Virus record (IMG/VR): IMGVR_UViG_3300047564_002353
Location: 38,000-101,999 of that record
Length of the DNA stretch: 64,000 bases
Reading direction: 5' to 3' (one strand)
Source: a virus
Below are positions 1 to 64,000 of this stretch, in pieces (positions within the stretch are counted from its first letter, which is position 1; each line of letters opens with the position of its first letter). The notes under the pieces were generated by a model. The model ran no database searches. It had not been told where the DNA came from and saw only the letters and a program-made list of their open reading frames with translations. A program made the translations under genes and the position numbers.

Positions 1-568
1 TATTAATATTGATATTATTCGGAGGATAGTATCTAGACGATCCAACTAATGGGGGAGATATTGATCCGTTTATTGCTACACTAATATATGTAGATCCATC
101 AGCACCTCTGCTACCTGTATATCCTCCAGCAGGACCTGCTGATCCAGTATATCCTACAATTCTACCTACATTGGTCCAACTACTGCCGCCCCATACCCAA
201 AGATATCCAGTGTCGTCAGTAATATACCCATCACCGATATCGCCGACATAAGGATCAGGCAGATTAGCACTCGATGCAACTGTGCCTACAATGGCTACAC
301 TGGTACCGTCAGTTCCATTGGATCCGGCACTGCCTGTATAACCTTGACTACCTGTGTATCCAACGGCGGCAAATTCTCCTGGTATACCTTGACTGCCAGT
401 ATATCCTATTGATCCAGTATATCCTTGACTACCAGTATATCCTTCACTACCTGTATAACCTGTGCTGAGAGAAGTTGCCTTCCAGTAGACACCATTAAAC
501 ACCCAGGAACGATTACCTTCGGTGTACGTGTCATTTAAACTAGGATTGTTAGGAAAATTTATAGGCAT
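1..568 (-). CDS. Collagen-like (GYTGS-repeat) fibre protein, runs off the left edge
   Basis: ATG at 568 reads MPINFPNNPSLNDTYTEGNRSWVFNGVYW then GYTGSQG repeats; open to position 1; absent from the ORF track because truncated. Confidence 0.8.
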   Translation of the reverse strand, partial: MPINFPNNPSLNDTYTEGNRSWVFNGVYWKATSLSTGYTGSEGYTGSQGYTGSIGYTGSQGIPGEFAAVGYTGSQGYTGSAGSNGTDGTSVAIVGTVASSANLPDPYVGDIGDGYITDDTGYLWVWGGSSWTNVGRIVGYTGSAGPAGGYTGSRGADGSTYISVAINGSISPPLVGSSRYYPPNNININ

Positions 569-587
569 AATACTTTCTATTTATGAA

Positions 588-3500
588 TTATTGTAACAGT
601 AGTGGTGCTGTAGGTACTACAATAGTACGATCATATAATGTAACACGTAAATCACTGATATATCCATTAAAATAACTAGCGCCGCCGCCTCGAGCAGCTC
701 CTAGATAAATTATATCAGTTTGATTAAAATCTGTGCTTACAGTACCAGTCGCACTTACAGTACCATCGATATAGATATTAAATTGGTTAGCACCTATTCC
801 CGATCTTACCACAGCGATATGTGTCCAAACTCCGGTTGATATTGTAGTAGTTGTAGTTATGGCTGTGCTAACATTTGTAAATACAACTTGATTTGTAGCA
901 CTTAAAGACAGTGCCCACCCTGTTGGAGTACTAGCACCTTTGTTAATAAGATTACCTGAATTTCCAGCGATGATATAAATCCACATGTCTATTGTAAAAT
1001 TTTTAAGACTAAATGTATGGTATGGTAAATGTGCAATTTTTAATCTATTATTAACAGTACCGTCAAAGAATAAACTTGTTTTGCCCCATTTACTTAATTG
1101 AGAACTCACTCTTGCATTTGTAACATCGGAGTAAATTGTAGATTTAGTAGTAAAATCTTTCATAGCTGCGCTGTCAAAATTTGTTAACATTACACATTCT
1201 TCAAAAGTAGTGTTTATGTTATTTGTATTTGGGTAGGAACTAATAGAATTAGAACCATGAGTATTTAAAGGTGCAATAGGAGGAGTAAACACAACATCTC
1301 CAACAGCTGATCCTCCTGTGTAAACTCCAACACCCTTGACTATTCTTAAATCAAAAATGTATCCTCGAAAATGATTAGTGCCGTCTGAACCAATTCTAGG
1401 ACTTCCAGTTCCGTTAGCCGAATTCGTTCCTGTGGCGTTGATATTTTGTAATACACCATTTATGTATACTCTACAGGTTCCGCTTATTCTTGTCCATACC
1501 ACGTGTGCCCAAGCATTATATGGTACGAATAAAGCTGCTACATCTGTTGCGGCGTGCGTATATATTTGCCAAGCTAATCTATTGCTGCTTCTTAAAAAAA
1601 GTTGGTACGAATTTGTAGCACTTGAGGTCCAGAAATTAAAAATCATACGACTCACTGCTGCCGTGTTTGTAGGATAAATCCAAGATTCTATAGTAAAGTC
1701 GCCTGTGCCTAAAGAAAGAGAGCTTTGCTCATTTACTGTTGTTAATAAATCATTACTTCCATCAAAATAACAACTAGTGCCGTTTGTCAGTTCATCGTAT
1801 TGAGTAGATGGTGCAAATGGCGTAAATGGTTGTGTTGCAACTGTTCCGCTGGCAGTTAATATAAATGAATTGTTACTATTGTCGACAAATCTATTCGATT
1901 GACAAGTTAATAGAGTTGTTTCTGATCCAGTTAATGCAGAAATATTTGTTCCTGCACTTTGAATTCTAGATAACGGCGATGTTGGTGGAGTAAATGTACC
2001 GGTGTACACTGCGGTGCCGTTAACCACACGAAAATTGGAAATGTTTCCAAGCATAAATGCAGTAGATCCTGTAAGTGACCCAATATATGAAATTTGAGCA
2101 GTAGGACTAGCTATTGTTGCAGCAGTAAAACTAATTACAGATGATCCATTCAAATACAAGTTGCAGGCACTTCCATTTTTTACGAAGGCAATATGATACC
2201 ATCCACTTGTAGTTATGATACCAGTAGATGATGCAATAGTTGCCTCACTTGTGCCAGTAATTGAATAAAATATCTGAAGTGCGCCAGTAGTCAATGCTGC
2301 TATAGACAATCCTCTAATACCACTTCCACTACTATTTGCATCCCTGGCAAAAAAAACTCTATTGGATGCCAATGAATCTACCTTCGCCCACATTTCAATA
2401 GTAAAGCTATTAGCAGCAGTCCACAGTGCATTAGCAGCAGCAATACTTAAATAATCCCCAGTGCCATCAAAATAATTACTCCACCCTACGTGACTAAATG
2501 GAGTGAATGTGCTTGTAGCTACATCTCCAGAAAAACTAATAATTCTATGTGAATTTACTTTATCAAACGCAACTTTATTATTATAATCTCTGCGTCCTTT
2601 TAATGTTAATATACTTGTGCTTGAAGCTGAAAATGTTGTATTAACATTAGTTGTTACGGAGTACGGAGTAGAAGATCCATACGGCAATAAATCAGCGATA
2701 GGCGGTGTAAAATCGCCTGTGTAAACTGCAACACCTTTTACAATACGGAAATTACTAATAAACCCACTCCAGGGATCGGTAGTGTCACCTTGTACACCTA
2801 TTCTAAATTCTTTAAGGAAGCCGCTGAACCAAATATTAGTATCAGCAAATGTTCTTGCACCTCCAGAATCAGACTTTCCATTAATATAAAAGTATATAGA
2901 ATTACCACTTCTTACCACAGCAAGATGTACCCAGGTATTGTATGGAACAGAGTCAGTAGAAGTTAACGTAGCAGTGCCGCCATCTGATTCTTTTCTCAAT
3001 ACAAATTCTATTTTACTTGCTGTAGTTATACGCCAAATCCATGCTCCGCCGCCTGACCATGTACTTGCTATACCCCGTATAGCACTAAATGCAACATTAG
3101 AATAAACCCAAGCTTCAAAAGTAAAATCACTACTTCCCATTAAGAAAGCATCACTGAACCCTGTGGCTGTTGTAGGAATTGAAACATATTGTGATGTGCT
3201 ATTTGCAAAATATCCGCTGCCTGAAGTTATATCTGTGTTTGCAAATGGGCTAAACGTCACAGTTTCTGCCTCACCGCTTTTTGTTAAATTCAATTTATAT
3301 GAACTGTTATCAACAATGTTACCATTTTGACAAGTTAATAGACTTGTTTCGGTACCTTGAGGAGGATTAACGCCTCCACTAGTTATTCCTAATGGAGCAG
3401 TAGGTGGTGTGAAAGTAGTTGTATAAACTGCCCTTCCTTTGACTACTCTAAGATTACTGATATATCCGTTCAAATCATTTGCGTTGAGGTATCCGCAACC

Positions 3501-4919
3501 AATTTTTGGTCCTCCGATTACATAATCATTTGCATCAGTATATGTTGACCCGGTTTGTGTACCATCGAGATACATTTTAGTAGATCCTGAACTTTTCACC
3601 ACTGCAATATGATACCACCGACTTGTGCTTAAAGTTGCTCCGGCTATTCTATTATTGCCTACAAAATAAGTTAGTACTCCAGCATTTAGATAAATTACCG
3701 GAGATATAGTAGTGGAACCGGTTCTACCATCATACAATGTTCCTGACGTACCTGAAAGCAAATACAACCATCCTTCAATGGTAAAATCTCCAGTGCCCAT
3801 GGTAAACACAGAGTTACTAGGTGCGTCTATAAAATCATCAGTTCCATCAAAATAAACACTATATCCAGTGTTAAAAGGACTAAATGAAACTGCTTTTGGA
3901 TTCTCAAACGGAGTTTGTTTAACTATTTGAAAAGCATTGTTTGATTCATCGGCTAAAAAAGGGTTAGTACCAGTATCACCAGAAATTAGAAGCACAGTAT
4001 CCTTAAAAAAGATATCTCCTAATATTACAGCCCAAGTTATAGATATTGTTGAACTTCGATTTGAAGTTTCAGCAGTAGCAGTAAGATTAGCCGGTACCGT
4101 TTCTGTTTGAGTAACAGTTCCTGATATTACACCTGTTTCAGCGTTTAGGCTAAATCCACTAGGTAAAGCACTAGCAGTGTAATCTATATCATAGCCTGTT
4201 AATGCTGATGCGTTTAAATTTACAGATGCAGTATTAGCATTTATATTAATAGTGCTACCATTAGTTGGGTATGACCAAATAACTACATCTGTATTCACAG
4301 TAACATTAAATTCTCTTGTGGATGTTTGTAATTCTGCGTCCGTTGCACGAACAGTAAAGGTATACGTATCGTTAGTAGTTGTTGCTTGTGCTGTTCCTGT
4401 TAGTGTTCCATCATTATTAAGAGTCGATCCTGGAGGAATTAATCCACTTACAACATCATATGTAATAGCAGAGTCTGATGCAGCAGACACTGAGGACGAT
4501 ATCGCAGTTGTTTCATAAAAATTACCTATATTACCTGTTGCTGTTACAAAATTAGGAGAACCAGAATACTGTATTCCTGGAACTAAGACTGCTGCTCCGC
4601 CTGATGGATTAATTAATAATACACTATAAGTTCCTGAACTGTTTGCAGGAGAAGTAAATGAAATACGTTTGTCACTTAGAACACTTACAGGACTAATTGA
4701 TACTCCGCCTATTGAAAGAGTTAGTCCGGATTCAAAACCATTACCATTTATATAAACAGTTTCTCCTCCGGCTGGTATTAAAGCCAATGCATTAGAACTG
4801 TCTACTTCAAATCCGCTTATATAAGGTGCGGGTAAAACTTTTTGTAAATGTTTTTCAACAGAATTAATTCTGCCTTCGTTATCACGAGAACGAGTTCCAC
4901 GTCTACTAGAATTAGACAT
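588..4919 (-). CDS. Large virion/adhesin protein with Ig-like domains and multiple LamG/concanavalin A-like domains
   Basis: N-terminal IPT/TIG-like segment (GGETVYINGNGF), Ig-like repeats (FTVRATD, LPSGFSLNAETGVISG), about five LamG-like repeats (DFTIEGW...WYHIAVV...GYISNLRV). Confidence 0.8.
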   Translation of the reverse strand: MSNSSRRGTRSRDNEGRINSVEKHLQKVLPAPYISGFEVDSSNALALIPAGGETVYINGNGFESGLTLSIGGVSISPVSVLSDKRISFTSPANSSGTYSVLLINPSGGAAVLVPGIQYSGSPNFVTATGNIGNFYETTAISSSVSAASDSAITYDVVSGLIPPGSTLNNDGTLTGTAQATTTNDTYTFTVRATDAELQTSTREFNVTVNTDVVIWSYPTNGSTININANTASVNLNASALTGYDIDYTASALPSGFSLNAETGVISGTVTQTETVPANLTATAETSNRSSTISITWAVILGDIFFKDTVLLISGDTGTNPFLADESNNAFQIVKQTPFENPKAVSFSPFNTGYSVYFDGTDDFIDAPSNSVFTMGTGDFTIEGWLYLLSGTSGTLYDGRTGSTTISPVIYLNAGVLTYFVGNNRIAGATLSTSRWYHIAVVKSSGSTKMYLDGTQTGSTYTDANDYVIGGPKIGCGYLNANDLNGYISNLRVVKGRAVYTTTFTPPTAPLGITSGGVNPPQGTETSLLTCQNGNIVDNSSYKLNLTKSGEAETVTFSPFANTDITSGSGYFANSTSQYVSIPTTATGFSDAFLMGSSDFTFEAWVYSNVAFSAIRGIASTWSGGGAWIWRITTASKIEFVLRKESDGGTATLTSTDSVPYNTWVHLAVVRSGNSIYFYINGKSDSGGARTFADTNIWFSGFLKEFRIGVQGDTTDPWSGFISNFRIVKGVAVYTGDFTPPIADLLPYGSSTPYSVTTNVNTTFSASSTSILTLKGRRDYNNKVAFDKVNSHRIISFSGDVATSTFTPFSHVGWSNYFDGTGDYLSIAAANALWTAANSFTIEMWAKVDSLASNRVFFARDANSSGSGIRGLSIAALTTGALQIFYSITGTSEATIASSTGIITTSGWYHIAFVKNGSACNLYLNGSSVISFTAATIASPTAQISYIGSLTGSTAFMLGNISNFRVVNGTAVYTGTFTPPTSPLSRIQSAGTNISALTGSETTLLTCQSNRFVDNSNNSFILTASGTVATQPFTPFAPSTQYDELTNGTSCYFDGSNDLLTTVNEQSSLSLGTGDFTIESWIYPTNTAAVSRMIFNFWTSSATNSYQLFLRSSNRLAWQIYTHAATDVAALFVPYNAWAHVVWTRISGTCRVYINGVLQNINATGTNSANGTGSPRIGSDGTNHFRGYIFDLRIVKGVGVYTGGSAVGDVVFTPPIAPLNTHGSNSISSYPNTNNINTTFEECVMLTNFDSAAMKDFTTKSTIYSDVTNARVSSQLSKWGKTSLFFDGTVNNRLKIAHLPYHTFSLKNFTIDMWIYIIAGNSGNLINKGASTPTGWALSLSATNQVVFTNVSTAITTTTTISTGVWTHIAVVRSGIGANQFNIYIDGTVSATGTVSTDFNQTDIIYLGAARGGGASYFNGYISDLRVTLYDRTIVVPTAPLLLQ

Positions 4920-5278
4920 TAACTTATTTCCTCATAACTACAAATACCTTCGAGATCGCTGTTAGCACTGGCTGTGAGTCTAATAGAATCTCCTTCTTCT
5001 AAATATATTAATACACTTTTATCAATCACAGTGAATGCAGTGCCGGCTGGTATTGATACTAATTTTATTAAGTGTGTAGCTGTTCCGCTTCGATATATAT
5101 CAGCAGTTAAAGATGCTGCATTTGTTCCATCAACATTTGACACTATAAGACTGTTTATTTTTAATATTTTTCCGCTAGGTGATGCATTAGAAACTATCGC
5201 AGTAGCTGATGTTGTTATAGCTAAAAATTGAGTCTTTGCATAAATTTGTGAAACTGCTATTATATTCGGGTTTGCCAT
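4919..5278 (-). CDS. Small virion structural protein (fibre-associated)
   Basis: Probable start MANPNII after GGAGG; beta-rich with LEEGD motif; resembles 7315..7650. Confidence 0.6.
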   Translation of the reverse strand: MANPNIIAVSQIYAKTQFLAITTSATAIVSNASPSGKILKINSLIVSNVDGTNAASLTADIYRSGTATHLIKLVSIPAGTAFTVIDKSVLIYLEEGDSIRLTASANSDLEGICSYEEIS

Positions 5279-5279
5279 T

Positions 5280-7322
5280 CTATCCTCCAAAAACTATTGT
5301 CATAGCGATACTTTGACCAATAGTCACATCGCCTTTTGATCCGGTATAACCTGTATCTCCACGCAACCCAGATGCATTAACTTCGACCCATTGTTGACTA
5401 TCACCGTCGTCTACATATACTGTTAAAATTCCTTCGTTGGTATCATACCAACGATCTCCAATCACAGGACTTACTGGCGGATTAGTTCCCCATGTAAACG
5501 AACTTTCTCCTTTACTTCCAGTATATCCTAGTGATCCTACATATCCAATGTCTCCCGTTCTTGAGAATGTCAAAAACATATCTGCATTATTGTCATAAGG
5601 AGTGATAGTACCTATAACATAAGAGATAGTTAAATTTACATAATTTGAATTATCTGTAACAGATCCAGTAATGGAATAAAATGTAAAGTCTTCTGGATTA
5701 GCTTGACTGGTAAACTTTACGTAGCCTCTGTTGTCTGTGGTGCTGTCTGCTACAGTTGTTAGATATGTATGTATATCATTTCCAAAATAGTCATATCTGT
5801 TAATAGCTGCTGAAGTTACACTAGACAAATTAGTATTGTTAAGAGAAAATTTACCTGAACCTGGATCTGAATTTACAGCGGTCGTCGTATTAAAATTATA
5901 ACCAAATGTGGCACCACCGAAGTTACCTGACAATCCTCGACTACCTGTGTATCCAATATCACCTTGTGATCCTGTATACCCAATGACTGTACTTGCACTA
6001 CCAGTATAGCCGATATCACCTTGACTGCCAGTATAGCCGATATCACCTTGACTGCCAGTAAATCCATAACTACCAGTAAATCCAGTAATACCTTGACTAC
6101 CTGTATAACCTTGAATACCCTGACTGCCTGTATAACCTTGAATACCCTGACTGCCTACGAATCCAGTAACTCCTTGAATACCCTGACTACCTGTATAACC
6201 TTGACTACCTGTGTAACCAATATCACCTTGACTGCCTGTATAACCAATGACCGTGCTTGCACTACCAGTGTAACCAATATCTCCTTGACTACCTGTATAG
6301 CCTTGACTACCTGTATAGCCTTGAGCTCCGTCGGCTCCAATAAATCCGTCGGCTCCAGCACTACCTGTATAACCCTGAATACCTTGACTGCCTGTATATC
6401 CGATATCACCTTGACTACCTGTATAACCAAATGATCCAGTATATCCAGTAATACCTTGACTACCTGTATATCCAATATCTCCTTGTGATCCGGTGTATCC
6501 TTGACTACCTGTATAACCTTGAATACCCTGACTACCTGTATATCCGATATCACCTTTATCACCAGTACGTGCAAAGGTTACTATGATATCTTCATTATTG
6601 CTAAATGAATTAGCACTTCCAGAAACATAACTTATAGGTACTGTGAAATATGTCGAGTTATTTGTACTATTGGCAGTGATAGCAAATATTGCAAAGTCAT
6701 CGCTATTAGCTTTATTGCTTATTCTAACGTGACCTTTGAGCTGACTAGTGCTTGCATCTATCGTTGTCAAATAAGCATCAAGGTTTACATTGTTATCATC
6801 TGTATCTTGAATGTAAAGAGTCGTTGCTGTAGTAATGTCACTTTGATTAACTTTTAATTTTCCAGTACCTGGTGCTGAATTATCTGTATCTGTAGAAAAA
6901 GTATAATCAAATGTCACTCCGCCAAAGTTGCCTTGCGGACCTTGACTACCTGTATATCCTTGACTACCAATATAACCTGTATCACCTTGACTACCTGTAT
7001 AACCAAATGATCCAGTATATCCAATATCACCTTGACTACCTGTATATCCAATATCACCTTGACTACCTGTATAACCAAATGATCCAGTATATCCAATATC
7101 ACCTTGTGATCCAGTATAACCTTTAAAATCGTTGGCGTAAGTAGTAATGTCGGTCCAGGTCCTAGAACCATCAGTATCGCCAATTAGGACACTGTTATTA
7201 ACTGGTGGTAAACCTAAATCGGGTTCAGCATTACTAACATCTAAATAGTCATAACGATCTGCATCAAGTGTTGCACCCGATTTCTTTTTTACTTTGCCAC
7301 TGACTAAACGACTTTTACTCAT
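5280..7322 (-). CDS. Collagen-like fibre protein with two globular inserts
   Basis: (Gly-X-Y)n built from GYT/GSQ/GDI; two similar inserts (GNFGGVTF...PGTGK, GNFGGATF...PGSGK). Confidence 0.8.
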   Translation of the reverse strand: MSKSRLVSGKVKKKSGATLDADRYDYLDVSNAEPDLGLPPVNNSVLIGDTDGSRTWTDITTYANDFKGYTGSQGDIGYTGSFGYTGSQGDIGYTGSQGDIGYTGSFGYTGSQGDTGYIGSQGYTGSQGPQGNFGGVTFDYTFSTDTDNSAPGTGKLKVNQSDITTATTLYIQDTDDNNVNLDAYLTTIDASTSQLKGHVRISNKANSDDFAIFAITANSTNNSTYFTVPISYVSGSANSFSNNEDIIVTFARTGDKGDIGYTGSQGIQGYTGSQGYTGSQGDIGYTGSQGITGYTGSFGYTGSQGDIGYTGSQGIQGYTGSAGADGFIGADGAQGYTGSQGYTGSQGDIGYTGSASTVIGYTGSQGDIGYTGSQGYTGSQGIQGVTGFVGSQGIQGYTGSQGIQGYTGSQGITGFTGSYGFTGSQGDIGYTGSQGDIGYTGSASTVIGYTGSQGDIGYTGSRGLSGNFGGATFGYNFNTTTAVNSDPGSGKFSLNNTNLSSVTSAAINRYDYFGNDIHTYLTTVADSTTDNRGYVKFTSQANPEDFTFYSITGSVTDNSNYVNLTISYVIGTITPYDNNADMFLTFSRTGDIGYVGSLGYTGSKGESSFTWGTNPPVSPVIGDRWYDTNEGILTVYVDDGDSQQWVEVNASGLRGDTGYTGSKGDVTIGQSIAMTIVFGG

Positions 7323-7650
7323 TAGATGTTTCCAAGATACTTAAAATTAAATTTATAGTACTATTAGCACTGACTACAGCTTTAACACTAGATCCTTCTT
7401 CTATAACTAATTTACCTGTTGTTACTTCTGCTGCATCATTGGGAGGTATTTCAAAAGCATTTAACATAACATAATCTGTACTATTCTTTCTAAGAGTAAA
7501 AGTTATAGTAGCTGGACTATTTCCTATGTTACTAGCTTGAGCACCTAACACAATAGTAGTTAAACCTGTAGGTGTAGTATAAAGAGTCTGCTCTGATGTT
7601 GTTAATTCGTATGCTTTAGTTCTAAACGTGTTTAAAGGCAAAGTTGCCAT
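7315..7650 (-). CDS. Small virion structural protein
   Basis: 111 aa, YTTP motif and LVIEEG, translationally coupled to the fibre gene. Confidence 0.6.
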   Translation of the reverse strand: MATLPLNTFRTKAYELTTSEQTLYTTPTGLTTIVLGAQASNIGNSPATITFTLRKNSTDYVMLNAFEIPPNDAAEVTTGKLVIEEGSSVKAVVSANSTINLILSILETSNE

Positions 7651-7653
7651 AAA

Positions 7654-9906
7654 TTAATCTCCAATTGCCAATATGTAAGGTGTCATAACAGCGAACAAAC
7701 TCTTAGTGAATGTTCTACCAGTAATGGTTCCTGTGTTTCTATTAATCACTAAGTCGTTACCAATTCTAAAATCGCCTCGTTGATCTGTTCCTGTATAATA
7801 AATTTTTCCTTGGTTAACCTGCACTACTTGATTTTCTGTCACAGGTATACCGCCAAGGTATGGAAGAGCAGTATTTACATTAGTGCCGGCACCGACCCAT
7901 TCAAATGTTTGTCCAGCTGCTGTAATCAAACTAAATTGATGAAAAGTAACTGCTGCATTATCAGCTATTTCACTAGCAGTTTCTTCTAAAGTAATTGTAC
8001 TCGAATAGGCATTTTCAACAAGATTCGTAACTATATCAAACAAACCGTTAGCGATTCCAACTTCTGTATTAGTGGCTGCTGGATTACTAGTATTTTGACT
8101 TACGGATCCATTTAATGCAGAAACATTAGTATTAACTAAACAGGCCGCTGCTACAGTTTTTAGATATGCAAATGTATCTATAGTAGCCTGTTTTTCTCCG
8201 GCTGGAACTTGTAGCGTGCCTGTGCTGTAATATTCATCAGCTGCATCAGCAGTTTGACTATTACCTCCATAGAGTATATCATATGTTATTGAATCAATAA
8301 TATAACCAATATCTCTACGGCATTTAGTAGAGTCATAACTTAAAGCTGGATAGTTTGCAGTTATGTATGCAATACCTTCCTCGATAAAGAAACTACGGTT
8401 GGCTTGTAAAATTGTTTTAGCTCTAGAATTGTTAGTTGATACACCTGTTGGATTGTTAAATGAATATGCAGGTGCAACTCCTATACCATTGTTTATTATA
8501 TTAGTGATTGTATTGAAATTAGTCTGAACTCTAGTATACTCAGGACCTTGTGTGCTATCTGAACTTAGTATATCAAGTACTGCATCTCTAGCAAAATTTA
8601 TACCTGCTATGGTTTCTGTTTTTTGATTTGTTGTTACTTCACTGGCAGTTGCTCTATAATAACTTATACCTGCTTGTACAGATTTATAGTTGGTGTTTAG
8701 AACCATATCATCTACTACAGCATCGATAATTAGTCCAACATCTCTACTACATTTAAATTGATTAAAATCAAATGTAGGATAAGTTTCGTTCAAATAATCA
8801 ATTACATCAATTTGTATTTTACTTTTTGCATCTAGAACATTTTGTCTAGCATTTCTAGCATCTGCTGGTTCTGCTGCATAACTTGGAGAACTAATGGTAG
8901 TTGACCCGCTGGTAAAAGCAGTGCTAGTGGCCAATGTATAATAAGTTTCATCTCCTACAAATTTTACTGCATCTCCGACATTTGGTCTTGTGGTTAAATT
9001 ATCAACGACAAAGGTTCTACCTGAAGTAGTTCCATTAACTTTTCCTGAATATAGTGTAGAACTTACGCCGTCAGCTTTCAATCCATAATTACCAAAACTA
9101 CTGTTACTATTAGTTAAACTACAGAATCCACCGCTTTCACAAAGCACAGCAACATCACAACAAATAGTAAACACAGAAACTAATTGTGTGTTTCCTCTAT
9201 TTTTATGATGAATACCTATTCCACCTTGGTTATATTGTGTAAATGCATCAACTACCATACTACGTAAACCAGAACAGTGAGCACCATCAACACGCATACC
9301 AGTTCCTGTAGTAGTCATACTAGTGCAGTTTTGTACATAAGGACTGGTATGAATAACTCCTGCACTTCCGTTAGGGTTAAATGCTACCGCGGCAGACGGA
9401 CTTTCATGATCTTTAAAAGTCATATGTGCTAGATAAGCACCATTGTTTACATAAAATAAATCTTGTGTTTTATTCTGTGGACGAACGGTAACTGTTCTAA
9501 GATTGTCGCCAACAATAGCCACACCTTCAGGAACAGTTAAAGGATTAACTTCTGTGTAATCACCACTCTTAACAAATATCGTAGTGCCGTTAGTAGCAAC
9601 TTGTAGTGCAGATTTAATTGTTAGCTTACTGAGATTTAATGCAGTTCCATTATTTGAGTCATTGCCGCTTTTACTAACATAAAGAACATTCTGTACAGCA
9701 ATATTTCCTACACTACCTGCATAACCTGTACTACCTGAATATCCTCTTAGTCCACCGTAAGGCAATTCAGTCCAGGTATCATTACCGTTACCAATTTTAA
9801 ACAGATTAGTATCTGTTTCAATTCCCATTTCACCTTCGGCAAGAACCGGATCGACACTAGTCCACTCTGCGGCAAGTCCTCGTCTAAACTGTATTTGTAT
9901 GGCCAT
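7654..9906 (-). CDS. Tail fibre/structural protein: Mtd-like N-terminal domain, beta-helix-like region, KCxRD repeats
   Basis: IQFRRG..AEW...DPVLAEGEMGIETDT..FKIGNG...W..LPY N-terminus; YVSKSGNDSNNG; two KCxRDxGxIIDxxxxD repeats. Confidence 0.75.
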   Translation of the reverse strand: MAIQIQFRRGLAAEWTSVDPVLAEGEMGIETDTNLFKIGNGNDTWTELPYGGLRGYSGSTGYAGSVGNIAVQNVLYVSKSGNDSNNGTALNLSKLTIKSALQVATNGTTIFVKSGDYTEVNPLTVPEGVAIVGDNLRTVTVRPQNKTQDLFYVNNGAYLAHMTFKDHESPSAAVAFNPNGSAGVIHTSPYVQNCTSMTTTGTGMRVDGAHCSGLRSMVVDAFTQYNQGGIGIHHKNRGNTQLVSVFTICCDVAVLCESGGFCSLTNSNSSFGNYGLKADGVSSTLYSGKVNGTTSGRTFVVDNLTTRPNVGDAVKFVGDETYYTLATSTAFTSGSTTISSPSYAAEPADARNARQNVLDAKSKIQIDVIDYLNETYPTFDFNQFKCSRDVGLIIDAVVDDMVLNTNYKSVQAGISYYRATASEVTTNQKTETIAGINFARDAVLDILSSDSTQGPEYTRVQTNFNTITNIINNGIGVAPAYSFNNPTGVSTNNSRAKTILQANRSFFIEEGIAYITANYPALSYDSTKCRRDIGYIIDSITYDILYGGNSQTADAADEYYSTGTLQVPAGEKQATIDTFAYLKTVAAACLVNTNVSALNGSVSQNTSNPAATNTEVGIANGLFDIVTNLVENAYSSTITLEETASEIADNAAVTFHQFSLITAAGQTFEWVGAGTNVNTALPYLGGIPVTENQVVQVNQGKIYYTGTDQRGDFRIGNDLVINRNTGTITGRTFTKSLFAVMTPYILAIGD

Positions 9907-9936
9907 TTTTTATAAAATCTGCTGTTATTTTAATAT

Positions 9937-12900
9937 TTATGCGGTTACTCCGCCTGCATCTATGCTGCTTATTCCGCCGTAATTGCTGTCAGGAAAGCCG
10001 CCATCAAAATTTCCAAATGCTTCATTATTGCCTCCGCCGCCTCCGGTGCCATTAGTTCCTGCACTACCAGTATAACCCCTTGGCCCTTGAATTTGTCCTA
10101 CATCTATCCAGCCTGCTACAGTCCACACCCAAAGATGAAAATTATCTTGTGCAGTATATGCGTCACCATAACTACCTTGATACGAAGGATTTAGATTTGC
10201 ACTTGTAGCCACCGTTCCTAAGATAGTTACACTGGTGCCATCTGCTCCTCGGCTACCAGTATATCCAGTAAATCCACGTAATCCTATACCAGTTTCACCT
10301 TTACTACCAGTATATCCTAAAGCTGCATATTCTCCTGGTATACCTTGACTACCTGTATATCCGCCACTACCTGTAAATCCACGACTACCTGTAAATCCAT
10401 TTAATCCATCTAATCCACGACTACCTGTATAACCTTGACTGCCAGTATATCCTCTTGAACCAGAAAATCCTGTGCTACCTAGTTCACCTTGACTACCAGT
10501 AAATCCAATACTACCTTGACTACCAGTAAATCCAATACTACCTTGACTGCCTACATAGCCAACACTACCAGTAAATCCGACTGCACCTCTGCTTCCGGTA
10601 AAGCCTGTAGTACCTTGACTACCTGCATAACCTATATCGCCTCGACTGCCTACGAATCCAGTGTTTCCTTGACTACCTACGAATCCAGTGTTTCCTTGAC
10701 TACCAGAGTAACCAATAATTCCTTGTGGGCCTTCAGGTCCTCTAACTACCCCTACATCATTCCATTGTGACCCGGACCAAATATGCAAGTGGCCGTCATC
10801 GCTAGTAATATAACCGTCGCCTGTTGTTCCATTATATGTAATTGGTAGAGCAGAATATGTAGCTACTGATCCTACAATTGTAACACTAGTACCGTCTAAT
10901 CCTCGACTACCTGTATAACCTTGACTACCTGTATAACCTTGACTACCTACATAACCAATATCACCTTGTGATCCAATATATCCAACATCGCCTCGACTAC
11001 CAATAAATCCAGAAATTCCTTGACTGCCTGTATATCCGATATCTCCTTTACTTCCGGTAAATCCAATAATACCTTGACTACCAGTGTAACCTAAATCACC
11101 TCGACTACCAGTGTAACCAATATTACCTTGACTTCCAGTATAACCTTGACTACCAGTAAATCCAATACTACCTTGACTGCCTACAAATCCAATGTCGCCT
11201 TTGCTTCCAGTATAACCTTGACTACCACGACTACCTACAAATCCAATATCACCTTGACTACCAGTGTAACCTATATCTCCTTGACTACCAGTGTAACCAC
11301 GACTACCAGTAAATCCAATAATACCTTGACTGCCTGTATATCCGATAACACCTTGACTACCAGTAAATCCTATTGATCCAGAATACCCTTGTATACCTTG
11401 ACTGCCTGTATGGCCAATAGGTCCTTGTAATCCAGTTGGTCCTCTAACTAATCCTACATCATTCCACTGCGATCCAGACCATATATGTAAATGGCCGTCA
11501 TCGCTAGTAATATATCCATCACCTATTGATCCGTTATATGCAATTGGCAAGTTAGATTCTGTAGATACTGATCCTACAATCGTAACGCTAGTTCCGTCGT
11601 TACCTCTACTACCTGTATAGCCGATATTGCCTTGACTACCTGTATAACCATAGCTACCTGTATAACCTCTACTACCTGTATAGCCGATATTACCCTGACT
11701 ACCTGTATAGCCGATATTACCCTGACTACCTGTGTAACCAAATGATCCAGTAAATCCAATATTACCTTGACTACCTACGAATCCAGTAATCCCTTGACTA
11801 CCTGTGTATCCAATATCACCTTGACTACCTGTGTATCCAACCTCTCCCTTACTTCCAGTAAATCCAATAACACCTTGACTACCTGTATAGCCGATAACAC
11901 CTTGACTACCTATATAACCAGTGCTTCCAGTAAATCCAATATCGCCTCGGCTACCAGTAAATCCAGTAAATCCAACACTACCAGTAAATCCAGAAATACC
12001 TTGACTACCTGTATATCCAATATCGCCTTTACTGCCAGTAAATCCAATGTCTCCCTGACTACCAGAATAACCAATGACACCTCGGCTACCAGTAAATCCA
12101 GTAAATCCAACACTACCAGTAAATCCGATATCTCCTTTACTTCCGGTAAATCCAATAATACCTTGACTACCTGTATAACCGATGTCACCTTGACTTCCAG
12201 AATAACCAATATTACCTTGACTTCCAGAATAACCAATAGGTCCTTGCGGACCCTCAGGTCCTCTAACTAATCCTACATCATTCCACTGCGAACCTGACCA
12301 AATATGTAAGTGGCCGTCATTAGCAGTAATATATCCGTCACCTATTGAACCATTGTAAGAATTAGGAAGTTGATTTTGACTACTTACACTTCCAATTATA
12401 GTAACACTAGTTCCGTCTGAACCACGACTACCAGTAAATCCAACACTACCAGTATATCCAATAACACCTTGACTACCTACATAACCAATATCGCCTCGAC
12501 TACCTGTAAATCCAGTAATGCCTCGACTACCAGTATAACCGACTGATCCAATAAATCCTATGCTACCAGTATAACCAATATTACCTTGACTACCAGTATA
12601 GCCAATATCGCCTTGACTACCTATGTAACCAATATTACCTTGACTGCCAGTATAGCCGATATCTCCTTGACTGCCAGTATATCCGATATCTCCTTGACTA
12701 CCTACATAACCCGTATCGCCTTGACTACCTGTGTAACCAAATGATCCAGTAAATCCAATATTACCTTGACTACCTGTGTAACCGAATGATCCAGTAAATC
12801 CAATATTACCTTGACTACCTGTATAACCTTGACTACCTGTGTATCCTGTAGCACCAATACTACCAGTGTATCCAGTAGTGCCTCGACTACCAGTATAACC

Positions 12901-14454
12901 AATACTACCTGTGTAACCAATACTACCAGTATATCCAGTAATACCTTGACTACCTACAAATCCGATGTCTCCTTGAGGTCCAACGATTTGTCCTACATTA
13001 GTCCAACTACTACCAGTCCATACTTGTAGATTTTGTCCAACAATATAAGCATCACCTATGCCTGCGGAATTTTCTAATTGATTTAGATTATCTGCTTTTC
13101 CTAGTATTCTAACACTGGTACCATCTGCTCCTCGACTACCTACGAATCCAGCGATACCTTGACTACCAGTAAAGCCTATTCCTTGACTACCAGTATAACC
13201 AATAGCTACATTATAAAGTTGTTCGGATTGACCTCCAGCGTTTACTACCATTTCTAAGGCGCCAGTTGAACTGTTACGTCTTAAAATAATTTTAGAATTT
13301 TCTTCTCCAAACACAAACTCTGATGCTCTAACAGATACTAGGCCGCTGTTTGCATCTCTAAAAATAACGTTTCCATCATTGTCAACATTAATAGTAGTGC
13401 CATCGATATCAATAGTTTGATTGGTTACATATAAAGATTTAAATCTATAACTTGGGCTACCTAGATCATATAATCCATTTGCATCAGGTATCAGATCTCC
13501 TGGTATACTAGTAGTTCCTACTTGATCATACAGTAAAGCATTCTGAGTCGAGATAGTAAGTATTTTATAAGGGTCGCCTTCGGCGTCAGTAGTAATTGCT
13601 ATACCTTGCCCTGAACTAATTGTAAGAGTATCTAATCCGCTTGCTACTAAATCTTCTTGCCCTGCTACTTTTAGTGTTTTAAAAGTAGAGTTCATTGCTA
13701 TTTTAGCAGCACCTGATCCTAAATCTGAAACTGCAAAGCCGCTGTCATTATCAAACCTTAAGGTGTTAATATTAGTTAAGGTGTTAGAAATTTCATTGGC
13801 TGTGTTTATTTCACTTATCGTTAAACTAGAACCTACACCAGCTGAACCGGTGTATCCAGTAACTCCTGCACTACCTGTATAGCCAACTCCTTGACTACCA
13901 GTATAACCAGCACCTGCACTACCTGTATAGCCAATATCACCTTTATTACCCTGATCTCCTTTATCTCCCTTATTACCTTTTAAGTTTCCGGTAACATGAG
14001 TATTTTCAACACCATAGGATAAAGTTAAAGTTCCGTCTTCGTTACTTGAAATATCAGTTATACCAACACCAGATTCACCTTGACTGCCTGTGTAACCAAT
14101 ACTGCCTTGACTGCCTGTATAACCTATACCTGCACTACCAGTAAAGCCTCGTGGTCCTGATCCGTCACCTCCGCCGACAGTAAACCAATCAGGCGCTGAA
14201 CCATCATCATAATAAATGCTTAATTCGTTAGTATCAGGATTGTACCAAATGGTACCGTTGGAAGGTTCTTGAGGTTCAGTATTGCTAATTGTAGTAACAG
14301 AGTTACCGCCTATTGGAAGACCGCCAAGAGTTGCGCCGTCACTTAGACGTAGTTCTCCTGTTTCTACATTGAAGAATATGTTGCCTTCCTCGCCAACGAA
14401 CGATTCTATATCGTTTTTGACAAGTCCAGCTTTGATTTTACGGAAAAATGCCAC
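9937..14454 (-). CDS. Very long collagen-like fibre protein
   Basis: Hundreds of Gly-X-Y triplets interrupted by about five small DGTSVTI.G...GD.Y.....HLHIW.G..W.DVG.VRGP knuckle domains. Confidence 0.85.
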   Translation of the reverse strand: MAFFRKIKAGLVKNDIESFVGEEGNIFFNVETGELRLSDGATLGGLPIGGNSVTTISNTEPQEPSNGTIWYNPDTNELSIYYDDGSAPDWFTVGGGDGSGPRGFTGSAGIGYTGSQGSIGYTGSQGESGVGITDISSNEDGTLTLSYGVENTHVTGNLKGNKGDKGDQGNKGDIGYTGSAGAGYTGSQGVGYTGSAGVTGYTGSAGVGSSLTISEINTANEISNTLTNINTLRFDNDSGFAVSDLGSGAAKIAMNSTFKTLKVAGQEDLVASGLDTLTISSGQGIAITTDAEGDPYKILTISTQNALLYDQVGTTSIPGDLIPDANGLYDLGSPSYRFKSLYVTNQTIDIDGTTINVDNDGNVIFRDANSGLVSVRASEFVFGEENSKIILRRNSSTGALEMVVNAGGQSEQLYNVAIGYTGSQGIGFTGSQGIAGFVGSRGADGTSVRILGKADNLNQLENSAGIGDAYIVGQNLQVWTGSSWTNVGQIVGPQGDIGFVGSQGITGYTGSIGYTGSIGYTGSRGTTGYTGSIGATGYTGSQGYTGSQGNIGFTGSFGYTGSQGNIGFTGSFGYTGSQGDTGYVGSQGDIGYTGSQGDIGYTGSQGNIGYIGSQGDIGYTGSQGNIGYTGSIGFIGSVGYTGSRGITGFTGSRGDIGYVGSQGVIGYTGSVGFTGSRGSDGTSVTIIGSVSSQNQLPNSYNGSIGDGYITANDGHLHIWSGSQWNDVGLVRGPEGPQGPIGYSGSQGNIGYSGSQGDIGYTGSQGIIGFTGSKGDIGFTGSVGFTGFTGSRGVIGYSGSQGDIGFTGSKGDIGYTGSQGISGFTGSVGFTGFTGSRGDIGFTGSTGYIGSQGVIGYTGSQGVIGFTGSKGEVGYTGSQGDIGYTGSQGITGFVGSQGNIGFTGSFGYTGSQGNIGYTGSQGNIGYTGSRGYTGSYGYTGSQGNIGYTGSRGNDGTSVTIVGSVSTESNLPIAYNGSIGDGYITSDDGHLHIWSGSQWNDVGLVRGPTGLQGPIGHTGSQGIQGYSGSIGFTGSQGVIGYTGSQGIIGFTGSRGYTGSQGDIGYTGSQGDIGFVGSRGSQGYTGSKGDIGFVGSQGSIGFTGSQGYTGSQGNIGYTGSRGDLGYTGSQGIIGFTGSKGDIGYTGSQGISGFIGSRGDVGYIGSQGDIGYVGSQGYTGSQGYTGSRGLDGTSVTIVGSVATYSALPITYNGTTGDGYITSDDGHLHIWSGSQWNDVGVVRGPEGPQGIIGYSGSQGNTGFVGSQGNTGFVGSRGDIGYAGSQGTTGFTGSRGAVGFTGSVGYVGSQGSIGFTGSQGSIGFTGSQGELGSTGFSGSRGYTGSQGYTGSRGLDGLNGFTGSRGFTGSGGYTGSQGIPGEYAALGYTGSKGETGIGLRGFTGYTGSRGADGTSVTILGTVATSANLNPSYQGSYGDAYTAQDNFHLWVWTVAGWIDVGQIQGPRGYTGSAGTNGTGGGGGNNEAFGNFDGGFPDSNYGGISSIDAGGVTA
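10060..13205 (-). repeat. Intragenic 9/18/27-bp tandem repeats (GYTGSQGDI coding units)
   Basis: ccttgactacctgtata-like units repeated dozens of times; also at 5930-6560 and 6940-7125. Confidence 0.9.
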
Positions 14455-14489
14455 ACTAAATCCCTTAATTTAGTGTATTTATTGGTTTC

Positions 14490-14747
14490 TTACTTTTGAA
14501 AAATTGGGTTATTAGGATTTGGTTCTTCTTCATCTTGTGTAAGATCTTTAATTATTGGACTATCTTTGCCCATTTCGGCTTTCTTCATCTCAATATCTTG
14601 TTGCAAGGGAGGAACCATTACAGGATTGTCTTTGAGTTCGGTTGGATCTCTAGCATCATCGGCGCCAGGCATATCAATTTCTGGATCTCCATCTCCATTA
14701 ATTTTTATAGTTATTGGAACATTGATAACAAATTCTCTAGCTCTCAT
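14490..14747 (-). CDS. Hypothetical late protein (MRAREF N-terminus)
   Basis: TAAATA at 14766-14771 and GGAG RBS. Confidence 0.65.
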   Translation of the reverse strand: MRAREFVINVPITIKINGDGDPEIDMPGADDARDPTELKDNPVMVPPLQQDIEMKKAEMGKDSPIIKDLTQDEEEPNPNNPIFQK

Positions 14748-14815
14748 GCAAATTCTCCGTATTTTTATTTATCGTTATAATTGACTAAAATAATAAAAGG
14801 GCATATAATGTAGCT

Positions 14816-15115
14816 ATGAAATATAAACCTGGTGAATCAATCGAAGAATGGGCAGATCGTGTTCGCATGTTCGAGTACGGTGAAGCTATTAAACAAATTG
14901 CAAATGGCCAAGATGTTAATGTAGTCATGGAAGCCATGAGCGTTCGAATCATGGAAAAAATAAAGTACCCATTACTTAAACAAATTAAAGAATGGGGCAC
15001 TTCAACTTATGATGCCACTGTAGCTAAAGAAAACTATAAAAAGAATTATTTAGATAAAACTCGACCAGTGGCAGATCATATGAACGATGTAGACGACCCA
15101 AATTATACTACTTGA
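14816..15115 (+). CDS. Stand-alone glutamyl-tRNA reductase dimerisation-domain-like protein
   Basis: Helical pattern EAIKQIANGQDVNVVMEAMSVRIMEKIKYP resembles the HemA C-terminus; TTGACT...TATAAT promoter upstream. Confidence 0.45.
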   Translation: MKYKPGESIEEWADRVRMFEYGEAIKQIANGQDVNVVMEAMSVRIMEKIKYPLLKQIKEWGTSTYDATVAKENYKKNYLDKTRPVADHMNDVDDPNYTT

Positions 15116-15333
15116 GCTAACCCATAGATAGCATATACTAACATGGTTTTAGTATGCATATCATCTGCTTCGCTATCTAAAACATCAGTTCGAACTAAAT
15201 CTTCTAATAGTTCTTTATATTCATCAGTAGACATATTACCTTGTGCATATTGTTCTTGTAACTGAAGAGCCATTTGCGCTCTTTGTGCTACCCAAGGCTT
15301 ATCACTTTGTGCTAATTGATATAAATCGCTCAC
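15103..15333 (-). CDS. Hypothetical protein
   Basis: 76 aa helical ORF coupled to the lipoprotein gene. Confidence 0.6.
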   Translation of the reverse strand: MSDLYQLAQSDKPWVAQRAQMALQLQEQYAQGNMSTDEYKELLEDLVRTDVLDSEADDMHTKTMLVYAIYGLAQVV

Positions 15334-15717
15334 TTAAAATCTCCCTAATACGGCTTTCGCCACTGTACCACTTTGTGCATCTAACACTTTTTTCTTCATA
15401 TTACAATACGCTTCACTTCCCTGTTTAGTCATGCTACGATCATAAAAGTCATTAACAGTTTCATTCATTGGTTTTACTAAACGCAATACATCTCTAGTGT
15501 CTTTAACTTGGCTGTAAATGATTAGCCAATCCATATGTTTCTTAATCACTGCTACTTGCGGTGCGTGAGGTTCTTTGCAATCTAAATCTAATACACTTTG
15601 TCTAATGTCTATTACTGCACGACTTTGATTGTCATCCCAAAAGCTAGGTATTTTATCTTTAATTGTACTACAGCCCACTAATAATACAACAAGTAGACTG
15701 GCTGCTATTTTACGCAT
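15334..15717 (-). CDS. Putative lipoprotein
   Basis: Signal peptide with lipobox LVGC. Confidence 0.65.
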   Translation of the reverse strand: MRKIAASLLVVLLVGCSTIKDKIPSFWDDNQSRAVIDIRQSVLDLDCKEPHAPQVAVIKKHMDWLIIYSQVKDTRDVLRLVKPMNETVNDFYDRSMTKQGSEAYCNMKKKVLDAQSGTVAKAVLGRF

Positions 15718-15772
15718 TAATGTTCTCCGTATGGTATTACAGGACGATCATCGTCTGTATTATCTGGACCAA

Positions 15773-16213
15773 TTAGTTGCACCATGATTGTTTAGCTTCT
15801 CCATAATATTCACGAGCAAACCCGTTAGCAATTAATTGAGCACGTAGGCTTTGGCCATCTAGAATGATATCACCTAGCACACGACCACCAAACTTATCCC
15901 AACCATAGATAACAACAAAACGTTGTACACTTCTTGCAACTAATTGTGTGGTAAATTTAGTGGCCATTGCACCACGCTCTGCTTCACTAGGACACTGAGC
16001 ACGATGGCCTTTTTCTGGTGTATCTACACCGTAGACTCGAATTGCTAACTGTGGTTTGATTGGTGCTGGAAGATATGGTGCAGCAATAACAACTGTATCG
16101 CCATCTGTGACTTTTAGAATCTGTGCTTCGTAAGTTACACCTTGTGGTGTTTTTTGTGCAAAAGCAAATAACGGTAATACTGCGAGTAATAATAGTAGTT
16201 TTTTCATAAACAC
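15773..16213 (-). CDS. Secreted thermonuclease (SNase-like)
   Basis: Signal peptide; VTDGDT, IRVYGVDTPE, DKFGGRVLG, LIANGFAR motifs. Confidence 0.9.
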   Translation of the reverse strand: MFMKKLLLLLAVLPLFAFAQKTPQGVTYEAQILKVTDGDTVVIAAPYLPAPIKPQLAIRVYGVDTPEKGHRAQCPSEAERGAMATKFTTQLVARSVQRFVVIYGWDKFGGRVLGDIILDGQSLRAQLIANGFAREYYGEAKQSWCN

Positions 16214-16227
16214 TCCTTTCAGAGTAT

Positions 16228-16635
16228 TTACTTAAACCAGCCTATTTTTTCTCCATTGTCTTTACGACGCTGCCACTCCTCTACACTATTAGGATATCTC
16301 CAAGCCCACACAGCCACTAGGGCCATTGTAATAGCTGTATAGATCACGCCCTTAATTGGAACTGTAAATGCCATAAAGATCAAACTACTGCTCATTACCA
16401 GTAGCATAGCATATTTGCCTTTTTGAGGGAACACACGCTTTTCTCCCCAATTGGTTAGGAAAGGACCAAATCTAGGATGATTGTACAACCACTTGTGCAT
16501 TCTGTCGCTGCTCTTACTAAAGCAATACGCAGCTCCTACTAAGAATATACTAAATGGTATGCCTGGTGTTACTAGACCAATGTAGGCCATTACCAAGCAT
16601 AACCATCCAAGTATAAAAAAGAAAAGTTTTTTCAT
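16228..16635 (-). CDS. YbaN/DUF454 family inner membrane protein
   Basis: GLVTPGIPFSIFLVGAAYCFSKSS.RMH.WL..HP.FGP.L..W. Confidence 0.85.
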   Translation of the reverse strand: MKKLFFFILGWLCLVMAYIGLVTPGIPFSIFLVGAAYCFSKSSDRMHKWLYNHPRFGPFLTNWGEKRVFPQKGKYAMLLVMSSSLIFMAFTVPIKGVIYTAITMALVAVWAWRYPNSVEEWQRRKDNGEKIGWFK

Positions 16636-17144
16636 TGTAGATATTCTAACCAAGCCGGATCTCTGACTTGAAATGGCAAACTTTTACGTTTGTTAACAAG
16701 TTCATAATAACTAGGCTTATAAGGCTTGATTCTAGGCTTAGTTTTAGTACTGTTACTTTTACGAGCATTACAAGGTCCACAGGCTGTTACGCTGTTATCC
16801 CAAACACTCTTGCCACCCAAACTGATTGGATGTACATGATCCAATGTACAATCTTTTTTAGTTAAGCCAGTTCCACAATATTGGCAAGTATATAAATCTC
16901 TTAAGAATACATTGCCTTTACTAAAGCGAACAGCAGCTTTTGGCTTCATGTAATCTTTGAGCATGATGATGCTGGGAACTTGTGTTTCCCAACGAGCACT
17001 ACGCACGATCCAATTCTCATGCCAAGCTAATACGTGGGCCTTATCTAGGACCATGTATCGAATGGATTCTTGCCAATCGCATACACTCAAAGGAATGATG
17101 CTAACTGGTGCGCCATCTGCATTAAGAATAAGGGTATCTGACAT
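16632..17144 (-). CDS. HNH endonuclease (McrA-like)
   Basis: RDLYTCQYCG...TLDHVHP.S.GG...W.N.VTACGPCNARK. Confidence 0.9.
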   Translation of the reverse strand: MSDTLILNADGAPVSIIPLSVCDWQESIRYMVLDKAHVLAWHENWIVRSARWETQVPSIIMLKDYMKPKAAVRFSKGNVFLRDLYTCQYCGTGLTKKDCTLDHVHPISLGGKSVWDNSVTACGPCNARKSNSTKTKPRIKPYKPSYYELVNKRKSLPFQVRDPAWLEYLQ

Positions 17145-17197
17145 TTTTATTAAATTTTAGGGGTTGTACAGATTATATTATATAATCAAATACAAAA

Positions 17198-17746
17198 TTA
17201 TTCAAGTATCGTTTGAGCGAATTCTCGGGAAGAACGTTCGATTGATGATGTCCACTGTTCAGATGAATTTAGCTCAAACACTAAATTTCTTGAAGATGAC
17301 GCTATCAACCAACTTGTGTCATGATTGTAACCATTCACTCCTTGAATTTCAGAATTTAATTGATTTGGAGCCCATGCACATAATCCTGCAAAAATTCTCC
17401 AAAATTTTGGTTTATCGCCAATAGAAAATCTATAGAGTAAATCTGAACTGCTACTTAGACAAAAACGATCATTGATGTTTAAAGTATTACCACATTCCCA
17501 TTCTGAACTATGCAATACTGTCAATGCATTTACACTTACAGGACCGCCTACATATATGAAACCTGGAACATCGCTGTCCACACCATGTTGTGCAGAAAAC
17601 TCTTTAATGCTCATTTTGCTAGATTTATTTAAGACTAAACCAATACTTCCTCTGTCATGGTCTTCAGTTATAAAGATAACTGTTTTACTCCAAAAATTAC
17701 CTCTTACTGTTGGAGGAGCAATTAAAAGTTTTCCTGTTAAACTCAT
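17198..17746 (-). CDS. YqgE/AlgH family protein (DUF179)
   Basis: GKLLIA.P...F..TVI......GSIGLVLN, GGPV, G...WAP.QL..EI...W. Confidence 0.85.
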   Translation of the reverse strand: MSLTGKLLIAPPTVRGNFWSKTVIFITEDHDRGSIGLVLNKSSKMSIKEFSAQHGVDSDVPGFIYVGGPVSVNALTVLHSSEWECGNTLNINDRFCLSSSSDLLYRFSIGDKPKFWRIFAGLCAWAPNQLNSEIQGVNGYNHDTSWLIASSSRNLVFELNSSEQWTSSIERSSREFAQTILE

Positions 17747-19137
17747 GCCATTGATTGTATTTGTGAAAGTCTATTATCCACAGCAGCAACAGATATGCCA
17801 GCTTTGTTAGATCCTACTTTGTCATACCAGCTACGGCCGCCTCGACTTGGCGCTGGGAAACTGGCAAATTCCTGAGCAAGTCTATCCATAAATCTTTTAT
17901 TATCAATTCTTCCTGCAAGCCAATCATCTAATTGTCTTACACTACGTAATCTATATATGATTAATTTATCTTGATTTGCAGGACTAAATTTTTCTTTATT
18001 AGGATTCATACCTAAACCTACAACACATTCTGCTAATGTGTTAGGCATAAATTGATAACGTCCCGATGCAGCAGTTTCCATTGGCTTACCAGTAATTTTT
18101 CCTGCTTTGTAATCTCTTTGAAATTTAAAAAGTTCTGTGATAGTCATATCTAAAATCTCTGGATGTCGACGACTACCAAACATTATATCATAATGTCCTC
18201 GACTTTCAGGACCTGCAATAAGATCTAAGACTTCTCCTATTTTACCTTTAGTTACTGCATCATCAGCTAAATCAGGAAGTGTTGACTTTTCTGTAGTTGT
18301 TGTCGGAGTTTTTCTAGCAACTTGATTTGCATTAATCATGTCTAACATTTTAAATTCTTTTTCACCAAAGTTACTACCGCCACCTGCTAGTTCATAATCT
18401 TTCTTAAATGCAGCAACAGCTTTGGCTGTAAACGGACCATATTTGCCGTCGACTCCTGTTCTTCCTAAACTATATCCTAGAGTTTGTAATTCTGTTTGCA
18501 TTTTTATTACTTCGTCTTTGAATTCATTAGGGTATGGAGGACCTTGTTCTAATTCTAAAGAATTTTTAATTCTGTCTTTTACTCTTGGTGCACCTGGTTC
18601 TGAATCAGTTGTACCTAATCCTGGACTCGGTGTTGCTCCTGATAATACTTTATTAGAAGCATTTTTATAACCTGATGCATCTGCATGAACTCCATCTACT
18701 AATCTACTACCTTCTAAATCAACAATAGGAACTGATAAAGCTTGTTTAATCGCATCTCTTGTTTTTCTTCTAACCTCAGCGTTAGGTCTAGTACCTACTG
18801 GGAACAACAAATAAGTAACTTTTAATCCTTTGTTAGTTGCCGCATTTACTAATTGACTTACATTACCGGCAATTGTAGCAGGGTCAGGATTAGAAGCAAA
18901 TGTATCATTCGCTCCTACACTAATTAAGACAACACTGCCTTTTGGTATGTTATTGATTGCATTCATATGCATGGCGGCGGTTGAAGGAGTTCCATTCTTG
19001 CCTTTATTAGTCCAAGGGTTACCTGCATAGTTAGCCAGTCCAACTGCATGACTATCGCCCACTGTGTAATAACCTGTAGATCCTTCTTGATCTATTACCT
19101 TTTTTTCACTTAGAATCTTAAATTCGTTAAATCTCAT
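17743..19137 (-). CDS. SGNH hydrolase + peptidoglycan-binding + lambda-type lysozyme fusion
   Basis: GDS, GxND and DGVH (SGNH blocks); VDGKYGPFTAKAVAAFK (PG_binding_1); ESRGHY, AASGRYQF, FSPANQD (lysozyme-like). Confidence 0.8.
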   Translation of the reverse strand: MRFNEFKILSEKKVIDQEGSTGYYTVGDSHAVGLANYAGNPWTNKGKNGTPSTAAMHMNAINNIPKGSVVLISVGANDTFASNPDPATIAGNVSQLVNAATNKGLKVTYLLFPVGTRPNAEVRRKTRDAIKQALSVPIVDLEGSRLVDGVHADASGYKNASNKVLSGATPSPGLGTTDSEPGAPRVKDRIKNSLELEQGPPYPNEFKDEVIKMQTELQTLGYSLGRTGVDGKYGPFTAKAVAAFKKDYELAGGGSNFGEKEFKMLDMINANQVARKTPTTTTEKSTLPDLADDAVTKGKIGEVLDLIAGPESRGHYDIMFGSRRHPEILDMTITELFKFQRDYKAGKITGKPMETAASGRYQFMPNTLAECVVGLGMNPNKEKFSPANQDKLIIYRLRSVRQLDDWLAGRIDNKRFMDRLAQEFASFPAPSRGGRSWYDKVGSNKAGISVAAVDNRLSQIQSMA

Positions 19138-19409
19138 TGTCCCTTCCTTGTACCATAATCAGGTAATGGACCACCGTATTTCTTACCTTTGATTTTTTTG
19201 CCGCCAACAGTGATTCTTACTTTATTTCCAGAAGCACCAACTAAATGGCTTTTGTCGCCTTCTCTAGCACGAAGACCTTGACTCTTACAACTAGCAAGAT
19301 TACTAGCTCCTAGGTCTTGGTTAGGAGTGGTGCTTAGACAAAGCTTTCTACTAGCTCGTTCGTCTAAATCATCTAATTCTTCTTTATTAATAAAATCTGT
19401 AGTTTTCAT
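19134..19409 (-). CDS. Hypothetical basic late protein
   Basis: TAAATA at 19417-19422 just before the ATG. Confidence 0.6.
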   Translation of the reverse strand: MKTTDFINKEELDDLDERASRKLCLSTTPNQDLGASNLASCKSQGLRAREGDKSHLVGASGNKVRITVGGKKIKGKKYGGPLPDYGTRKGQ

Positions 19410-19425
19410 AATATACTATTTAACC

Positions 19426-20256
19426 TTACACTTCAAGATCAAGCCACTCATAAACATTTAGCCATGGACGCTTGCCCACTGTTTCTTTTAAATGCGTTAA
19501 ATCTGCACAGGTTTTAGCCCTAAATCTTAACTTTTCGTCTTCGGGCATTGGAATCATTTTGACCTCGACTTGCTCTTGTTCTGCAATATATTCTGCAATA
19601 TCTAAAAAGCTATGACTTAATCCGCTGCCTACATTCCAAATGCCGCTGCCTTTAACTGTATTCATAAAATCTAAATGTAATTTACAGATATCTCCGACCC
19701 ATGTCCAATCACGTTTTATATGTTCAGCATTATCCCAAACTTCAATATATCCTTGTTTACGAGCTTGTTGACGCCATTTGTAGATTGCATTGGCTCTACG
19801 ACCACGCAAGTGCATCCACTTTCCGTAAACGTTGAAGTATCTAAAACCTTGTACAAAGGCAGTATGCGTTTGATTAAAAATGTATCTATCGATCAGATAC
19901 TTACTCCAAGCATAAGGAGTTTGTGGATAACATTCGGCATATTCACTAAAATTTTTAGTGTTGCCATAGACACTGCTAGAGCTAGCATATTGAAGATTTA
20001 CACCATGCTTTTGGCATTCGTGATACAACCAAACAGTGAAATCATAATTTTGATACATGACTTTTTCTACATTTGTTTCAGTCATGTCTGCTATGGCGCC
20101 AAGATGAATGACCCAATCGTATTCTAATACGTCAGGCCATTCATCTCTATTTGCACGCCAATCCCAACCATCGACAGTCCATTCTGGTTGGTGTCCAAAA
20201 TAGGACATCATATTCCGGCCAATAAATCCTTCACTACCGGTAATGAGAACTCTCAT
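19426..20256 (-). CDS. NAD-dependent epimerase, ADP-L-glycero-D-manno-heptose 6-epimerase (HldD)-like
   Basis: TGSEGFIG, HLGA, YASSSSVYG, YAWSK, RYFNVYG. Confidence 0.85.
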   Translation of the reverse strand: MRVLITGSEGFIGRNMMSYFGHQPEWTVDGWDWRANRDEWPDVLEYDWVIHLGAIADMTETNVEKVMYQNYDFTVWLYHECQKHGVNLQYASSSSVYGNTKNFSEYAECYPQTPYAWSKYLIDRYIFNQTHTAFVQGFRYFNVYGKWMHLRGRRANAIYKWRQQARKQGYIEVWDNAEHIKRDWTWVGDICKLHLDFMNTVKGSGIWNVGSGLSHSFLDIAEYIAEQEQVEVKMIPMPEDEKLRFRAKTCADLTHLKETVGKRPWLNVYEWLDLEV

Positions 20257-20289
20257 ATATACCCCTCTTAGAGGTATTTATTGAGAGGG

Positions 20290-20736
20290 TCATCTCCTAT
20301 TATTTTTATAGTCCTCGTTAATAATAGTTTTTTTAGCATGGCATACAAAACATAAACATTTTACATTGGCGGCAGAATCATCACCACCATCTGCTCTACG
20401 TGTTTCATTATGGTCACCATGCATTAATACTCTAGCAACTCTACGTTTAATCATTTCATCTGCAATATCTTTTAAACGAGAATCTTCTAGAGAATTATAC
20501 CCGCACTCAGAACAAATCCAAGATCTATGAAATGTATGTAGACGATCAATACGACCCATACCACCATACTCTCTTTGCATGAGCTGATGTTCTCTACATA
20601 GTACATCCTGCCCCGGACCTTGCATCTGTGTAAGTTCGCTGCCACAACCTGGAACAGCACAAATTTTTCCTTCGTCCTTTAACAACTGAGTTGTGGTTTT
20701 AAACTTGTCATACTTGTAGTCCCTAAGAGTTTTCAT
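20290..20736 (-). CDS. Zn-finger HNH endonuclease-like protein
   Basis: CAVPGC, CSECG, DH....ADGG.D...N...LCFVCHAKKT. Confidence 0.7.
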   Translation of the reverse strand: MKTLRDYKYDKFKTTTQLLKDEGKICAVPGCGSELTQMQGPGQDVLCREHQLMQREYGGMGRIDRLHTFHRSWICSECGYNSLEDSRLKDIADEMIKRRVARVLMHGDHNETRRADGGDDSAANVKCLCFVCHAKKTIINEDYKNNRR

Positions 20737-21899
20737 ATAAACAAGTCCTCATCAGCTGGAACGAATTCGCTGTTGGTTCTAGGTTCTGGAAATTCCAAAT
20801 GAGGAAGATTTTTAGAAAGCTGTTTAACTAAGAAGGGATAACCGTGTAATGGCTCTTTATTAAATCGAGAGCTAACTCCATACACATGAGCATCATGCCA
20901 TACTTGATATGCAATCTGTGCCCGGACCCAAAATGTACTATTGGGTTCGAAATCACAATTCCAATATTTTTTAGTAATGCTTGCAATTTCATAAATGTAA
21001 GAGCTGTCTACTTTAATTTTGGCAGCACGACAGCGATCAAAGAAATATGACATCATGACAATTTCTTTTTCCACTACTGGACGATTATGACATCCTGCTG
21101 CTACAAGATAATCGCACACCCAATCCAATGTTTCTGGATTTAGTTTCATAAATTCTTGAGTACGACTGATTGCTCCTGCTTGTTTAGAATCTCCAAAATC
21201 AGTTTTGGTTAAAAAGAGATCATATTTTTCCAAAATTTGTTGTTTAGCTTCAACAAGGATCCATTCTGGTTTTTTAGATCCGTCAATTCGAACACCGTAA
21301 ATCATTTGCTCAATTTGATCAAACGTGTCTAATAGTTCTTTATATTCTCCACCATTGTGTCCAACAAAACTATCACGCATTTCAGGCTTTTGATCTGTTT
21401 TGTAAACATTAACAGGAACCATAATTTCGTCTTTTTCTGGATCTAATTCAAAAATCTGTGTTGCAATTATCCATAGTACCACCAAAGTATGTTGACCATC
21501 CCATGCCACATATTCTTCTTTCTTTTTATTTGGTTTGTAAACCTGTATAGGCATAACTTTAACAGGATTGAAATTGTTTAAAATTTCGCAACACCAAAAA
21601 TGTTTAAGTAATCGTTGCATGGTCGCATCGATTTTTGAAAACTTCATTTGGATATTTTTTGATTCCGGGAGTTTATCTAGCAGATCATCCCAATTTTTAA
21701 TATCAGGATTTCTCCTACGCCATTCTGCTATGGCTGCGGATAATGATCTATCCACTGTTCGTTGAGTAATCGAAGGCAGATCGTTATATGTGTCGTTCCA
21801 ACGATCTTTAATTTTTAGAATTAAACTTGCACCATTATTAAAACGTGCATTTTTTTGGCTTGCATAGCTCGTGGCTACATTGATAGTTTTAGTAAGCAT
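20733..21899 (-). CDS. ParB/DGQHR-like domain protein
   Basis: ID..MQR and WDGQHT motifs; probable start MLTKTINV after AGGAG. Confidence 0.65.
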   Translation of the reverse strand: MLTKTINVATSYASQKNARFNNGASLILKIKDRWNDTYNDLPSITQRTVDRSLSAAIAEWRRRNPDIKNWDDLLDKLPESKNIQMKFSKIDATMQRLLKHFWCCEILNNFNPVKVMPIQVYKPNKKKEEYVAWDGQHTLVVLWIIATQIFELDPEKDEIMVPVNVYKTDQKPEMRDSFVGHNGGEYKELLDTFDQIEQMIYGVRIDGSKKPEWILVEAKQQILEKYDLFLTKTDFGDSKQAGAISRTQEFMKLNPETLDWVCDYLVAAGCHNRPVVEKEIVMMSYFFDRCRAAKIKVDSSYIYEIASITKKYWNCDFEPNSTFWVRAQIAYQVWHDAHVYGVSSRFNKEPLHGYPFLVKQLSKNLPHLEFPEPRTNSEFVPADEDLFI

Positions 21900-21955
21900 T
21901 TTAGTTCTCCTATGTTTGCTTAGTTCCAGGCGGCCCATCCGCATATGGTGAAGTG

Positions 21956-22025
21956 ATTATATGGTTATTGATCTTAATTGTCAAATCTAATTTTACTTGA
22001 CTTTTACCAAATATTCTAATATAAT
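21956..22025. promoter_or_regulatory. Divergent sigma70 promoters at the strand switch
   Basis: Minus: TTGACA-17-TATAAT (21984-21956); plus: TTGACT-17-TATAAT (21997-22025). Confidence 0.85.
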
Positions 22026-22042
22026 AGCATCATGTTCAACAA

Positions 22043-22243
22043 ATGCAGGAACTTTCCATGCGTTACATTTTTGCAATTATTACTTTATCGCTAACAGCAT
22101 GTTCTACTATTGAACAAATAGCAACAACTTGTCCAGGACTACGTCCGCATGATCCCCAAATGTGTAGAGGCGAGTTTTTCCAACAACTGCCCAATTTTGA
22201 AAACGAAGCATTGATCCGTAGACAACGTGGAGAAATTTGGTAA
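22043..22243 (+). CDS. Small putative lipoprotein
   Basis: LTAC lipobox. Confidence 0.55.
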   Translation: MQELSMRYIFAIITLSLTACSTIEQIATTCPGLRPHDPQMCRGEFFQQLPNFENEALIRRQRGEIW

Positions 22244-22566
22244 TGAAAGCATACAAGGAAATTACTGATTGGGCAAGCCCTAATCATACCTATCTTTTGG
22301 ATGGTACAAACCTAGTGGCTTATATTATAGACGGAACTAATAATCCGTTTTATTTTAAGAATCCAATTAAAGGATTTGACAAGCGTGGTCGCAAATTTAT
22401 CGAATTAGATGACAACCCGTTCGAAGTGAAAGTACAATCCGCTCTTAGAGAAGTTAAGGGCAGTAAAGGTAATAGCTATTTTGTTAACGATGTAGAAGGC
22501 ACTTGCACCTGTCCAGGCTTTATATACAGAGGCAAGTGTAAACACGTGGAGACAGACAGTGAATAA
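22243..22566 (+). CDS. SWIM zinc-finger protein
   Basis: CTCPGF.YRG.CKH. Confidence 0.75.
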   Translation: MKAYKEITDWASPNHTYLLDGTNLVAYIIDGTNNPFYFKNPIKGFDKRGRKFIELDDNPFEVKVQSALREVKGSKGNSYFVNDVEGTCTCPGFIYRGKCKHVETDSE

Positions 22567-22768
22567 TCGACTTGAAGATTTGTTGTACCAATCTGGACTG
22601 ACTGCACAGGGCTGTTGGGACGAGCTTGACGACTATGCAAAGCAAGGTATAGAAAAGTTCGCCGAGTTGATTGTGCGAGACAATATCCAGACCTTGCGTA
22701 GTAACGGCTATGACGATGCAGCACAGTGTCTACAGGATATACACTTTGGACTTGACTATCCAGTATGA
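22559..22768 (+). CDS. MNERI/FAELIV family small protein
   Basis: MNNRL...EKFAELIV...HFG. Confidence 0.65.
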   Translation: MNNRLEDLLYQSGLTAQGCWDELDDYAKQGIEKFAELIVRDNIQTLRSNGYDDAAQCLQDIHFGLDYPV

Positions 22769-23220
22769 CTAAAAGAATCTTTTATGAAAAGGTTGGGCGT
22801 AGGTACAAGCCTGTGTATGAGTATGACCAAGGCCTGATGGATGCTTTTCCTAAAGGCATTCATTTGATTATGTGCTACCCTGGAGGGCAATCAACTCGTT
22901 ACAGTGTTGATCCTAACTATGCTGCTATGATTGCCGCAGGCCGTGTTGCCGAAGATGCTATCTGCGAAGCTATTCGTAAAGCGTCTGAACTACGTCCTAC
23001 TCGTACAGCTATGACACAGGCAGAAATTGACGCTTGGGAAAATCTTGTTGAAGTATGGGGAGAGAATGTACGAACACTAAATGGATTGTCAGTGCGCGAC
23101 ATTGCCGAAGCCGGTGTTAAGGCTATGATGTCAGAAGCTGATCAACTACTACAGAATCCCAGTGTGCGCCTAGCATACGAAAAGTTTTTAACAGTGGCCA
23201 GATTGGTCAAGGAGAAATAA
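22765..23220 (+). CDS. Hypothetical protein
   Basis: 151 aa, coupled ORF. Confidence 0.65.
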   Translation: MTKRIFYEKVGRRYKPVYEYDQGLMDAFPKGIHLIMCYPGGQSTRYSVDPNYAAMIAAGRVAEDAICEAIRKASELRPTRTAMTQAEIDAWENLVEVWGENVRTLNGLSVRDIAEAGVKAMMSEADQLLQNPSVRLAYEKFLTVARLVKEK

Positions 23221-23495
23221 TGACAGATTTGTTATACTTTTTTGCTGTACCTATTTTTATTATCATTATATTCACAATGTTGTACAGAGGCGGTAGCAAG
23301 AACTATAAGATTATTAAAGAAACAAACACATTAGGAGAATCAAAATACGAAGTGTGGTTTGAATACGAAAGTCTAGACTGTGCCAGTCGCAATTGGCACA
23401 AGGAAGCAGAGTATGCTACATTAGAAGAAGCAGACGCATTCATAGCTAGACAATTTAAAACTAGAGAAACCGTTAGAGAAGGAAAACTAAAATGA
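23220..23495 (+). CDS. Hypothetical membrane-anchored protein
   Basis: N-terminal TM segment, AGGAG RBS. Confidence 0.6.
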   Translation: MTDLLYFFAVPIFIIIIFTMLYRGGSKNYKIIKETNTLGESKYEVWFEYESLDCASRNWHKEAEYATLEEADAFIARQFKTRETVREGKLK

Positions 23496-23683
23496 TTTTT
23501 ATTGCTATGTTTACTGCTATTGCTTCCTTCTTCCTAGCAGGTATGCATGCCAGTTTGATTACAACAAACAAACAGGATAAACTAACCGTTAGACCAATGC
23601 AATACATTTGGATTGGTATCCTTATTCTTAATGGATTGTACTTTTTTATTTCCAGCATTGGTTATTACTCTTGTGACATATGA
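23492..23683 (+). CDS. Small membrane protein
   Basis: Two hydrophobic segments. Confidence 0.55.
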   Translation: MIFIAMFTAIASFFLAGMHASLITTNKQDKLTVRPMQYIWIGILILNGLYFFISSIGYYSCDI

Positions 23684-23913
23684 AACTTAAAACTTGTGAA
23701 GTAGGCATGTTTAAACTGCCAGGTATTATTGTCGAACGTCCAGAAGATTGGAGTGACCATCTATGGGAATCTACACAAGATGAAATGGATGTATGGGCCG
23801 CCAGTGAACAAGGCACGGGAACACGCATGACAGAATATCTTTGGAGCTTTCGTAAAGAAAGTCAAAGAGATTGGTTTATATTAAGATGGAGTGGTAATGA
23901 AGAGACGAATTAA
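23680..23913 (+). CDS. F-x-L-K/R-W family small protein
   Basis: C-terminal FRKESQRDWFILRWS. Confidence 0.7.
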   Translation: MKLKTCEVGMFKLPGIIVERPEDWSDHLWESTQDEMDVWAASEQGTGTRMTEYLWSFRKESQRDWFILRWSGNEETN

Positions 23914-24196
23914 AAAGGTAGATCGAAGATTCAAAGGGTTTCATGATTGGAAATATTATGTAGATCTAGTTAAGTCGCCTATAGCCACAGAAGAACATTT
24001 TTATAATATCCAAGTATGGTGTTGGGATACATGGGGTCCTAGCAAGGAAATATCTTTTTGGAATGAAGCTAGAGATAAAGGTTGGCGAGATAAAACACAA
24101 AACGATAAGTGGTGTTGGCATCTCGACGAGTGGACTGCTAGAATATACTTGAAGTCTGATAAAGAAGCAGACTGGTTTTCACTAAAGTATGCGTAA
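23897..24196 (+). CDS. F-x-L-K/R-W family small protein
   Basis: WCWDTWG; C-terminal ADWFSLKYA. Confidence 0.7.
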   Translation: MKRRIKKVDRRFKGFHDWKYYVDLVKSPIATEEHFYNIQVWCWDTWGPSKEISFWNEARDKGWRDKTQNDKWCWHLDEWTARIYLKSDKEADWFSLKYA

Positions 24197-24458
24197 GCGA
24201 GCTATCGTGAACAGTAGAAATATACGCGACGATTACTTTATTGCTCTAAGAAAAGCTTGGATGGAGTTCCACAAACCTAGAGATACTATGGCATCACCGG
24301 AAAATCATCGGTTGAATACTAACGATTTTTATCGTTACTGCGAAAACAAATGGGGCTTCAAAGTCTTACAATCGGATGGAGGTATCAGTGAAAACTATAG
24401 TGTAGTAGACGATGCTAAATTTATGTTGTTTAAATTAAAATACTATTCTCGTGTATAA
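24189..24458 (+). CDS. F-x-L-K/R-W family small protein
   Basis: C-terminal DDAKFMLFKLKY. Confidence 0.7.
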   Translation: MRKRAIVNSRNIRDDYFIALRKAWMEFHKPRDTMASPENHRLNTNDFYRYCENKWGFKVLQSDGGISENYSVVDDAKFMLFKLKYYSRV

Positions 24459-24834
24459 ATGGCAACAGGAAATTTTAAATCGAATGGCACAATTTAAAGG
24501 CAAAGGATTGATTACAATGACCGGACGAGGTAGTGGCAAGTCTTGGAATCGAGATGCTGTTCGACGGCTGATAGACGATCTTGGACCATATACTCTTAAA
24601 ACTGAAGTAAGACAACTGCACGAAGAGCCTTACTATGTTATCCAGCCTGTAGGCTGGATGAATGCTAGCGAGAACAGCCAATGGAGTAATATGGTTGGCT
24701 GGTGCGTAGAAACATTTGGTCCTACTAGTGACGACGGTGTGTGGACTCCTGGACAGCGTTGGTATGTGAACAATGCTAAGTTTTGGTTCAAAGATGTCAA
24801 AGACAGAGATTGGTTTATCCTGAGGTGGTCATGA
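24451..24834 (+). CDS. F-x-L-K/R-W family protein with a P-loop-like N-terminus
   Basis: TGRGSGKS; WCVETFG; C-terminal RDWFILRWS. Confidence 0.7.
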   Translation: MYKWQQEILNRMAQFKGKGLITMTGRGSGKSWNRDAVRRLIDDLGPYTLKTEVRQLHEEPYYVIQPVGWMNASENSQWSNMVGWCVETFGPTSDDGVWTPGQRWYVNNAKFWFKDVKDRDWFILRWS

Positions 24835-25040
24835 GAGTTTTGAATAAAAAATATTGGCCGCATCTAGTGGTTATTGATAAACCCAGTGACACATTAAATC
24901 TTACAGAAATGGAAATATGGTTAGGTAATCAATTTAAGACTTATCATAAAAGATGGTATATTGTTCAAGGATTTCGTCATACAGAATTTTATTTTAAAAC
25001 TGAAAAAGATGCACATTGGTTTTCTTTGAGATGGTTATGA
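24831..25040 (+). CDS. F-x-L-K/R-W family small protein
   Basis: C-terminal FKTEKDAHWFSLRWL. Confidence 0.7.
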   Translation: MRVLNKKYWPHLVVIDKPSDTLNLTEMEIWLGNQFKTYHKRWYIVQGFRHTEFYFKTEKDAHWFSLRWL

Positions 25041-25321
25041 CTACACGAATCGATTTGATCTCAGGTGTAGGTTGGATGCTGTTTCACGAGTTACACGAAC
25101 AGTATGCAGGCATGCCTGGAGAACAGTTTGTCGAACTGTTCGAACAGACTTATCACTGTCGAATCGGATACTCATTTGTAAAACCAGTAGAAGGAGCTGC
25201 ACCTGTGAAACATTTCTATATGGAATTTACTCCAGAACAGTTTACTATGTTTCAATTAAAATACGCAGATCATCCTCAAAGAATAGTTTTTATGCCTGAA
25301 GAGCGGTTCAGTGATAATTGA
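25037..25321 (+). CDS. F-x-L-K/R-W family small protein
   Basis: FTPEQFTMFQLKY. Confidence 0.65.
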   Translation: MTTRIDLISGVGWMLFHELHEQYAGMPGEQFVELFEQTYHCRIGYSFVKPVEGAAPVKHFYMEFTPEQFTMFQLKYADHPQRIVFMPEERFSDN

Positions 25322-25589
25322 TATTACAGAACTGTTTACAATACAACACAAAGCTATGGCCTCAGTGCTTGACTGGTTGGATCATCACGTAGGCACATAC
25401 ATAGGACCAGGCACTGGATTCTGTGATGATTTATACATCGATGGTGGAAGAGAATCTGTATTACATATCGGTCAAGGTTGGCAAATTAGTGCAGTAGATT
25501 ATGTAGATGGATATGGTCATACAATGATCTATGAATTAGATATCACCGACGATAAGTTGGCTACATTTTTTATATTGAAGTTTTTATAA
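25311..25589 (+). CDS. F-x-L-K/R-W family small protein
   Basis: WLDHHVG; C-terminal ATFFILKFL. Confidence 0.7.
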   Translation: MIIDITELFTIQHKAMASVLDWLDHHVGTYIGPGTGFCDDLYIDGGRESVLHIGQGWQISAVDYVDGYGHTMIYELDITDDKLATFFILKFL

Positions 25590-25828
25590 TGAGCGTACAG
25601 AAACTATTTGTGAATCATATTGACGCTAATCGTACTTTGGACATTGTCTACGAACTTAGAGCCATGGGTCTACAAAATGGTATAGACTTTAACTTCTGTT
25701 ATATTAATAGAGAACAAGGTTGGCTAACGCTTGATGAAGACGGAGAGCCATATGAAGAACCTTGGGGTGCTGAATTCACTTTTACAGACGAGAAGTGGGC
25801 CACTTGGTTCACACTAAAATACCTATGA
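25589..25828 (+). CDS. F-x-L-K/R-W family small protein
   Basis: C-terminal FTDEKWATWFTLKYL. Confidence 0.7.
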   Translation: MSVQKLFVNHIDANRTLDIVYELRAMGLQNGIDFNFCYINREQGWLTLDEDGEPYEEPWGAEFTFTDEKWATWFTLKYL

Positions 25829-26142
25829 CAATAACTAGATCAGAGATAGAAGAAGAACTAACTGCTGAGATGGCTAAGACTATACAAGAAGAATTAGATG
25901 CTGATATTATTTGGCATTTAATTGAACGAGAAAACTGGCCTTATGATTATTATATCGAATTGCGACCAATGGATCTGGCCTGGGTTAGTCAGACTTTTAA
26001 GGTAGAAGATTTTATATATAGAAACGGTACTATATACTTCAAACAGGAAAAACATCTAACGTGGATGAAATTAAAATATCCAGGGTCTCAGCCTTTAAGG
26101 AGAGCATAATAGGCTACTTGGTTCACACTAAAATATCTATGA
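25802..26142 (+). repeat. 27-bp direct repeat flanking one gene
   Basis: acttggttcacactaaaata(c/t)ctatga at 25802-25828 and 26116-26142. Confidence 0.85.
25825..26109 (+). CDS. F-x-L-K/R-W family small protein
   Basis: FKQEKHLTWMKLKY. Confidence 0.7.
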   Translation: MTITRSEIEEELTAEMAKTIQEELDADIIWHLIERENWPYDYYIELRPMDLAWVSQTFKVEDFIYRNGTIYFKQEKHLTWMKLKYPGSQPLRRA

Positions 26143-26390
26143 AATTAATACAAACACTTTGGTGGAAGTACTTTCCGGGAGTGAAAGTGAAAATTGCTTG
26201 GCCTTTAGATCAACCTGCAGATCCGAACGAACATTACAGACCGTGGATAGAAAAACATATAGGCAAACAAGGATGGCACTGGGACTGGACTATGGAAGAT
26301 AACGATGCTGCCGATAACTTATTAACTCTAAAAGTTTGCAAAAGTAAAAGTAAGTATGCTACAATTGCCGCATTACAATGGAGCAAATGA
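26139..26390 (+). CDS. F-x-L-K/R-W family small protein (divergent)
   Basis: WIEKHIG; C-terminal ATIAALQWS. Confidence 0.65.
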   Translation: MKLIQTLWWKYFPGVKVKIAWPLDQPADPNEHYRPWIEKHIGKQGWHWDWTMEDNDAADNLLTLKVCKSKSKYATIAALQWSK

Positions 26391-26587
26391 AATTTAAGAT
26401 CGATATACCCAAAGATAGGAAAGGCTATTGGGTAGAACTTCATAGTCCGCACCTGCTTCATGAATTAAAGATGATCGAAATAGATCTTTGGGTTAAAGAA
26501 AATCGATTAGGCAAGCGTATGGCTTTCAATATGTGGAAACTTAAAAACGAAAAAGCACGTAATTGGTTTATACTAAAATGGAGTTAA
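26387..26587 (+). CDS. F-x-L-K/R-W family small protein
   Basis: C-terminal RNWFILKWS. Confidence 0.7.
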   Translation: MKFKIDIPKDRKGYWVELHSPHLLHELKMIEIDLWVKENRLGKRMAFNMWKLKNEKARNWFILKWS

Positions 26588-26588
26588 T

Positions 26589-26819
26589 ATGAATATTGAC
26601 TTATTACCTTGGATATTAATTGTACAAATTTGGACAGCAGACAGTCCTGGACAGATTAATTTAGTATATAGAAAAGAGTATCCAAAATATGAAGAATGTA
26701 TGGCAGCACGTAAAGAATGGATTGACAAAAAATTTGTCGCAATATGTGGAGTTAAAAGTGAAACCAATAAAGATGCATCAGAGAACTTGGAAACGTCTCC
26801 TAGAAAGACTGCACACTGA
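26589..26819 (+). CDS. Small exported protein (W-I-L...Y-E-E-C...C type)
   Basis: Hydrophobic start and a pair of Cys; similar to 29694 and 36614. Confidence 0.5.
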   Translation: MNIDLLPWILIVQIWTADSPGQINLVYRKEYPKYEECMAARKEWIDKKFVAICGVKSETNKDASENLETSPRKTAH

Positions 26820-27102
26820 ATATCCTAACAGTTATTTTCTCAGACACAAAATGAAAGAGAAGTTAGGATTCACTGTGCGTGAGCATAATGCTTGGATTCC
26901 TAATAAAAACTATGCTCAAGAATATGCTACTTATGAAGAGGCTAAGAACAGTCCAGATGAGTTGAATATGTTATTGAGTTTGCCTCCGGAACATGGACGC
27001 ACAAGAACAGAAATACATTTAGATTTTTACAGTGAGAACAAACGCACAATGTTCTTACTCAAATACTCAGAGGAGTTAGCGAACGATGATAAAAGGTATT
27101 AA
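26758..27102 (+). CDS. F-x-L-K/R-W family protein
   Basis: C-terminal FYSENKRTMFLLKYS. Confidence 0.7.
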   Translation: MKPIKMHQRTWKRLLERLHTEYPNSYFLRHKMKEKLGFTVREHNAWIPNKNYAQEYATYEEAKNSPDELNMLLSLPPEHGRTRTEIHLDFYSENKRTMFLLKYSEELANDDKRY

Positions 27103-27469
27103 TAGCAGTAGTAAACATATTACAGTGATCGGAGGATCACCATCTAATCCTTACATAAGTCCAGGTGCAGTAGGTTCTGGTGCTGTACGCTGGAACGGTA
27201 ACACTAACTGTATGGAAATTAATGATGGCAATATGTGGCAGCAATTGAATAGTTCTTATACTAGCATAGATCTCGATGAAGAAGCTAAACAGATCCTAGC
27301 ATGGGCAGCTGAAAAGATGCGTAAAGAAAAGGAACTGGAAGCATTATGTGAGAAGTATCCTGGCCTGGCCAAGGCACGTGATAACTACGAACTATTCAAA
27401 AAGTTTGTAGATGCACAGGAGCAAGCAGACCACGATCACGAAGGAATGCAAGTAGCTGCATCACCTTAA
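27086..27469 (+). CDS. Hypothetical protein
   Basis: GGAG RBS; beta-rich N-terminus and helical C-terminus. Confidence 0.7.
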   Translation: MIKGINSSSKHITVIGGSPSNPYISPGAVGSGAVRWNGNTNCMEINDGNMWQQLNSSYTSIDLDEEAKQILAWAAEKMRKEKELEALCEKYPGLAKARDNYELFKKFVDAQEQADHDHEGMQVAASP

Positions 27470-27514
27470 AAAACTAGTATTTTTTAGATTTTTAAGACTG
27501 ATAAGTATTCTACT

Positions 27515-28357
27515 ATGAAAAAATTACTACTAACTACACTTTTGGCTTTTGCTTTGGCTGGTGTGGCAGAAGCAAAGCCTCATAAGAAACATAAAAAGAT
27601 TAAGAGCCGCAGTGCCAAGACTGTTCAAGTCAAAAAACAAAAGAGCACAGGCTATGTACATTATGCTACAGGCAGTTATGTATTGTTCGATTATGACAAC
27701 GGCGAATTTAACGACGAGTTTAATCGTAATCAAGTACGTAGTATAGCTAGCATTACTAAAATGTTTACTGCTATTACAGTGATTAATAGTAACGCTAATC
27801 TATACGAAAAACTGTATGTCACTGGTAAGAACGGCGGCAAAGTTCCCCGAGGCACTTATGTTACACGTATGGACTTGTTAAAGGCTATGGTAATGAACAG
27901 TGACAATCTTGCTGCTGAAGTCTTAGCTAACAATCATCCTGGCGGATTTGAAAAGTTTTTATTGGACGCTAACACTTACAATAAGAATATTGGCCTGATT
28001 CATACAGAGATAGTAGATAGTTCTGGATTGCTACCAGGCAATGTTAGCACAGCCAGTGAATTAGTCCTGTTCTTAAATTCAATTAAAGACAATGCAGTGA
28101 TACAAGACATTGGTGCACTACGTCAATATGACTTAGATGTACCAAAAGGTCGACGAACTTATCATATTAAATTTCATAACACTAATCCTGAACTGTATAA
28201 GTATGATAATATTCTAATCAGCAAGACAGGATTCACTAACAGTGCTGGTAGATGTGTTATGATGTTAGTGGAGAAAGGCCAAAAGACATATGCACTAATT
28301 GTACTTGGTCAACCAAATGTACAACGTCGTAGCCAAATAGTTGCTAAACTAATATGA
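27515..28357 (+). CDS. D-alanyl-D-alanine carboxy/endopeptidase (peptidase S11, PBP7-like)
   Basis: Signal peptide; SxxK (ASITK), SDN and KTG motifs; TAAGTA late promoter at 27502. Confidence 0.9.
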   Translation: MKKLLLTTLLAFALAGVAEAKPHKKHKKIKSRSAKTVQVKKQKSTGYVHYATGSYVLFDYDNGEFNDEFNRNQVRSIASITKMFTAITVINSNANLYEKLYVTGKNGGKVPRGTYVTRMDLLKAMVMNSDNLAAEVLANNHPGGFEKFLLDANTYNKNIGLIHTEIVDSSGLLPGNVSTASELVLFLNSIKDNAVIQDIGALRQYDLDVPKGRRTYHIKFHNTNPELYKYDNILISKTGFTNSAGRCVMMLVEKGQKTYALIVLGQPNVQRRSQIVAKLI

Positions 28358-28698
28358 GTGTAACCGGTTATCAACATACTTACTTTACAGGGTACTTAGG
28401 CGAAACTCCTACCAAACGTATCCACGAAAATATGGTTATAGAAGATAAGGTGCATAAAATACACGATGTAACTGTGCACCGTTTTACCATGAGCGATGTA
28501 GAAGATCCAGACTTATATGCTGCTGAACCATTAATCAAATGGCAACGTAGCGAAAAGGGTGCCTGGGTTATGGCTCACGCTGTGGAAAGTCCTGTTTGGC
28601 ACAGAATGATTGATCACTCCAGTTTTGGTTATACTTATGTTATCCGTGCTAGACTAAAAGACGTAGACTATACCTTTTATCAACTCAAATGGTCTTGA
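28354..28698 (+). CDS. F-x-L-K/R-W family protein
   Basis: DVEDPDLYAAEP; C-terminal YTFYQLKWS. Confidence 0.7.
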   Translation: MSVTGYQHTYFTGYLGETPTKRIHENMVIEDKVHKIHDVTVHRFTMSDVEDPDLYAAEPLIKWQRSEKGAWVMAHAVESPVWHRMIDHSSFGYTYVIRARLKDVDYTFYQLKWS

Positions 28699-28753
28699 CT
28701 TAAAGACTAATCTGCTGTACAATACCTATATTACTAACTAATCAGGAGCTGCA

Positions 28754-29119
28754 ATGGCTAACGTTTCTATGGTCGCCGGTTGGCAACTGTTGAGAAGTTT
28801 TCGTGATGTAGAAGAACGAGCTAACAAAATTGGTCTGAAATTTGCTCCTAGCAAATATAGCGGAATGGAATTTGATACTATCGCTCTTATTCCGCTTGAT
28901 GAACATTTACCAATTTACAACAGAGAAGCAGAAATATTTACAGGCACATTACAAGATATTAACAGTTGGATACGTGGTGTGGAATGGAGTCGTAATTATG
29001 ATAACCTTATGATGAGTAAGAACGATGAAAAACGTAAAACAGCAGAGAACAAGTATCAGCAAAGAGAGCTTCTTAAAGTTATCCGAGACGGTGAAAAACA
29101 AAAAAAGCTTGACAGATGA
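28754..29119 (+). CDS. Hypothetical protein
   Basis: sigma70-like promoter and AGGAG RBS. Confidence 0.7.
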   Translation: MANVSMVAGWQLLRSFRDVEERANKIGLKFAPSKYSGMEFDTIALIPLDEHLPIYNREAEIFTGTLQDINSWIRGVEWSRNYDNLMMSKNDEKRKTAENKYQQRELLKVIRDGEKQKKLDR

Positions 29120-29248
29120 TATAGATATGGAAAAATATATCTGTGAAGGCTGCGGTACAAAATACTTTGATACCGGTCTTTACTTTTATGGTAAGCCCAG
29201 CACAAAATGTCTTTGGTGTACTAAGTTTCCTAAACAGAAAGAACGTAG

Positions 29249-29446
29249 ATGAAAATCAATATGACTTGTTCTGAATGTAATACTGCCGTGACAAATGGAC
29301 AAGGATGGTTTTGTACTAATTATCATAAAATCTCAGGATACTTTTGCTCTACCTGTTATGACAAGATATCGCACGACAGTTACGGTCGTCCAGAAAGACC
29401 CAATGATTATTTGTTAATGTTAATCAAACACGGAGTTAAACAATGA
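29249..29446 (+). CDS. Small Zn-ribbon protein
   Basis: CSEC...CSTC. Confidence 0.55.
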   Translation: MKINMTCSECNTAVTNGQGWFCTNYHKISGYFCSTCYDKISHDSYGRPERPNDYLLMLIKHGVKQ

Positions 29447-29697
29447 ACGAACGAATTCGAGAATGTTGGCTTAAGGCTGCTAGAGAAGATTCTGATGACA
29501 AATGGGATACACAAGAACAATTTATTGAAAGATTCGCCGAGTTGATTATACAGGAATGTGTTGAACAAATTCAGATTTGTTCTGAGCAAATTAAAAATGA
29601 TGACGGATATGCTGACGATAATATTTGGCCTATAATGCAGTCTATAGTAGATGCGGTAGCAATTGATGTTAAAGAACATTTTGGAGTTGAATCATGA
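29443..29697 (+). CDS. MNERI/FAELIV family small protein
   Basis: MNERIRE...RFAELIIQEC...KEHFGVE. Confidence 0.7.
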   Translation: MNERIRECWLKAAREDSDDKWDTQEQFIERFAELIIQECVEQIQICSEQIKNDDGYADDNIWPIMQSIVDAVAIDVKEHFGVES

Positions 29698-29903
29698 TAT
29701 ACACACTATTCATTTGGACTGTGGTTGCTGCCAGCGTAGAATCACATTTGCCCGCACACAAGCACATGGACTGGCGACCACTGGCTACAGTGGAGTCATA
29801 TGAGTTGGATAAATCTCATGACAAGATGATGGCCAAATGCGAAGGTGTTGCACAACAATTAAACATTCCCAAAGATAGATATCGTTGCATTAGGACGAAA
29901 TGA
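29694..29903 (+). CDS. Small exported protein
   Basis: Hydrophobic N-terminus, two Cys. Confidence 0.55.
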   Translation: MIYTLFIWTVVAASVESHLPAHKHMDWRPLATVESYELDKSHDKMMAKCEGVAQQLNIPKDRYRCIRTK

Positions 29904-29911
29904 GGTAAACA

Positions 29912-30112
29912 ATGAACGAGCAAGTTGAAGCGATGTGGCGTGATCCTAGATTCCAACTGCTATCTGATTTGGATCGTCTACTAGATAGTAGCAAGATATG
30001 GGGAGGTATGGAATGGGTATATCATCCTATCCATCCAGCTAAGTATCGTCCAATGGCTGAACGAGTACGAGCAGAGTTGGGTAAGCTTTACGAAGAATAT
30101 GGAGTAGAATAA
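29912..30112 (+). CDS. Small protein with MNE.../YGVE ends
   Basis: GAGG RBS; ends shared with the MNERI family. Confidence 0.6.
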   Translation: MNEQVEAMWRDPRFQLLSDLDRLLDSSKIWGGMEWVYHPIHPAKYRPMAERVRAELGKLYEEYGVE

Positions 30113-30255
30113 TGCCTAGGTTTATTGTTGATCTATGGCTAGATGGTTATGAAACCGAAGAAGAAATGATAGAAGCCTGTGAAGAATTTATCTACGAACA
30201 ATTAAACTTCACAGCCAGCTCAGTTAAGATAGAGAGAATAGAGGAAACGGAATGA
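30112..30255 (+). CDS. Small acidic hypothetical protein
   Basis: MPRFIVDLWLDGYETEEEMIEACEEFIYEQL...; coupled to genes on both sides. Confidence 0.6.
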   Translation: MPRFIVDLWLDGYETEEEMIEACEEFIYEQLNFTASSVKIERIEETE

Positions 30256-30464
30256 ACGAACGAATTCGAGATCTAGTTAGAGAATCCAATTTGGATGTGT
30301 ATGGATTAGGCAAAGACAGGTATAAGTGGGAATACACTATAGAAAAGTTCACCGAGTCGATTGTGAAAGAATGCGGCGTAGCACTAAGTCCTATGTTGCG
30401 TGATATGGTCAGTAGGGGACAAGCATACGATTTGATTAAAGAACATTTCGGAGTTGAAGAATGA
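30252..30464 (+). CDS. MNERI/FAELIV family small protein
   Basis: MNERIRD...EKFTESIVKEC...IKEHFGVEE. Confidence 0.7.
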   Translation: MNERIRDLVRESNLDVYGLGKDRYKWEYTIEKFTESIVKECGVALSPMLRDMVSRGQAYDLIKEHFGVEE

Positions 30465-30584
30465 AAAAATTTATCATACTAACTTGTATTTTGTTAACTG
30501 GCTGTAGTGTTATACAAACTACAAGAAACGAAATTAATAACGAGATAACTGGTTTCAAAGAAGATTGGATTAGGACATTTCATC

Positions 30585-30782
30585 GTGAACGAACGAATTA
30601 AAGAACTAATGTTAAGCAAAGGCTTACACAAAAACATCAGTGAAGACTGTCAACATCGTATGGAAATGCTGGCTGAATTGATTGTAGAAGAATGTGCTTA
30701 CGCTGTACAAGATTTTGTGAATCATCGTCGGCCGGCTAGCGAGTACCCTGAACTTTTAAAACATCACTTTGGAGTAAAATAA
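30585..30782 (+). CDS. MNERI/FAELIV family small protein
   Basis: MNERIKE...LAELIVEEC...KHHFGVK. Confidence 0.7.
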   Translation: MNERIKELMLSKGLHKNISEDCQHRMEMLAELIVEECAYAVQDFVNHRRPASEYPELLKHHFGVK

Positions 30783-30838
30783 TGTTCTGGTTTATGATAT
30801 CAGTAGTAATGATTGTTTGGATTTTGAAGGATTGAATA

Positions 30839-31123
30839 ATGAATATCCCAAGAGTTTCGTCTGCTTTATTACACGAAGTATCACAATGGTCCATTAGAAA
30901 TGATCAGGTGCAACGATGGCATGCAGAAAAGAATAGAGAAGTTAACTATGAAGAACAAAGTAAACTTCTAGCTTTACAGGAAGCTAACAGATTACTTCGA
31001 AATTATAACTATCAAAAAGATACAGAATGGATTAAAAACTACGAGTTTTATGAATCCATTAAAGAACAGAGACTGTTAGCACAAAGCACTGTTAGAGGAA
31101 TCTTTATTGATAGATATGTTTAA
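30839..31123 (+). CDS. Hypothetical protein
   Basis: 94 aa ORF in the operon. Confidence 0.6.
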   Translation: MNIPRVSSALLHEVSQWSIRNDQVQRWHAEKNREVNYEEQSKLLALQEANRLLRNYNYQKDTEWIKNYEFYESIKEQRLLAQSTVRGIFIDRYV

Positions 31124-31142
31124 TCTTTAAGAGGAATACTTC

Positions 31143-31397
31143 ATGAACGATCCTTTTCGTAAAATTGCAGAAGACACACACTTTAATATCTATATGAGTG
31201 ATCTATGGACTGGCACCGCACGACGATTTGCTGAAGCTATCGTTGAAGAATGTGCTCAGTGCTGTGGCTCACAAGCAGATATGCGAAACATTCGAAAACG
31301 TTTTAGTCTATCTGTAGAAAGTAATATAAAATATCCTAGTCCAGAAGCACAAGGCCATCATTCACAATATGATAGAGAACTCAATTTGAAACAATGA
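31143..31397 (+). CDS. MNERI/FAELIV family-related protein
   Basis: RFAEAIVEEC. Confidence 0.6.
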   Translation: MNDPFRKIAEDTHFNIYMSDLWTGTARRFAEAIVEECAQCCGSQADMRNIRKRFSLSVESNIKYPSPEAQGHHSQYDRELNLKQ

Positions 31398-31648
31398 CTA
31401 GATATTATACTGTAGAATATATTGATAAGCATCCGTCATATGACTACGATATCTATTGTATGGAACATTATACAGAGGATCGTGTATTAGAGGAATATTG
31501 GGCATATTGGATTGATAAAATAATCAAGTTGGGTCGTATGCAAATTGCTCTAAGCCCTAATGTAAAAGAATACTGTATAGAAGATTGGTGCATAGGACAA
31601 TTAGCCGCTAGAAATCATTGGTTAGAAGCACAGGATTTATATACTTAA
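31394..31648 (+). CDS. Hypothetical protein
   Basis: E..VLEEYW.YW...CIEDWC motif. Confidence 0.6.
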   Translation: MTRYYTVEYIDKHPSYDYDIYCMEHYTEDRVLEEYWAYWIDKIIKLGRMQIALSPNVKEYCIEDWCIGQLAARNHWLEAQDLYT

Positions 31649-31791
31649 AGGATAGAGTATGATAGGTGAAATGATAGTGTGGGGATTCTTCTCTGCAATA
31701 GGATGGATGGCTGCTAACTGGACCGTAGGAAAAGTGTTTCCAGATGCTCCGCCAGCTCAAGTTCAACCAGAAAAGAAAGAAGAAAAGAAAA

Positions 31792-32013
31792 ATGAAAACA
31801 TTTGATACATTCGAAGAAGTAGTCGGAATGGAGCATTGTATGAAGAGACCCGTTGTGGTTCATGCTAAGAAGATGCACGAAGAATTCCGAGTTAATACCT
31901 TAGAAGGCAACTACAAACAAGGTAAACCTGGAGACTATCTCATGCGAGGTATCGACGGCGAGCTGTATATTTGTGACGGTGCAATTTTCGAACGAACTTA
32001 CGACTTTGTTTAA
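31792..32013 (+). CDS. PGDYG-like protein
   Basis: TLEG....GKPGDYLMRGIDGELYIC...IFERTY. Confidence 0.7.
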   Translation: MKTFDTFEEVVGMEHCMKRPVVVHAKKMHEEFRVNTLEGNYKQGKPGDYLMRGIDGELYICDGAIFERTYDFV

Positions 32014-32060
32014 GAATAACACTTGACAAAATACACTGAAGATAGTATTGTAATGAATAA

Positions 32061-32136
32061 GCACTGATAGCTCAATGGTTAGAGCTAGAGTCTCTAAAGC
32101 TTTAGGTTATGGGTTCGAGTCCCATTCAGTGCACCA
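32061..32136 (+). tRNA. tRNA with CUA anticodon (amber suppressor)
   Basis: Acceptor GCACTGA/TCAGTGC + A-CCA; D-arm GCTC/GAGC; anticodon stem AGAGT/GCTTT with loop CTCTAAA; T-arm ATGGG-TTCGAGT-CCCAT; TTGACA promoter at 32023. Confidence 0.85.
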
Positions 32137-32153
32137 ACTATATAGGAATCAAT

Positions 32154-32408
32154 ATGCCTTATAATTTTGAACTAGCAGCCAGCGCAGAAGTAACTGCGGA
32201 TGTGGTTAAAGAAATGGTTTGTAATCTTGTACAGGAACAAACTGGAAAACATATTGTAGATGTAAAAGTATCCATCATAGAAGGACAGTTCCAAGGCTTT
32301 AAATTAATTTTTGAATCTGAACAAGCTGAATTGGTTTCTGATACAAAACCCATTGACAAAAAACCTAAAGTAATTGATAAAAAATGGAAACCCTTTATCT
32401 GGGAATAA
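32154..32408 (+). CDS. Hypothetical protein
   Basis: AGGA RBS, start MPYNFEL. Confidence 0.65.
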   Translation: MPYNFELAASAEVTADVVKEMVCNLVQEQTGKHIVDVKVSIIEGQFQGFKLIFESEQAELVSDTKPIDKKPKVIDKKWKPFIWE

Positions 32409-32435
32409 TAAATAACTTTTTAAGGAGAAATAAAA

Positions 32436-33005
32436 ATGTCGTAGATTGAATTTGCTTGTACCGACTTAGTTTTCCACTTCAATAAGAAGCACTTGGAAGA
32501 CTCGACCATTCCTATGTGGGTCGTTAAATTTCATGGGGAAACTTACTATGTAGAGCACGTTGATTGTGAAGTAGCGTGGAGCACTAAAGAAACGCCGGAC
32601 AACAGTCATACCAAAGGCAGTATCAAAGTCAAAAATGTATTACTGACTATAGACGACGATAACTGTGCCCGTATTACAACTCTTACCCTAATCGATAAAA
32701 TAAGACTGCGTAACCAAAAGTTAGGCATTACTCGTATTATTTTTCGTTACGGCGATAAGATGCATAACGCTCTACAAAAAAACGAATATAAACACAGTCC
32801 ATTTAAGAACGTCAGCGGCGGTTGTGGTACCAGCTGGGTAGTCTGTGATTTACTCAAAAAAACAGAGTTCACTTTGGCTAGCCTAAAATACTCAACGGAC
32901 TTTAGAGTACTCAAACCAAATGAAGCATACTACAAGGCATACGATGCTCCTGGTACTTATATTGACGAAGATGATTATGAAGAATTTGACACAGAAGAGG
33001 AGTGA
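32436..33005 (+). CDS. Hypothetical protein with an in-frame TAG at codon 3 (amber read-through candidate)
   Basis: TAAATA (32409) and AAGGAG RBS, then ATG TCG TAG ATT GAA..., in frame with track ORF 32493..33005. Confidence 0.7.
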
Positions 33006-33014
33006 TAGTATAAT

Positions 33015-33209
33015 ATGAAAATGAAGAAATATGCAATTAATAGACAGAATCTAAACGAAATACTAGGTGAACTGGCAGCACTAAGATTGAAACCAAGCGA
33101 ACATTATGTTATTGGTTATCATAAAGATCCATACCAACCAATCTTAGAATTCAAAGATCCTAGACACGAACTATTATGGAGAGTTGCAGTTGGCTATAAG
33201 TACGCCTAG
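33015..33209 (+). CDS. F-x-L-K/R-W family-related small protein
   Basis: EFKDPRHELLWRV. Confidence 0.55.
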   Translation: MKMKKYAINRQNLNEILGELAALRLKPSEHYVIGYHKDPYQPILEFKDPRHELLWRVAVGYKYA

Positions 33210-33531
33210 TTGTCCTAGAGTAATTCGATTTGGTCGAGTGGCTGTGATCCACAGCCCCCAACATGGTGCTGGATGGTACAGCTGGCACGGAATCGAAGAA
33301 CTACTGTTCGATCCTGAACTGGTAGATATGATCGAACGCGGTGCCCTAGCCGAGGAAGTAGAAGCTTATTGTGACTCCCATTATCAAAATGAACATGGTT
33401 CTGCTTATTGGGGCGGAATTGACGATTTGGTTATTAAATGGATACCTGAAGGCAGTATATTTAGAATACATGAATATGACGGTGCCGAAGCAATTATTCT
33501 ACAGGATGATGACAATTGGATAGTGGCATAA
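33184..33531 (+). CDS. Hypothetical phage protein
   Basis: VAV..SP..GAGWYSW; F.I.EYDGAE; exact start uncertain. Confidence 0.65.
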   Translation: MQLAISTPSCPRVIRFGRVAVIHSPQHGAGWYSWHGIEELLFDPELVDMIERGALAEEVEAYCDSHYQNEHGSAYWGGIDDLVIKWIPEGSIFRIHEYDGAEAIILQDDDNWIVA

Positions 33532-33746
33532 TTAAAGTTCTGATCACTGATCACGGACTCAAAAACTACGATCAGGCAAGATTACATTTTATTGATGCCA
33601 GCATTTGGGCATTAAAAAACTGTCGTAGCTTTCAAGGATACGAGATTGTAGAAACAGCAGATGTCAGTTATGAATGGGATCAGATAGCAGAATATCGATT
33701 TAAAGATCCTCGTGATGTTACACTTTTTAAATTAGCTTGGCTATGA
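33516..33746 (+). CDS. F-x-L-K/R-W family small protein
   Basis: C-terminal FKDPRDVTLFKLAWL. Confidence 0.65.
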   Translation: MDSGIIKVLITDHGLKNYDQARLHFIDASIWALKNCRSFQGYEIVETADVSYEWDQIAEYRFKDPRDVTLFKLAWL

Positions 33747-33958
33747 ATCAACTACTTAAAGATATTATCTATATACTGCTTGTATTTGCCTTAATCTATA
33801 TAATGTTTTATCTTGGCACTAGGCACAATACCTTAGAAGAAAAAATGGCAAGATACGATTGCAGTCTATCAGAATTTGTTCCAGATGTTCCTCCGGAAGT
33901 CAGAGCGGAATGCCGTCGTAGAGCTATCGAACGTATTAATCAACAACAGGGTCAGTAA
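33743..33958 (+). CDS. Membrane-anchored small protein
   Basis: TM segment then YDC..SEF.PD.P.EV..ECR. Confidence 0.6.
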   Translation: MNQLLKDIIYILLVFALIYIMFYLGTRHNTLEEKMARYDCSLSEFVPDVPPEVRAECRRRAIERINQQQGQ

Positions 33959-33959
33959 A

Positions 33960-34313
33960 ATGGATTTCTTATTGGGTATTTTAACAGGCATCGCTATTGG
34001 ATTCTTTTGGGGTGTGTGGCGTGCTACACAGAGCTTTATACAACGTATAATTGAACGCCCAGAAGAAATTAAAGAAATTATGTCTAGAGTACAGCAATTA
34101 TCCAAAGAAGATAATACTACGACACCTTCTATTGATACTTCAAACGATATTAAAATTGAACATCATCAAGGCACAGTCTATCTCTACGATAGCAACAACG
34201 AATTCCTAGCACAGGGCACAGATGTTACAGCCGCATTGGATGCTGCAAAACAACGATTCCCAAATAGAAAATTTGCCTATCGGCTAAACTTGCCTGAGGA
34301 ATCTAACCAATAA
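33960..34313 (+). CDS. Membrane-anchored hypothetical protein
   Basis: N-terminal TM; YLYD...FLAQG. Confidence 0.65.
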   Translation: MDFLLGILTGIAIGFFWGVWRATQSFIQRIIERPEEIKEIMSRVQQLSKEDNTTTPSIDTSNDIKIEHHQGTVYLYDSNNEFLAQGTDVTAALDAAKQRFPNRKFAYRLNLPEESNQ

Positions 34314-34402
34314 GACTTGCAATTACAAACATAATAACTTATAATTGTGATACTGCGAACAGCAGACTTTAAAGCCTGTTTATTACTATAAGGAGATTAG
34401 GC

Positions 34403-34672
34403 ATGTTTCAAAAACTTAACAAAGGCACCAAGGCCTTCAAACTTTTCACTGCACTTTACAATGGCGAGACTTTGACTCCCGCACAAATCCAAAAACGTTT
34501 TGGCATCAAAAACGTTACCGCTGAAGTTAGTCGTGTACGTCAAGGCGGATATGCTGTCTATGCCAAGCAAGAGAAAGCCACTAACGGTGTTCGTGTTACC
34601 CGTTATGAAATGGGTATGCCAAGCCGCGCTATCGTGGCTGCTGGCTATCGTGCTCTTGCACTAGGCCTCTAA
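34403..34672 (+). CDS. Winged helix-turn-helix DNA-binding protein
   Basis: LT.AQIQKRFGIKNVTAEVSRVRQ.GYAVY; own promoter, strong RBS and terminator. Confidence 0.7.
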   Translation: MFQKLNKGTKAFKLFTALYNGETLTPAQIQKRFGIKNVTAEVSRVRQGGYAVYAKQEKATNGVRVTRYEMGMPSRAIVAAGYRALALGL

Positions 34673-34707
34673 TAAAACCCGTAGCCATCTAGTCACTGGC
34701 GGTTTTT

Positions 34708-34732
34708 AAAGCACTCTGAGGAGTGCTTTTTT
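34708..34732 (+). terminator. Intrinsic terminator
   Basis: aaagcactc-tgag-gagtgcttt followed by a T-run. Confidence 0.85.
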
Positions 34733-34763
34733 ATTGGCTTAAATATCATAAACAGGAGCGAAC

Positions 34764-34985
34764 TTGTTAATTGTAGACTATGATGATTTGGGCATTGCTA
34801 CCTATATGGTATGCAACAATCAAGGAGTGTGCCTTATTAGAACTACCAGTAGTCGTATTGCCAACTACATAGAACGACATGTACATCAAGCACATCCCGA
34901 ACTTAGACTCTTAGTAGGAGGGGATCCTGGCAGTCGTACTCCTAAACTGATTTGGCGACACATACGTAAATTCAACACCCGCTAG
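34764..34985 (+). CDS. Hypothetical protein
   Basis: AGGAGCGAAC RBS, TTG start. Confidence 0.6.
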   Translation: MLIVDYDDLGIATYMVCNNQGVCLIRTTSSRIANYIERHVHQAHPELRLLVGGDPGSRTPKLIWRHIRKFNTR

Positions 34986-35049
34986 CCACATTTATACCGG
35001 CAAGGAACTATCTGTCTTAAATATTTTCCTCAACCCTAGAGGAGAACTT

Positions 35050-35991
35050 ATGGCAACTAAAAAGCCCGCAGCTAAACCTGCAACCAAAAAACCCGCAGTA
35101 AAGAAACCCTTGGCTCGAACTAAAAAACCAGTAGCAAAACCAAAAACAGTTACCAAGGCTAAAACTACTAAAAAACCACAGGTAGTGGAATCTGTAGAAG
35201 CAGAACTAGACTTTAAACCAGTGAGCAGCTTTATGAGCTTACATGCTGCCATGGATCCAGAAGCACAACAAGCCATGATCGCTGAACAGACTAGACGTGC
35301 TTTTGATGTAGAAGCTTATGTACAGTTTAATGTAGCTCAAACTCAAGTGGCCCGTTCAATCGTAGAAGAAAACGTCACTGACGCCATGCAATCTTGGGCC
35401 ATTAACGCCGGCGGTAATAGAGAAATGATCATGCGTACTACCGATGATGTATATCGTAATCGTCTTATGATGTTGAACTTGCTGAAACCAGAAACAGCTG
35501 AACAGGCCGCATTCCAAGAATCAATGATTAACAAAACTAAATTGGAATACCTACAACATCGTAATCTAATGAATCGTCGTATGGTAGAAATTGCACAGGA
35601 AATGGCCACTGCTATTAAGAACATTGGCACAGCCAGTGAAAAGTTCTATCACGCCAACGAAGAAATGGCAGCATTTATTTCAGATGTAGCCACAGAAAAT
35701 GCTCAATGGCTTGACGGCGGTCTACGTGACGAAATGCGTGAAGCTACCAACATCACTAACGATCAACGTATCCAGCATACCATGGAAGTTAGCCAACTCC
35801 TAGCTAAAGATGCACAGACTAATCGTGTGCGTATTAAGGAAGTAGCAGAATTCGCACAGGGCCTAGGCGACAGCCTACAAGAACTACAGGAAAACGGTAA
35901 CGAACTACGCGAAGAAGTTATTACTCTACGCGAAAGCATTGATGCTAATCAGCGCAGAGTAGCGGATACTATCGTTGGAAAACGTAGATAA
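35050..35991 (+). CDS. Coiled-coil protein with a Lys/Ala/Pro-rich (histone H1-like) N-terminus
   Basis: ATKKPAAKPATKKPAVKK followed by long amphipathic helices. Confidence 0.75.
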   Translation: MATKKPAAKPATKKPAVKKPLARTKKPVAKPKTVTKAKTTKKPQVVESVEAELDFKPVSSFMSLHAAMDPEAQQAMIAEQTRRAFDVEAYVQFNVAQTQVARSIVEENVTDAMQSWAINAGGNREMIMRTTDDVYRNRLMMLNLLKPETAEQAAFQESMINKTKLEYLQHRNLMNRRMVEIAQEMATAIKNIGTASEKFYHANEEMAAFISDVATENAQWLDGGLRDEMREATNITNDQRIQHTMEVSQLLAKDAQTNRVRIKEVAEFAQGLGDSLQELQENGNELREEVITLRESIDANQRRVADTIVGKRR

Positions 35992-36229
35992 AATACTGCT
36001 GAAATCTGAGCCTCCTTCAGTGACCGACATGGTAGTACCCTGGAAGAGGCGCAGTAGACTACGTCGTATACTGACTCAAATTAGACGTATACGACGCAGT
36101 CAACCACATCTTGCTCTAGAATATCGCAGAGAAAATCAAGATGTTTATATCACACTACGCAACGAACGAGATTTTCTACTGTTCAAATTGATGTGGCCTC
36201 AAGACTTGCCACAGTGGCGCAGAGTCTAA
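35975..36229 (+). CDS. F-x-L-K/R-W family small protein
   Basis: LRNERDFLLFKLMWP. Confidence 0.6.
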   Translation: MENVDKILLKSEPPSVTDMVVPWKRRSRLRRILTQIRRIRRSQPHLALEYRRENQDVYITLRNERDFLLFKLMWPQDLPQWRRV

Positions 36230-36613
36230 ATACGGCGTAGCCGCCGCGGTACTGATAAGTACTGTATGTGGACCATTAATATCTTCTTCTTCCTAGCTGT
36301 ATTCCTGGCTATACGTCAAGGGGATCTCTGGGCCTTCGCTGTAATTATACCCTCTTATTTGTACTTGCTGAACCTTATTACTAACATGGAAGAAGACAAT
36401 GGAACTGATCTCACTACTACGAGCTCCCGCAGCTATAGCGATTACCCTGATACTGGGCTATTGGATGGTCAAGAGCATAATTTGGGTACAGAATCAAAAG
36501 GACGAAGAGATAGCTCGTCTGAATAGAGAACGCAATGATGTGGATTAATGCAATTTATCTTATAGCTGTTATTTGGGCTCTACTGGCCATTTGGATCGCT
36601 TACTTACAATAAT

Positions 36614-36835
36614 ATGTGGATACTACTAATCAGCCTATACTTACCGCAATCACTAGGCCAAACTCAGAGCAAAGGTATTATACATGCTCCACAACCCGGC
36701 TACGAACAATGCCAAAAAGAACGTGATCGTGTACAACAATCATGGCACTTGGATGGATATCGAACCAGTGCTAGATGTATATACATTAAACACTACAGTA
36801 CAAACAACGGAGCTTACAATGAATCAACTAAATGA
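36614..36835 (+). CDS. Small exported protein
   Basis: MWILLI...YEQC...ARC. Confidence 0.55.
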   Translation: MWILLISLYLPQSLGQTQSKGIIHAPQPGYEQCQKERDRVQQSWHLDGYRTSARCIYIKHYSTNNGAYNESTK

Positions 36836-37013
36836 ATACTTATGGGATAACCCAGCACCCGCTCCAGCTAGTGATAACAGCGAAGAAACTACAAATAAAG
36901 TTGAAGATACTCTAGCATGGCTTATAGGTGTAACCAGTATAGTCATCCTAGTATTGAGCACAGCATATACAATAGTCTCTATGTGGGAACGATTATAAAC
37001 CAAATCATAGCTT

Positions 37014-37238
37014 AGGCCCCGCTGCGCACTTTAACGATATTGAGAACGAATTATGATATTCCCTGAACTACCTAAACGATTTAATCAACAGTTGATTATA
37101 GCACAGACACCGCCACAGCTGAACACTGTAGAGGATACTGGCAACATACAAGAAGACAAGGCCCCGCTGCGCGGTATTACTGTAGAAGAATGGTGGCAGC
37201 AACATGGACTGGCTACAGATACACTAGGCCCCGCTGCG
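37014..37238 (+). repeat. Three copies of 13-bp AGGCCCCGCTGCG
   Basis: At 37014, 37159 and 37226. Confidence 0.85.
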
Positions 37239-37358
37239 AGATCTAGCAGAGAACCCATAGATTGGCTAGCACGAGATGCGTGGGAATTCTATGCGTTATG
37301 CGTGTTTATGGTAACTTGGATTGTGTACTGGTATGGCAGTCATAGAGGCTTGTGGTGA
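37053..37358 (+). CDS. Hypothetical protein with C-terminal TM
   Basis: 101 aa ORF. Confidence 0.45.
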   Translation: MIFPELPKRFNQQLIIAQTPPQLNTVEDTGNIQEDKAPLRGITVEEWWQQHGLATDTLGPAARSSREPIDWLARDAWEFYALCVFMVTWIVYWYGSHRGLW

Positions 37359-37545
37359 AAACTATTATAGCTTGGATCACTATTGCAGCACAGACTATCG
37401 TGCAAGTATTGGCGGCTATTGGTTCTGCACATATTTGGTAGAAAGTATTTTAGCATAGCCTCTCGTGACCCCGACCATAGAAATTCTTCCTAACCATTCC
37501 TCACCATAGGGGCCTCTAGTCCGAACCATTCGGCCAAGGTCCGTC

Positions 37546-37602
37546 ACACAATTCAACACTTTTCTACACAATGTCACACAATTCTGACACAATTAGACAC
37601 TT
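37546..37602. repeat. Helically phased ACAC(AAT) repeats
   Basis: ACAC at 37546, 37556, 37566, 37576, 37587, 37597. Confidence 0.75.
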
Positions 37603-37712
37603 AGATGTCAATTTTCCCTGACAATCCGTATCTAGAATAGAGAATTTTAGCAAAATCGTACTAAAAAAGACACTGTGTTGCTCTTTTATTAAACTAGATT
37701 ATTAATATACTA

Positions 37713-37837
37713 AGTTAGTGTTCACTAACTGTTAACCAAACCAAAAGATTGCTGGTTGTACAATTTCTAGGTTAGTAAGCGCTTACTGATACAGTTGCTA
37801 TAGTATTAACACAGATATATGTTAGTAAGTACTTACT
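37713..37837. promoter_or_regulatory. Palindromic sites AGTAAGYRCTTACT (three copies; fourth at 44087)
   Basis: AGTAAGCGCTTACT 37774, AGTAAGTACTTACT 37824, degenerate copy 37713. Confidence 0.6.
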
Positions 37838-37939
37838 GTATCTAGAAACGGCAGGCACCCTCCACGTCCATCCCCAGACACGCTGTTCGAACCGTTGGAC
37901 CTAGGAGTTGTTGTTTTTGTTCGCTCTCTTAGTGTGTAT

Positions 37940-38040
37940 ATTATAGCATCACTGCTCAAAAAGTCAACCAAAATATCCCTGATTCGCAAAAATACAACAC
38001 TATCTTTTTTGGTTGACAATTACTCTAGTTCGTGTATAAT
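37940..38040. promoter_or_regulatory. Divergent early promoters
   Basis: Minus TTGACT-16-TATAAT with TG extension (37967-37940); plus TTGACA-16-TATAAT with TG extension (from 38013). Confidence 0.8.
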
Positions 38041-38071
38041 CATGACTTAGTTAGACAATTAAGGAGCTGAT

Positions 38072-38230
38072 ATGTATTCACTAGCATTCAATGAACTACG
38101 TGTAAAGCGTCTGTTTCGTTTTAACGGCAATGACTATATTAAAAACAGTTCGCGCACGGCACGTATGCTATCTAATGGGCGTATCTTTTACATTGGGCAA
38201 GCGGACATTGTACACCCTATTGCCTGGTAA
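38072..38230 (+). CDS. Small early protein
   Basis: MYSLAFNELRVKRLFRFNGNDYIKNSSRTAR...; promoter and AAGGAG RBS. Confidence 0.7.
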   Translation: MYSLAFNELRVKRLFRFNGNDYIKNSSRTARMLSNGRIFYIGQADIVHPIAW

Positions 38231-38296
38231 TTAGTGGTTGACATTTTGGAACTTTGGCTGTATACTACACGGACACTAACAAATTAGGAGCTGAAC

Positions 38297-38653
38297 ATGG
38301 AACTTACTCAATCGTTGGTCAATCACATGGTACTTGAAGCTAAAGAGGCTGCATACGAGGCAGCTGACAATTACTTTAGACAGCGTCTGAATGGTGTGGA
38401 TCAGTATGCCTGTGGCTTTGCTTGGGTTAACCTTTGGGAACACAATGGCGTCAAGCTCAAGGGTAACACTAAACTGGGCAAGATGCTTAAGGCAGCTGGT
38501 GTGCGTCAGGACTATACTAAGGCCTTTCAGATCTGGAATCCAAGTGGTTTGAGTGTACAGAACGTGGACTGTAAAGAAGTAGGTGCACAGGCTGCGGCTG
38601 ACGTGTTCAAGAAGTATGGATTCACTGCCTACGCTGGTTCACGTTTGGATTGA
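38297..38653 (+). CDS. Early phage protein (ACGFAWV motif)
   Basis: Own promoter and RBS. Confidence 0.75.
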   Translation: MELTQSLVNHMVLEAKEAAYEAADNYFRQRLNGVDQYACGFAWVNLWEHNGVKLKGNTKLGKMLKAAGVRQDYTKAFQIWNPSGLSVQNVDCKEVGAQAAADVFKKYGFTAYAGSRLD

Positions 38654-38744
38654 TGTTGTAAGAATACAACGGTAGGATTTTGGTTGACAAAGCCTACCGT
38701 TGGTGCTATACTGTTGAAACTGTGTAAATGATAAGGAGCTGACA

Positions 38745-39005
38745 ATGCGTGAAGCAACCAATCGTATTTTGGAGCTGGTCGAAGAGGGCTTGCTGGACCG
38801 TGATACTGTGATCATGGCCTGCTTGAAGTATATGAGCGAGGACGATGTAGCCGATATGGCTCACGCCAACGAGTTCTTCCTGGACGAAGATGAAGACGAA
38901 GAAGACGAGGAGTGGGACTGCGATGACAGCGATGATGGTTATGCGCTGGCCTCAGCGGGTTTTGGCACTGACGAAGACTACGGTTACGCAGGAGACGAAT
39001 ACTAA
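38745..39005 (+). CDS. Acidic early protein
   Basis: Very acidic C-terminus; ALASAGFGTDEDYG. Confidence 0.75.
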   Translation: MREATNRILELVEEGLLDRDTVIMACLKYMSEDDVADMAHANEFFLDEDEDEEDEEWDCDDSDDGYALASAGFGTDEDYGYAGDEY

Positions 39006-39376
39006 TGCGACACTATACTGAGTTGGCTCGTTACGAGCGTGAGGGTTTTGACATCATTGTGGACAAGACCTGGGAAGATATCTACGTAGGCGATTGCTTT
39101 GACGATACTTGCTGGGACATCAAGGACATCTGTAACAAGATTGACTCTGGTTGCTTGGATTGGTTTATGCTTCGTGTACGTGTACTGGTAGACGGCTTGG
39201 AGCTGGGTTCGTCTTACTTGGGTGGTATGCTCTACGAAGATGCCAGTGAGTGCTTGATGGATGGTACTGCCGAGGATCAAATCTACTTGGCCATACAAGA
39301 AGCCAAAGCCCAGGTATGGCCCTTGATGCGTCGTTTACAAAGTATTAACGCTGATATGGAGGCCGCCTGTGGATAA
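39005..39376 (+). CDS. Early hypothetical protein
   Basis: Coupled ORF; ELGSSYLGG. Confidence 0.7.
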   Translation: MRHYTELARYEREGFDIIVDKTWEDIYVGDCFDDTCWDIKDICNKIDSGCLDWFMLRVRVLVDGLELGSSYLGGMLYEDASECLMDGTAEDQIYLAIQEAKAQVWPLMRRLQSINADMEAACG

Positions 39377-39527
39377 CTTTTTGGTTGACATTGAGTACGA
39401 TCCAGTATATAATAGTTTCATGGCTTGCTACTCCAATGGCGTAGTGATCCAGCTAGGAGCCACTAACTATCACGATGCGGTGTTAGAGGCAGATGGTATC
39501 GAACCTTATGAATACGAAGGAGCCTAA
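39369..39527 (+). CDS. Small early protein containing an embedded promoter
   Basis: GGAGG RBS, GTG start: MDNFLVDIEYDPVYNSFMACYSNGVVIQLGATNYHDAVLEAD... Confidence 0.55.
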   Translation: MDNFLVDIEYDPVYNSFMACYSNGVVIQLGATNYHDAVLEADGIEPYEYEGA

Positions 39528-39812
39528 ATGAACATTCAGACTATTAATACTGCCATCATCAACGGCACTTGGGCTAACGAGGATTTGATGAGCATGATGG
39601 ATGCTATCAAGTTCAAACGTAAATTGCTCACTGAGCGTACTAAGGCTCAGTTGCGTGTAGGTGACAATGTGAACTTCACTAGTACTAGGACAGGACAGAA
39701 TGTCACTGGTGTAGTCATCAAGATTGCTATCAAATATGTCACTGTGCGTACTGTACAGGGCCTGTGGAAGGTGCCTGCTAACATGTTAAACAAGGTAGAA
39801 GATTTTGCTTAA
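39528..39812 (+). CDS. Early protein with SH3/KOW-like C-terminus
   Basis: LRVGDNVNF...GVVIKI..KYVTV...WKVPANML. Confidence 0.7.
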   Translation: MNIQTINTAIINGTWANEDLMSMMDAIKFKRKLLTERTKAQLRVGDNVNFTSTRTGQNVTGVVIKIAIKYVTVRTVQGLWKVPANMLNKVEDFA

Positions 39813-40023
39813 TCGAATATTAGAATGGGTGGCCTGTGGGGTCACCCTAGTTGGAGCTGCACTAACAGCTCAAAATATCTATCCTTTGAACACTTTGTTC
39901 TTAGAGTTAGGTGCATTGATCTATATCATCTGGTGTATACGTATTCGTAGAATCAGTTTAATTCTGGTCAATGTGACTTTGTTTTTAATTTATTTGCCAC
40001 CCTTAATAAGGAACTTTACATAA
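39805..40023 (+). CDS. Small membrane protein
   Basis: Three hydrophobic segments, NIYPLN. Confidence 0.6.
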   Translation: MLNRILEWVACGVTLVGAALTAQNIYPLNTLFLELGALIYIIWCIRIRRISLILVNVTLFLIYLPPLIRNFT

Positions 40024-40214
40024 TGGAACGCCATCGATTTAATGTTTGTATTGAACGCCGTGATGCTAATGGTATGTGGAGCATCAACAGCAATGATAAC
40101 TTTGATACTATTGTAGAAGCTCGTACTGTTAACGACGCTGAACGTATGCTGATGTCGCAGTATGGACATGGTGGAAACACTGTGGTCCGTGCTAACTATC
40201 GCGGACAGGCCTAA
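40023..40214 (+). CDS. Early hypothetical protein
   Basis: VEA....DAERML.SQYG. Confidence 0.65.
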   Translation: MERHRFNVCIERRDANGMWSINSNDNFDTIVEARTVNDAERMLMSQYGHGGNTVVRANYRGQA

Positions 40215-40291
40215 TGACGCCTAATGTACCTAGGTGGCCCGAAGATCCCATGGACTACGAGCTGCCTCCACATACTGATTAGCAAGTTTGC

Positions 40292-40325
40292 AACGGTGTT
40301 GTTTTTATGCAACACCGTTTTTTTT
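40292..40325 (+). terminator. Intrinsic terminator overlapping a TGTTG-N8-CAACA site
   Basis: aacggtgttg/caacaccgtt stem followed by a T-run. Confidence 0.7.
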
Positions 40326-40389
40326 GGTTGACTTTTCGAGTTCGTGGTGCTATACTATTGAAACTGTGTAAAACAACAAGGAGAGCGAG

Positions 40390-40635
40390 ATGTCAAACTA
40401 TCCAAATATGTCGTACTGTATGTTCGAAAACACTCAACTGGCCATGGATCAGCTGGCTACCTTTCTGCAAGAAGCAGATCAGGATGACATGCTGGACATG
40501 AGTAAGAGCGAGCTTCGTGCAATGCGTGAGCTGGTGGGCTACTGCGAACAGTACCTGCGCTTGGTTGAGGACTTTGACGACCAGCGTCAGCAGATCCTGG
40601 ATGCTTGTGAAGATGACGAAATGGAGGAGTTCTAA
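40390..40635 (+). CDS. Early hypothetical protein
   Basis: NMSYCMFENT motif; own promoter. Confidence 0.75.
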   Translation: MSNYPNMSYCMFENTQLAMDQLATFLQEADQDDMLDMSKSELRAMRELVGYCEQYLRLVEDFDDQRQQILDACEDDEMEEF

Positions 40636-40892
40636 TGTATACCGTTGAAGTTTACAAACAGGATCGCCGTACCAAGTCGGGTGAGCGGCTGGTACACAAA
40701 GCAGACTATGACACTGACAACATCAGTCAGCTGGAGCATAGTGTAAAGCATACGTGGCGCAAGGGCTATCGTTATGAGATTCACCAAACCTATGTGACCC
40801 GCAAGAACATGATGAATGGGCAGGAGTTCCAAGAGCGTTATGATACGCCCTACTACTGCTCGCCTAGATCTGAAACTTATTGGAGTTCATAA
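40635..40892 (+). CDS. Early hypothetical protein
   Basis: KQDRRTKSGER; TPYYCSPRSETYWS. Confidence 0.75.
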   Translation: MYTVEVYKQDRRTKSGERLVHKADYDTDNISQLEHSVKHTWRKGYRYEIHQTYVTRKNMMNGQEFQERYDTPYYCSPRSETYWSS

Positions 40893-41092
40893 TGTTAACA
40901 CCTAAACAACTATGGTTATTCAATCAGCTGGGCGAGGACCCTGCACAAGAGAAAGATGTACGCCTAAATCATCGTTTGTGTGTAGAGCAGTTTGGAGCTG
41001 TTAAGAATTTTACAACATGGCTGACCAAGCGTCTGTACCGCAAGTGGGAGTCGGATCGTCGCAGAAATACAACACCTTATCTAGGAGACTAG
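40892..41092 (+). CDS. Early hypothetical protein
   Basis: GGAG RBS, MLTPKQL start, ends in TAG. Confidence 0.6.
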   Translation: MLTPKQLWLFNQLGEDPAQEKDVRLNHRLCVEQFGAVKNFTTWLTKRLYRKWESDRRRNTTPYLGD

Positions 41093-41273
41093 TATGTTAA
41101 AAATAGCAATAGGTATGGGCAGCATTGTTATGATGATTGCAACACTGATTACTGCTTTAGTAATAACTAGAATGTGTCTCAGTGCTGCACATCATTTTCT
41201 GCTGAAATAGGTTGACATTTGGGCACAGAGGTGCTATTATATACACACTTAGACAACAACGAAGGAGAGCGAA

Positions 41274-41702
41274 ATGGGTACAAGAGCATTGACGTTTGTT
41301 TATGATGGCGACAAGCCAATCCTCAATCTTTACCGCCAGTATGATGGCTACCCAACTGGGCACGGTGCTGAACTAGCACAATTCCTAGAGGGCTTTACCA
41401 TTGTCAACGGTATTGGTCGCGAGACTACCCGTGTGGCTAATGGCATGGGCTGCTTGGCTGCACAGGTTGTAGCACACTTCAAAGACAGCGTGGGCGGATT
41501 TTATATCCACAGCGTTGACAGTAAGGAGTGCGGTCAGGACTACGAGTACCATGTGTACCAAAAGGACAAGGAGCTGCGTGTTCGCATTACGGATCGTGGC
41601 TGCAATATGTTTGGGCTTACAATCAGTGACACTAACGCCAGCATCTTTGACGGCTCTGTTGCAGAGTTTGTAATGTTCTGCTCTGAGCCACAAGCGGCAT
41701 AA
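41274..41702 (+). CDS. Early hypothetical protein (MGTR...Y..YDGYP type)
   Basis: Own promoter, GAGAGCGAA RBS. Confidence 0.75.
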   Translation: MGTRALTFVYDGDKPILNLYRQYDGYPTGHGAELAQFLEGFTIVNGIGRETTRVANGMGCLAAQVVAHFKDSVGGFYIHSVDSKECGQDYEYHVYQKDKELRVRITDRGCNMFGLTISDTNASIFDGSVAEFVMFCSEPQAA

Positions 41703-41766
41703 ATTGGTTGACAAAGTGTAGGGCTGGTGTTATACTAGCTCTACACTAACAAAACAGGAGCACAAA

Positions 41767-42027
41767 ATGGCTAGATTTGCAATTGAGCAGTATGTGGATC
41801 AAAAGAATCAGTGGGCAGGCTTGTTTGGTGGTCGGAAGCTGAGCTTGCTGAACAAGGCGGACAGGCAGCGGATTGCTGACAGTTTGGATGCAGACCTCAG
41901 CCCAGAGAATTTGAGCTGTGATGGCGAACTGCCTCGTGCGGAGGTGCAGAAGCGTTATAACTTCCTCACCCGTGCTGCCAAAGAGTTGAAGAGCATTGAC
42001 CCTGCTGTTGAAATGTACGGATTCTAA
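41767..42027 (+). CDS. Early hypothetical protein
   Basis: LSPENLSCDGEL motif; own promoter. Confidence 0.75.
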   Translation: MARFAIEQYVDQKNQWAGLFGGRKLSLLNKADRQRIADSLDADLSPENLSCDGELPRAEVQKRYNFLTRAAKELKSIDPAVEMYGF

Positions 42028-42196
42028 GGAGCTAGAATGAACAGAGAAGGATTGAACAGAATCGATCTTACTATTAGTATTTGGGTCGATACGGATGAGT
42101 ATCAAGACATAATTGAAAACTTGGATTACGATATCCAGCATCCTGCGGTCAAGGATATGGAACTCGTTGACGTAAACTACGAATAAGGAGACTGAT

Positions 42197-42763
42197 ATGC
42201 CTAACTGGTGCGAAAACAGTGTTGTACTCAAGCACGAAGACCCTACATTCGTTGCTCGTGCTCGTGAATCATTTAATCGCGGCGAGCTGTTGAATGAATT
42301 CGTTCCTGTACCTAAGGACTTGCTTGAGGCTATGGCAGGCAGTTTTGGTGATGCGGATAAGCAGAAGGACTTGGAGATTCAAACTGCATACAATATCAAG
42401 AACTATGGTTACAGCAACTGGTATGACTTCTGTATTGCAGAGTGGGGGACCAAGTGGGATATAGGTGCTAATGGTCAGCCTGCACAGGATATCGAAGGTG
42501 GGCTGATGTTAAACTTTGAATCAGCATGGGCTCCTCCGATTGAAGCATATAGCAAGCTGAAGAGTATGGGTTTCTATATTGAGGCTTTTTACTATGAAGG
42601 TGGCATGGGATTCTGCGGTGCTTGGATGGATGGTGAGGATGAATACTATCAGATCGAAGGCAACAGCGAATGGGTAGAAGCCAACATACCCGAGTATATC
42701 GACGAGGCGTTTGGTATCTCTCAAAATATGGCAGAATGGGAAGAAGAAAATGCAGAAGAATAA
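42197..42763 (+). CDS. DUF1281/YubB ferredoxin-like protein
   Basis: MPNWCEN, NWYDFC..EWGTKWD, FESAWAPP, YYEGG..FCG. Confidence 0.75.
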   Translation: MPNWCENSVVLKHEDPTFVARARESFNRGELLNEFVPVPKDLLEAMAGSFGDADKQKDLEIQTAYNIKNYGYSNWYDFCIAEWGTKWDIGANGQPAQDIEGGLMLNFESAWAPPIEAYSKLKSMGFYIEAFYYEGGMGFCGAWMDGEDEYYQIEGNSEWVEANIPEYIDEAFGISQNMAEWEEENAEE

Positions 42764-42850
42764 ACCTGAGCAACAACGAGTACGTCCCAAGGAACCCAAT
42801 TGGGACTTCTCTGGGCTGGAAGCAGTAATTAGACTGTGGGCTAAATCAAA

Positions 42851-43084
42851 ATGAGTAAACTACAACTACTTCACCGTCCATGGGTAGTATTTGATCCTCA
42901 TAATACTAACCATAGAAAGTATTACTCGGACTTTACCAAATATTCAACGTGGGGTCGTTGCCCTGTTAGGTTCATTATGGATGACGACAGTAACGATTTA
43001 GTAACAATGATTCAGCGTAAATTGGTAGAGTATTATGTAGTCAAAGAGTTTAATTTGGACGAATATAATGCAAAAAAGGCTTGA
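42851..43084 (+). CDS. Hypothetical protein
   Basis: RPWVVFDP....HR....TWGRCPVRF. Confidence 0.65.
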   Translation: MSKLQLLHRPWVVFDPHNTNHRKYYSDFTKYSTWGRCPVRFIMDDDSNDLVTMIQRKLVEYYVVKEFNLDEYNAKKA

Positions 43085-43168
43085 CACCAAACCAAAAGCA
43101 TAGTATAATTTGAACTGTAGTAGCAATATTACTTGTTTTTCTTTTAACACACACATGGAGATGTAACA

Positions 43169-43522
43169 ATGGCAACTGATAAAACTTATACCGTAGCTGG
43201 TACTTCTAAACACAATGGTGGCTTCAAAGTTCGTTTCGCTAACGATTTGATGCGTACCAAGAACCTGACCAAGTCTGGTCACACTGATATTGTTTTGGTT
43301 GAGCTGCCCAAGGCCATGCTCAAGATTGATGCTGTGAACTATATTGCAACTCTTGATGAGTTCAGCAATGTTGGTTCTAAGTCAGCTATCATGGACTATC
43401 TGGATCGCAATGATGCAGAGCCTAAAGCTAAGGCAGGCCCCGCTGCTAAGGCCCCTACTAAGGCCAAGGCACCAGCTAAGGCCAAGGCTGCTGAGACTGT
43501 AGACGAAGACGCACCCTTTTAA
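43169..43522 (+). CDS. Small protein with Lys/Ala-rich tail, putative DNA-binding
   Basis: KVRFAND..R.K.L.K.GH.DI.L.ELP; AKAPAKAK tail. Confidence 0.7.
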   Translation: MATDKTYTVAGTSKHNGGFKVRFANDLMRTKNLTKSGHTDIVLVELPKAMLKIDAVNYIATLDEFSNVGSKSAIMDYLDRNDAEPKAKAGPAAKAPTKAKAPAKAKAAETVDEDAPF

Positions 43523-43535
43523 TCGCGTGTGAGGC

Positions 43536-43582
43536 CTCCGTATCGTATAAATAATTTCACTATGCGATACGGAGTTTCTTTT
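43536..43582 (+). promoter_or_regulatory. Hairpin containing the late promoter TATAAATA and sequestering ATG 43562
   Basis: ctccgtatcgtata/tatgcgatacggag 14-bp stem (one G-U pair), followed by tttcttttt. Confidence 0.7.
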
Positions 43583-43735
43583 TCAAACGATTATTTTGAA
43601 GGTGTGGTAGTAATACGTGACTTTCAAAGCGAACCCAAAGGCCGTGTATTGGCCATAATACCTAGAGAATCAAGACACGAGGCAGAACAGGAAGCACAAC
43701 GAATCTGCGACTTATTAAATAAATCCTTGCAATGA
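43562..43735 (+). CDS. Small late hypothetical protein
   Basis: ATG 8 nt after TATAAATA. Confidence 0.6.
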   Translation: MRYGVSFSNDYFEGVVVIRDFQSEPKGRVLAIIPRESRHEAEQEAQRICDLLNKSLQ

Positions 43736-43905
43736 AATTTGAATTATACGAAGTTTGGAGTGAGGACTCTGACTTAGTAGATACTACAAGCAGTCTAGTC
43801 GAAGCTAGAATACTTGCTCAACAAGCACTTGACGAAGGTGCAGAGTTTGTTGTAATATATAGAGAAACAGACGAAGGCGATCTTGAAGTAGTTGAAGAAA
43901 TGTAA
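43732..43905 (+). CDS. Small acidic protein
   Basis: MKFELYEVWSEDSDLVDTTSSLVEAR...; coupled to the upstream gene. Confidence 0.6.
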   Translation: MKFELYEVWSEDSDLVDTTSSLVEARILAQQALDEGAEFVVIYRETDEGDLEVVEEM

Positions 43906-43906
43906 T

Positions 43907-43993
43907 GCCCGGGTGGTGAAATAGGTAGACACAAGAGACTTAAAATCTCTCGCTCGAAAGGGCGTGCCGGTTCGATTCCGGCCTCGGGCACCA
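43907..43993 (+). tRNA. tRNA-Leu(UAA)
   Basis: GCCCGGG acceptor, AGAGA-CTTAAAA-TCTCT anticodon arm, long variable arm, GGTTCGATTCC, CCA. Confidence 0.95.
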
Positions 43994-44000
43994 CTAACAT

Positions 44001-44075
44001 CTGGCCGTAGGTAAATGGATATACCAGTAGCCTTCTAAGCTTCTATTCCAGGTTCGATTCCTGGCGGCCGGACCA
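44001..44075 (+). tRNA. tRNA-Arg(UCU)
   Basis: CTGGCCG/CGGCCGG acceptor, loop CTTCTAA, A20 in the D-loop, CCAGG-TTCGATT-CCTGG, CCA. Confidence 0.9.
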
Positions 44076-44201
44076 CTCCCTAGGTTAGTAAGCACTAACT
44101 TACAAATCCCTCCAAAACAGTTAACTATTAAAATTTTTGGTTGACTTTTTTACGCAAAGCTGTATAATACAAACACTTAAACAAAACAGCAGGAGCGTAA
44201 A

Positions 44202-44495
44202 ATGCGTGTAAAAAAAGCAACTAAAGCAGACGTAGCAACTATTGTAGCAATTATGCAAGCTGACTTAGCACGTTATGTGCAACTAACAAAAACAGTAGAC
44301 GCTGACGCAGACGACATTTACATAACAGAATTGCACTACGACGACATTGTGTACAATTACAATGCACTGTTGCAGTTTACGCAAGACAAAGACACAGTAA
44401 AATTGTGCGACGCACTAATTAAACAAGACACAATTGTGCGCGAGTTTTTTTATAAAACTGTACACTACGCAACAGACAATTATTTGTACTATTAA
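44202..44495 (+). CDS. Early protein lacking Gly, Pro, Ser and Trp
   Basis: Promoter and AGGAGCG RBS; gene has no TC, CC or GG dinucleotide. Confidence 0.75.
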   Translation: MRVKKATKADVATIVAIMQADLARYVQLTKTVDADADDIYITELHYDDIVYNYNALLQFTQDKDTVKLCDALIKQDTIVREFFYKTVHYATDNYLYY

Positions 44496-44565
44496 TTTTG
44501 GTTGACAAAGTGTGTATAGTGTGCTACTATACACACACTTAAACAAAACACATAGGAGCGAAACT

Positions 44566-44745
44566 ATGCAAACAACTAAACAACAACTATTTGCTAAATT
44601 AGCAGAAGTGCAAGACCTGCTACATAACAGCACTTGCGACAGCGAAACTTTTGCACAAAGCTTGCAAGCTGACATAGGCTGGGCTGCGGAGCTGGACATT
44701 GCACTGCGTACACTTACAGACAATATAGATTATTACGTGGACTAA
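44566..44745 (+). CDS. Small early protein
   Basis: Promoter 44502, AGGAGCGAAACTATG. Confidence 0.75.
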   Translation: MQTTKQQLFAKLAEVQDLLHNSTCDSETFAQSLQADIGWAAELDIALRTLTDNIDYYVD

Positions 44746-44807
44746 AAACGGTTGACAAAGTGTGTGTACTGTGCTATTATACACACACTAACACATAGGA
44801 GCGAGAA

Positions 44808-44972
44808 ATGGACGAAGCTAAAATTGAGCGGCTGGAACGTACACTGTGGGAGCTAGAGCAGCTGGCTAGTGAGCTGTTTGACATGGGCTACATTACACAG
44901 GGCAACATGATTTATGATGCTGTAGAAGCAATGGACATGGAATTGCAAGACGTAGTAGAGGGGAGAGCATAA
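44808..44972 (+). CDS. Small early protein
   Basis: Promoter 44752, AGGAGCGAGAAATG; MDEAKIERLERTLWELEQL. Confidence 0.7.
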   Translation: MDEAKIERLERTLWELEQLASELFDMGYITQGNMIYDAVEAMDMELQDVVEGRA

Positions 44973-45205
44973 TGTTGCTTAAATACCAAATTGAAGAACT
45001 GCTGGCCCTGGATGCTGACGGCCTTGCTAGAATTGCAAGAGCCAGTGGTTACAAAGATGCTAAGTTCACTGACTGCGAGTTTGTGGGCATTACTAACGGC
45101 GGCGAGTTTGCATATAAAGCAACATATTTTGAGGACGGTGCGTACGACTTTACAAAATTGTATGTTCGCCGTGACCCTGCTGGGAACTATGTAGCAGACT
45201 ACTAA
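44972..45205 (+). CDS. Small early protein
   Basis: FVGITNGGEFAY motif. Confidence 0.7.
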   Translation: MLLKYQIEELLALDADGLARIARASGYKDAKFTDCEFVGITNGGEFAYKATYFEDGAYDFTKLYVRRDPAGNYVADY

Positions 45206-45275
45206 CACAAAAAACGGTTGACATTTTGGACAGTTAGTGTATAATAGCTGCATACGTTAACAAAAAGGAGCCAAA

Positions 45276-45518
45276 ATGTTTGCTACTGCTAAAAACAACA
45301 CTGCTTACGCTAAACTGTCCTTTTGCAAAAAACTGCAATTGTTTAAAATGATCGTTGCTTTTAATGTAACGCAGCGTAATGCTAAGGGCAAACTGTTGTT
45401 TCCTGTGCAACAAAAGTGCAACTATGTTAGTGGTCACTTTGCGCTAGAGGACCTTGCTAAACAGTTAACTGTTGCGGAGCAGCATCTGCGTACAAATAAA
45501 ATACAAATTGTAGAATAA
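45276..45518 (+). CDS. Small early protein
   Basis: Promoter 45218 and AGGAG RBS. Confidence 0.7.
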   Translation: MFATAKNNTAYAKLSFCKKLQLFKMIVAFNVTQRNAKGKLLFPVQQKCNYVSGHFALEDLAKQLTVAEQHLRTNKIQIVE

Positions 45519-45731
45519 TTTTGGTTGACAGTATAGCACCTTTGTGCTATACTGTGTTTTTAGTTAGGAGCGTTTATGTACACATTATATTTTTATAACA
45601 GTGGCGGGGAACGTGAGACGCATGGCTCGCACCCTACACTGGAAGCAGCTCAAGCAGTTCAAGCTCAAATGCAGGAAGAATTTGGCGACGATGATTCGCG
45701 TTTTGAGATTGTAGTTACCTAGGAGCGTCTA

Positions 45732-45947
45732 ATGACAGAACTAAAAGATATGCAGGGCCGTGTAATCTCAGTAGGTGATCAGGTGGCCTTTGTGGGCTAT
45801 CACAATTCCAACACATTGACAATTGGTGTTGTAAAAAAGCTACATCGCGTTCGTGCAGAAGTAGAGTACAAGAGTTTGTGGTCAAATAAGTCTAAAGAGA
45901 TCCTTAACACACGGGGATTGGTCAAGATTGAAAAGGAGTTTGCATAA
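45732..45947 (+). CDS. Small SH3-like early protein
   Basis: KDMQGRVISVGDQVAF. Confidence 0.7.
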   Translation: MTELKDMQGRVISVGDQVAFVGYHNSNTLTIGVVKKLHRVRAEVEYKSLWSNKSKEILNTRGLVKIEKEFA

Positions 45948-46153
45948 TGAATATTCTAGAACAGTTTGAAGAGTTGGGCAACAGAGCCAGCTTCCACTTT
46001 GCAGATGACAGTGGTAGAGAGTTTGACTCAGGTTTTGCTCGCCAGCGTGAAGCAGAAGCCTTGTTCGTTCAGCATCCCGAGCTGCGTGAGGAAATGACAG
46101 CAATCTCTAAGAGATTTTTGTGGACATTAAAGATTGACAAATTGGTTAGTTGA
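45947..46153 (+). CDS. Small early protein
   Basis: FADDSGRE motif. Confidence 0.65.
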   Translation: MNILEQFEELGNRASFHFADDSGREFDSGFARQREAEALFVQHPELREEMTAISKRFLWTLKIDKLVS

Positions 46154-46194
46154 CTGTATAATATACACATACACTAACAAAACAGGAGCGAACT

Positions 46195-46446
46195 ATGTTT
46201 AAATTAGATGAGCCGCGTGAAGTACATTTCCAAGGCAAAACGTACACTACATGGCACGGTAGCCCATTTGACCGTGGCAGTGCAGACAGCTGGTACAGCC
46301 GCAGTGCTAAACCACACTGGTACCCCGAAGGCACTGGGCGTGGTGAGATTGTAACAGAAGAGCGCATGAGCTTGGCGGAAATTGAAGCATACTTCGCTGG
46401 CTATGACCACAATGAGCGGTTTGGTGGTAAGAAGAGCTGGGACTGA
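46195..46446 (+). CDS. Early protein (HG.PFDRG.AD.WY type)
   Basis: Promoter 46134, AGGAGCGAACTATG. Confidence 0.75.
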   Translation: MFKLDEPREVHFQGKTYTTWHGSPFDRGSADSWYSRSAKPHWYPEGTGRGEIVTEERMSLAEIEAYFAGYDHNERFGGKKSWD

Positions 46447-46449
46447 ATT

Positions 46450-46640
46450 CCGGTTAGCACTTTCCTGAAAGTGCCGGGTGGGACACGTTAGTTATCCCGG
46501 TTGGCTAGGCTACCGTTAGCGCAATGCAGAGCAGAGCACCTAGATATCCGGACACAACCGGTAGCACGATACGCTGAAACAAATGTGGACAGGGAAACAA
46601 CTCCAGCATAGGGGCGATGATTGGAACCACGTGGCCTAAG
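46450..46640 (+). ncRNA. Candidate structured RNA
   Basis: About 200 nt GC-richer intergenic gap with several complementary stems. Confidence 0.4.
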
Positions 46641-46663
46641 CAACTAACATTAAGGAGCTAATT

Positions 46664-47053
46664 ATGCCTAAAGCACAACCAGTAGAAGTTATTGACCTGC
46701 CCGAACTACGTAGCCTGGATATCAACGAAATGTTTGATGCTATGGACGAACTTGATTGCCCTATTGATATGATTAACGAGCGATTGATCCTAGACGGTGC
46801 ATATGGCTATCAATCAGCCACAGAAGGCATCCTCAATCACGAGAAATTCTACGACATCACCGACGACGAATACCAAGCCTGTGATGCGGGTATTCAGGCT
46901 GCAATGAAAGCCGTGAATGCTACACTGCGTCGCATGAATGTAGACTACGAGATTGTAGAAGTAGATCTCGCAGAAAGTATGGGCTTCATGTTGGTTGCTA
47001 AAGATGCAACAGCCAAGCAGGTTGCTAAAAATATAAAGAAAGGTCGGATCTAA
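46664..47053 (+). CDS. Early hypothetical protein
   Basis: AAGGAG RBS. Confidence 0.7.
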   Translation: MPKAQPVEVIDLPELRSLDINEMFDAMDELDCPIDMINERLILDGAYGYQSATEGILNHEKFYDITDDEYQACDAGIQAAMKAVNATLRRMNVDYEIVEVDLAESMGFMLVAKDATAKQVAKNIKKGRI

Positions 47054-47117
47054 ATCGGTTGACAACCCAGCACCTTGATGCTATAATTACTACATACTGA
47101 AACAACAGGAGCAGACG

Positions 47118-47312
47118 ATGGGCTACAAGGTACTGGGCAACTACGAAGACGTCATGCAAGGATATGGTCCCCGCAAAGGACTGGAAGGCCCAATGAACTT
47201 TAACGGTCGTGTGGTCTACTACGATGTCCGAGAAGGCAAATACTGGGACCCACGCACCGACTTCTATCTCAGCCACTCAGAAGCATTGGAGATGTATGAA
47301 CTACGCACCTAA
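47118..47312 (+). CDS. Early protein (GLEGP...YYD..EG.YWDP.TD type)
   Basis: Promoter 47059 and RBS. Confidence 0.75.
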   Translation: MGYKVLGNYEDVMQGYGPRKGLEGPMNFNGRVVYYDVREGKYWDPRTDFYLSHSEALEMYELRT

Positions 47313-47775
47313 ACCCTACTATCGTGTATCAATGAACCGCAAACGTCAGATCATTGATGCCACCCTAGACGAGTTGCATACCTTGCAACTGGATATGATT
47401 GACCAAGCAGTAGAGTATTCTGATCTACAAGAAGCCAAGGAATTGATCGACTGGATCCGTAAGCTATGACAGTATCAACAGTTGACTGTGTTGCTATTAT
47501 TGCAATACTGCTGGTTCTGGCAGTGGGCTTGATCCTTGCTGGTTACGAATTAGCACATCTACTCATAGGCTGATATGTGGCTGCTTCTAACTATAGTATT
47601 AATCAATGGCGTACCAGACTTCATGGTCCTTGCAAAAACTACAACAATGACTGAATGCTTGAACTTGCTGAAAAAACAACCCAAGGATCCTAGTATGCAT
47701 TGTATCTACGCGAATTCGGTTGACAAATAGCCCTAGTTTTGCTATACTGTTGAAACTGTAAACAAGGAGCGAACT

Positions 47776-48114
47776 ATGTTGCTAGTCATTCAAACCCAAA
47801 ACCAAGAAAACTACGGCGCACACGACTGGGACGGCCGTGGCGAGTGCCCACAGTACTGGAAGTTCAAGGGCGGTAACGAAATCAAGGTCCAGGGCGTAGA
47901 AGTGGGCATGGACTACCAGCAGATCGTAGAAAGCCTGCGTGGCCAAATCGAAGAAAACACCAACTTCTACCGCGTGTCAATCATAGGCTACAGTGTAGAA
48001 GCTGACAGCTACCTCAGCTGGTTCGAGCAGAGCCAACTGGACTACGATGGCGAGATTCTGTTCAAAGAACCTGTGATTGAATATCAAAAAACGGTTGACA
48101 AACTGGCTGTTTGA
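47776..48114 (+). CDS. Early protein (ENYGAHDWDG...YWKFKGG type)
   Basis: Promoter 47720, AGGAGCGAACTATG. Confidence 0.75.
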   Translation: MLLVIQTQNQENYGAHDWDGRGECPQYWKFKGGNEIKVQGVEVGMDYQQIVESLRGQIEENTNFYRVSIIGYSVEADSYLSWFEQSQLDYDGEILFKEPVIEYQKTVDKLAV

Positions 48115-48152
48115 TAGTATTATATAAACACTGTAAACAAGGAGCAAATGAA

Positions 48153-48344
48153 ATGAACGATACTGCAATTTTCCGTGTAATGGGCGTACTGCAACTGCTA
48201 ATCGCCTTTATTAACTTCTACGTGGCCAATCAGGCACTGGCAGCCGGCACAGATGCCCTGAACATTGCTGTGGCTGCTGCACTGACTATGACCGGCGTGT
48301 TCTGCACTGTGGTTGGTGCTAAAATGTTTGGATGGTTGAACTAA
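48153..48344 (+). CDS. Small membrane protein
   Basis: Two TM segments; promoter 48095. Confidence 0.6.
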   Translation: MNDTAIFRVMGVLQLLIAFINFYVANQALAAGTDALNIAVAAALTMTGVFCTVVGAKMFGWLN

Positions 48345-48662
48345 TGGGCAAGTTCTTCTTAGGCGTACTGGTCACCCTGGCTATTATGTATCCTGTGGCC
48401 ACTAAGCATTACTTTGGTACAGCAGTGGATACAACCAACGCCGTTGTAAAACATACACTGGAAAAACCCATTGACAAATAAACAAAAAGACTGTATTATA
48501 CACACACTAACTGAACGGAGCGAACTATGTATTCTAAATTTATTATCCGACTGCTGGACGCGATCCCAACGCCTACTCCAGAGCAGGGCGACCGTGCAGT
48601 AAACTTGACCCTGGCTTTTGTAGCAGGATTTATTGTGGCAATGTTGGCTTTTGGAGGTTAAT

Positions 48663-48881
48663 ATGATGACTTACGAACAAGCAATTCAAACTGTGGCACA
48701 GGCACGTGAAGACTTTATGAATCGCCGCCCTACACTGGCCTACGTTCCAGAAACTAGCATCGCACTGTTCTACGGTAAGGACGTTGAACTGGTGCAGCTG
48801 GACTTGCTCATGGCACAACGAGCAATTGAAGCAGCAGAAAGCGTACCCAATTTCCTGCGTAAGGACTTGACAGCAGCATAA
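48663..48881 (+). CDS. Small early protein
   Basis: GGAGG RBS. Confidence 0.6.
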   Translation: MMTYEQAIQTVAQAREDFMNRRPTLAYVPETSIALFYGKDVELVQLDLLMAQRAIEAAESVPNFLRKDLTAA

Positions 48882-48960
48882 ACATCAGTTATAATATCGA
48901 CTACACACTAGCAATAGTGTGTAGCAATATTCTAACTAACACAGAGCGAAAGAGCGAACT

Positions 48961-49782
48961 ATGATGAATTTGGAAATCCCCAAGCTGGGCAAAAAGGCAG
49001 CAGAAACTAACGAACAGATCAAACAGCGTCTGCGTGATCGTTTTGAAATACTTAACGATATGACTCGTGCTGTTAAGAAGGGCGATGTACGTGCTATGAT
49101 CGTCACAGGCCCACCAGGCGTAGGCAAAAGCTTTGGCATTGAAGAAGTCTTGGGCAAGCACGACTTGATGGCGAACATTGCTAACAACACCAAGCTCAAG
49201 AAGTACGAAGTGGTCAAAGGTGCTATGAGTGCGTTGGGCTTGTATGCTAAACTCTACGAGTACAAAGACCCTAAGTCAATCCTAGTGTTCGACGACTGTG
49301 ATAGTGTACTGCAAGACGAACTGAGTCTTAACATTCTCAAGGCAGCACTGGATACATCAAAGAAGCGTATGATCCATTGGAACACAGACAGCCGTCTACT
49401 GCGTGATCAGGGCGCACCAAATAGCTTTGAGTTCAAGGGCGGTGCTATCTTTATCACTAACATTAAGTTTGAGAATGTACGTAGCAAGAAGCTGCGTGAT
49501 CACTTGGAAGCCTTGGAGTCACGCTGCCACTACTTGGATCTTACTATTGATACAGAGCGTGAGAAGATGCTGCGTATCGAACAGATCGTAGAAGATGGTA
49601 TGCTCACAGAGTATGAGTTTAGCACAGAAGAGCAAGCAGAGTTGATTCACTTTATTGACTCTAATAAGAAGAACCTACGCGAACTGTCACTGCGTACAGT
49701 ACTAAAGATAGCGGACTTGCGTCGTAGCTTTCCGCATAAGTGGCAGAGCGTAGCAGAGGTTACCTGTATGCGCCGCGGTTGA
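48961..49782 (+). CDS. AAA+ ATPase
   Basis: Walker A GPPGVGKS, Walker B LVFDDCD, sensor IFITN, Arg finger ALESR. Confidence 0.9.
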   Translation: MMNLEIPKLGKKAAETNEQIKQRLRDRFEILNDMTRAVKKGDVRAMIVTGPPGVGKSFGIEEVLGKHDLMANIANNTKLKKYEVVKGAMSALGLYAKLYEYKDPKSILVFDDCDSVLQDELSLNILKAALDTSKKRMIHWNTDSRLLRDQGAPNSFEFKGGAIFITNIKFENVRSKKLRDHLEALESRCHYLDLTIDTEREKMLRIEQIVEDGMLTEYEFSTEEQAELIHFIDSNKKNLRELSLRTVLKIADLRRSFPHKWQSVAEVTCMRRG

Positions 49783-49872
49783 TTCGCTCCCAACCAGCAT
49801 ACTGAGTAAGGGCCATCGTGGCCCACTTGATCCCCAGATGTCCGATTCGCTCCCGGCTCTGGGGATTTTTTT
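49777..49872 (+). ncRNA. Three-hairpin 3' RNA/terminator with two ATTCGCTCC loops
   Basis: GGTTG-attcgctcc-CAACC; GGGCCA-tcg-TGGCCC; ATCCCCAGA..CCG-attcgctcc-CGG..TCTGGGGAT followed by a T-run. Confidence 0.65.
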
Positions 49873-50071
49873 CCTCTCGAGGTTGAGAAAATATTTTCGA
49901 AATGGTAGGGGGCCCGGGGCTTTATATTTTCTTTTTAGTTGCAATTTTTATAAACTGGTATAGGTGCAAAATCACCACCCCGAAAGGAAATAGTAGCTAT
50001 TTTAAAATTTTCGCGCGGAATTTTTTTAAACCCTGCAGGACCAATTCGGGTAAATTTCACTAAGTATTGTT

Positions 50072-50275
50072 ATGCAATATTGTTATCGTTACTGGGCGTG
50101 GACTACTGAAATACGTGACTCTGAAGCAGAGTTAATGCGTGATTTACAGTTATGGCATTGTGAAATAGAACGTAAAGGTGACAGTATCACTGTATGGGTC
50201 CCCGAATCTGCTCTAGCATTATTTCAGATCAAGTATCCTACAATGAATCCATATCCTGTGTTTGACCGTTATTAG
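50072..50275 (+). CDS. F-x-L-K/R-W family small protein
   Basis: TAAGTA upstream; ALALFQIKYP. Confidence 0.6.
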   Translation: MQYCYRYWAWTTEIRDSEAELMRDLQLWHCEIERKGDSITVWVPESALALFQIKYPTMNPYPVFDRY

Positions 50276-50909
50276 CCCAATATTCTGGTCGCACAAATTG
50301 TTTAAACCATGGGTTAGTCAATTCTTTTCTTGTTAAATCTCTGTAGTATTGTTGTTGTTCTACAGTAATATCTGTAAAGTATTCATAGGGACAAGGATCC
50401 AGCACCATGGTCAGTGTTATTCTAGGTGTAGGGTTGTTTGCTGCAAAATCCACACTGTGTATTTCCATAGGTCTAATCAATGTAGGTTCTATGATTTCAC
50501 AACAGTCCACTAGTTCAAGATCTTGTTCGTCGTAGTGCAAGTATTGCAGACCATTGGGTAATTGTTTAATTTTCACTGGATCTTGCGGTGTATTAAACTG
50601 ATAGAAGTTAGTCCAAGTATTAGCAGTGTTCAATATAGGCACATTCACACGTATAGGAATTGTAGTATGATCTCTATGTGGTCTAGCATTTTGATTGTGC
50701 TGCATAAAATAAGCACAGACCTGTATGACCTTCATGTTTAAATGATCAAATGCTGTCTGTATTTCAGGTACGTGATCAACAAATTCTTGCCATTTAAATA
50801 TATGGAATGGACTAGTATACTGTTCTTTAGTTTGTTTTATGTATGCTAGAGTATTAGTTTGAATTTCAGCTAGATGTTGTATGCTAATTCTAGACCAGTA
50901 AGTTTTCAT
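50238..50909 (-). CDS. Cupin/2OG-Fe(II) oxygenase-like protein
   Basis: PHRD, RVNVPILN, distal IHSV, R.TL. Confidence 0.6.
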   Translation of the reverse strand: MKTYWSRISIQHLAEIQTNTLAYIKQTKEQYTSPFHIFKWQEFVDHVPEIQTAFDHLNMKVIQVCAYFMQHNQNARPHRDHTTIPIRVNVPILNTANTWTNFYQFNTPQDPVKIKQLPNGLQYLHYDEQDLELVDCCEIIEPTLIRPMEIHSVDFAANNPTPRITLTMVLDPCPYEYFTDITVEQQQYYRDLTRKELTNPWFKQFVRPEYWANNGQTQDMDSL

Positions 50910-50955
50910 GTGTTTACTTATCTACAGCGTAGCTTCTCACTGAATTTATACACAG

Positions 50956-51207
50956 TCAATCCTTGACAAAGCCACGTTGACGCCATTGTTTAGTCTGTTC
51001 GTTGAGCCAATACTGTTTAAAGTCTTCTTTGGATTTAAATGTTTTTTGGAATTCTTCGGTGATCTGTAAGCAGGTCCACATATCCTGCCCGCCCAATTCG
51101 CCTTTCATGAACATGGTATCGCAGTCCCAGTAGAAGCTTTCCAGTACGTCTCGGGGTAGATCTTGCAGTGTCATAGCTGCTGTGAGGAACATGATAGGTA
51201 GTAGCAT
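50956..51207 (-). CDS. Small exported protein
   Basis: TATAAATA and AAGGAG; signal-like N-terminus; FYWDCD. Confidence 0.6.
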   Translation of the reverse strand: MLLPIMFLTAAMTLQDLPRDVLESFYWDCDTMFMKGELGGQDMWTCLQITEEFQKTFKSKEDFKQYWLNEQTKQWRQRGFVKD

Positions 51208-51301
51208 GGCTGCTCCTTAAACAGTTATTTATAGGTATGTAAAAATCTTCTGCTGCTGCGCTGACGCTTCGCGCTATACTCTAGCGCGGCGACCCTGCGG
51301 G

Positions 51302-52051
51302 TTACTGTGATCTACGTTCCGGACCATAGCGCACATCATCATAGTCTGGAATGCTTTTACCGCCATCACTAATAGGATCCATTAAGACCAATTGTGGTCC
51401 AGTGCTAGATCCACGTACACGTATGTTATTACCGTGTAGGTCTACATCCCATTCTGGATTCTCTTGTAGGATTTTATCTATCAACATTAGTGCTTCTCGT
51501 AGTTGATCATCTCTAATGTTAGTATAGTTACTGCGTTCCACAGCGAGATTAACTTCGTGTGCTATTTCTTGCCATACAGCATAGCTAGGATTAGCATAAT
51601 TGCTAAAGTCTTTTTTTGTAATATCATCGTAGAACAGTCGTTCGTACATACCTTCAAGAGCTTCTTGCGGATAGTTGTCGCCTGATTGTAATTTTTCTAT
51701 ACGATATCTGGGACGTTGATTGCCTTTAGGGTCTTGTGTGATATCTACGTTATAGACCTGTGGAAAGAATGGATTACTGTATCCTGCTTTCTTTAAACTA
51801 TTAATTTCTTTAACATAAGCGTAGTAAGCATCTTTGTCCATCAAACTAGTAAGATGCGGTTTCTTTACAAATTCGTGTGGGTCACGCGGATTAGTTTGTC
51901 CACCACTATACCATCCTGGTTGTACACCTTTATCAGGGTCAGGATCACGTTCACTACGATCTTTCATAGTGTCGTAGTCGAAGTTGGGTTCACGACGACG
52001 TACACGTATATCTGTAACGTCGTATTCTTGTATAACTTCTAGTATGCGCAT
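51302..52051 (-). CDS. Protein-kinase-like fold protein
   Basis: FVKK, FPQVY, IEKL hinge, DLHGNN catalytic loop, LVLMDP. Confidence 0.6.
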   Translation of the reverse strand: MRILEVIQEYDVTDIRVRRREPNFDYDTMKDRSERDPDPDKGVQPGWYSGGQTNPRDPHEFVKKPHLTSLMDKDAYYAYVKEINSLKKAGYSNPFFPQVYNVDITQDPKGNQRPRYRIEKLQSGDNYPQEALEGMYERLFYDDITKKDFSNYANPSYAVWQEIAHEVNLAVERSNYTNIRDDQLREALMLIDKILQENPEWDVDLHGNNIRVRGSSTGPQLVLMDPISDGGKSIPDYDDVRYGPERRSQ

Positions 52052-52143
52052 TTAATCGTATTTATCGTAGTCTATATTTTTAAATATCAGTATAATACAG
52101 AACACTGCTAACATGGCTATTATGAGGTCTGACAGATCGAACA

Positions 52144-53271
52144 TTAGTTTATTCCTTTATTTGTATATTCTTCAAACCATTGTGCCAGTTCTGGATTAAC
52201 CATGGCCAATGTTTCGTTTCTTACCCTATCCAATGACTGATTAAATTTTAAAAACAGTTCAGGATCTCCTTGCACAGTCAATTGACGTTTGATCAGTAAT
52301 TTCCACTGTGGAACTCTTGAACTGGTAGTATAATCTAATCTATCTATCAGTATATGTTTAACGGATTCGGGGATATGTTTCACGGTCATCCATTCTGGTC
52401 CGTCGATCATAGCAAAAGTGAATTTAACTGTAGGGAAGTTTTTAGTTATAAAGTTAGACAGCGTGTCCAAGCAGTTAACATTGTAGATAGATATTACACT
52501 GTAGACTTCAACTTTTTTCCATGTAAGAGTATAATATTTTAAATTTTCTACCACTGTGTCCCATTGACTGCCTTTACGCAGATAGTCGTTCAATTTTCCA
52601 TAGGCATCTATACTTAACACCCAATTAACTGCTGCACATTGTTCAAGCAACACTACTAGTTCGTTATCAGGTTTAACTGTGCAGTTTGTGATTATATCCA
52701 GAGTAAGTTGTGATCTGTTGCATTTAAGTAAGAATTTTTTTATTCTATCCTGCTCCAGCATGGGTTCACCGCCCACTATTTTAGCGTTGACCAATGAAGT
52801 AAAATCTGTATTTTCAATATAGTCGTCTATATTTTTCACACCTCTATCAAAGGGCATGTTTAATTTTATTGCATCCGGATACCAATATGTGCTCAGTTGC
52901 GGAGTACACATTCTGCATTTGTTATTACATAAATTGCTAAAAGCAAGGTCAATACTTTGTAACTTTGCAGTAGTTGGTATTTCAAAACGTTTATTTTCTT
53001 TTTTTTGATAGAAGTCAATTTTTTCTAATCGTAGACTATAATTCAAGCTGATTTCATCTATGTAGCATTTTGAGCATTCGACCACAGTTTTACCTTGCCG
53101 TACTTGATTTCTCACAGATTCTAAGTAAGGGTGATTGAACCAATTTTTATTATTGATATTTAAATCTTCGGGTAATTGTTTAGGGTTAAAATAGCAACAG
53201 GGATAAATTTTTCCATCAGGGCGAACATGTCCGTGATAAAATAGCAGTGGGCATTGGGATTTACTTGTCAT
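52144..53271 (-). CDS. Radical SAM protein with N-terminal twitch/SPASM-like domain
   Basis: CNNKCRMC, GGEP, SIDA...YLR; N-terminal C...PCC...C..C. Confidence 0.85.
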   Translation of the reverse strand: MTSKSQCPLLFYHGHVRPDGKIYPCCYFNPKQLPEDLNINNKNWFNHPYLESVRNQVRQGKTVVECSKCYIDEISLNYSLRLEKIDFYQKKENKRFEIPTTAKLQSIDLAFSNLCNNKCRMCTPQLSTYWYPDAIKLNMPFDRGVKNIDDYIENTDFTSLVNAKIVGGEPMLEQDRIKKFLLKCNRSQLTLDIITNCTVKPDNELVVLLEQCAAVNWVLSIDAYGKLNDYLRKGSQWDTVVENLKYYTLTWKKVEVYSVISIYNVNCLDTLSNFITKNFPTVKFTFAMIDGPEWMTVKHIPESVKHILIDRLDYTTSSRVPQWKLLIKRQLTVQGDPELFLKFNQSLDRVRNETLAMVNPELAQWFEEYTNKGIN

Positions 53272-53328
53272 CCGTTATTTATTTTAGGGTACTGGGCATG
53301 AAATAAATAATATTCTAAAGGAGAATGT

Positions 53329-54141
53329 ATGAATCAAATGTTAATAGACAGCGTAAGAAGATTAGTCGGAACAAATAATCCTAGAGCTGTGGATCATTTT
53401 AACAGTGAGTATCCAAAGTGGTATGTAGAGGAAATGCTACGTTTAGGGGAAAAATATCGTAATATACGTTGGTTGCCTTTAGACCTTCCTAAAATTGAAT
53501 TACCTAATTACGATGAGTTTCTAGACTTATTTGATAGGAAAAATGTAGATGTTAAGAGAGTAAGACCATGTGCTGCTGAGCCATGGAGTAAAGAAGATCA
53601 TCCATTAGGCGAAAACAGTAACTATCATAAAGCTCAATTCAAAGGATTGTGTTTTTATTCTAGAGAGCCAGAAAAGTTTTATGATGACAATTATGGTGAA
53701 ATTGCCACATGGACACGTACATATTGTCCTGATCCTATGTTTGATAAGATTGTACAGCAAGTTCATGATACATGGCCGTTTGCCATAGTGAACAATCTTT
53801 ACATTTGGGAAAGTGTAAAGGAAGTATTTCCGCACAGAGATCATACTATGTTTTGGAATCTTCCCACAGAGTTCAGAGCTATGCTGCATGATGAAAACGA
53901 GAAACCAACATTATATGTTGCAGATGTAGAACACGGTGATGCACATTATATTGACTTACCAGAAGATACTAATGTGTTTTGTTGGAGTAATGGTAGTCAA
54001 TTACACGGTAGTGATTTTTTTGGCAAACGTAAGCAATTGATGGTAATCACAGGATTTCTAAGTGTGAAAAAAACTGAAGCACTGATTGATAGAAGTATTG
54101 CCAAATATAAAGATAAATTAAATTATAAGTTAGAAATATAA
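53329..54141 (+). CDS. Cupin/oxygenase-like hypothetical protein
   Basis: PHRDH, F.WSNG..LHG, K.L. Confidence 0.55.
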   Translation: MNQMLIDSVRRLVGTNNPRAVDHFNSEYPKWYVEEMLRLGEKYRNIRWLPLDLPKIELPNYDEFLDLFDRKNVDVKRVRPCAAEPWSKEDHPLGENSNYHKAQFKGLCFYSREPEKFYDDNYGEIATWTRTYCPDPMFDKIVQQVHDTWPFAIVNNLYIWESVKEVFPHRDHTMFWNLPTEFRAMLHDENEKPTLYVADVEHGDAHYIDLPEDTNVFCWSNGSQLHGSDFFGKRKQLMVITGFLSVKKTEALIDRSIAKYKDKLNYKLEI

Positions 54142-54143
54142 AA

Positions 54144-54383
54144 TTATTTCAAACCTTTCTTTTTATTTGACTCTGCTATACCTGACTGAATCATTTTTTT
54201 AAACATCAGCACTACACGATGTTTTTCTTTTTCGCTAAGGATTTTGACTAGTGTAAGTTTATCGTCATAGCTTTTAGCGTTATCAAGAAATTCTGCAGGC
54301 ACGGCCAATTTAGGTTTCTTTTTGGCCATTTCTTTTTTCATACTGGCCAATTGTTTTTTAGCGTCGTCGTTGTCAGTCGTCAT
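54144..54383 (-). CDS. Basic hypothetical protein
   Basis: 79 aa helical ORF. Confidence 0.6.
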   Translation of the reverse strand: MTTDNDDAKKQLASMKKEMAKKKPKLAVPAEFLDNAKSYDDKLTLVKILSEKEKHRVVLMFKKMIQSGIAESNKKKGLK

Positions 54384-54473
54384 AGTTTTCTTCTAGTAGC
54401 CAAAATAGTATTGCTATAACTGCTAGGGCAGACAATATAATTAACAAGTTAATCCACATAGTGTACCTCCTGT

Positions 54474-55256
54474 CTATTTATTGGGTTCGCAGTCTACCCA
54501 TTTTAAATTATTATAATGTTGATAAGGCCAAGATCCTTTAGGTATTACACAGACACCTAGTTCGGGATTATTTTCGATTCTAATTTGTACCACAGCCCAA
54601 ACTAGCCATACAAGGTATAGTATTGCAATAATACTAATGCTCCAGCAGGTTATTTTATATTGTAAGCGTTTTCTACGACGTCTTGCTGCTTTGGCTTTTA
54701 CCTCATTAGCTCGCATCTCAATAGCCACAGCACCGGCCTGCTCTCTGCCCACTATCTTCATCATTTCTTCAACTTCAGTCCATAGAGCACCTAGTTCTGG
54801 CGGACTTTGGTAGACCATGATTTCGCGTAGTTCTGCGCCCATAGCATCTAATTGTTTTCTTAGTAGAACACGCTGTAGAGCACGTTTACCTACGCTGTCT
54901 TCACCGTGATAAACTTCATATTTGCTGCGTCGTTCTTCTTCATCAAATACAGCTCTGCATTTATAAAGATTATCAAAGTATACGCCTAGTTGCTGTCCAA
55001 TTTCTGTATAGATATTGGTAGTATCACCAGCTTGTTTGTTAAGTTCGATGATGCGATTTTTTTCAGTGATATACTGATTTTTTTCCGCAATAGTAGGAGC
55101 ACGGTCTTTAAACTTGTTATGAAATTGATCGTCAAGGTCTTTGAGAACATCTTTAACGTCCCCAGCAGCACCTTTAATATCTTTATAAAGTTTGCAACCT
55201 TCTTTAACCAGTTTGACTGCGCCGTTGGCCAGGGCAAACAGGGTTAACGGGTCCAC
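54474..55256 (-). CDS. Coiled-coil membrane protein
   Basis: MDPLTL.ALA N-terminus, coiled coil, C-terminal TM. Confidence 0.7.
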   Translation of the reverse strand: MDPLTLFALANGAVKLVKEGCKLYKDIKGAAGDVKDVLKDLDDQFHNKFKDRAPTIAEKNQYITEKNRIIELNKQAGDTTNIYTEIGQQLGVYFDNLYKCRAVFDEEERRSKYEVYHGEDSVGKRALQRVLLRKQLDAMGAELREIMVYQSPPELGALWTEVEEMMKIVGREQAGAVAIEMRANEVKAKAARRRRKRLQYKITCWSISIIAILYLVWLVWAVVQIRIENNPELGVCVIPKGSWPYQHYNNLKWVDCEPNK

Positions 55257-55304
55257 GGCCCTCGCTCCTGCATATTTCGCTCCAAATTGTTCGCTCAGTA
55301 ATAT

Positions 55305-55730
55305 TTACTGTTTATGCCAAGATAATCCTGGGTTATCTGCAATAGTTTGTCTAACACATTGGCTAAGGAACACAAAATTGCGACTCATAGTGCCGAACAG
55401 TTCTTGATTAATTTGTTCAGCAAAGTGATAGCTAGTTTGACCTATGTTATAGAAATATGTGTGATCAATGCCTTTTCGTAATAGCATTGTAGGGAATACG
55501 CAAGCGGCGAAGAATGCCTGATCGCCCAGTACTTTAGCAGCATGTGCCGTTTGAATTTGTAATAGGGTTTCGGCCCAACTAGGATCTGGTTGCCAGTCAG
55601 GTTTATCTACATAATTAGCCAGAACTGCGCTAATGTATTGTTCTATGTAAACAGGCATGGTCCAGCCGTATCGTTGTTTAGCTTGTTCCACGAGGTTAAA
55701 CCATGCCGAATAATACTCGGGTTCAATCAT
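55305..55730 (-). CDS. Hypothetical protein
   Basis: TATAAATA upstream; E.Y...VLA; LGD...F...FP. Confidence 0.65.
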   Translation of the reverse strand: MIEPEYYSAWFNLVEQAKQRYGWTMPVYIEQYISAVLANYVDKPDWQPDPSWAETLLQIQTAHAAKVLGDQAFFAACVFPTMLLRKGIDHTYFYNIGQTSYHFAEQINQELFGTMSRNFVFLSQCVRQTIADNPGLSWHKQ

Positions 55731-55749
55731 ACACTATTATTTATAGTGT

Positions 55750-57168
55750 TTAGGGTTCAGTAGTGAGGTTGCTCAATAATTGTCTTAGTTTACTGCCTTC
55801 CACTTGTGTTTTGCTAGAAGGTACACTAGCTCCTTCAGCAGGGTCCGAATTCACAGTACTATTTCTTTGTAAACTATTTAAAATTTGTCTACTGCGCACA
55901 CTTTGATTATCATCTTCGGTTTGACCTTCTTCGCCTGGATCTGTAATTCTCAATGTATCAATATCAAAGTCTAGATCAATTTTCATACCTACACCAGAGC
56001 TACTTCTAGTTTTCATTAGTTGAATTTGATATTTGCCATGTTCACGCATAGCACGACTAGTAAAGATACCGAACACATTATCTGCTGTTTGGATTTTACT
56101 AAGTCCTCCTGAAATATGACTATGATCATATTCTACTTCTTCTACAGCGCCTCGATTTAACTGTGCTGCTGTAACCAGTACACATTGTTTTTCCATTGCT
56201 AAGTTACGTAGTTCTTCTGAAACATATTTGTCTTTAACGAATAAGTTTTCTGCTGATATTTTTCTACTTTGTGGCATCAGTAGATCGAGATAATCTACTA
56301 ACAGGATGTCTACTTTGCGTCCTAATTTAATTTCATATTCTTTAAGATAGCTTCTAATATCGTTAGCAGTCTTACCACTAGGCATATATTTTACTTGATA
56401 AGTTCCTGATTTTTTTCCAATCACTTTAACTTTCATTTCTACTTCGTCGATTTGTTTAAAGATATCTCTACTAGGAATATCAGTAATCATACTATCGATA
56501 CGCATACTAACCAGTTCTTCGCTAAGTTCCAATGTAAGATACACTACGTTCATACCTTGCAGAGCCCAATTAACTCCTAGATTAGCAAGGAAGAGACTTT
56601 TACCAGCACCTGATCCACCTGCGAAGATATTCAGTTCTCCTCGATTCATACCTCCGAACAATCGTTTATCTACAGTTTGCCAACCTGTACTCATTTGTCC
56701 GTTTTTATCTTTAATCCTCATTAATCTAGCTCTAGGGTCAGCGAAGTAGTCAGTACCCATGTCTTTAGTCAATCCAATTTGCACTGCTTGTTTAACTAAA
56801 TCTTCTACAGGGCCATACTCGCCTTTTTCTAGTAGATCGGCACTTTTCAAGATAGCTTGTTCAAGTCCTTTGTGTCTAATAAATGTTTCAAAATCTTGCA
56901 TAAGCCAATCATAATGTTCTTCTTTTAATTCTCCAGGAAATTTTAAATCAGATTTAGTAGCTGCATTAACAATTTCATAGGTAGGTAGTATACTGTGATC
57001 GACTACATAATCGTTAATAAATTTAGCTGTATTTTGTAATTTTCTATCAAATAGTTCGTGATTGTAAATGCTTTGACATCTTACAAAAGTTTCGGCATCG
57101 CTCAACATCATTTCCAAATAAAGATGTTGTATTTCATATCCATAATCTGCGTTTTGTCTTGTAGTCAT
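55750..57168 (-). CDS. Replicative DnaB-like helicase (T4 gp41-like)
   Basis: GGSGAGKS, LELSE, VDYLDL, TAAQLNR, KTRSS. Confidence 0.9.
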   Translation of the reverse strand: MTTRQNADYGYEIQHLYLEMMLSDAETFVRCQSIYNHELFDRKLQNTAKFINDYVVDHSILPTYEIVNAATKSDLKFPGELKEEHYDWLMQDFETFIRHKGLEQAILKSADLLEKGEYGPVEDLVKQAVQIGLTKDMGTDYFADPRARLMRIKDKNGQMSTGWQTVDKRLFGGMNRGELNIFAGGSGAGKSLFLANLGVNWALQGMNVVYLTLELSEELVSMRIDSMITDIPSRDIFKQIDEVEMKVKVIGKKSGTYQVKYMPSGKTANDIRSYLKEYEIKLGRKVDILLVDYLDLLMPQSRKISAENLFVKDKYVSEELRNLAMEKQCVLVTAAQLNRGAVEEVEYDHSHISGGLSKIQTADNVFGIFTSRAMREHGKYQIQLMKTRSSSGVGMKIDLDFDIDTLRITDPGEEGQTEDDNQSVRSRQILNSLQRNSTVNSDPAEGASVPSSKTQVEGSKLRQLLSNLTTEP

Positions 57169-58142
57169 AATTTATTATATTTTATCTCTATATGTTTTGT
57201 GTCTTCGTCGGATTGATATTGCACATGATTTTTAGTATGGGCTAACACTGCTCCTATTGCACTGCTAGCATCTCCAGGCCAAGGTAAACTCCATATGCCT
57301 CGCCATTGATATCTTAGTTGTCGATTAAATTTACTATTATAAGCACATCCGCCCATATATACAAGATTTCTAAAACTGGTTAAGTTTCTTGCCTTAACCA
57401 TAATATAATCCATTTGTTCTTCAAATATTTTTTGTGTTGCAGCCGCGATATCATAAACATCTTGTTCTGAAAGATCATAATCAAAAGGCCAATTATAAAC
57501 ACCTTTATGTAGATTATATTTCAATACTGTAGGTTTTTTAAAGTAATTCAATATTTCATCGTAATACACATATGGGTTACCTTTGTCGCTTAATTGTTGG
57601 AACAGATATTCTTGTGATCCAGGTTGTAGTCCTACTAAATCTGTAAAGGCGCTGTAAAAGATTCCTAAACTGTTAGGATAGCTTTTACTCCAAAGTTTTT
57701 CTAAAGTTTTACCATGCCCTCTCCAGATGCTCATAGTTTCAAATTCCCCTATAGCATCTACCACTACGACTGCTGCTCTATTAAAACTGCTAGTATAATA
57801 TCCAGCAGCAGCATGACTATGATGATGTGCTGTATATACAATAGGGCAATCAATCTTAAACTTTTTCAAATATATACTAGGAATTTCTGAAATTTTAAAG
57901 CATTCTTTATATTGTCCAGCTCGTAGTTGTCTAAGTTTTTTCAAAAATGGTTTTTCATACCAATATACAGTTTTGGGTTCTCCATACAAAGTTTTAGCAT
58001 GATATATTATTTCTTCATTAAGATAATGATCTCCTCGAATATGAGTGAAATCACTGCTACGTCTATGCCATACAGGAACACCATCTCTGAATACACAGAT
58101 ACTGGCATCATGATTTAGTGCATTAATTCCCCAGACTATCAT
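57165..58142 (-). CDS. Carbamoyltransferase N-terminal (NodU/CmcH Kae1-like) domain protein
   Basis: GINALNHDAS, HHHSHAAAGYYTS, VDAIGEF, SLG.FYS, GGCAYN, PGDA.SAIGA. Confidence 0.85.
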   Translation of the reverse strand: MIVWGINALNHDASICVFRDGVPVWHRRSSDFTHIRGDHYLNEEIIYHAKTLYGEPKTVYWYEKPFLKKLRQLRAGQYKECFKISEIPSIYLKKFKIDCPIVYTAHHHSHAAAGYYTSSFNRAAVVVVDAIGEFETMSIWRGHGKTLEKLWSKSYPNSLGIFYSAFTDLVGLQPGSQEYLFQQLSDKGNPYVYYDEILNYFKKPTVLKYNLHKGVYNWPFDYDLSEQDVYDIAAATQKIFEEQMDYIMVKARNLTSFRNLVYMGGCAYNSKFNRQLRYQWRGIWSLPWPGDASSAIGAVLAHTKNHVQYQSDEDTKHIEIKYNKL

Positions 58143-58148
58143 AGTGTT

Positions 58149-58262
58149 TTACTTATAGATAAAAGGATCTCTTTTTTTCAATTCTTCCAAACGTTTTTTC
58201 CATCTGCGATGTTCTAAGAATCTATTGTAAGGATACATGATTATTTCTAAAAGTTTTTTCAT
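58149..58262 (-). CDS. Small DPFIY protein
   Basis: MKKLLEIIMYPYNRFLEHRRWKKRLEELKKRDPFIYK. Confidence 0.65.
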   Translation of the reverse strand: MKKLLEIIMYPYNRFLEHRRWKKRLEELKKRDPFIYK

Positions 58263-58263
58263 T

Positions 58264-59232
58264 TTATACCTCGAACCATTTCTTTGCTAACAATTTTATT
58301 TTTAATGCAGAGTGTTCTTTAGCATTGATTATACTGTATAAGGTAGCTAATCTACCATATTTTAATAGTGCTTCGTTAGCATCCTTAATGTTTCGATCCC
58401 AGTTAGGAAAACTAACACTCCATTCGTTTTCAATAGCTTGCTCAATTAATTTTTTTCCAGCTTGGTCTCTGTCCGGTAATACTATAACTTCTCTTTTAAG
58501 TTGATTAATTAAATTTTTTTGATGTGAATTTATATCACTACCTAATAAAGCTACACCATCTACGCTAATAGCATCAAGTGGGCCTTCACACACTATAACA
58601 TATTTACGATTATCTTTTTGTCTATCAAAATTAAAGACATATCCAGGTTGTTGTTCTGAGATGTATTTTGGTTTACCATCTCTTAGTAATCGAGCTGTAA
58701 ATCCAACAATTTTATTATTAAAATAAAATGGAATAATTAATCTATTAGGATATGAAGAGCTCCAATACCATTCATAATCGTCTAGGTATAATCCACGATT
58801 AGCAATATATTCCATAGCCAATAACATTTCTTCATGAGTTTCTGTACTTCCTATTCTAACACTATCGGGAGGCAAGAATTTATCTACGAATTTTGGTAAT
58901 AATTCAAATCGACTTTTGTAGTCTGAGTTCTCTTTTAAGCGTAGAGCTTCTAAACTACATTTAGAAATCAAGTCGTCGGGTATGTTTAACCAACGCATCA
59001 ATTTCCGAAATTTTGCAGTTACAATTCTACCTGATTGCCAACTAGTTTTAAATCCGCAATTAAAGCAATGATAGCTGACACTGTCATTGATCATCATACC
59101 TCCTCGTTGCCTAGTATCAGCAGATGTACCATTATGATGACAACATACTGCATTAAAACTTATCCAACCACTAGGTGTTTTTTTTCTTTTCGGAGGCAAG
59201 AATGAATTAATTGTATCTATGATTAGACTCAT
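58264..59232 (-). CDS. DNA primase (Zn finger + TOPRIM)
   Basis: CC...HCFNCG; RLIIPF; EGPLDA; PDRD; KDAN. Confidence 0.9.
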   Translation of the reverse strand: MSLIIDTINSFLPPKRKKTPSGWISFNAVCCHHNGTSADTRQRGGMMINDSVSYHCFNCGFKTSWQSGRIVTAKFRKLMRWLNIPDDLISKCSLEALRLKENSDYKSRFELLPKFVDKFLPPDSVRIGSTETHEEMLLAMEYIANRGLYLDDYEWYWSSSYPNRLIIPFYFNNKIVGFTARLLRDGKPKYISEQQPGYVFNFDRQKDNRKYVIVCEGPLDAISVDGVALLGSDINSHQKNLINQLKREVIVLPDRDQAGKKLIEQAIENEWSVSFPNWDRNIKDANEALLKYGRLATLYSIINAKEHSALKIKLLAKKWFEV

Positions 59233-59241
59233 AGATATATT

Positions 59242-60054
59242 TTACGATATTACTAATATTTTGTCAATGTTTCCGGTGTTCTCAGTGTCGGGTATATATT
59301 TGATCCTTAACCAACTTATATTATTACTATAATCGGTTATTTCGTTATATGTTTTACTGACCACATCGGTAGTGTTGTTGATATTAAATGTTTCTAAATC
59401 AGACCAATTTGTTGCTGTACTAACCACAGCATCCGTAGTTATTTGTACAGTGACCAATGCACTAAAGTTGTTTAATCTGAATTCTAATCTAATTTGATGT
59501 GAATCATTTACATCATTTCTTGGATTAACTTCTACCGAAGAACTATAATAGTTAGATACTTCTGGAGTAACTGAGTCATCGATAAGATACACAAATTTAT
59601 CTATAATTTGAGCTGGTACAGCTTCTGGTACTACGCCATTTAAAAGGTCAATAACTCCTGTGGCGCCGAACTGACTATCGCCATATAGTAAAGTTTTTGT
59701 TCCATCATCATTTAGAATATATAGACTAAATTTTAAGAATTGAGGCTTAATGTATTCTAGTTGTTCTGCATAAATGGTCATAGTAGCTAGTCCGGTGGTG
59801 TTATTCACAGGCTCTAAGTCTACAGTAAATATTTCAGTATTATAATGATCTAAAACAACACATTTTAGATTATAGTTTGTAATGGATATACGTTTTTGAT
59901 CTGCGTTTCTTACGTCGAATTCCACAACGTTTTTGACGCCTTTATATAGTTTTATTCTACGCTGGTACACAGGTCTCCACTCCACAGGATATGATGCCAA
60001 ATCGGCTACTACTGAAATTCTATTTGAATATAAATAACTTGAAATTTTTTGCAT
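59242..60054 (-). CDS. Late virion structural protein (baseplate-like, beta-rich)
   Basis: TAAATA at 60063-60068; LYKGVKN..EF.V.NADQK. Confidence 0.55.
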   Translation of the reverse strand: MQKISSYLYSNRISVVADLASYPVEWRPVYQRRIKLYKGVKNVVEFDVRNADQKRISITNYNLKCVVLDHYNTEIFTVDLEPVNNTTGLATMTIYAEQLEYIKPQFLKFSLYILNDDGTKTLLYGDSQFGATGVIDLLNGVVPEAVPAQIIDKFVYLIDDSVTPEVSNYYSSSVEVNPRNDVNDSHQIRLEFRLNNFSALVTVQITTDAVVSTATNWSDLETFNINNTTDVVSKTYNEITDYSNNISWLRIKYIPDTENTGNIDKILVIS

Positions 60055-60067
60055 CTTAACTGTATTT

Positions 60068-60445
60068 ATGGCGAAATTAAGAGAAAACATACAAGAACAA
60101 TTACCCTTTATTTCAGTGCTTCATTACGGTGAAAACGAGTATGTAGGTATCATTATCAATCAAGATCAATATGTAACTAGTTTTTTTGACCTTGCGATGT
60201 TAAGGACTCCAGAGCACAAAGCTGGATTATTAGAAATAGGCGAGATATGGTGGTGGGAATCAAACAGACAAGTTCCTATTAATATCTTTCTCAGGAAAGA
60301 AATTGAACCTTATAGATACGCCATTAAAACTTTCAATAGTAAAGATGTAAGGGTAATGTTAGGACCAGTGGTAAACTTATTAAATCTAACAATTAAACGA
60401 GTTAAACGTAAATCTGTTCAATTAGTCAGAAGTCCAAAGCGTTAA
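60068..60445 (+). CDS. Hypothetical protein
   Basis: EYVGII.N; GE.WWWESNR..PINIFL. Confidence 0.7.
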   Translation: MAKLRENIQEQLPFISVLHYGENEYVGIIINQDQYVTSFFDLAMLRTPEHKAGLLEIGEIWWWESNRQVPINIFLRKEIEPYRYAIKTFNSKDVRVMLGPVVNLLNLTIKRVKRKSVQLVRSPKR

Positions 60446-61020
60446 TAATGCTCGTATGCTACACTTTCGCAAATTAAGTTCATTTGTACTATTATCGCTT
60501 GTGCATACGCAATTGCATGTGCCTTTTTAAAATAATAGTCGTCATTCTCCGGTTTTTTCCAAACCTCCATCATTACTGTTTCCCAAGATTTGCCTATCAG
60601 ATATCGTTTCGCTGGACGAATTATTGCTAATACTGCGGCTAATTGTTCCAAGGTCTTGGGTTTCATGGTTCTTAATATATCGCCATGGCCGTTTATATGG
60701 AACAACAGATCCGTGAATTCGTCTTGCTCTAATAGATCCCATAATGGTTCGATCTCCATTAATTTGATTAAATGTTCTTCATTTTTAACATCTTTATATA
60801 TGCTTACATTTAAGAAATCAATTTTAAAATATCCTTCATCATCTGCTGTTTTATAGTCTATATTAGACAAATTTAAAATAGGATTTGAAGGAATTGATTG
60901 AACATATATACCAGTATTATGAGTAACTAGTTCGTTGTTTTGCAAGCGACTAGCCTTAACATATTGAATATGTTTTAATATTTGTTCCCTATCTGCAAAA
61001 TCGATATCGATATCAGGCAT
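60442..61020 (-). CDS. Miniature DNA polymerase III alpha (DnaE)-like protein
   Basis: PDIDIDF, HNTG, GYFKIDFL, A.IRP, FKKAHAIAYA. Confidence 0.8.
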   Translation of the reverse strand: MPDIDIDFADREQILKHIQYVKASRLQNNELVTHNTGIYVQSIPSNPILNLSNIDYKTADDEGYFKIDFLNVSIYKDVKNEEHLIKLMEIEPLWDLLEQDEFTDLLFHINGHGDILRTMKPKTLEQLAAVLAIIRPAKRYLIGKSWETVMMEVWKKPENDDYYFKKAHAIAYAQAIIVQMNLICESVAYEHY

Positions 61021-61205
61021 TATTGTATAACTTCCGTTTCAAATAATAATAAGGGTAGATTTTTTGATAGAAACTCTGCATAATCAGTAGCTTCATCAAG
61101 GTTTTCAAAACCTTCTAATTTCACATAGATCGAGTCATCTTTTTCATTTACTAGAACCTGCATGGATAGTTCTGTGTTGGTGCTTCCAGAAACAACATAA
61201 GTCAT
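61020..61205 (-). CDS. Small hypothetical protein
   Basis: Coupled ORF. Confidence 0.6.
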   Translation of the reverse strand: MTYVVSGSTNTELSMQVLVNEKDDSIYVKLEGFENLDEATDYAEFLSKNLPLLLFETEVIQ

Positions 61206-61894
61206 AGTCCAACCTCCTTAATTATTTTTTTTACTAATTCCATATCTCGCTTTGATTCTTTAAACTTTTTAGACCAAAATACAGGGTCTATAATATTACT
61301 TATGGCAGATAGCTGAGTATCGTCTAGTTGATCTAATAGTTTTTTACCTGAAACAGAGTTTAATATTATCCAGGGACTTACTTTACCATCTTTAATATCA
61401 AACATTGCTCGATTTGTACTTACATAACTGAAATAGTGATCCCATTTACTATTGTTATTTTCAGCCCATTTTTCCATATGTTTTATAGACCGCTCTAGAG
61501 CAGTTTCTACAGATTCTGTTTTTATTAGTTCTAAAACATATTTTTCATACAATGCATCTTTACACCAGTGATCGATTTTAACACCACTTTTTACAGTCCA
61601 TTCTATGTATTTTTCTGGATATAGTGGATTTATATTAGATACAAAACTGCCGAATTTAACAAATGCATTATAATATGGGCTCTTAGAAAATTCTTCGTAT
61701 GTCTTTGGTTCTGAGGATTTTTGTACTAATGAATAAAATTTGTCAAAGGTTTGAAATCCAATCATCACATGTTTTTCTTTACGTGCAAGATGTCTTCTTT
61801 TTTGTTCGCACGTATGTACTATCAAAGTTTTTTCTTTTGTAAACTTTGATTTACAATGTACACAAATAAATTCTTGCGATAGCTCAGAAATCAT
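61202..61894 (-). CDS. C2H2-like zinc-finger hypothetical protein
   Basis: CVHC...F.KE..L..H.C. Confidence 0.7.
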   Translation of the reverse strand: MISELSQEFICVHCKSKFTKEKTLIVHTCEQKRRHLARKEKHVMIGFQTFDKFYSLVQKSSEPKTYEEFSKSPYYNAFVKFGSFVSNINPLYPEKYIEWTVKSGVKIDHWCKDALYEKYVLELIKTESVETALERSIKHMEKWAENNNSKWDHYFSYVSTNRAMFDIKDGKVSPWIILNSVSGKKLLDQLDDTQLSAISNIIDPVFWSKKFKESKRDMELVKKIIKEVGL

Positions 61895-62370
61895 TTAAAA
61901 AAGTCTTTAATTTGTTTATCTGTATATCCAAACAATTTTGCTTGTTCTATACATTCTTTTTCATTAGTTAATTCAACAAGTAATTCAAGTTCATCGATTT
62001 TTTTATTCGGATATATCTCTGAAAGGAATTTAAAAATTTTATTATTATTATTTTTCTTTCTCTTAAACCCTATCCATTCGTGATAGAAGATATTTTTAGA
62101 TTCATGACTACACATACAAAGTAATTGCCAAAGTAACTTAGGATGTTTTTGTAAAATGTTCCAATGTTTATTGAAGTATTCGTTAACTGTTAAAATGTAA
62201 TGTTCTTGAATATCTCTATTGTTAGTTTTAACATTACTGATATATCTATTTAAAATATAGAATTCACTTTTTAACGCCTTTCGTTGATCGTCATTAATAT
62301 CATCCCATAATGATTTTACATTTAAATCGACTGCCGCCAATTTTTCTTTTAGTTCAATTTTTTCACTCAT
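61891..62370 (-). CDS. Putative clamp-loader small subunit (T4 gp62-like)
   Basis: Y.LNRY.S, ..VNE, HP.L.W.L, WI..K pattern; replication context. Confidence 0.55.
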   Translation of the reverse strand: MSEKIELKEKLAAVDLNVKSLWDDINDDQRKALKSEFYILNRYISNVKTNNRDIQEHYILTVNEYFNKHWNILQKHPKLLWQLLCMCSHESKNIFYHEWIGFKRKKNNNNKIFKFLSEIYPNKKIDELELLVELTNEKECIEQAKLFGYTDKQIKDFFK

Positions 62371-62884
62371 AAAACAGTCCTTGATTTAAACACCAATTAT
62401 ACATGTCTTGATATGATAACTCATCTTTTTCTTTTTCAAATTGAATACTGAACAAATATCTTGGATTTTCAAAATTAATAACAGAATGTCTGTGCTGAGT
62501 ATTAAACAAATAGAATCTTCCTATCTTGTAAGGTAATATAGTTATAGAGTCATTGAAATCGTCAAGTGTGTCACCAAATAAACAATAACTAGTCTGATCC
62601 TCCATCAGCATATTGATAGTACATCCTCTAGTAAAATCTGTATGCCAGTTATATTCAGTAAATGGATCCATTTTAATAACCATACAGAATTTAACAGGAA
62701 ATTGGTCGTTAATTGATTTAAGCAATGGTTCCTTCAACCAAAAAATCTTTTCAATATCAAGCATATCAAAACCATCAACTCTGTGCCATTGCGTGGATTG
62801 TTTAAAGGATTGCAAGAGATTAATAATCAATTTTGAATCTGCGGGAAATTCTTTAAACAAATGATTAGTATTATTTTGGATCAT
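62363..62884 (-). CDS. 2OG-Fe(II) oxygenase/cupin-like protein
   Basis: WHTD, LFNTQHRHSV.N, RYLFS. Confidence 0.6.
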   Translation of the reverse strand: MIQNNTNHLFKEFPADSKLIINLLQSFKQSTQWHRVDGFDMLDIEKIFWLKEPLLKSINDQFPVKFCMVIKMDPFTEYNWHTDFTRGCTINMLMEDQTSYCLFGDTLDDFNDSITILPYKIGRFYLFNTQHRHSVINFENPRYLFSIQFEKEKDELSYQDMYNWCLNQGLFYE

Positions 62885-63092
62885 CGATACTTAATCTATA
62901 CAATATTTTAACACGTTCACAGGCCTTATGTAAAGCTCTATTGGTTTTAGCGGCCTTTCTAATTTCAATCCAAAGTTTGTGTTCTTCTAATTCTTTCATT
63001 CCTTCGGAATAGGTAATAGTTCTTTCTAACGATCCCATTTCTCTTTCGTAAACAGTTTTACCCTTATCAGGACTTTCGTATATTTTAGTCAT
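62871..63092 (-). CDS. Small phage protein (YESPDKGKTVY.R type)
   Basis: N-terminal motif, coupled ORF. Confidence 0.7.
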   Translation of the reverse strand: MTKIYESPDKGKTVYEREMGSLERTITYSEGMKELEEHKLWIEIRKAAKTNRALHKACERVKILYRLSIDDPK

Positions 63093-63649
63093 TTATATGC
63101 CACCACTCTGCTACACATTGCAGTTTTAGGATATTTGTTAGGTTCTGCAATAATTTTACTAAATCCTGCTTCCCTTAATAGTTTGCTCAAACTATCTACA
63201 CTATATCCCCATTTATGCATCATAGCTACATCTTGATATCTTACTATGTTACCAAAAATTCCTGCTATACCTTGTTTTAAAATTTTTCGATTATCGCTGT
63301 ATAATCTACTAGGATCATCTACAATAAATTTACACATTTTTAAAATATCAGGCCATTCCGTGGCCACAAATCCACCAGGCTTTAAGATTCTATGCCATTC
63401 CTTTAACATAGGAGGAACTTTGTCCGGCATAATATGTTCTATTACATGAACACTTAGAATCTCATCTATGCTATTGTCAGATACTGGATATATATCTGTA
63501 AGATTGTGAATGGTCACGCCTGGTTGACCTGCACAATAATCTCCGTCGACATTTATCCAGTCTTCGAAAATATTTGGACCACATCCTAAATGTAATCTTA
63601 TAGATTTATTTTCTTTTTGATGTTTATCAACTTCTTCAAGTAAAGTCAT
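63089..63649 (-). CDS. Class I SAM-dependent methyltransferase
   Basis: LHLGCG...W.NVD; HVIEH; W.RILKPGG. Confidence 0.85.
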   Translation of the reverse strand: MTLLEEVDKHQKENKSIRLHLGCGPNIFEDWINVDGDYCAGQPGVTIHNLTDIYPVSDNSIDEILSVHVIEHIMPDKVPPMLKEWHRILKPGGFVATEWPDILKMCKFIVDDPSRLYSDNRKILKQGIAGIFGNIVRYQDVAMMHKWGYSVDSLSKLLREAGFSKIIAEPNKYPKTAMCSRVVAYK

Positions 63650-64000
63650 TTTTTATAGTCTTAAAAAAATTAAGCCATTTATTAGAAATTGTATCGATAG
63701 AATAAAACTTTTTAGTATATTCTTGGCCTAAGGATACCATTTTATTTACAGCATCAGGATTGGATTTTGCCCAGTTAATACCTTTAATAATATCTTTTGA
63801 CCAAACAAAATCTGCAAACTCCTTATAACTATCAAGCCTGCTAGTAAGTATGAATTTTCCAGAAGCTAAAGAATCGACTATTCTATTGGCACTTTTTGTA
63901 ATTGTTCTATAATGATTAACATCTACAGGAAGTAAAATCATATCACATTCAGCCATTAATTTTCCTTGCAGATTCCAATCCCATTCGTGAAATTTTATTT
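63636..64000 (-). CDS. Glycosyltransferase-like protein, C-terminal part (runs off the right edge)
   Basis: CDMILLP...KSANR..DSL..G..I.TS. Confidence 0.6.
   Translation of the reverse strand, partial: IKFHEWDWNLQGKLMAECDMILLPVDVNHYRTITKSANRIVDSLASGKFILTSRLDSYKEFADFVWSKDIIKGINWAKSNPDAVNKMVSLGQEYTKKFYSIDTISNKWLNFFKTIKNDFT

What the first reader, a model, noticed from the sequence alone, without database searches (positions are those of the whole stretch)
32023..33005. Amber suppressor tRNA next to a gene gated by a TAG at codon 3
Seen: a complete cloverleaf with CCA and a canonical loop C-U-CUA-A-A (anticodon 32094-32096), under its own sigma70-like promoter. About 300 bp downstream, TAAATA and a strong AAGGAG RBS lead to ATG TCG TAG ATT GAA TTT GCT TGT..., continuing in frame for 189 codons. 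The annotated TTG start at 32493 has no good RBS. Other long genes contain no internal TAG, and TAG still ends several genes (33209, 34985, 41092, 50238, 54474), so the genome is not globally recoded. Established: stop-recoding phages use suppressor tRNAs to time late genes. Inference: a minimal one-gene amber switch, or an early stage or relic of code change.
Basis: partly seen in the sequence, partly recalled or inferred. Interest (0 to 1): 0.85.

Follow-up and report, generated by a model that had tools for sequence, protein, structure and literature searches.

The report
Phage gene gated by own amber-suppressor tRNA
A giant phage that otherwise uses the normal genetic code keeps a UAG stop as the third codon of one conserved gene, just downstream of its own UAG-reading tRNA; about a hundred diverged relatives do the same, so the protein is very probably made only when that tRNA overrides the stop.

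Summary
A canonical tRNA(CUA) lies at 32061-32136, and 300 nt downstream AAGGAG-ATG-TCG-TAG opens a 189-codon frame.

The TAG is not an error. All 80 related IMG/VR loci in which the motif was found carry TAG at this exact site. So do 102 of 102 unique gate contexts in the wider family. The 24 codons after it vary almost only synonymously, and the TTG 'start' at 32493 is present in only 4 of 50 unique sequences.

A tRNA(CUA) lies within 3 kb in 66 of 81 loci. Its stems show compensatory changes.

Three complete relatives (338-365 kb) are not recoded. In the closest one, ORF coverage is 94.7% under the standard code against 94.8% with TAG read as sense. TAG still ends 4-9% of genes, and this is the only in-frame TAG conserved across them.

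In distant phages the same protein domain sits behind an amber-gated PTH2 peptidyl-tRNA hydrolase gene. In two cultured phages the gate stop matches the suppressor anticodon: Phosso TAG with CUA, Atu_ph07 TGA with UCA.

The gated protein's function is unknown: no family match and no clear structural match.

This scan has found the same module before on other DNA. I found no published description. Nothing here is experimental.

The parts
32023..32051 (+). sigma-70-like promoter candidate (TTGACA-17-TATTGT) 9 nt upstream of the tRNA
   Evidence: 10 of 12 matches. This is weak evidence on its own (9 sites found, 6.5 expected). No terminator-like site lies between it and the gated gene.
32061..32136 (+). 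amber suppressor tRNA, anticodon CUA (32094-32096), A73, encoded CCA
   Evidence: ARAGORN; Rfam, 70.3 bits. In an alignment of 42 orthologues, 13 of 16 predicted pairs show compensatory changes, and U33-CUA-A37, G1-C72, C2-G71 and A73 are invariant or nearly so.
32154..32408 (+). 84-aa ORF between the tRNA and the gated gene, probably co-transcribed
   Evidence: no family. Conserved only in the closest relatives at 41% identity. Weakly similar to the 87-aa protein between PTH2 and the domain gene in L191 (E = 1.4e-4, pairwise).
32422..32427 (+). Shine-Dalgarno AAGGAG, 8 nt before the ATG
   Evidence: An RBS is conserved at this place in the related loci.
32436..32444 (+). gate: ATG TCG TAG (start, one sense codon, amber codon at 32442-32444), followed by ATT
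   Evidence: TAG in 50 of 50 and in 102 of 102 unique contexts; leader of 2 codons in 72 of 102; base after the TAG is A in 96 of 102.
32436..33005 (+). amber-gated gene, 189 codons (P0001 if TAG is read through), stop TGA 33003-05 followed by TAG
   Evidence: 1340 homologues. 141 clusters at 50% identity by profile search with the N-terminal domain.
32445..32690 (+). conserved N-terminal all-beta 'FHFNK' domain (residues 4-85), the part shared with stand-alone and C-terminal forms in other phages
   Evidence: Alignment A2. AlphaFold model with pLDDT 94. No clear match in the PDB: best Z 3.5 and Foldseek E > 0.6.
32691..32954 (+). C-terminal alpha/beta domain (ferredoxin-like arrangement), then an acidic tail
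   Evidence: Model with pLDDT 81. Only generic matches at Z about 5. Not PTH2-like (hhalign probability 0.4%).

Best explanation
This is a suppressor-tRNA-operated translational gate.

How it works:
- The phage transcribes a tRNA(CUA), probably on the same transcript as the downstream genes.
- A host aminoacyl-tRNA synthetase charges it. Which one is unknown.
- The tRNA then competes with host RF1 at the UAG that is the third codon of the gated gene.
- Without the tRNA, ribosomes that start at the strong RBS release only Met-Ser.
- With it, they go on to make the 189-residue protein.
- The gene is therefore expressed only in cells where the phage tRNA is present, intact and charged. Because tRNA and mRNA come from the same place, this acts as a coherent feed-forward AND gate that delays and sharpens expression.

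Shown here: the anatomy, its conservation, the standard code in the rest of the genome, and the matching of gate stop to suppressor anticodon in related cultured phages.

Inferred: co-transcription, charging, the efficiency of read-through, and the purpose.

The gated protein's activity is unknown. Because it is linked to suppressor tRNAs and to PTH2 peptidyl-tRNA hydrolase genes across phages, it most likely acts on tRNA or on translation. This last point is low-confidence inference.
For: - TAG is invariant at the site in 80 of 80 loci, in 75 of 80 loci of a more diverse set, and in 102 of 102 unique gate contexts.
- Codons +1 to +24 after the TAG show synonymous variation with invariant residues. 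The -1 codon varies freely, and the TTG at 32493 is not conserved.
- No CAA/CAG, TAA or TGA occurs at the site anywhere in IMG/VR. The search pattern recovers 119 of the 160 known loci.
- A tRNA(CUA) lies within 3 kb in 66 of 81 loci, often 17-320 nt upstream on the same strand. In G004 it lies 8.5 kb away.
- The tRNA family shows compensatory stem changes.
- In G001 (364.5 kb, 100% complete) the suppressor stands apart from the 24-tRNA array, next to the gene.
- Genomes are not recoded, and this is the only in-frame TAG conserved across genomes.
- Ungated relatives start M-I-E-L-A-C, directly at the residue that follows the TAG. The leader plus TAG is therefore an add-on and not a needed residue.
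- Stop and anticodon match in two cultured phages. The Phosso PTH2 gene has TAG at codon 4, with a lone tRNA(CUA) 4.4 kb upstream. The Atu_ph07 PTH2 gene has TGA at codon 7, and that phage's only suppressor tRNA is UCA (PMC6102473).
- Gate TAGs are followed by A in 96 of 102 contexts. Terminator TAGs in G001 are followed by A in 4 of 24.
Against: - There is no experimental evidence that the tRNA is made, charged or able to suppress, and the amino acid inserted is unknown.
- The tRNA resembles no phage isoacceptor closely: best identity 0.64-0.73 to Arg, Thr, Met and Lys tRNAs.
- TAG still ends 10-12 genes of this contig and 24 of G001, with no excess of back-up stops. Strong suppression should therefore carry a cost.
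- 15 of 81 and 24 of 75 gated loci show no tRNA(CUA) within 3-4 kb.
- Ungated family members also keep a tRNA(CUA) nearby: 3 of 5, and 17 of 22 in the distant branch. The tRNA is therefore not explained by this codon alone.
- The promoter evidence is weak.
Confidence: 0.75

Rival explanations
1. This is an early stage or a relic of genome-wide TAG reassignment (code 15). The gene is merely the first, or the last, of many recoded genes.
For: The phage carries a suppressor tRNA, and TAG is a rare terminator (4-9% of ORFs). Both match the proposed route to recoding (bioRxiv 10.1101/2021.08.26.457843). One relative, G003, may have a second in-frame TAG, in an IscU-like gene.
Against: One and the same site is fixed in genomes whose proteins are only 61-89% identical and whose GC ranges from 36 to 45%. 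Three complete genomes have no other conserved in-frame TAG. Coding density does not rise with TAG read as sense. The site never reverts to CAG or CAA. A drifting process would scatter sites.
Confidence: 0.06
2. This is a leader mini-ORF with termination and re-initiation. Ribosomes translate ATG-NNN-TAG, terminate, and restart at the adjacent AUU or GUN codon, so no suppression is needed and the tRNA is unrelated.
For: The codon after the TAG is ATT, ATC or ATA in 85 and GTN in 5 of 102 contexts. AUU is a known rare bacterial start codon (infC; from my own knowledge).
Against: - In 12 contexts the next codon is ACT, AAC, AAT, AAA or CAA, none of which can initiate.
- The stop is always TAG although TAA or TGA would serve a mini-ORF equally well.
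- The linkage to tRNA(CUA) would be unexplained.
- So would the TGA/UCA versus TAG/CUA matching in Atu_ph07 and Phosso.
Confidence: 0.07
3. The tRNA's main job lies elsewhere, for example read-through of host UAG stops or replacing or decoying host tRNAs attacked by defence nucleases. The TAG in this gene then serves as a sensor that reports whether that tRNA is working.
For: Ungated family members and PTH2 genes keep the tRNA(CUA) next to them. The module always involves tRNA-related functions. Orphan suppressor tRNAs are known in standard-code jumbo phages (PMC5852040 and PMC8504454).
Against: No second target was identified here. This reading still needs the gate to work as in the best explanation, so it differs in purpose and not in mechanism.
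Confidence: 0.12

Closest known systems
Stop-codon-recoded phages with phage-encoded suppressor tRNAs (TAG read as Gln, code 15; crAss-like, Lak and others; bioRxiv 10.1101/2021.08.26.457843)
   Same: A phage-encoded tRNA(CUA) overrides UAG so that some genes are translated only once the tRNA is active. Recoding has been proposed there as a post-transcriptional regulator.
   Different: In those phages tens to hundreds of late, structural and lysis genes carry in-frame stops and the alternative code raises coding density. Here one codon in one gene, in an early-looking block of small genes, is recoded, the genome otherwise follows the standard code, and TAG still terminates genes.
Orphan suppressor tRNAs of standard-code jumbo phages (XacN1 PMC5852040; RsoM2USA PMC8504454; Atu_ph07 PMC6102473; Summit PMC9022506)
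   Same: These are large phages using the standard code with a CUA or UCA suppressor tRNA.
   Different: For XacN1 and Summit the papers state that no target gene could be identified; for RsoM2USA and Atu_ph07 they only suggest several potential targets. Here a conserved target is identified. For Atu_ph07 and Phosso I found gated PTH2 genes whose annotated starts are truncated.
prfB (RF2) autoregulation through an early in-frame UGA
   Same: An in-frame stop a few codons into the gene makes expression depend on the competition between termination and an alternative decoding event.
   Different: prfB uses a +1 frameshift and senses its own product. Here the frame does not change, a dedicated tRNA does the decoding, and the product is not a release factor.
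Synthetic suppressor-tRNA feed-forward 'leak dampener' in E. coli (PMC7969014)
   Same: One input drives both an amber suppressor tRNA and an amber-containing target gene, which gives an AND-like response with little leak (abstract seen).
   Different: That system is engineered. Here the arrangement is natural, and co-transcription is only inferred from position.
Lambda bar minigenes (ATG-one codon-stop behind a strong SD; from my own knowledge)
   Same: The unsuppressed gate has the form of a two-codon minigene. The wider module includes a peptidyl-tRNA hydrolase, the enzyme that relieves minigene toxicity.
   Different: The frame continues into a conserved protein. The sense codon before the stop is not fixed (22 different codons). 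The stop is always TAG.

Membership tests
tRNA (Rfam RF00005), amber suppressor type | Cloverleaf scoring above the family gathering score, with a 7-nt anticodon loop reading CUA | tested here: met
   70.3 bits against a gathering score of 29; model positions 1-71 matched. ARAGORN gives anticodon cta. Loop U33-CUA-A37 is invariant in 42 orthologues.
tRNA (Rfam RF00005), amber suppressor type | Selection on structure (compensatory changes in the stems) | tested here: met
   13 of 16 predicted pairs have sequences with both sides changed and the pair kept.
tRNA (Rfam RF00005), amber suppressor type | Is aminoacylated and suppresses UAG in vivo | not testable with these tools
   Needs charging assays, reporters or mass spectrometry.
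Code-15 (TAG-recoded) phage genomes | Many genes with in-frame TAG; coding density rises when TAG is read as sense | tested here: not met
   G001: coverage 94.7% under code 11 against 94.8% with TAG as sense. One convincing gated gene per complete genome. One in this contig.
Code-15 (TAG-recoded) phage genomes | TAG no longer serves as a terminator | tested here: not met
   TAG ends 10 of 165 ORFs in G000, 24 of 427 in G001, 35 of 412 in G002 and 18 of 409 in G003.
Code-15 (TAG-recoded) phage genomes | Phage-encoded suppressor tRNA(CUA) | tested here: met
PTH2 peptidyl-tRNA hydrolase (PF01981), considered for the gated protein of this window | Match to the PTH2 profile | tested here: not met
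   No Pfam hit for P0001 or for any of the 37 relatives. hhalign of the family against gated phage PTH2 proteins gives probability 0.4%. No PTH2 gene in G000-G003. The gated neighbours in distant loci are PTH2: 6 of 6 members, best E = 2.4e-9, and PDB 2zv3 at 2e-7.
prfB-type autoregulatory recoding | Early in-frame stop bypassed by a +1 frameshift with an internal SD | tested here: not met
   The conserved frame continues in frame 0 directly after the TAG.
Coherent feed-forward tRNA/amber-gene circuit | tRNA and gated mRNA driven by the same promoter | tested here: inconclusive
   A promoter-like site lies before the tRNA and no terminator-like site lies before the gene. In many relatives the tRNA ends 17-90 nt before the ATG. 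No transcript data.

The most novel reading that the evidence does not exclude
The suppressor tRNA, the FHFNK-domain protein and (in other phages) the PTH2 hydrolase form a self-checking tRNA surveillance or counter-defence module. Its effector proteins are translated only when a phage tRNA has passed through transcription, processing, charging and decoding. The early UAG would then work as a live sensor of the state of the infected cell's tRNA pool or of RF1 activity, for example under attack by host anticodon nucleases or tRNA-modifying toxins. The FHFNK domain would be a new fold acting on tRNA or on the ribosome.
Probability: 0.2. Interest if true: 0.9.

Novelty: new variant of a known kind. 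Interest (0 to 1): 0.8.

Why it matters
- **It gives suppressor tRNAs in standard-code phages a target.** Papers on XacN1 and Summit state that no target gene could be found. This module names conserved targets and shows that annotated starts in cultured phages (RHph_I1_18, Phosso, Atu_ph07) are missing or truncated for this reason.
- **It is the smallest natural case of stop-codon recoding used as a switch.** One codon and one tRNA in an otherwise standard-code genome. That bears on how codon reassignment begins and on how phages time or condition gene expression.
- **It is directly testable in cultured Rhizobiaceae phages.**
- **It is a natural counterpart of synthetic amber-suppressor circuits.**
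- **It affects gene calling.** Gene callers mis-call these genes, which matters for the annotation of large phages.

Tried and rejected
I used the search for related loci instead.
- **megablast of the region against cultured phages:** no match.
- **Pfam and PHROGs for the gated protein:** nothing.
- **ESM Atlas:** gave only a weak lead to DUF4313 (score 0.82), which hmmscan did not support.
- **Fold searches:**
  - The whole model matched only generic ferredoxin-like folds at Z about 5.
  - The N-domain model had best Z 3.5 and Foldseek E > 0.6.
  - Several ADP-ribosyltransferase toxins appear at Z 2.3-3.2. That is too weak to use.
- **Search for longer fused forms:** one protein, with DUF723, uninformative.
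- **Origin of the tRNA among phage tRNAs:** no clear parent, so the inserted residue remains open. By E. coli identity rules recalled from memory, A73 with U35 leans to Lys and G1-C72 with A73 argues against GlnRS. This is not tested.
- **Back-up stops after TAG terminators:** no enrichment.
- **Naive lists of ORFs with internal TAG** were dominated by off-frame and upstream artefacts. They were replaced by the boundary-plus-conservation filter.
- **Candidate second gate in G005** (TAG at codon 6 of the ORF after two tandem tRNA(CUA) genes): left open, because an internal RBS-ATG could be the true start.
- **P0268 of L191** looked PTH2-like by eye but failed BLAST against the Phosso PTH2. It did join the PTH2 profile set, of which 6 of 6 members hit PF01981 at E up to 1.
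- **A fixed-spacing DNA pattern for CUA tRNAs** missed known ones, and its one hit was not a CUA tRNA.

Full report
**What is there.** The window is the 3' 64 kb of a 101,999-bp IMG/VR virus record (CheckV completeness 29%, GC 37.8%). Its large genes are those of a tailed jumbo phage: baseplate wedge, tail fibres, endolysin, DnaB helicase and primase.
- ARAGORN calls a tRNA with anticodon CUA at 32061-32136, and Rfam's tRNA model scores it 70.3 bits over its full length.
- Nine bases upstream lies TTGACA-17-TATTGT (weak on its own).
- An 84-codon ORF follows (32154-32408).
- Then come AAGGAG (32422-27), ATG (32436), TCG and TAG (32442-44), and an open frame to TGA at 33003-05.
- The first standard start after the TAG is a TTG 16 codons later with no RBS.

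**The TAG is real and selected.**
- A protein search with the read-through product found 1340 relatives. Full-length ones begin M-x-Q-I-E-[FY]-A-C, and the closest ones were called N-terminally truncated.
- At the DNA level, all 80 IMG/VR loci in which the N-terminal motif was found have a stop exactly before I-E-[FY]-A-C, and it is always TAG. It is preceded by an RBS, an ATG and one to four sense codons.
- The Q in database proteins may therefore only reflect TAG=Gln translation by the gene callers (my assumption). It says nothing about the residue inserted.
- In 50 unique sequences the TAG is invariant and the codon before it varies (Ser, Lys, Ala, Gln).
- The 24 codons after it show third-position variation with invariant residues (Val GTG/GTC/GTT, Leu TTA/CTA/TTG/CTC/CTG and so on). 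This stretch is therefore translated in this frame.
- The codon at 32493 is TTG in only 4 of 50.
- Scans of all IMG/VR for the same motif preceded by CAA/CAG, or by TAA/TGA, found nothing. The pattern recovers 119 of 160 known loci when preceded by TAG.
- A one-base reversion to CAG would remove the need for the tRNA. It was never seen across proteins 61-89% identical in genomes of 36-45% GC.

**The tRNA goes with the gene.**
- A tRNA(CUA) lies within 3 kb in 66 of 81 loci. It is usually on the same strand and 17-320 nt upstream of the ATG, and sometimes just downstream.
- In a genome without one nearby (G004) it lies 8.5 kb away.
- In the closest complete relative (G001, 364,554 bp, 100% complete) 24 tRNAs form an array at 244-252 kb. 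The suppressor stands alone at 350,196, next to the gated gene.
- Forty-two suppressor sequences keep G1-C72, C2-G71, A73, an encoded CCA and the loop U-CUA-A. Thirteen of 16 predicted stem pairs show compensatory changes.

**The genomes are not recoded.**
- In G001 greedy ORF coverage is 94.7% with the standard code and 94.8% with TAG read as sense. TAG ends about 6% of ORFs.
- A scan for RBS-start-few codons-TAG-long ORF gives one convincing case in this contig and one in G001, which is this gene.
- I compared four genomes (G000-G003). I kept only TAGs at ORF boundaries that lie inside cross-genome protein alignments. The only TAG shared by three or more genomes, with conserved protein on both sides, is this one.
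- None of the three complete relatives encodes a full release factor or a PTH2.

**The wider family.**
- A profile of the N-terminal 82 residues finds 141 clusters at 50% identity. They fall into three architectures: domain first in about 190-aa proteins (as here), stand-alone at about 85-110 aa, and domain last in about 175-aa proteins.
- In a more diverse set of 80 loci, 75 carry the TAG gate. The five ungated ones start M-I-E-L-A-C or similar, directly at the residue that follows the TAG elsewhere. The leader-plus-TAG is therefore an addition in front of the protein and not a needed residue.
- Over all sets there are 102 unique gate contexts. All use TAG, 72 have a two-codon leader, and the base after the TAG is A in 96. 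In G001's ordinary TAG terminators it is A in 4 of 24.
- In the distant stand-alone branch the usual order is tRNA(CUA), then a PTH2-family gene with a TAG at about codon 3-9, then the ungated domain gene. PTH2 membership was confirmed by Pfam (6 of 6 members, best E = 2.4e-9) and by a profile search of the PDB (2zv3, 2e-7).
- Even ungated domain genes have a tRNA(CUA) within 3 kb in 17 of 22 cases. The protein, the hydrolase and the tRNA thus form a module, and the gate sits on one or another of its genes.

**Cultured phages.**
- Rhizobium phage RHph_I1_18 has an unannotated ORF reading ATG-4 codons-TAG-domain, with a tRNA(CUA) 33 nt after its stop.
- In Sinorhizobium phage Phosso the annotated PTH2 CDS is truncated. 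In frame upstream are AGGAG, ATG, two codons and TAG, followed by conserved PTH2 residues. A lone tRNA(CUA) lies 4.4 kb upstream, 250 kb away from the main array.
- In its relative Agrobacterium phage Atu_ph07 the same gene has TGA at codon 7. The published description lists a single suppressor tRNA, with anticodon UCA (PMC6102473).
- The stop in the gate thus follows the anticodon of the phage's suppressor. That is hard to explain unless the tRNA decodes the gate.

**What the protein is.** This is unknown.
- No Pfam or PHROG family matches.
- The N-domain folds with high confidence (pLDDT 94) into an all-beta structure with no clear relative in the PDB.
- The C-terminal domain is a generic alpha/beta sandwich and is not PTH2-like.

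**Mechanism.** The best-supported reading is a tRNA-operated translational gate. Without suppression a ribosome makes Met-Ser and is released by RF1. With charged phage tRNA(CUA) it continues.

The tRNA sits in front of the gene, apparently with no terminator between them. Its supply and the mRNA should therefore rise together, giving a feed-forward AND gate like the synthetic 'leak dampener' (PMC7969014).

Three rivals are set out with their odds in the rival explanations:
- a relic of recoding;
- re-initiation after a mini-ORF;
- a tRNA whose main role lies elsewhere.

The first two are contradicted by the fixed single site, by the exclusive use of TAG, by next codons that cannot initiate, and by the stop/anticodon matching.

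**Known or new.**
- Stop-codon recoding as a regulator in phages is established for genomes with many recoded genes.
- Suppressor tRNAs in standard-code jumbo phages are reported, with targets 'not identified' for XacN1 and Summit and no specific target named for RsoM2USA.
- I found no paper describing a single conserved gated gene.
- Earlier agents of this scan have reported the same family and the PTH2 version on other genomes. I reached the family-level result before that look-up. I took from those notes the lead to test stop/anticodon matching, and I tested it on Phosso and Atu_ph07.
The same caveat holds here.

Noticed in passing
G003 (record behind L043), minus strand, ORF 65414-65683: An IscU/NifU-like gene (motif VGAPACG...DVMKLQ) has a 9-nt insertion that contains an in-frame TAG. 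G000, G001 and G002 lack the insertion. It may be a second amber-containing gene in that one genome.
   Followed up: no
L141 9036-9429 (G004, about 0.9 kb upstream of its gated gene): ARAGORN calls a permuted tmRNA with tag peptide ANDEVYALAA in this jumbo phage.
   Followed up: no
L137 1381-1392 (Sinorhizobium phage Phosso) and L138 1432-1452 (Agrobacterium phage Atu_ph07): The annotated PTH2 CDSs start at an internal ATG. In frame upstream are an RBS, an ATG and an early stop (TAG at codon 4 in Phosso, TGA at codon 7 in Atu_ph07), followed by conserved PTH2 residues.
   Followed up: partly
L136 2477-2726 (Rhizobium phage RHph_I1_18): An unannotated ORF for a stand-alone FHFNK domain has TAG at codon 6, and a tRNA(CUA) lies 33 nt downstream.
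   Followed up: yes
L183 3300-4576 (G005, 452.8-kb phage): Two tandem tRNA(CUA) genes are followed by an ORF that may start ATG ATG AGC GAG CTG TAG, and then by an ungated FHFNK gene. An internal RBS-ATG could instead be that ORF's true start.
   Followed up: partly
window 32986-33014 and 33003-33008: A perfect consensus sigma-70 promoter (TTGACA-17-TATAAT, 12 of 12) overlaps the end of the gated gene and faces the next small gene. The gated gene ends in the tandem in-frame stops TGA TAG.
   Followed up: no
window 43907-44075: A tRNA-Leu(UAA) and tRNA-Arg(UCU) pair lies away from any array. The same pair plus a tRNA-Met is kept in G001 at 361,939-362,186.
   Followed up: no
window 32154-32408: The 84-aa ORF between the tRNA and the gated gene diverges fast: 41% identity in relatives whose gated protein is 88% identical. 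It is weakly similar to the small helical protein that lies between PTH2 and the domain gene in L191.
   Followed up: partly
G003:C1:111813-112106, minus strand: A small (139-aa frame) RF-1-domain protein, possibly ArfB-like, is encoded inside the tRNA array of G003 only.
   Followed up: no

Follow-up and report, generated by a model that had tools for sequence, protein, structure and literature searches.

A candidate immediate-early small-RNA gene with a conserved core in the early region of a jumbo-phage contig

The early gene module of the phage DNA analysed here (the window, a continuous stretch of 64,000 nucleotides) contains a promoter that faces away from the genes of the module and is followed by no open reading frame of its own, which raises the question of what an RNA read from this promoter might do. 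An earlier reading of the locus, hereafter the original prediction, held that the RNA is a decoy or antagonist which pairs with a second RNA encoded near 49.8 kb and so delays the shut-off of the early genes. The locus was therefore compared with its relatives and the proposed pairing was evaluated together with other explanations.

The window was taken from an IMG/VR virus contig of 102 kb, which is estimated to be 29% complete. Tail-fibre, baseplate and helicase proteins are encoded in it, and its nrdC.10-like protein is 50% identical to the counterpart from a PA5oct-type jumbo phage. When cultured phages were searched with the region by nucleotide BLAST, neither the near nor the distant mode returned a match. 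The close relative IMGVR_UViG_3300042350_002797 (G001; 364.5 kb, 100% complete) preserves the gene order around the small-RNA locus and around the hairpin site at 49.8 kb. The G+C content of the early module (38000-50000) was 0.41-0.47, compared with 0.30-0.42 in the rest of the window. The window also encodes a tRNA with the anticodon CUA (32061-32136, plus strand), identified as tRNA-Pyl by ARAGORN and matched by the Rfam tRNA model with 70 bits, which is a candidate amber suppressor of the phage.

Promoter, leader and downstream region

The promoter is of the sigma70 type and is located on the minus strand at 37967-37940, with the -35 element TTGACT (37967-37962), a spacer of 16 nt and the extended -10 element TGcTATAAT (37948-37940). 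It scores 11/12 with the extended -10. Within the interval 30-50 kb, which contains approximately 20 consensus promoters on the plus strand, the minus strand has no other match of at least 11/12. The lone minus-strand early promoter described in the original prediction is thus present and is the sole one of its strength on that strand of the interval. The -35 and -10 elements are unchanged in G001. A plus-strand promoter at 38013-38040 diverges from the minus-strand promoter, and the two have in common the upstream block TTTTGGTTGAC, inverted over 11 nt (inverted repeat I12). A further inverted repeat of 17 nt (37660-37676 / 37997-38013), 82% complementary and with its arms 320 nt apart, brackets the promoter and the RNA unit.

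Transcription is predicted to start near 37933. The putative 5' leader (37933-37901, minus strand) carries the early-leader-like ACACUAA and the RBS-like GAGAGCGAAC at 37928-37919 and is without a start codon; ATG, GTG and TTG are all absent within the range of a ribosome-binding site, in agreement with the description of this segment as a pseudo-RBS. The leader resembles those of other early genes, and ACACACTAA recurs in two plus-strand early leaders (44783 and 48502); the 11-mer ATACACACTAA in its exact form occurs at this locus only. The heptamer GAGCGAA is part of the ribosome-binding site GGAGCGAA, which is found 0-3 nt before the ATG of 7 plus-strand early genes. There are nine occurrences of GGAGCGAA in the window against 0.68 expected, a 13-fold enrichment, and most serve as ribosome-binding sites. 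Elsewhere in the window GTTCGAAC occurs at 15188 and 25138, within coding sequence and not at ribosome-binding sites. A 65-aa frame that overlaps the RNA locus begins upstream of the promoter and has no match in PHROG.

From 37933 to 37300 the minus strand showed no terminator-like site consisting of a GC-rich hairpin with a U-run. It does have two palindromic hairpins of 14 nt, both near-perfect and without a U-run, at 37837-37824 and 37787-37774. The region that they delimit (37837-37774) is likely the 3' end or a processing region, which would give an RNA of approximately 100-160 nt. In related members a hairpin ending in ACUAAC lies 15-25 nt past the conserved core described below, and in the window a hairpin of the GGTTAGTAAGCACTAACT type directly following tRNA-Arg (44079-44100, plus strand) resembles the palindromes at 37774-37837. 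Such hairpins may mark the 3' ends of stable RNAs or may constitute a protein site.

After the RNA, no minus-strand gene is found in the window for approximately 15 kb. A subclade of the related loci shares a non-coding region downstream of the small RNA, located in the window at 37540-37610 and 37440-37470 in minus-strand reading and present also in L087 (8340-8640), L103, L105, L107, L148 and L149. The region comprises four or five AAGTGT/ATTGTGTGA repeats in 10-bp phase, a conserved promoter-like block of the GGCTATGCTAAAAT type and then CAGCGGGGCC repeats. In L087 it leads into a co-oriented gene with the GGAGCGAA ribosome-binding site.

A conserved core with a covarying stem

The conserved core extends over 37900-37851 on the minus strand and comprises stem S1 (37895-37893 / 37882-37880), the loop GUUCGAACAG (37892-37883) and the tail CUGGGGAUGGAC (37877-37866), which is followed by GUGGAGGGUG. 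The segment UCUGGGGAU (37878-37870), on which the proposed pairing with the terminator depends, falls inside this core. Covariance model R1 matched the core of the window with 66 bits (E=6e-17). Comparison of the window with G001 revealed a change at only one of the 77 transcribed positions between 37933 and 37857. The flanks of this interval are 32-70% identical in the same comparison (46% in the adjoining small-ORF region and 32% in the downstream DNA), and the 101-aa protein encoded on the other side of the RNA locus is 53% identical. Past 37857 the divergence between the window and G001 abolishes any common peptide and, therefore, selection acts on the nucleotides. The near identity of promoter and core in this diverged relative, and the occurrence of the core behind promoters in dozens of contigs, are in accord with the original view of an ORF-less RNA behind a divergent early promoter.

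The first distant family member was a weak BLAST match in a more distant contig. Three degenerate pattern scans then identified approximately 36 distinct copies of the core on approximately 40 IMG/VR contigs of about 4 to 364 kb, mostly from large or jumbo phages and including six essentially complete genomes of 222-364 kb. The covariance model found one copy each in the window contig and G001, two in G007 and two to three in G012, and copies in the same genome are separated by kilobases. Among 185,579 species genomes (GTDB) the sole matches were phage-like MAG contigs; a Brevibacillus match in the genome scan looks like a chance match in coding sequence and was discarded. Two further copies with promoters reside on short MAG contigs (L187, CAINIH010000104.1; L188, CALKUR010000019.1) from MAGs assigned to Methylophilaceae and Dechloromonas, which hints, if weakly, at Betaproteobacteria of freshwater or wastewater as the hosts of these phages. 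Contig L187 is rich in short repeats of the CTCTGAGGTA type.

A sigma70-like promoter is located within 55 nt upstream of the core in 31 of the 36 copies. Two classes can be distinguished by the distance from the end of the -10 element to the loop, which is 9-10 nt in 16 copies and 30-55 nt in 15. In the former class the hairpin would therefore begin at +1, and the purine at the first stem position, as well as the frequent AUG or GUG there, would be explained by its use as the initiating nucleotide. The leader block ACUAAGAGAGCGA is common to the window, G001, L102, L130 and L143, and in the other members it is absent or exchanged for another leader; G006 and G017 carry a different one (AUAAUAAGAAA...) that lacks GAGCGAA, and the short-form members are leaderless. 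No conserved downstream ORF was found, as most members have no ORF of at least 90 aa within 1.2 kb and the remainder share no family. The complete 322-kb genome G007 repeats the layout of the window, with a lone minus-strand motif promoter divergent from approximately 35 plus-strand sigma70 promoters. These near-consensus promoters (L178, G007:117500-136500) are spread over 19 kb, where 40 were found against 10 expected, and the second copy of the motif in G007 is located within the plus-strand promoter array.

Across the family the core consists of 3-4 variable nucleotides, the invariant loop GUUCGAACAG, the complementary variable nucleotides, 1-2 further nucleotides, CUGGGGRUGGAC and GNSGAGRGYG, with GGGGGU instead of GGGGAU in about 40% of members. 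The members were gathered by sequence patterns and the invariance at pattern positions is consequently imposed in part; the columns of S1 lay outside the search patterns. Compensatory changes were found at all three pairs of S1, with the central pair occurring as GC, CG, AU, UA and UG. The covariation amounted to 24 double-change cells, a value reached by none of 500 shuffles, and slid controls were far lower. When all column pairs were scanned, S1 alone covaried. The whole RNA folded no better than shuffled sequences (z = -0.2 to -1.8). The loop GUUCGAACAG includes the putatively T-loop-like UUCGA.

Other pairings within the core were also considered. RNAalifold proposed GUUCG/UGGAC together with CAG/CUG for 33 members; all of these pairs are invariant and lend support neither way, and the proposal was set aside. 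Members L109 and L139 disrupt the GUUCG/UGGAC helix without compensation. The GUCCA/UGGAC stem-loop in which the original prediction placed UCUGGGGAU is present as a local pairing in the window, but the family at large does not preserve this stem.

Searches of other collections were negative. Rfam 15 matched only three tRNAs in the window, with nothing relevant at E<=10 in 37300-38100, and gave no match at E<=1 for ten member loci. BLAST of the core against 50,697 records of cultured phages and against PLSDB plasmids returned chance matches only. A multi-copy host RNA able to pair with the tail was not apparent in five bacterial genomes, where the counts equalled those of the controls.

Candidate functions of the RNA

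The explanation favoured here, at a probability of roughly 0.55, is that the locus at 37933 is a stand-alone immediate-early gene for a non-coding small RNA, the core of which belongs to an uncatalogued jumbo-phage family and functions in binding, or as a decoy, through its invariant unpaired bases. The RNA would be read leftward from the strong host-type promoter that diverges from the early gene module. Its core of approximately 45-50 nt would fold into a short hairpin with the covarying 3-bp stem and the invariant 10-nt loop GUUCGAACAG, directly followed by the invariant G-rich tail CUGGGGRUGGAC, predicted to be single-stranded, and then GNSGAG. Since the invariant bases are the unpaired ones, the RNA most likely offers them to a conserved partner and would thereby act in trans. 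A host or phage protein would be a likelier partner than an RNA, and with a protein partner the molecule would act by binding, or as a decoy, while the phage takes over the host. Several results weigh against the small-RNA explanation: no canonical terminator was found, the whole RNA folded no better than shuffled sequences, the backing from covariation is limited to a 3-bp stem, and in the subclade the core is physically linked to the conserved non-coding region with 10-bp-phased repeats, an arrangement that fits a role in cis too.

That the core is a cis element of a larger control region is unlikely. As such it would belong either to a transcript that activates an origin or serves as a primer and leads into the phased array at 37546-37606, or to a nut/put-type modifier of RNA polymerase. 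The position of the element at the very start of the transcript is consistent with this proposal, as are the WWGTGTBA repeats found in 10-bp phase 300-700 nt downstream in ten members, which are followed by the promoter-like block and CAGCGGGGCC repeats, and the retention in L087 of a co-oriented gene with the GGAGCGAA ribosome-binding site after the non-coding region. However, the repeat array is missing in most members, and a second sigma70 promoter is usually located 55-160 nt downstream, with the result that later transcription would not require the first promoter. No downstream gene is conserved, and in the window no minus-strand gene follows for the approximately 15 kb noted above. The GC skew merely follows gene orientation and gives no sign of an origin at the small-RNA locus. 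Antitermination of the nut/put type and a riboswitch-like leader are not supported, no shared co-oriented gene having been found downstream. A role in cis is possible for the array-bearing subclade and leaves the family as a whole unexplained.

A somewhat more doubtful proposal sees in the core a degenerate CRISPR-repeat-like unit, solitary and in the style of type I-E, which would engage host Cas proteins as a Racr-like anti-CRISPR or as a crRNA-like decoy. The unit opens with GUUC and spans approximately 31 nt, and a start and length of this kind resemble those of I-E and I-F repeats. In the long-leader members the opening sequence, CUAAGAGA or AUAAGAAA, is similar to the 5' handle of I-F repeats. 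Thermus I-E repeats (PMC4599208 Table 6) contain the 11-nt TGGGGATGGAC of the core as their 3' stem arm and the beginning of their 5' handle, an identity with a shuffle P of about 0.0015 per repeat, and the resemblance was spotted post hoc among many repeat families. Solitary repeat units have been described (PMC10651486) with an arrangement like that of the core, which has no ORF and immediately follows a promoter in the early region of a phage; a sigma70-like promoter lies within 55 nt upstream in 31 of 36 copies, inside the 250 bp expected of such units, and the copies are dispersed at 1-3 per genome, not in a CRISPR array. Against this proposal, the canonical repeat hairpin is absent, the only possible pairing being CAG/CUG, which is excluded by the covarying S1, whereas Racr activity requires an intact Cas6-binding stem (PMC10651486). 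Arrays with an AUGGAC handle were sought in 401 genomes of the class to which the MAG matches point, and arrays of the motif itself in the 185,579 species genomes; neither search found any. The motif was not found in the text-form supplementary files of the Racr paper (PMC10651486), and about 40% of members have GGGGGU, not the GGGGAU of the resemblance. The resemblance to CRISPR repeats is kept as a lead only.

The RNA partner supposed by the original prediction lies outside the RNA gene, in three plus-strand hairpins (49777-49872) located after the stop of gene 48961-49782. Two of the hairpins have the identical loop AUUCGCUCC (49782-49790 and 49845-49853). In the stem of the terminator AUCCCCAGA (49830-49838) pairs with UCUGGGGAU (49858-49866), followed by a U-run. 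The element is conserved in G001, where the last base of the terminator arm is lost. One to three short-stem hairpins with the identical AUUCGCUCC loop were also found after the stop of the homologous gene in G006, G015, G016 and G017. The stems of these hairpins vary among relatives (CCG/CGG, CCUAGG/CCUAGG; loci L179, L180, L181 and L182), and the terminators after the loop clusters differ, those of G015, G016 and G017 having no complement to the core tail and that of G006 retaining 6-7 bp. Loop clusters were not detected in five essentially complete (93-100%) genomes that bear the motif, and a terminator-type variant, with CUGGGG after the loop, was found in none of five complete genomes. 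The conservation of this putative anti-RBS hairpin element in several lineages looks real, as judged from sequence comparison, and is a finding separate from the small RNA.

It is quite improbable that the small RNA is a sponge for this element, with GAGCGAA pairing to the loop and UCUGGGGAU to the 5' arm of the terminator to delay early shut-off, and equally so for a reduced version in which contact by the RBS mimic would be a lineage-specific add-on. The complementarity of the UCUGGGGAU segment at 37878-37870 to 49830-49838, and that of GAGCGAA to the loop at 49845, do occur and in antiparallel order, as the original prediction reported. The AUUCGCUCC loops are predicted to be accessible, with an unpaired probability of at least 0.83, and cofolding pairs the leader segment GAGAGCGAAC with the first loop at -10.6 kcal/mol (ddG -10.4 kcal/mol). 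In addition, the anti-RBS loops are conserved, GGAGCGAA is strongly enriched as a ribosome-binding site, and loop clusters were confirmed for the members with the ACUAAGAGAGCGA leader that were searched, namely the window and G001, G015 (L102) and G016 (L130); the remaining member with this leader, L143, is on a contig of 4.7 kb.

The comparison with relatives nevertheless speaks against the sponge. UCUGGGGAU is invariant family-wide, even in genomes that have no complementary terminator arm, among them G015, G016 and G017, with only 6-7 bp in G006 and a shortened arm in G001. The five motif-bearing genomes mentioned above have no loop clusters at all, and G006 and G017 possess the loops, yet the leaders of their small RNAs have no GAGCGAA. 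The core is found in more genomes than the hairpin element and is invariant while the terminators differ; therefore, it does not vary with the supposed partner. The sole copy of the 9-mer in G006, G009 and G010 is that in the core, and the remaining copies in the complete genome G007 are in coding-like sequence.

The predicted energies are no more favourable. The 5' arm of the terminator is locked in its stem (unpaired probability at most 0.04), and the 9-bp duplex of -17.5 kcal/mol would be offset by opening costs of approximately 10 + 4, for a net gain of about -3 kcal/mol. Since the 3' arm of the terminator has the same 9-mer as the small RNA, the intermolecular duplex cannot beat the intramolecular one. 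Cofolding left the terminator intact, with contact between the leader and the first loop only, and this decoy contact (-10.6 kcal/mol) is 3.3 kcal/mol weaker than that of a true ribosome-binding site (-13.9 kcal/mol). The caution expressed at the outset that the 9-nt match could be due to chance was well placed. When a 174-nt RNA was shuffled against the 106-nt target, a complement of at least 9 nt arose in 4% of shuffles and one of at least 8 nt in 15%, and approximately 20-25 other places in the window hold a 9-nt complement to the same target. A duplexfold of the two RNAs, in which 18% of shuffles were as good, gave unrealistic long duplexes and was discarded.

The sponge model thus rested on a match that fails comparison with relatives, and a decoy or antagonist RNA that delays shut-off is not supported. 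The complementarity of UCUGGGGAU to the terminator arm at 49.8 kb is incidental and appears to be a coincidence confined to one lineage. On the modelled energies the leader could make a weak contact of 7 nt with the anti-RBS loop. That in this lineage the family RNA gained a 5' tail copying an early leader and ribosome-binding site, and titrates the anti-RBS hairpin RNA from the far end of the early module through this 7-nt GAGCGAA-loop contact alone, is again a long shot; if true, such titration would constitute an RNA-against-RNA timer for early-gene shut-off.

Least probable is a leaderless micro-ORF, in which an AUG or GUG of the stem at the start of the transcript would begin an 11-100-aa peptide with G-D/G-G-R, for although ATG or GTG is found 19 nt before CUGGGG in 25 of 36 members, at the predicted +1 in the short forms, and one subgroup terminates in LVSAN-stop, no start is present in the window, G001 and nine others, an in-frame stop interrupts L148, the peptides vary from 11 to >100 aa with unrelated tails, the core has no synonymous-type third-position changes, a usable SD and a PHROG match are absent, and changes at the G of the supposed start codon are matched by its partner in the stem, which means that it is the structure that is maintained.

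Relation to known systems

As a stand-alone small-RNA gene, the locus would add a delimited, covarying RNA motif to the early 'host-takeover' modules of jumbo phages, the content of which is almost wholly unexplained. A specific macromolecular partner is suggested by the invariant unpaired bases of the motif, which would provide a handle for finding the first phage targets.

Bacterial and prophage sponge RNAs, such as AgvB, which acts against GcvB, copy a target site and thereby titrate a regulatory RNA, and known sponges have conserved, extended pairing with an accessible seed of the partner. In contrast, the site complementary to the window core lies hidden within a terminator stem and has not been conserved together with the partner, and the 7-nt site is absent in two lineages that bear the partner. 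The Racr solitary repeat units (PMC10651486) and Cracr (bioRxiv 10.1101/2024.10.29.618823) are similar to the locus in being short and ORF-less, with a strong promoter, a location in an early region and one to three copies, and the core has an 11-nt identity to part of a type I-E repeat, the GUUC start and a length of approximately 30 nt. The core differs from both in lacking the Cas6 hairpin and in having another covarying stem, of 3 bp, as well as conserved positions outside the repeat-like part, and no matching host array was found.

In T4-type phages, PeSL cassettes (promoter-early stem-loops) are found on either side of ORFs and have stem-loops that act as terminators (Arbiol et al. 2010, PMC2839356). 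These cassettes bring strong sigma70-like promoters and stem-loops into a region of small non-essential early genes, and the 38-50 kb module of the window, with which the unit shares its promoter class, looks like such a region; however, the RNA unit is ORF-less, its hairpins are not terminator-like, and its loop-and-tail sequence is conserved across distant genomes. The Pseudomonas jumbo phage PA5oct encodes ncRNA001 and ncRNA002, of 236 and 451 nt, in its terminal repeat; these RNAs account for 2.4% and 4.65% of phage reads early and are high in middle infection (Lood et al. 2020, PMC7318152). They have no detected sequence similarity to the core but are likewise ORF-less RNAs, encoded by a distantly related jumbo myovirus. 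The element would thus belong to the known class of phage-encoded early small RNAs, with a motif family that is itself uncatalogued in Rfam, and the PeSL cassettes and the PA5oct RNAs are its nearest published analogues.

Follow-up and report, generated by a model that had tools for sequence, protein, structure and literature searches.

A coding-strand ban on TC and CC in the early gene array of freshwater jumbo phages

Background

Why would a phage keep one strand of a short run of genes free of a particular dinucleotide? The question is raised by IMG/VR virus record IMGVR_UViG_3300047564_002353, of which we analysed positions 38,000 to 101,999 (64,000 nucleotides, hereafter the window, to which all coordinates refer). 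A sequence-only reading of the window had noted that the plus strand lacks TC from 44113 to 45065, that the depletion begins abruptly after tRNA-Arg and a palindromic site and fades downstream, and that the first gene (44202..44495) also lacks CC and GG, its product having no Gly, Pro, Ser or Trp. It had proposed that this DNA is hidden from restriction or from other sequence-specific defences such as DarT (TNTC sites), with a UC-specific RNase among the alternatives.

The phage and its early gene array

The record containing the window is 101,999 bp long and is a fragment of an uncultured freshwater jumbo phage; it carries no end repeats and has a CheckV completeness of 29%. The metagenome runs with the window sequence are lake and freshwater runs, and relatives are up to 345-383 kb long. 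The helicase and the AAA ATPase most resemble, at about 50% identity, proteins from Pseudomonas phage PA5oct and further jumbo phages, and no close relative was found in the phage collection that we searched. Searches of the record's 50 larger ORFs against Pfam and PHROG returned RNR, SOD, a cell-wall hydrolase, GIY-YIG, primase, helicase, radical SAM and carbamoyltransferase; among these 50 ORFs of the 29%-complete record none was an RNase, an ADP-ribosyltransferase or a deaminase.

Between 22 and 50 kb the window is filled with about 90 small plus-strand genes, and from 38013 to 48867 a near-consensus sigma70 promoter stands before nearly every gene. The tract nearly free of pyrimidine-C (5'-YC-3', that is TC and CC) lies in the middle of this early module, whose features are as follows.

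43907-43993 and 44001-44075, plus strand: tRNA-Leu(TAA) and tRNA-Arg(TCT) (ARAGORN), of normal YC content, directly upstream of the tract
44084-44099, plus strand: small hairpin GTTAGT-AAGC-ACTAAC, found in the sequence
44107-44113, plus strand: last TC/CC cluster, TCCCTCC, the sharp 5' boundary of the tract in the gap table
44141..44168, plus strand: first promoter, TTGACT-16-TATAAT, with an A/T-rich stretch upstream
44202..44495, plus strand: gene 1, 97 aa, acidic helical bundle; TC 0, CC 0, GG 0, GA 15
44502..44536, plus strand: second promoter, TTGACA-17-TACTAT, overlapped by the inverted repeat GTGTGTATAG/CTATACACAC
44566..44745, plus strand: gene 2, 59 aa, family B, C-terminal DYYVD in the alignment; TC 0, CC 1
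44752..44788, plus strand: third promoter, TTGACA-17-TATTAT, with the inverted repeat GTGTGTGTA/TACACACAC
44808..44972, plus strand: gene 3, 54 aa; TC 0, CC 0
44972..45205, plus strand: gene 4, 77 aa; TC 2 against 12.4 expected, CC 8 against 9.0; ban fading
45276..45518, plus strand: gene 5, 80 aa, family E; TC 5, CC 3 (partial purge); YC-free in the relative L041
46195..46446, plus strand: later cassette; TC 2 against 11.1 expected, CC normal (11 against 11.6)

Small ORFs beside a hairpin and a sigma70 early promoter, with shuffling at repeats, are the mark of T4-type PeSL (promoter-early stem-loop) cassettes and were found here. The joints 44526>46166, 45229>46157 and 45530>46157 are present in assembled contigs from other samples, and gene 4 is translationally coupled to gene 3. 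Two metatranscriptome libraries yielded short contigs of low depth at gene 1 (44211-44498) and at a few other spots, which is no proof of transcription. In PA5oct, which by its helicase and ATPase is the closest relative in culture, the YC gaps are short only (244-311 bp at 32% G+C).

Loss of TC and CC from the coding strand

Dinucleotide counts gave a stronger picture than the sequence-only reading had claimed: TC is absent from a plus-strand gap of 955 bp, between the last TC at 44111-44112 and the next at 45066-45067, while the second-longest plus-strand TC gap, in the window and in the whole 101,999-bp record alike, measures 165 bp. On the plus strand of 44112..45065, TC occurs 0 times against 42.7 expected from base composition and CC 7 times against 33.2, whereas GA (58 against 73.5) and GG (31 against 44.1) are only mildly low. 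Since GA and GG are mildly reduced and TC and CC nearly absent, the ban concerns C after a pyrimidine and is limited to the coding (plus) strand; 170 of the 178 C of the tract follow a purine.

The tract spans three complete cassettes (genes 44202-44495, 44566-44745 and 44808-44972, led by the promoters at 44141, 44502 and 44752 respectively) together with the first 90 bp of gene 4. Throughout it serine is encoded by AGY only, the codons ATC, TTC, GTC and CTC are unused, and no codon ending in T or C stands before a codon starting with C. The three promoter/leader pieces contain 37 C, which follow a pyrimidine only at the very edge of the tract, and both arms of the inverted repeat at the second promoter are made solely of permitted steps.

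The counts also agreed with the description of gene 1, which has neither CC nor GG and whose product lacks Gly, Pro, Ser and Trp; all 13 of its Asp codons are GAC. The lack of GG (0 against 9.2 expected) is shared by only 3 of the 56 YC-free ORFs of the phage family. The abrupt start held as well, with tRNA-Arg ending at 44075, the hairpin at 44084-44099 and the last TC at 44111-44112, and so did the downstream fading, seen in gene 4 with its 2 TC and 8 CC.

Evidence for selection

Composition was rejected by the very test that the sequence-only reading had named, amino-acid and codon shuffles, with P of at most 0.0084 throughout. When synonymous codons were resampled with phage codon usage, the probability of as few YC as observed, or fewer, was 0.0000, 0.0006 and 0.0002 for the three genes, and when codon order was shuffled it was 0.0000, 0.0008 and 0.0084, which indicates that YC is avoided at codon junctions too. 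Silent third-position C after T or C is likewise banned, and proline makes up 0.1% of the residues in YC-free genes against 3.4% in ordinary ones.

A comparison of YC-free with ordinary genes of the same loci showed 17.2% against 21.6% C, 33.2% against 28.9% A, 26.7% against 26.1% G and essentially the same T; at third positions A is 31% against 22%, and T is 25% in both. The lost C has thus become A and not T, which favours selection over the footprint of C-to-T deamination, and because a codon ending in a purine leaves the following codon free, a gain of A is what selection would give. The footprint of an APOBEC-like deaminase, a gain of YT and of T that is strongest at silent sites, was not found, A being up and T flat. 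The YC ban is kept by selection.

Several other causes of such a bias were considered and rejected. NTT codons are read by the same tRNAs as NTC codons, and a codon or tRNA cause, including the two phage tRNAs upstream, fails because codon junctions and untranslated parts obey the ban. Selection for structure-free mRNA fails on a predicted minimum free energy per nucleotide of -0.218 against -0.212 for mononucleotide shuffles (z -0.35); residual YC are not significantly more base-paired in prediction than control C (0.72 against 0.68, P 0.08). UV 6-4 photoproducts arise at TC and CC, but their avoidance would demand protection of the template strand, which keeps TC and CC, and TT and CT are not avoided.

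Conservation among related phages

Relatives were collected with the ATPase gene, 4 kb downstream, as anchor, which gave 80 IMG/VR loci. TC/CC-free tracts were found in many of these related loci, on the gene strand every time, and the YC ban is a family-wide trait of this clade of freshwater jumbo phages. Examples are 1,445 bp with zero YC in L017, 1,244 bp in L065 and 2,672 bp with 10 YC in L007, while on the minus strands of the related loci no YC gap exceeds 162 bp. In the pooled tracts (16.4 kb) the observed/expected ratio (o/e) is 0.03 for TC and 0.09 for CC, the remaining dinucleotides all standing at 0.75 or above. The 1,209 plus-strand ORFs are distributed bimodally, with TC o/e below 0.1 in 64, of which 56 also have CC o/e below 0.25; TC is the stricter ban, 13 ORFs being depleted of TC only and 2 of CC only, and window genes 44972-45205 and 46195-46446 being poor in TC at a normal CC content. 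Orthologue pairs that differ at 56-152 nucleotides are YC-free on both sides, as with the orthologue in L105, and family E, with 8 YC in the window, has none in L041. As one protein family is purged fully in one place and partly in another, the ban is tied to the position in the array and not to the protein. Two near-complete relatives (at least 94% complete) showed weak tracts only, and the T4 early genes that we examined have normal TC and CC, hence the ban is not a general T4-type trait.

The onset is abrupt and lies at a promoter, YC falling from 20-30 to 0-2 per 250 bp, and the return of YC downstream is graded; across the family, tract length is 0.25-2.7 kb. Among ordinary cassettes 75% have a YC in the promoter core; of the first promoters of YC-free units 10 of 23 do, and of the internal promoters, which are read through by upstream transcription, none of 25. 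In four loci the final YC before the tract lies inside the spacer of the first promoter. Both observations indicate that the constraint sets in near the transcription start and runs with the transcript. From transcription start to stop codon YC is nearly absent irrespective of frame, the pattern of an mRNA without a target.

The tracts code for several conserved families of small acidic proteins, among them family A with 17 members and family B with 14, gene 2 of the window included. The gene-1 family has 33 homologues of 63-96% identity in the protein collection, with one orthologue genotype (L105-L110) seen as DNA; a single-sequence search of the loci gave no match. Structure models were confident (pLDDT 86.6 for gene 1, and 89.1). 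The tract proteins had no sequence match in Pfam, PHROG or PDB, and the models of the gene-1 family and family A no fold match, BFVD returning uncharacterised viral look-alikes only. The early genes of the tract are probably counter-defence genes.

Candidate explanations

A ban that is strand-specific, bound to the transcription unit and blind to frame, silent sites included, points to a reader of single strands that acts outside the genetic code. Moreover, since the near-total purge has been paid for with an amino acid, one site appears to be enough, which argues for an enzyme that cuts or marks rather than for a binder with many contacts. mRNA would be the simplest substrate for such a reader, although by its sequence the purge fits RNA, the non-template DNA strand and the template strand read by the polymerase alike. 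Our preferred reading, which we hold tentatively, is that the immediate-early transcripts are proof against a single-strand activity directed at C after a pyrimidine, likeliest an RNase or an RNA-modifying enzyme. The stretch 44114-45065 would then open an immediate-early unit in which the host RNA polymerase transcribes three to four mini-genes, each led by a promoter, and selection would have cleared its sense strand of 5'-pyrimidine-C-3', of TC almost fully and of CC slightly less. The ban would cover leaders, coding frames in three phases, codon junctions and read-through internal promoters before relaxing downstream, and the resulting mRNA would hold no target for an agent that acts at single sites on single strands (UC > CC). 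Such an agent, most probably an endoribonuclease or RNA-modifying enzyme active at the onset of infection, might originate from the host or from the phage, which could bring it in or make it. With every ordinary mRNA vulnerable at that time, the small acidic proteins would serve as the earliest counter-measures or as take-over factors. More speculatively, infected cells may contain an undescribed enzyme that cuts or marks single-stranded RNA at pyrimidine-C, perhaps a widespread host defence or a phage weapon of host shut-off, with the YC-free cassettes as a natural 'immune mRNA' that codes for its inhibitors.

The elements of the preferred reading have precedents: mRNAs without ACA survive MazF and stay translatable (PMC9102682, PMC5408214), and the defence enzyme CmdT has dinucleotide (GA) specificity on mRNA (bioRxiv 10.1101/2024.02.24.581662). 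The UC-specific RNase once listed as an alternative comes close to it, except that CC is banned too (UC > CC). Our literature searches brought up no endoribonuclease or RNA-modifying enzyme specific for UC/CC. RNase E of mycobacteria cleaves between a purine and C, the opposite context, and an enzyme of this type was discarded as the agent. Against an action on mRNA stands the normal YC content of other early cassettes with equally good promoters, so that the extra assumption is required that the YC-free unit acts first or while the agent is active. Nor is the graded fade-out simply explained by it, each cassette having its own promoter.

It is also conceivable, if unlikely, that the transcripts are made proof against Rho, which would find no YC on which to load, so that the unit would be transcribed to its end even when untranslated, and downstream YC would let Rho terminate. 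Each primary binding cleft of Rho takes one 5'-YC dinucleotide, and Rho is the sole known bacterial factor with exactly this specificity on single-stranded RNA (PMC12360218; PMC6144790). The ban sits on the RNA-like strand, sets in at the transcription start and weakens towards the 3' end, the pooled tracts have more G than C (25% against 17%), and the RNA is devoid of spaced 5'-YC dimers, as a Rho-refractory transcript would be. However, Rho loading is cumulative and probabilistic, several spaced YC being required within about 60-80 nt (PMC6144790), thus a thinning of YC would do, and one would not expect a 97% purge that does away with proline. The ban is stricter on TC than on CC, although C-rich RNA is the best ligand of Rho; an anti-Rho composition is not seen, with no rise in G (26.7% against 26.1%) or in predicted structure; little harm is possible in units that are genes of 180-300 nt with their own promoters; and the early genes of T4, Rho-dependent in timing, have normal TC and CC. 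No phage-encoded Rho RNA-binding domain was found, and the control panel for this domain gave no match in Synechococcus. An agent acting on DNA would find the same strand single-stranded where heavy transcription or R-loops displace the non-template strand. Here a pyrimidine-C enzyme, either an APOBEC/DddA-like deaminase or a nuclease like T4 endonuclease IV, could attack, and the first-acting unit would be shielded by having no target. T4 endonuclease IV is specific for dC in single-stranded DNA, with a preference for dT-dC-dA (PMC1635256, PMC2095790), and the order TC > CC is that of the known C-directed enzymes of single-stranded DNA. The constraint is in fact strand-specific, bound to the transcription unit and weaker with distance from the promoter, and the ban on silent third-position sites is expected of damage rather than of miscoding. 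Yet there is no C-to-T footprint, and as T is unchanged while A rises, a purely mutational origin is unlikely; a nick or uracil in the non-template strand is repairable, so that lethality of a single site is not expected; and adjacent cassettes with consensus promoters are unpurged. No DenB homologue was found in the record, which is 29% complete. All in all, we regard protection of the displaced strand as improbable.

Coding-strand YC is template-strand GA or GG, which opens the way to an explanation by the phage's own DNA modification, a bulky group on the G of GA/GG (or on the C of TC/CC) that would slow the host RNA polymerase on a modified template, so that genes read from the incoming genome would keep their template free of the motif. 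DpdA reportedly inserts 7-deazaguanine at GA in the case of phage iggy, and at both GA and GGC in that of CAjan. While such an escape explains both the limitation to genes read from incoming DNA and the start at the transcription start, a TGT/DpdA domain was found in none of six records (this one and five relatives, of which two are at least 94% complete), no DpdA/preQ0 pathway was thus apparent, QueC matches were fragmentary only, and no ThyA-type hydroxymethylase was found. CC is purged in all contexts and not in GCC alone, every -35 box (TTGACA) has GA on the opposite strand, and the two near-complete relatives have weak tracts only. Deazaguanine-modified phages are transcribed throughout infection, which also counts against this explanation, and we think it quite improbable. 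Concealment of double-stranded DNA from restriction enzymes or DarT, on the ground that it is injected first, is highly improbable. Palindromes with GA..TC or GG..CC and all plus-strand TNTC sites are necessarily absent, and in T5-type phages the first-step-transfer DNA is free of some sites. Nevertheless, the ban falls on one strand, GA and GG are kept, the tract lies mid-module on the map, and the remaining palindromes occur at expected numbers: those 4-mers that can be built without TC or CC number 1086 against 1170 expected (o/e 0.93 in 16 kb of pooled tracts), the window tract holds 13 six-bp palindromes against 17 +/- 4 expected, and HindIII, PvuII and HpaI sites are present. Of the earlier proposal, the selective purge thus stands and the restriction mechanism does not, the loss of GATC, TCGA and GAATTC being a by-product. 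Avoidance of DarT fails too, as it leaves the CC ban unexplained, and the other strand, which is also replicated, keeps 58 TC, so that DarT would still block replication. As for an origin in protein composition, biased codon use or chance, small, acidic, helical proteins such as these have little need for Pro or Gly; however, the resampling and shuffling reject this origin, leaders, promoters and unrelated protein families obey the ban, and one family can be YC-free in one genome yet only partly so in another, which makes it negligible in our estimate.

A purge of more than 1 kb that costs proline and much codon freedom bespeaks a strong and constant force, and its signature (RNA-like strand, onset at the transcription start, TC > CC) is precise enough to seek the reader. 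Were the reader an RNase or RNA modifier, as in our preferred reading, the cassettes would point to a novel effector of immunity or shut-off and also to inhibitors of it; were it Rho, they would be the first natural case of complete rut erasure. Should the undescribed pyrimidine-C enzyme exist, phage-host conflict at the level of dinucleotides would be a general, unrecognised layer. YC-free recoding is in any event a ready-made design rule.

Comparison with known systems

Avoidance of targets is known in principle, and the form of the ban and its reader are new; no paper on early phage genes devoid of a dinucleotide was found in the literature that we searched. Eukaryotic viruses are depleted of UA/UU in response to RNase L, of CpG to ZAP and of TC to APOBEC3, and the present case resembles them as an escape from innate immunity that reads dinucleotides. 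While their depletion is genome-wide and partial, the ban described here is near-total, strand-specific and confined to one transcription unit. In their layout, the cassettes are like the T4 'PeSL' cassettes and the host-takeover modules of T5 and SPO1, with arrays of tiny early genes, a hairpin and consensus sigma70 promoter before each, and recombination that shuffles them at the repeated promoters, though we know of no dinucleotide ban in either.

Among enzymes, T4 endonuclease IV (DenB) is similar in being a phage enzyme that cuts single strands at C, preferably with T before it, but it acts on DNA, and T4 protects itself by replacing C with hmC and not by avoiding sites. The CmdTAC system is similar in that CmdT, an anti-phage enzyme specified by a dinucleotide only, ADP-ribosylates mRNA at GA; its target is mildly reduced here (o/e 0.79-0.91), and to our knowledge no escape from CmdT by purging has been described. 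The rut sites of Rho involve the identical two dinucleotides, on the RNA strand and with polarity from the 5' end (PMC12360218, PMC6144790), but Rho wants many spaced YC, C-rich RNA being best, whereas the genes described here are short, have a promoter each and have lost even single sites, TC more strictly than CC. Finally, ACA-less mRNAs under MazF share with the YC-free genes the complete absence of a short RNase target irrespective of frame, and the transcript stays translatable while others are destroyed. The word banned here is, however, a pair of dinucleotides (UC and CC), so that the amino-acid alphabet itself is altered, and the trait is a natural one, clade-wide in phages.

Discussion

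The near-absence of TC and CC from the coding strand (the YC ban) varies in extent among the relatives. G003 (L083-L102), a near-complete relative of 383,411 bp whose two ends share a direct repeat of about 2.7 kb, contains a single TC-free gene (90123-90524). Within the clade, the purge thus spans anything between one gene and 2.7 kb. In the cultured jumbo phage PA5oct of Pseudomonas (L081), the small gene gp099 lies within a 244-bp stretch (35829-36073, 32% G+C) whose coding strand is free of TC and CC, and this stretch may represent a weak form of the same trait in a culturable phage.

Gene 1 (window 44202-44495) additionally contains no GG, while 9.2 would be expected, and its homologues are also GG-poor, as exemplified by the related locus L009 with 2 GG against 8.5 expected. 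Since GG is missing from only 3 of 56 YC-free genes, its loss in gene 1 may be either a property of the protein family or a second, distinct ban. Many of the few CC sites remaining in the tracts share a common word, (A/G)CCTG(C/T)(T/G), which was identified in L007, L017, L018, L041, L061, L071 and L077 as well as at window 44616, where GACCTGCT in gene 2 is an instance of it; in L018, L041 and L061 it takes the form GCCTGCT. It is possible that this word marks a conserved functional site, one whose presence inside the tracts is tolerated or even required.

Inverted repeats were also found at the second and third promoters of the YC-free unit:

Window 44510-44536 and 44760-44788: inverted repeats GTGTGTATAG/CTATACACAC, overlapping the spacer and -10 of these internal promoters

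These repeats consist exclusively of alternating purine-pyrimidine steps, the sole type of stem in which both arms obey the YC ban. An operator and a processing site are both possible roles for them.

Several other genes in the window deserve mention:

Window 32061-32136: tRNA with anticodon CTA (ARAGORN)
Window 52144-53271 and 57165-58142: radical-SAM protein and carbamoyltransferase-N-domain protein

The tRNA sits within the early block and is a predicted reader of the amber codon. The radical-SAM and carbamoyltransferase-N-domain genes are interspersed with replication genes (helicase, primase), and a part for their products in nucleotide or DNA modification is possible.

Contigs from other lake samples join different promoters of the small early-gene cassettes:

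Window 44500-46170: region of cassette joints, promoter to promoter, at 44526>46166, 45229>46157, 45530>46157 and 44792>46157

These joints therefore indicate that cassettes are exchanged or lost via recombination at the repeated promoter/leader sequence, and in being swapped or deleted in this way they resemble the 'PeSL' elements of phage T4.

Follow-up and report, generated by a model that had tools for sequence, protein, structure and literature searches.

The ATPase transcription unit and the tagged ribosome binding sites

A gene for an AAA+ ATPase lies on the plus strand of the window, the 64,000-nucleotide stretch of viral DNA analyzed here, between a consensus promoter and three closely spaced hairpins. 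The features of this transcription unit are:

48867..48895, plus strand: promoter of the ATPase transcription unit, sigma-70 consensus TTGACA-17-TATAAT (12/12 match)
48944..48958, plus strand: ribosome binding site (RBS) region of the ATPase gene, with tandem GAGCGAA (48944 and 48952), each a 7-nt complement of the hairpin loop
48961..49782, plus strand: AAA+ ATPase gene, 273 aa, phrog_1250, T4 nrdC.10-like, carrying the hairpin element in its 3' UTR
49777..49795, plus strand: hairpin 1, 5-bp stem GGTTG/CAACC, loop ATTCGCTCC at 49782-49790 (from sequence and fold)
49810..49824, plus strand: middle spacer hairpin GGGCCA/TCG/TGGCCC, variable in sequence among relatives
49830..49872, plus strand: hairpin 3, an intrinsic terminator, loop ATTCGCTCC at 49845-49853 (from sequence, fold and covariance model)

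Hairpin 1 overlaps the TGA stop codon of the ATPase gene (49780-49782). Hairpin 3 is built of a 9-bp outer stem (49830-38 with 49858-66) and an inner CCG/CGG helix, and runs into a stretch of U residues (49866-49872); this combination of G+C-rich stem and U-run, characteristic of intrinsic (Rho-independent) terminators, is likewise present in 54 unique relatives. The sequence-only reading had described three hairpins and a U-run after the ATPase gene, the first and third with unrelated stems and an identical 9-nt loop, ATTCGCTCC, and both the sequence and the fold agree with it. The 3' UTR folds with a minimum free energy of -42.6 kcal/mol (z = -2.8), and the two loops have predicted unpaired probabilities of 0.92 and 0.97. 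Exactly two copies of the 11-mer GATTCGCTCCC are found in the window. Hairpin 3 scores 45.5 bits (E = 1.8e-7) with CM R1, a covariance model of the terminator hairpin. Rfam gave no family match at the gathering threshold and only noise at E <= 10, a literature search by sequence returned primers only, and the ATPase has no PDB relative by sequence.

The source record, IMGVR_UViG_3300047564_002353, is 102 kb long and ~29% complete (CheckV), so that "genome-wide" counts in the window phage span 102 kb only. It is probably a fragment of a jumbo phage with a genome of ~350 kb, and no sign of lysogeny was found within the 102 kb. The sequencing runs that contain the window DNA are freshwater or lake metagenome DNA only. 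The nearest cultured relatives are the PA5oct-like Pseudomonas jumbo phages, at ~50% amino-acid identity.

The region upstream of the ATPase gene is rich in promoters: ~17 near-consensus sigma-70 promoters are found on the plus strand within 11 kb (38.0-48.9 kb), with few terminators. Since no strong terminator is present from ~45.5 kb until the one at 49.87 kb, at least seven nested transcripts are expected to end at 49866-49872. No internal promoter was found in the window near the 3' end of the ATPase unit, and a separate 3' RNA would therefore need processing.

The complement of the loop, GGAGCGAA(T), stands before several early start codons. It occurs 9 times in the window versus 0.68 expected, and none of 100 shuffles reached 9. 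The sites listed in the sequence-only reading were all confirmed, as were the tandem GAGCGAA boxes of the ATPase gene itself. The tagged RBSs are:

34755..34762, plus strand: GGAGCGAA, TTG start, outside the main cluster; gene 34764-34985
40383..40389, plus strand: partial tag GAGCGAG (GGAGAGCGAG); gene 40390-40635
41267..41273, plus strand: partial tag GAGCGAA (GGAGAGCGAA); gene 41274-41702
44555..44562, plus strand: GGAGCGAA; gene 44566-44745
44798..44805, plus strand: tag variant GGAGCGAG (GAGCGAG at 44799); ATG at ~44809
46185..46192, plus strand: GGAGCGAA; gene 46195-46446
47766..47773, plus strand: GGAGCGAA; gene 47776-48114
48517..48524, plus strand: GGAGCGAA; gene 48527-48661

The five plus-strand copies of GGAGCGAA and the GAGCGA variants each lie 2-5 nt before the start codon. 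Searches of PHROG and Pfam gave no function for the tagged small genes. The window phage is less uniform than its relatives: only ~6-9 of its ~30 module genes carry GAGCGA or GGAGCGA, and most have AGGAGC followed by other bases, a 5-nt match to the loop.

Two minus-strand sites also carry related sequences. The leader at 55256-55301, outside the early cluster and belonging to a 260-aa gene (54474-55256), has three GAGCGA boxes and a short uORF (GGAGCGAAATATG...), and might be an extra target of the loops. The stretch 37920-37967 holds a divergent promoter, TTGACT-16-TATAAT, and after it GAGAGCGAAC, which leads to no start codon; a separate item of the sequence-only reading took this as a possible decoy for the loops.

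Loops and tags in related phages

The comparison set consisted of 80 IMG/VR loci (466 kb) in which the ATPase is 73-91% identical to that of the window. Nearly all of these loci have GATTCGCTCCC at 0-200 nt past the ATPase stop codon. The loop core is confined to this place: all 160 sense-strand copies of TCGCTCC are downstream of the ATPase stop, 157 of the 160 within 204 nt, and none among the 80 loci is upstream of or inside the ATPase gene, although the upstream depletion as such (0 observed versus 3.3 expected) is not significant. Relatives usually have two copies, one near or overlapping the stop codon (the first copies are 2-100 nt after it) and one at the tip of an intrinsic terminator. 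The terminator copy has a 7-15-bp stem, a 5' bulge that often reads xUAAxx, the motif CCG-AUUCGCUCC-CGG and a U-run.

The stems vary around a constant loop. The 7-nt core TCGCTCC is invariant in 72 unique 23-mers, as it is over about 130 non-redundant related IMG/VR loci. In the 72 instances, both bases have changed at each of the three closing pairs (from G-C to A-U, for instance, at the closing pair), and 95.8% of the cells are paired. For the outer terminator stem, an ungapped alignment of 24 hairpins revealed compensatory changes in 10 of 10 pairs and 96.5% of cells paired, compared with 30-54% in slid controls; choosing the 24 rows by shared register raises the paired percentage but does not affect the covariation. 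Invariant loops with covarying stems, a pattern that the sequence-only reading had named as a check on itself, are thus what the relatives display. Two further elements of the terminator hairpin are also invariant, the CCG/CGG inner helix and a TAA in the 5' bulge (24/24 aligned relatives; columns 15-17 of alignment A2); hairpin 3 of the window has TGT at the place of the TAA. Seed pairing needs neither element, and they point to a possible further partner, for example a protein. The idea that the conserved UAA closes a small ORF was rejected: in one relative read by hand (L003) it is out of frame with the ATPase, and it is absent from the window hairpin.

The element appears to be a single-locus feature. 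Five records of 185-383 kb have about one loop pair per genome each, and their remaining matches to the 11-mer are tagged RBSs read on the opposite strand. CM R1 found no match other than behind the ATPase. In bacterial genomes, a search for the hairpin core plus TAA gave 23 matches, approximately the chance level and one of them a mis-binned 2.8-kb phage contig, and the element is therefore taken not to be chromosomal; the matches give no pointer to a host. An exact 15-mer scan of viral contigs gave many matches without ATPase in high-GC surroundings, which are due to chance; only those with hairpin context were kept. Cultured phages gave no match in a DNA search with the whole locus, and chance matches only with the hairpin; at the homologous locus of PA5oct (50% aa) neither tag nor loop was found.

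The tag is as localized as the loop. Upstream of the ATPase gene in the relatives, 272 sense-strand copies of GGAGCGA are found, and 267 of them have, at a distance of 2-10 nt, a start codon that opens a reading frame of 30 aa or more. On the downstream side, 209 kb contain only 19. Counted over unique TIRs with a crude gene caller, the tag is on 107 of 282 upstream genes and 39 of 53 ATPase genes, on 11 of 192 downstream plus-strand genes, and on none of 177 downstream minus-strand genes. The tagged RBSs have the consensus A(89%)-GGAGCGA(100%, by selection)-A(69%) and are set in A/C-rich leaders, ~20 nt downstream of a -10 box. The CGA(A) extension fills the spacer between the Shine-Dalgarno (SD) sequence and the start codon and is not expected to pair with the canonical anti-SD. 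The variable 5' positions of the loop (A, U) are opposite variable positions of the RBS, and the invariant cores are opposite each other. In complete relatives, the tagged cluster covers ~10 kb and ~10-15 genes directly before the ATPase gene, and the tag is rare elsewhere; in a complete 383-kb relative, for example, 9 of the 17 matches to GGAGCGA fall within the 11 kb that precede the ATPase gene (87.6-98.1 kb), and the two loops follow at 99.09 and 99.16 kb. The regulon envisaged earlier, early genes at large, is thereby reduced to this cluster beside the ATPase gene.

The ATPase gene of the relatives also has a counterpart of the consensus promoter, and its tag is usually a single GGAGCGA. 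In L001 (GGAGCTGA) and in L045, L069 and L076 (AAGGAAC), the ATPase RBS is without the tag, and all four keep the loops. The element is also found in other gene contexts. In a "far" clade (65-70% ATPase identity), the ATPase gene and a single motif hairpin have three small untagged genes between them; on the 3' side of the hairpin come a distinct terminator and, after it, another promoter with its tagged RBS. In eight relatives (L090, L122, L133, L141, L149, L175, L182 and L200), a CCG-ATTCGCTCC-CGG hairpin lies 3-6 nt past the TAA of a gene for a conserved early protein of ~100 aa (MATDKKF...KKNP; no PHROG match) whose own RBS is untagged; after this hairpin come a distinct terminator and then the next GGTTGACA promoter. 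The window homologue of this gene (43169-43522, plus strand) has no motif hairpin and is followed by a different one at 43536-43582.

A matched change of tag and loop was found when ATPase loci at 62-70% identity were added by profile search and the commonest 7-mers before start codons were compared, without bias, with the 3' region. One lineage has the RBS tag GAGGGCA(A), and its post-ATPase hairpins, at the stop codon and in the terminator, have the loop TGCCCTC. Among 129 non-redundant loci, the first tag occurs with the first loop in 88 (plus 2 with both loops) and with the second loop alone in none; the second tag occurs with the second loop in 5 and with the first in none. The ATPase RBS carries GAGGGCA in all five loci of this lineage examined in detail. 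The seven true second-loop loci form one clade on the ATPase tree (SH-aLRT 99) and so represent one evolutionary event, a multi-nucleotide matched change in both partners, which gives no statistics across events. Lineages with RBSs of the AGGAGCA, GGAGCAC or GGAGAAA type have no complementary loops within 4 kb. These RBSs belong to a clade made up of L245, L251, L270, L274, L279, L282, L284-L289 and L292; in many of its members, the start of the next gene coincides with the ATPase stop or is a few nt away from it, as an ATGA overlap or an ATG just behind TAA.

Proposed pairing mechanism and alternatives

Base pairing between the loops and the tagged RBSs is well supported by these comparisons. 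The predicted duplex of the loop with GGAGCGAAC has an energy of -12.9 kcal/mol, versus -7.6 for the same RBS with the canonical anti-SD; for the RBS at 44555..44562 of the window the values are -14.1 and -6.5 kcal/mol. The UUCG in the loop is a YUNR-type U-turn, as in fast-pairing antisense loops. Weighing against this reading are the size of the loop, 9 nt, in which 8-9 pairs could not all form without strain, the small share of module genes with the tag in the window phage, the single event behind the matched change, the conserved helix and UAA that pairing does not need, and the AGGAGCA-type clade, which has no matching loops within 4 kb. Like the seed of a 3'UTR-derived sRNA, the loop core is conserved and has more than one complementary target. 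No reading other than pairing accounts together for the exact complementarity, the matching conservation, the adjacency of element and cluster, and the switch of both partners in the sister clade. Very probably, then, tag and loop base-pair to control early translation. Of the earlier proposal that the loops pair with an early-gene RBS extension, the pairing itself has gained from the invariant loops and the matched change, and the tagged set has proved smaller than claimed.

The mechanism that we propose on these grounds has the following steps. The 3' UTR of the ATPase operon presents one sequence in two open loops, at the stop codon and at the terminator tip. The 3' eight nt of the loop, UUCGCUCC, would pair with a private SD extension, (A)GGAGCGA(A), that marks the RBSs of the promoter-rich early cluster upstream and, in most relatives, of the ATPase gene itself. 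Pairing would hide both the SD and the spacer and thereby keep the 30S subunit off. As the terminator-protected 3' end, probably common in the window to the nested transcripts from at least seven promoters, accumulates, translation of the tagged genes would drop. Pairing in vivo, repression, and an action that is mainly in trans as a 3' fragment and not only in cis are what we infer. On balance we think it probable that this conserved structured 3'UTR element pairs with tagged RBSs and represses them, mainly in trans as a 3' fragment. More tentatively, tag and loops may amount, in a family of freshwater jumbo phages, to an RNA "address code", in which a private SD extension marks the early block and the two-loop 3'UTR RNA reads the tag and lowers the expression of the block. 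It might also time the switch from early to late genes, the timing role supposed in the sequence-only reading.

The element could instead act in cis only, the loops folding onto the RBS of the ATPase mRNA itself so as to block translation and/or create an RNase III site. Such an arrangement has a precedent in icaR (PMC3868564). It is suggested by the genetic linkage of the element to the 3' end of the ATPase operon, by the gene's own consensus promoter, by an RBS that is tagged in 39 of 53 unique relatives and in all second-tag loci examined, and by the two GAGCGAA boxes of the window, which are as many as the loops. However, the loops are fully kept in L001, L045, L069 and L076, where the ATPase RBS is untagged, which argues for targets beyond the ATPase's own mRNA. 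Furthermore, three untagged genes separate the ATPase gene from the hairpin in the "far" class, the same hairpin is found behind the untagged ~100-aa gene, and 10-15 neighbouring genes share a tag that a private cis loop would not need. We therefore regard exclusive action in cis as unlikely.

The evidence for pairing would fit equally well if its effect were positive: the tagged SD might be protected against 5'-end-dependent decay or against a nuclease that cuts GGAG as RegB does, or the ends of the mRNA might be brought together, so that tagged mRNAs persist longer or are re-initiated. The position of hairpin 1 at the stop codon in both loop classes would bring terminating ribosomes near the paired RBS. 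Covering an SD normally blocks initiation, though, and no RegB or RegA family member was found by Pfam in the 102-kb fragment, which is weak evidence because the fragment is ~29% of the genome. A protective role is, in our judgement, rather improbable.

Still less probable is a hairpin that binds a protein (the ATPase or another early protein) or modulates termination, through antitermination or processing, and whose complementarity to RBSs is incidental. The invariant CCG/CGG helix and UAA bulge do suggest recognition by shape plus sequence, dimeric RNA-binding proteins typically have two identical loops as their site, and the element is always at the end of an operon or in a terminator. But an invariant 9-nt loop would contain the complement of the cluster's specific 7-mer by chance with a probability of ~1e-4, and the coincidence would have to recur in the sister clade, whose sequence pair is another one.

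Host RNA such as 16S rRNA is a very improbable target: GGGGAGCGAACAGG (a 9-nt match) and GGAGCGAAC occur in helix 24 of the 16S rRNA of many bacteria, the latter as a conserved stretch, with which the loops could in principle pair, but the tag is concentrated beside the element, and the sister clade switched its loops to TGCCCTC along with its own RBS tag, which a conserved rRNA target would not permit.

Relation to known systems and significance

The architecture of the element is closest to that of the cuckoo/CcsR1-4 (alpha-r14) sRNAs of Alphaproteobacteria, which consist of 2-4 adjacent hairpins with variable stems and the same C-rich, anti-SD-type loop, and which are processed from a 3' UTR (PMC4615179; PMC8034643). 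The phage element, too, has adjacent hairpins with variable stems and identical loops. However, the cuckoo loop, CCUCCUCCC, is a generic anti-SD, whereas the phage loops, AUUCGCUCC or UGCCCUC, match a private RBS extension. The cuckoo RNAs are chromosomal, lie in the 3' UTR of a DUF1127 gene and are matured by RNase E; the phage element lies behind an AAA+ ATPase gene, its last hairpin is itself the terminator, and its presumed targets are the neighbouring genes.

For the cis variant, the closest system is the icaR mRNA of Staphylococcus aureus, in which a UCCCCUG of the 3' UTR pairs with the mRNA's own SD, blocks initiation and yields an RNase III substrate (PMC3868564). The likeness lies in the ATPase RBS, which usually carries a tag complementary to the loops of its own 3' UTR: such complementarity is present in the window (GAGCGAA twice) and in the 39 of 53 relatives, and absent in L001, L045, L069 and L076. 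Unlike icaR, the phage element has two loops instead of one, its tag is common to 10-15 other genes, its loops are kept where the gene's own RBS is untagged, and it is known from sequence alone.

A third comparison is the c4 RNA of phages P1 and P7 (Rfam C4), in which sequences exposed in loops base-pair in the RBS region of a target from the same operon, and the matched sequence pairs differ between the two phages (PMC12197685). The c4 RNA is 5' of a single target (icd/ant) in the immunity operon of temperate phages, whereas the jumbo-phage element described here is at a 3' end and could have many targets; the c4 covariance model of Rfam did not match it. By its loop motif, gene context and covariance models, the element thus belongs to none of the three systems. 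What is distinctive is a private, lineage-specific RBS tag with a matched loop in virulent-type jumbo phages.

The timing of gene expression in virulent phages relies on transcription and on proteins such as RegA and RegB. In T4, the nuclease RegB and the repressor RegA allow a selective post-transcriptional shut-off, for which a GGAG in the RBSs of early genes serves. A class-specific RBS sequence is common to T4 and to the system proposed here, but the T4 effectors are proteins and the candidate effector here is an RNA. If the address code is true, it would be an RNA counterpart of RegB/RegA, and an RNA that reads an RBS tag of a gene class would add a new layer to the control of phage expression. 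The pairs GGAGCGA/UCGCUCC and GAGGGCA/UGCCCUC would then be orthogonal between co-infecting relatives, reminiscent of the heteroimmunity of P1 and P7 c4. As two natural orthogonal tag/loop pairs, they amount to ready-made compensatory mutants and might serve as orthogonal translational switches. The element occurs across hundreds of contigs of uncultured lake phages, and it would show that conserved but non-canonical bases in an SD spacer can be the label of an RNA-RNA regulon.
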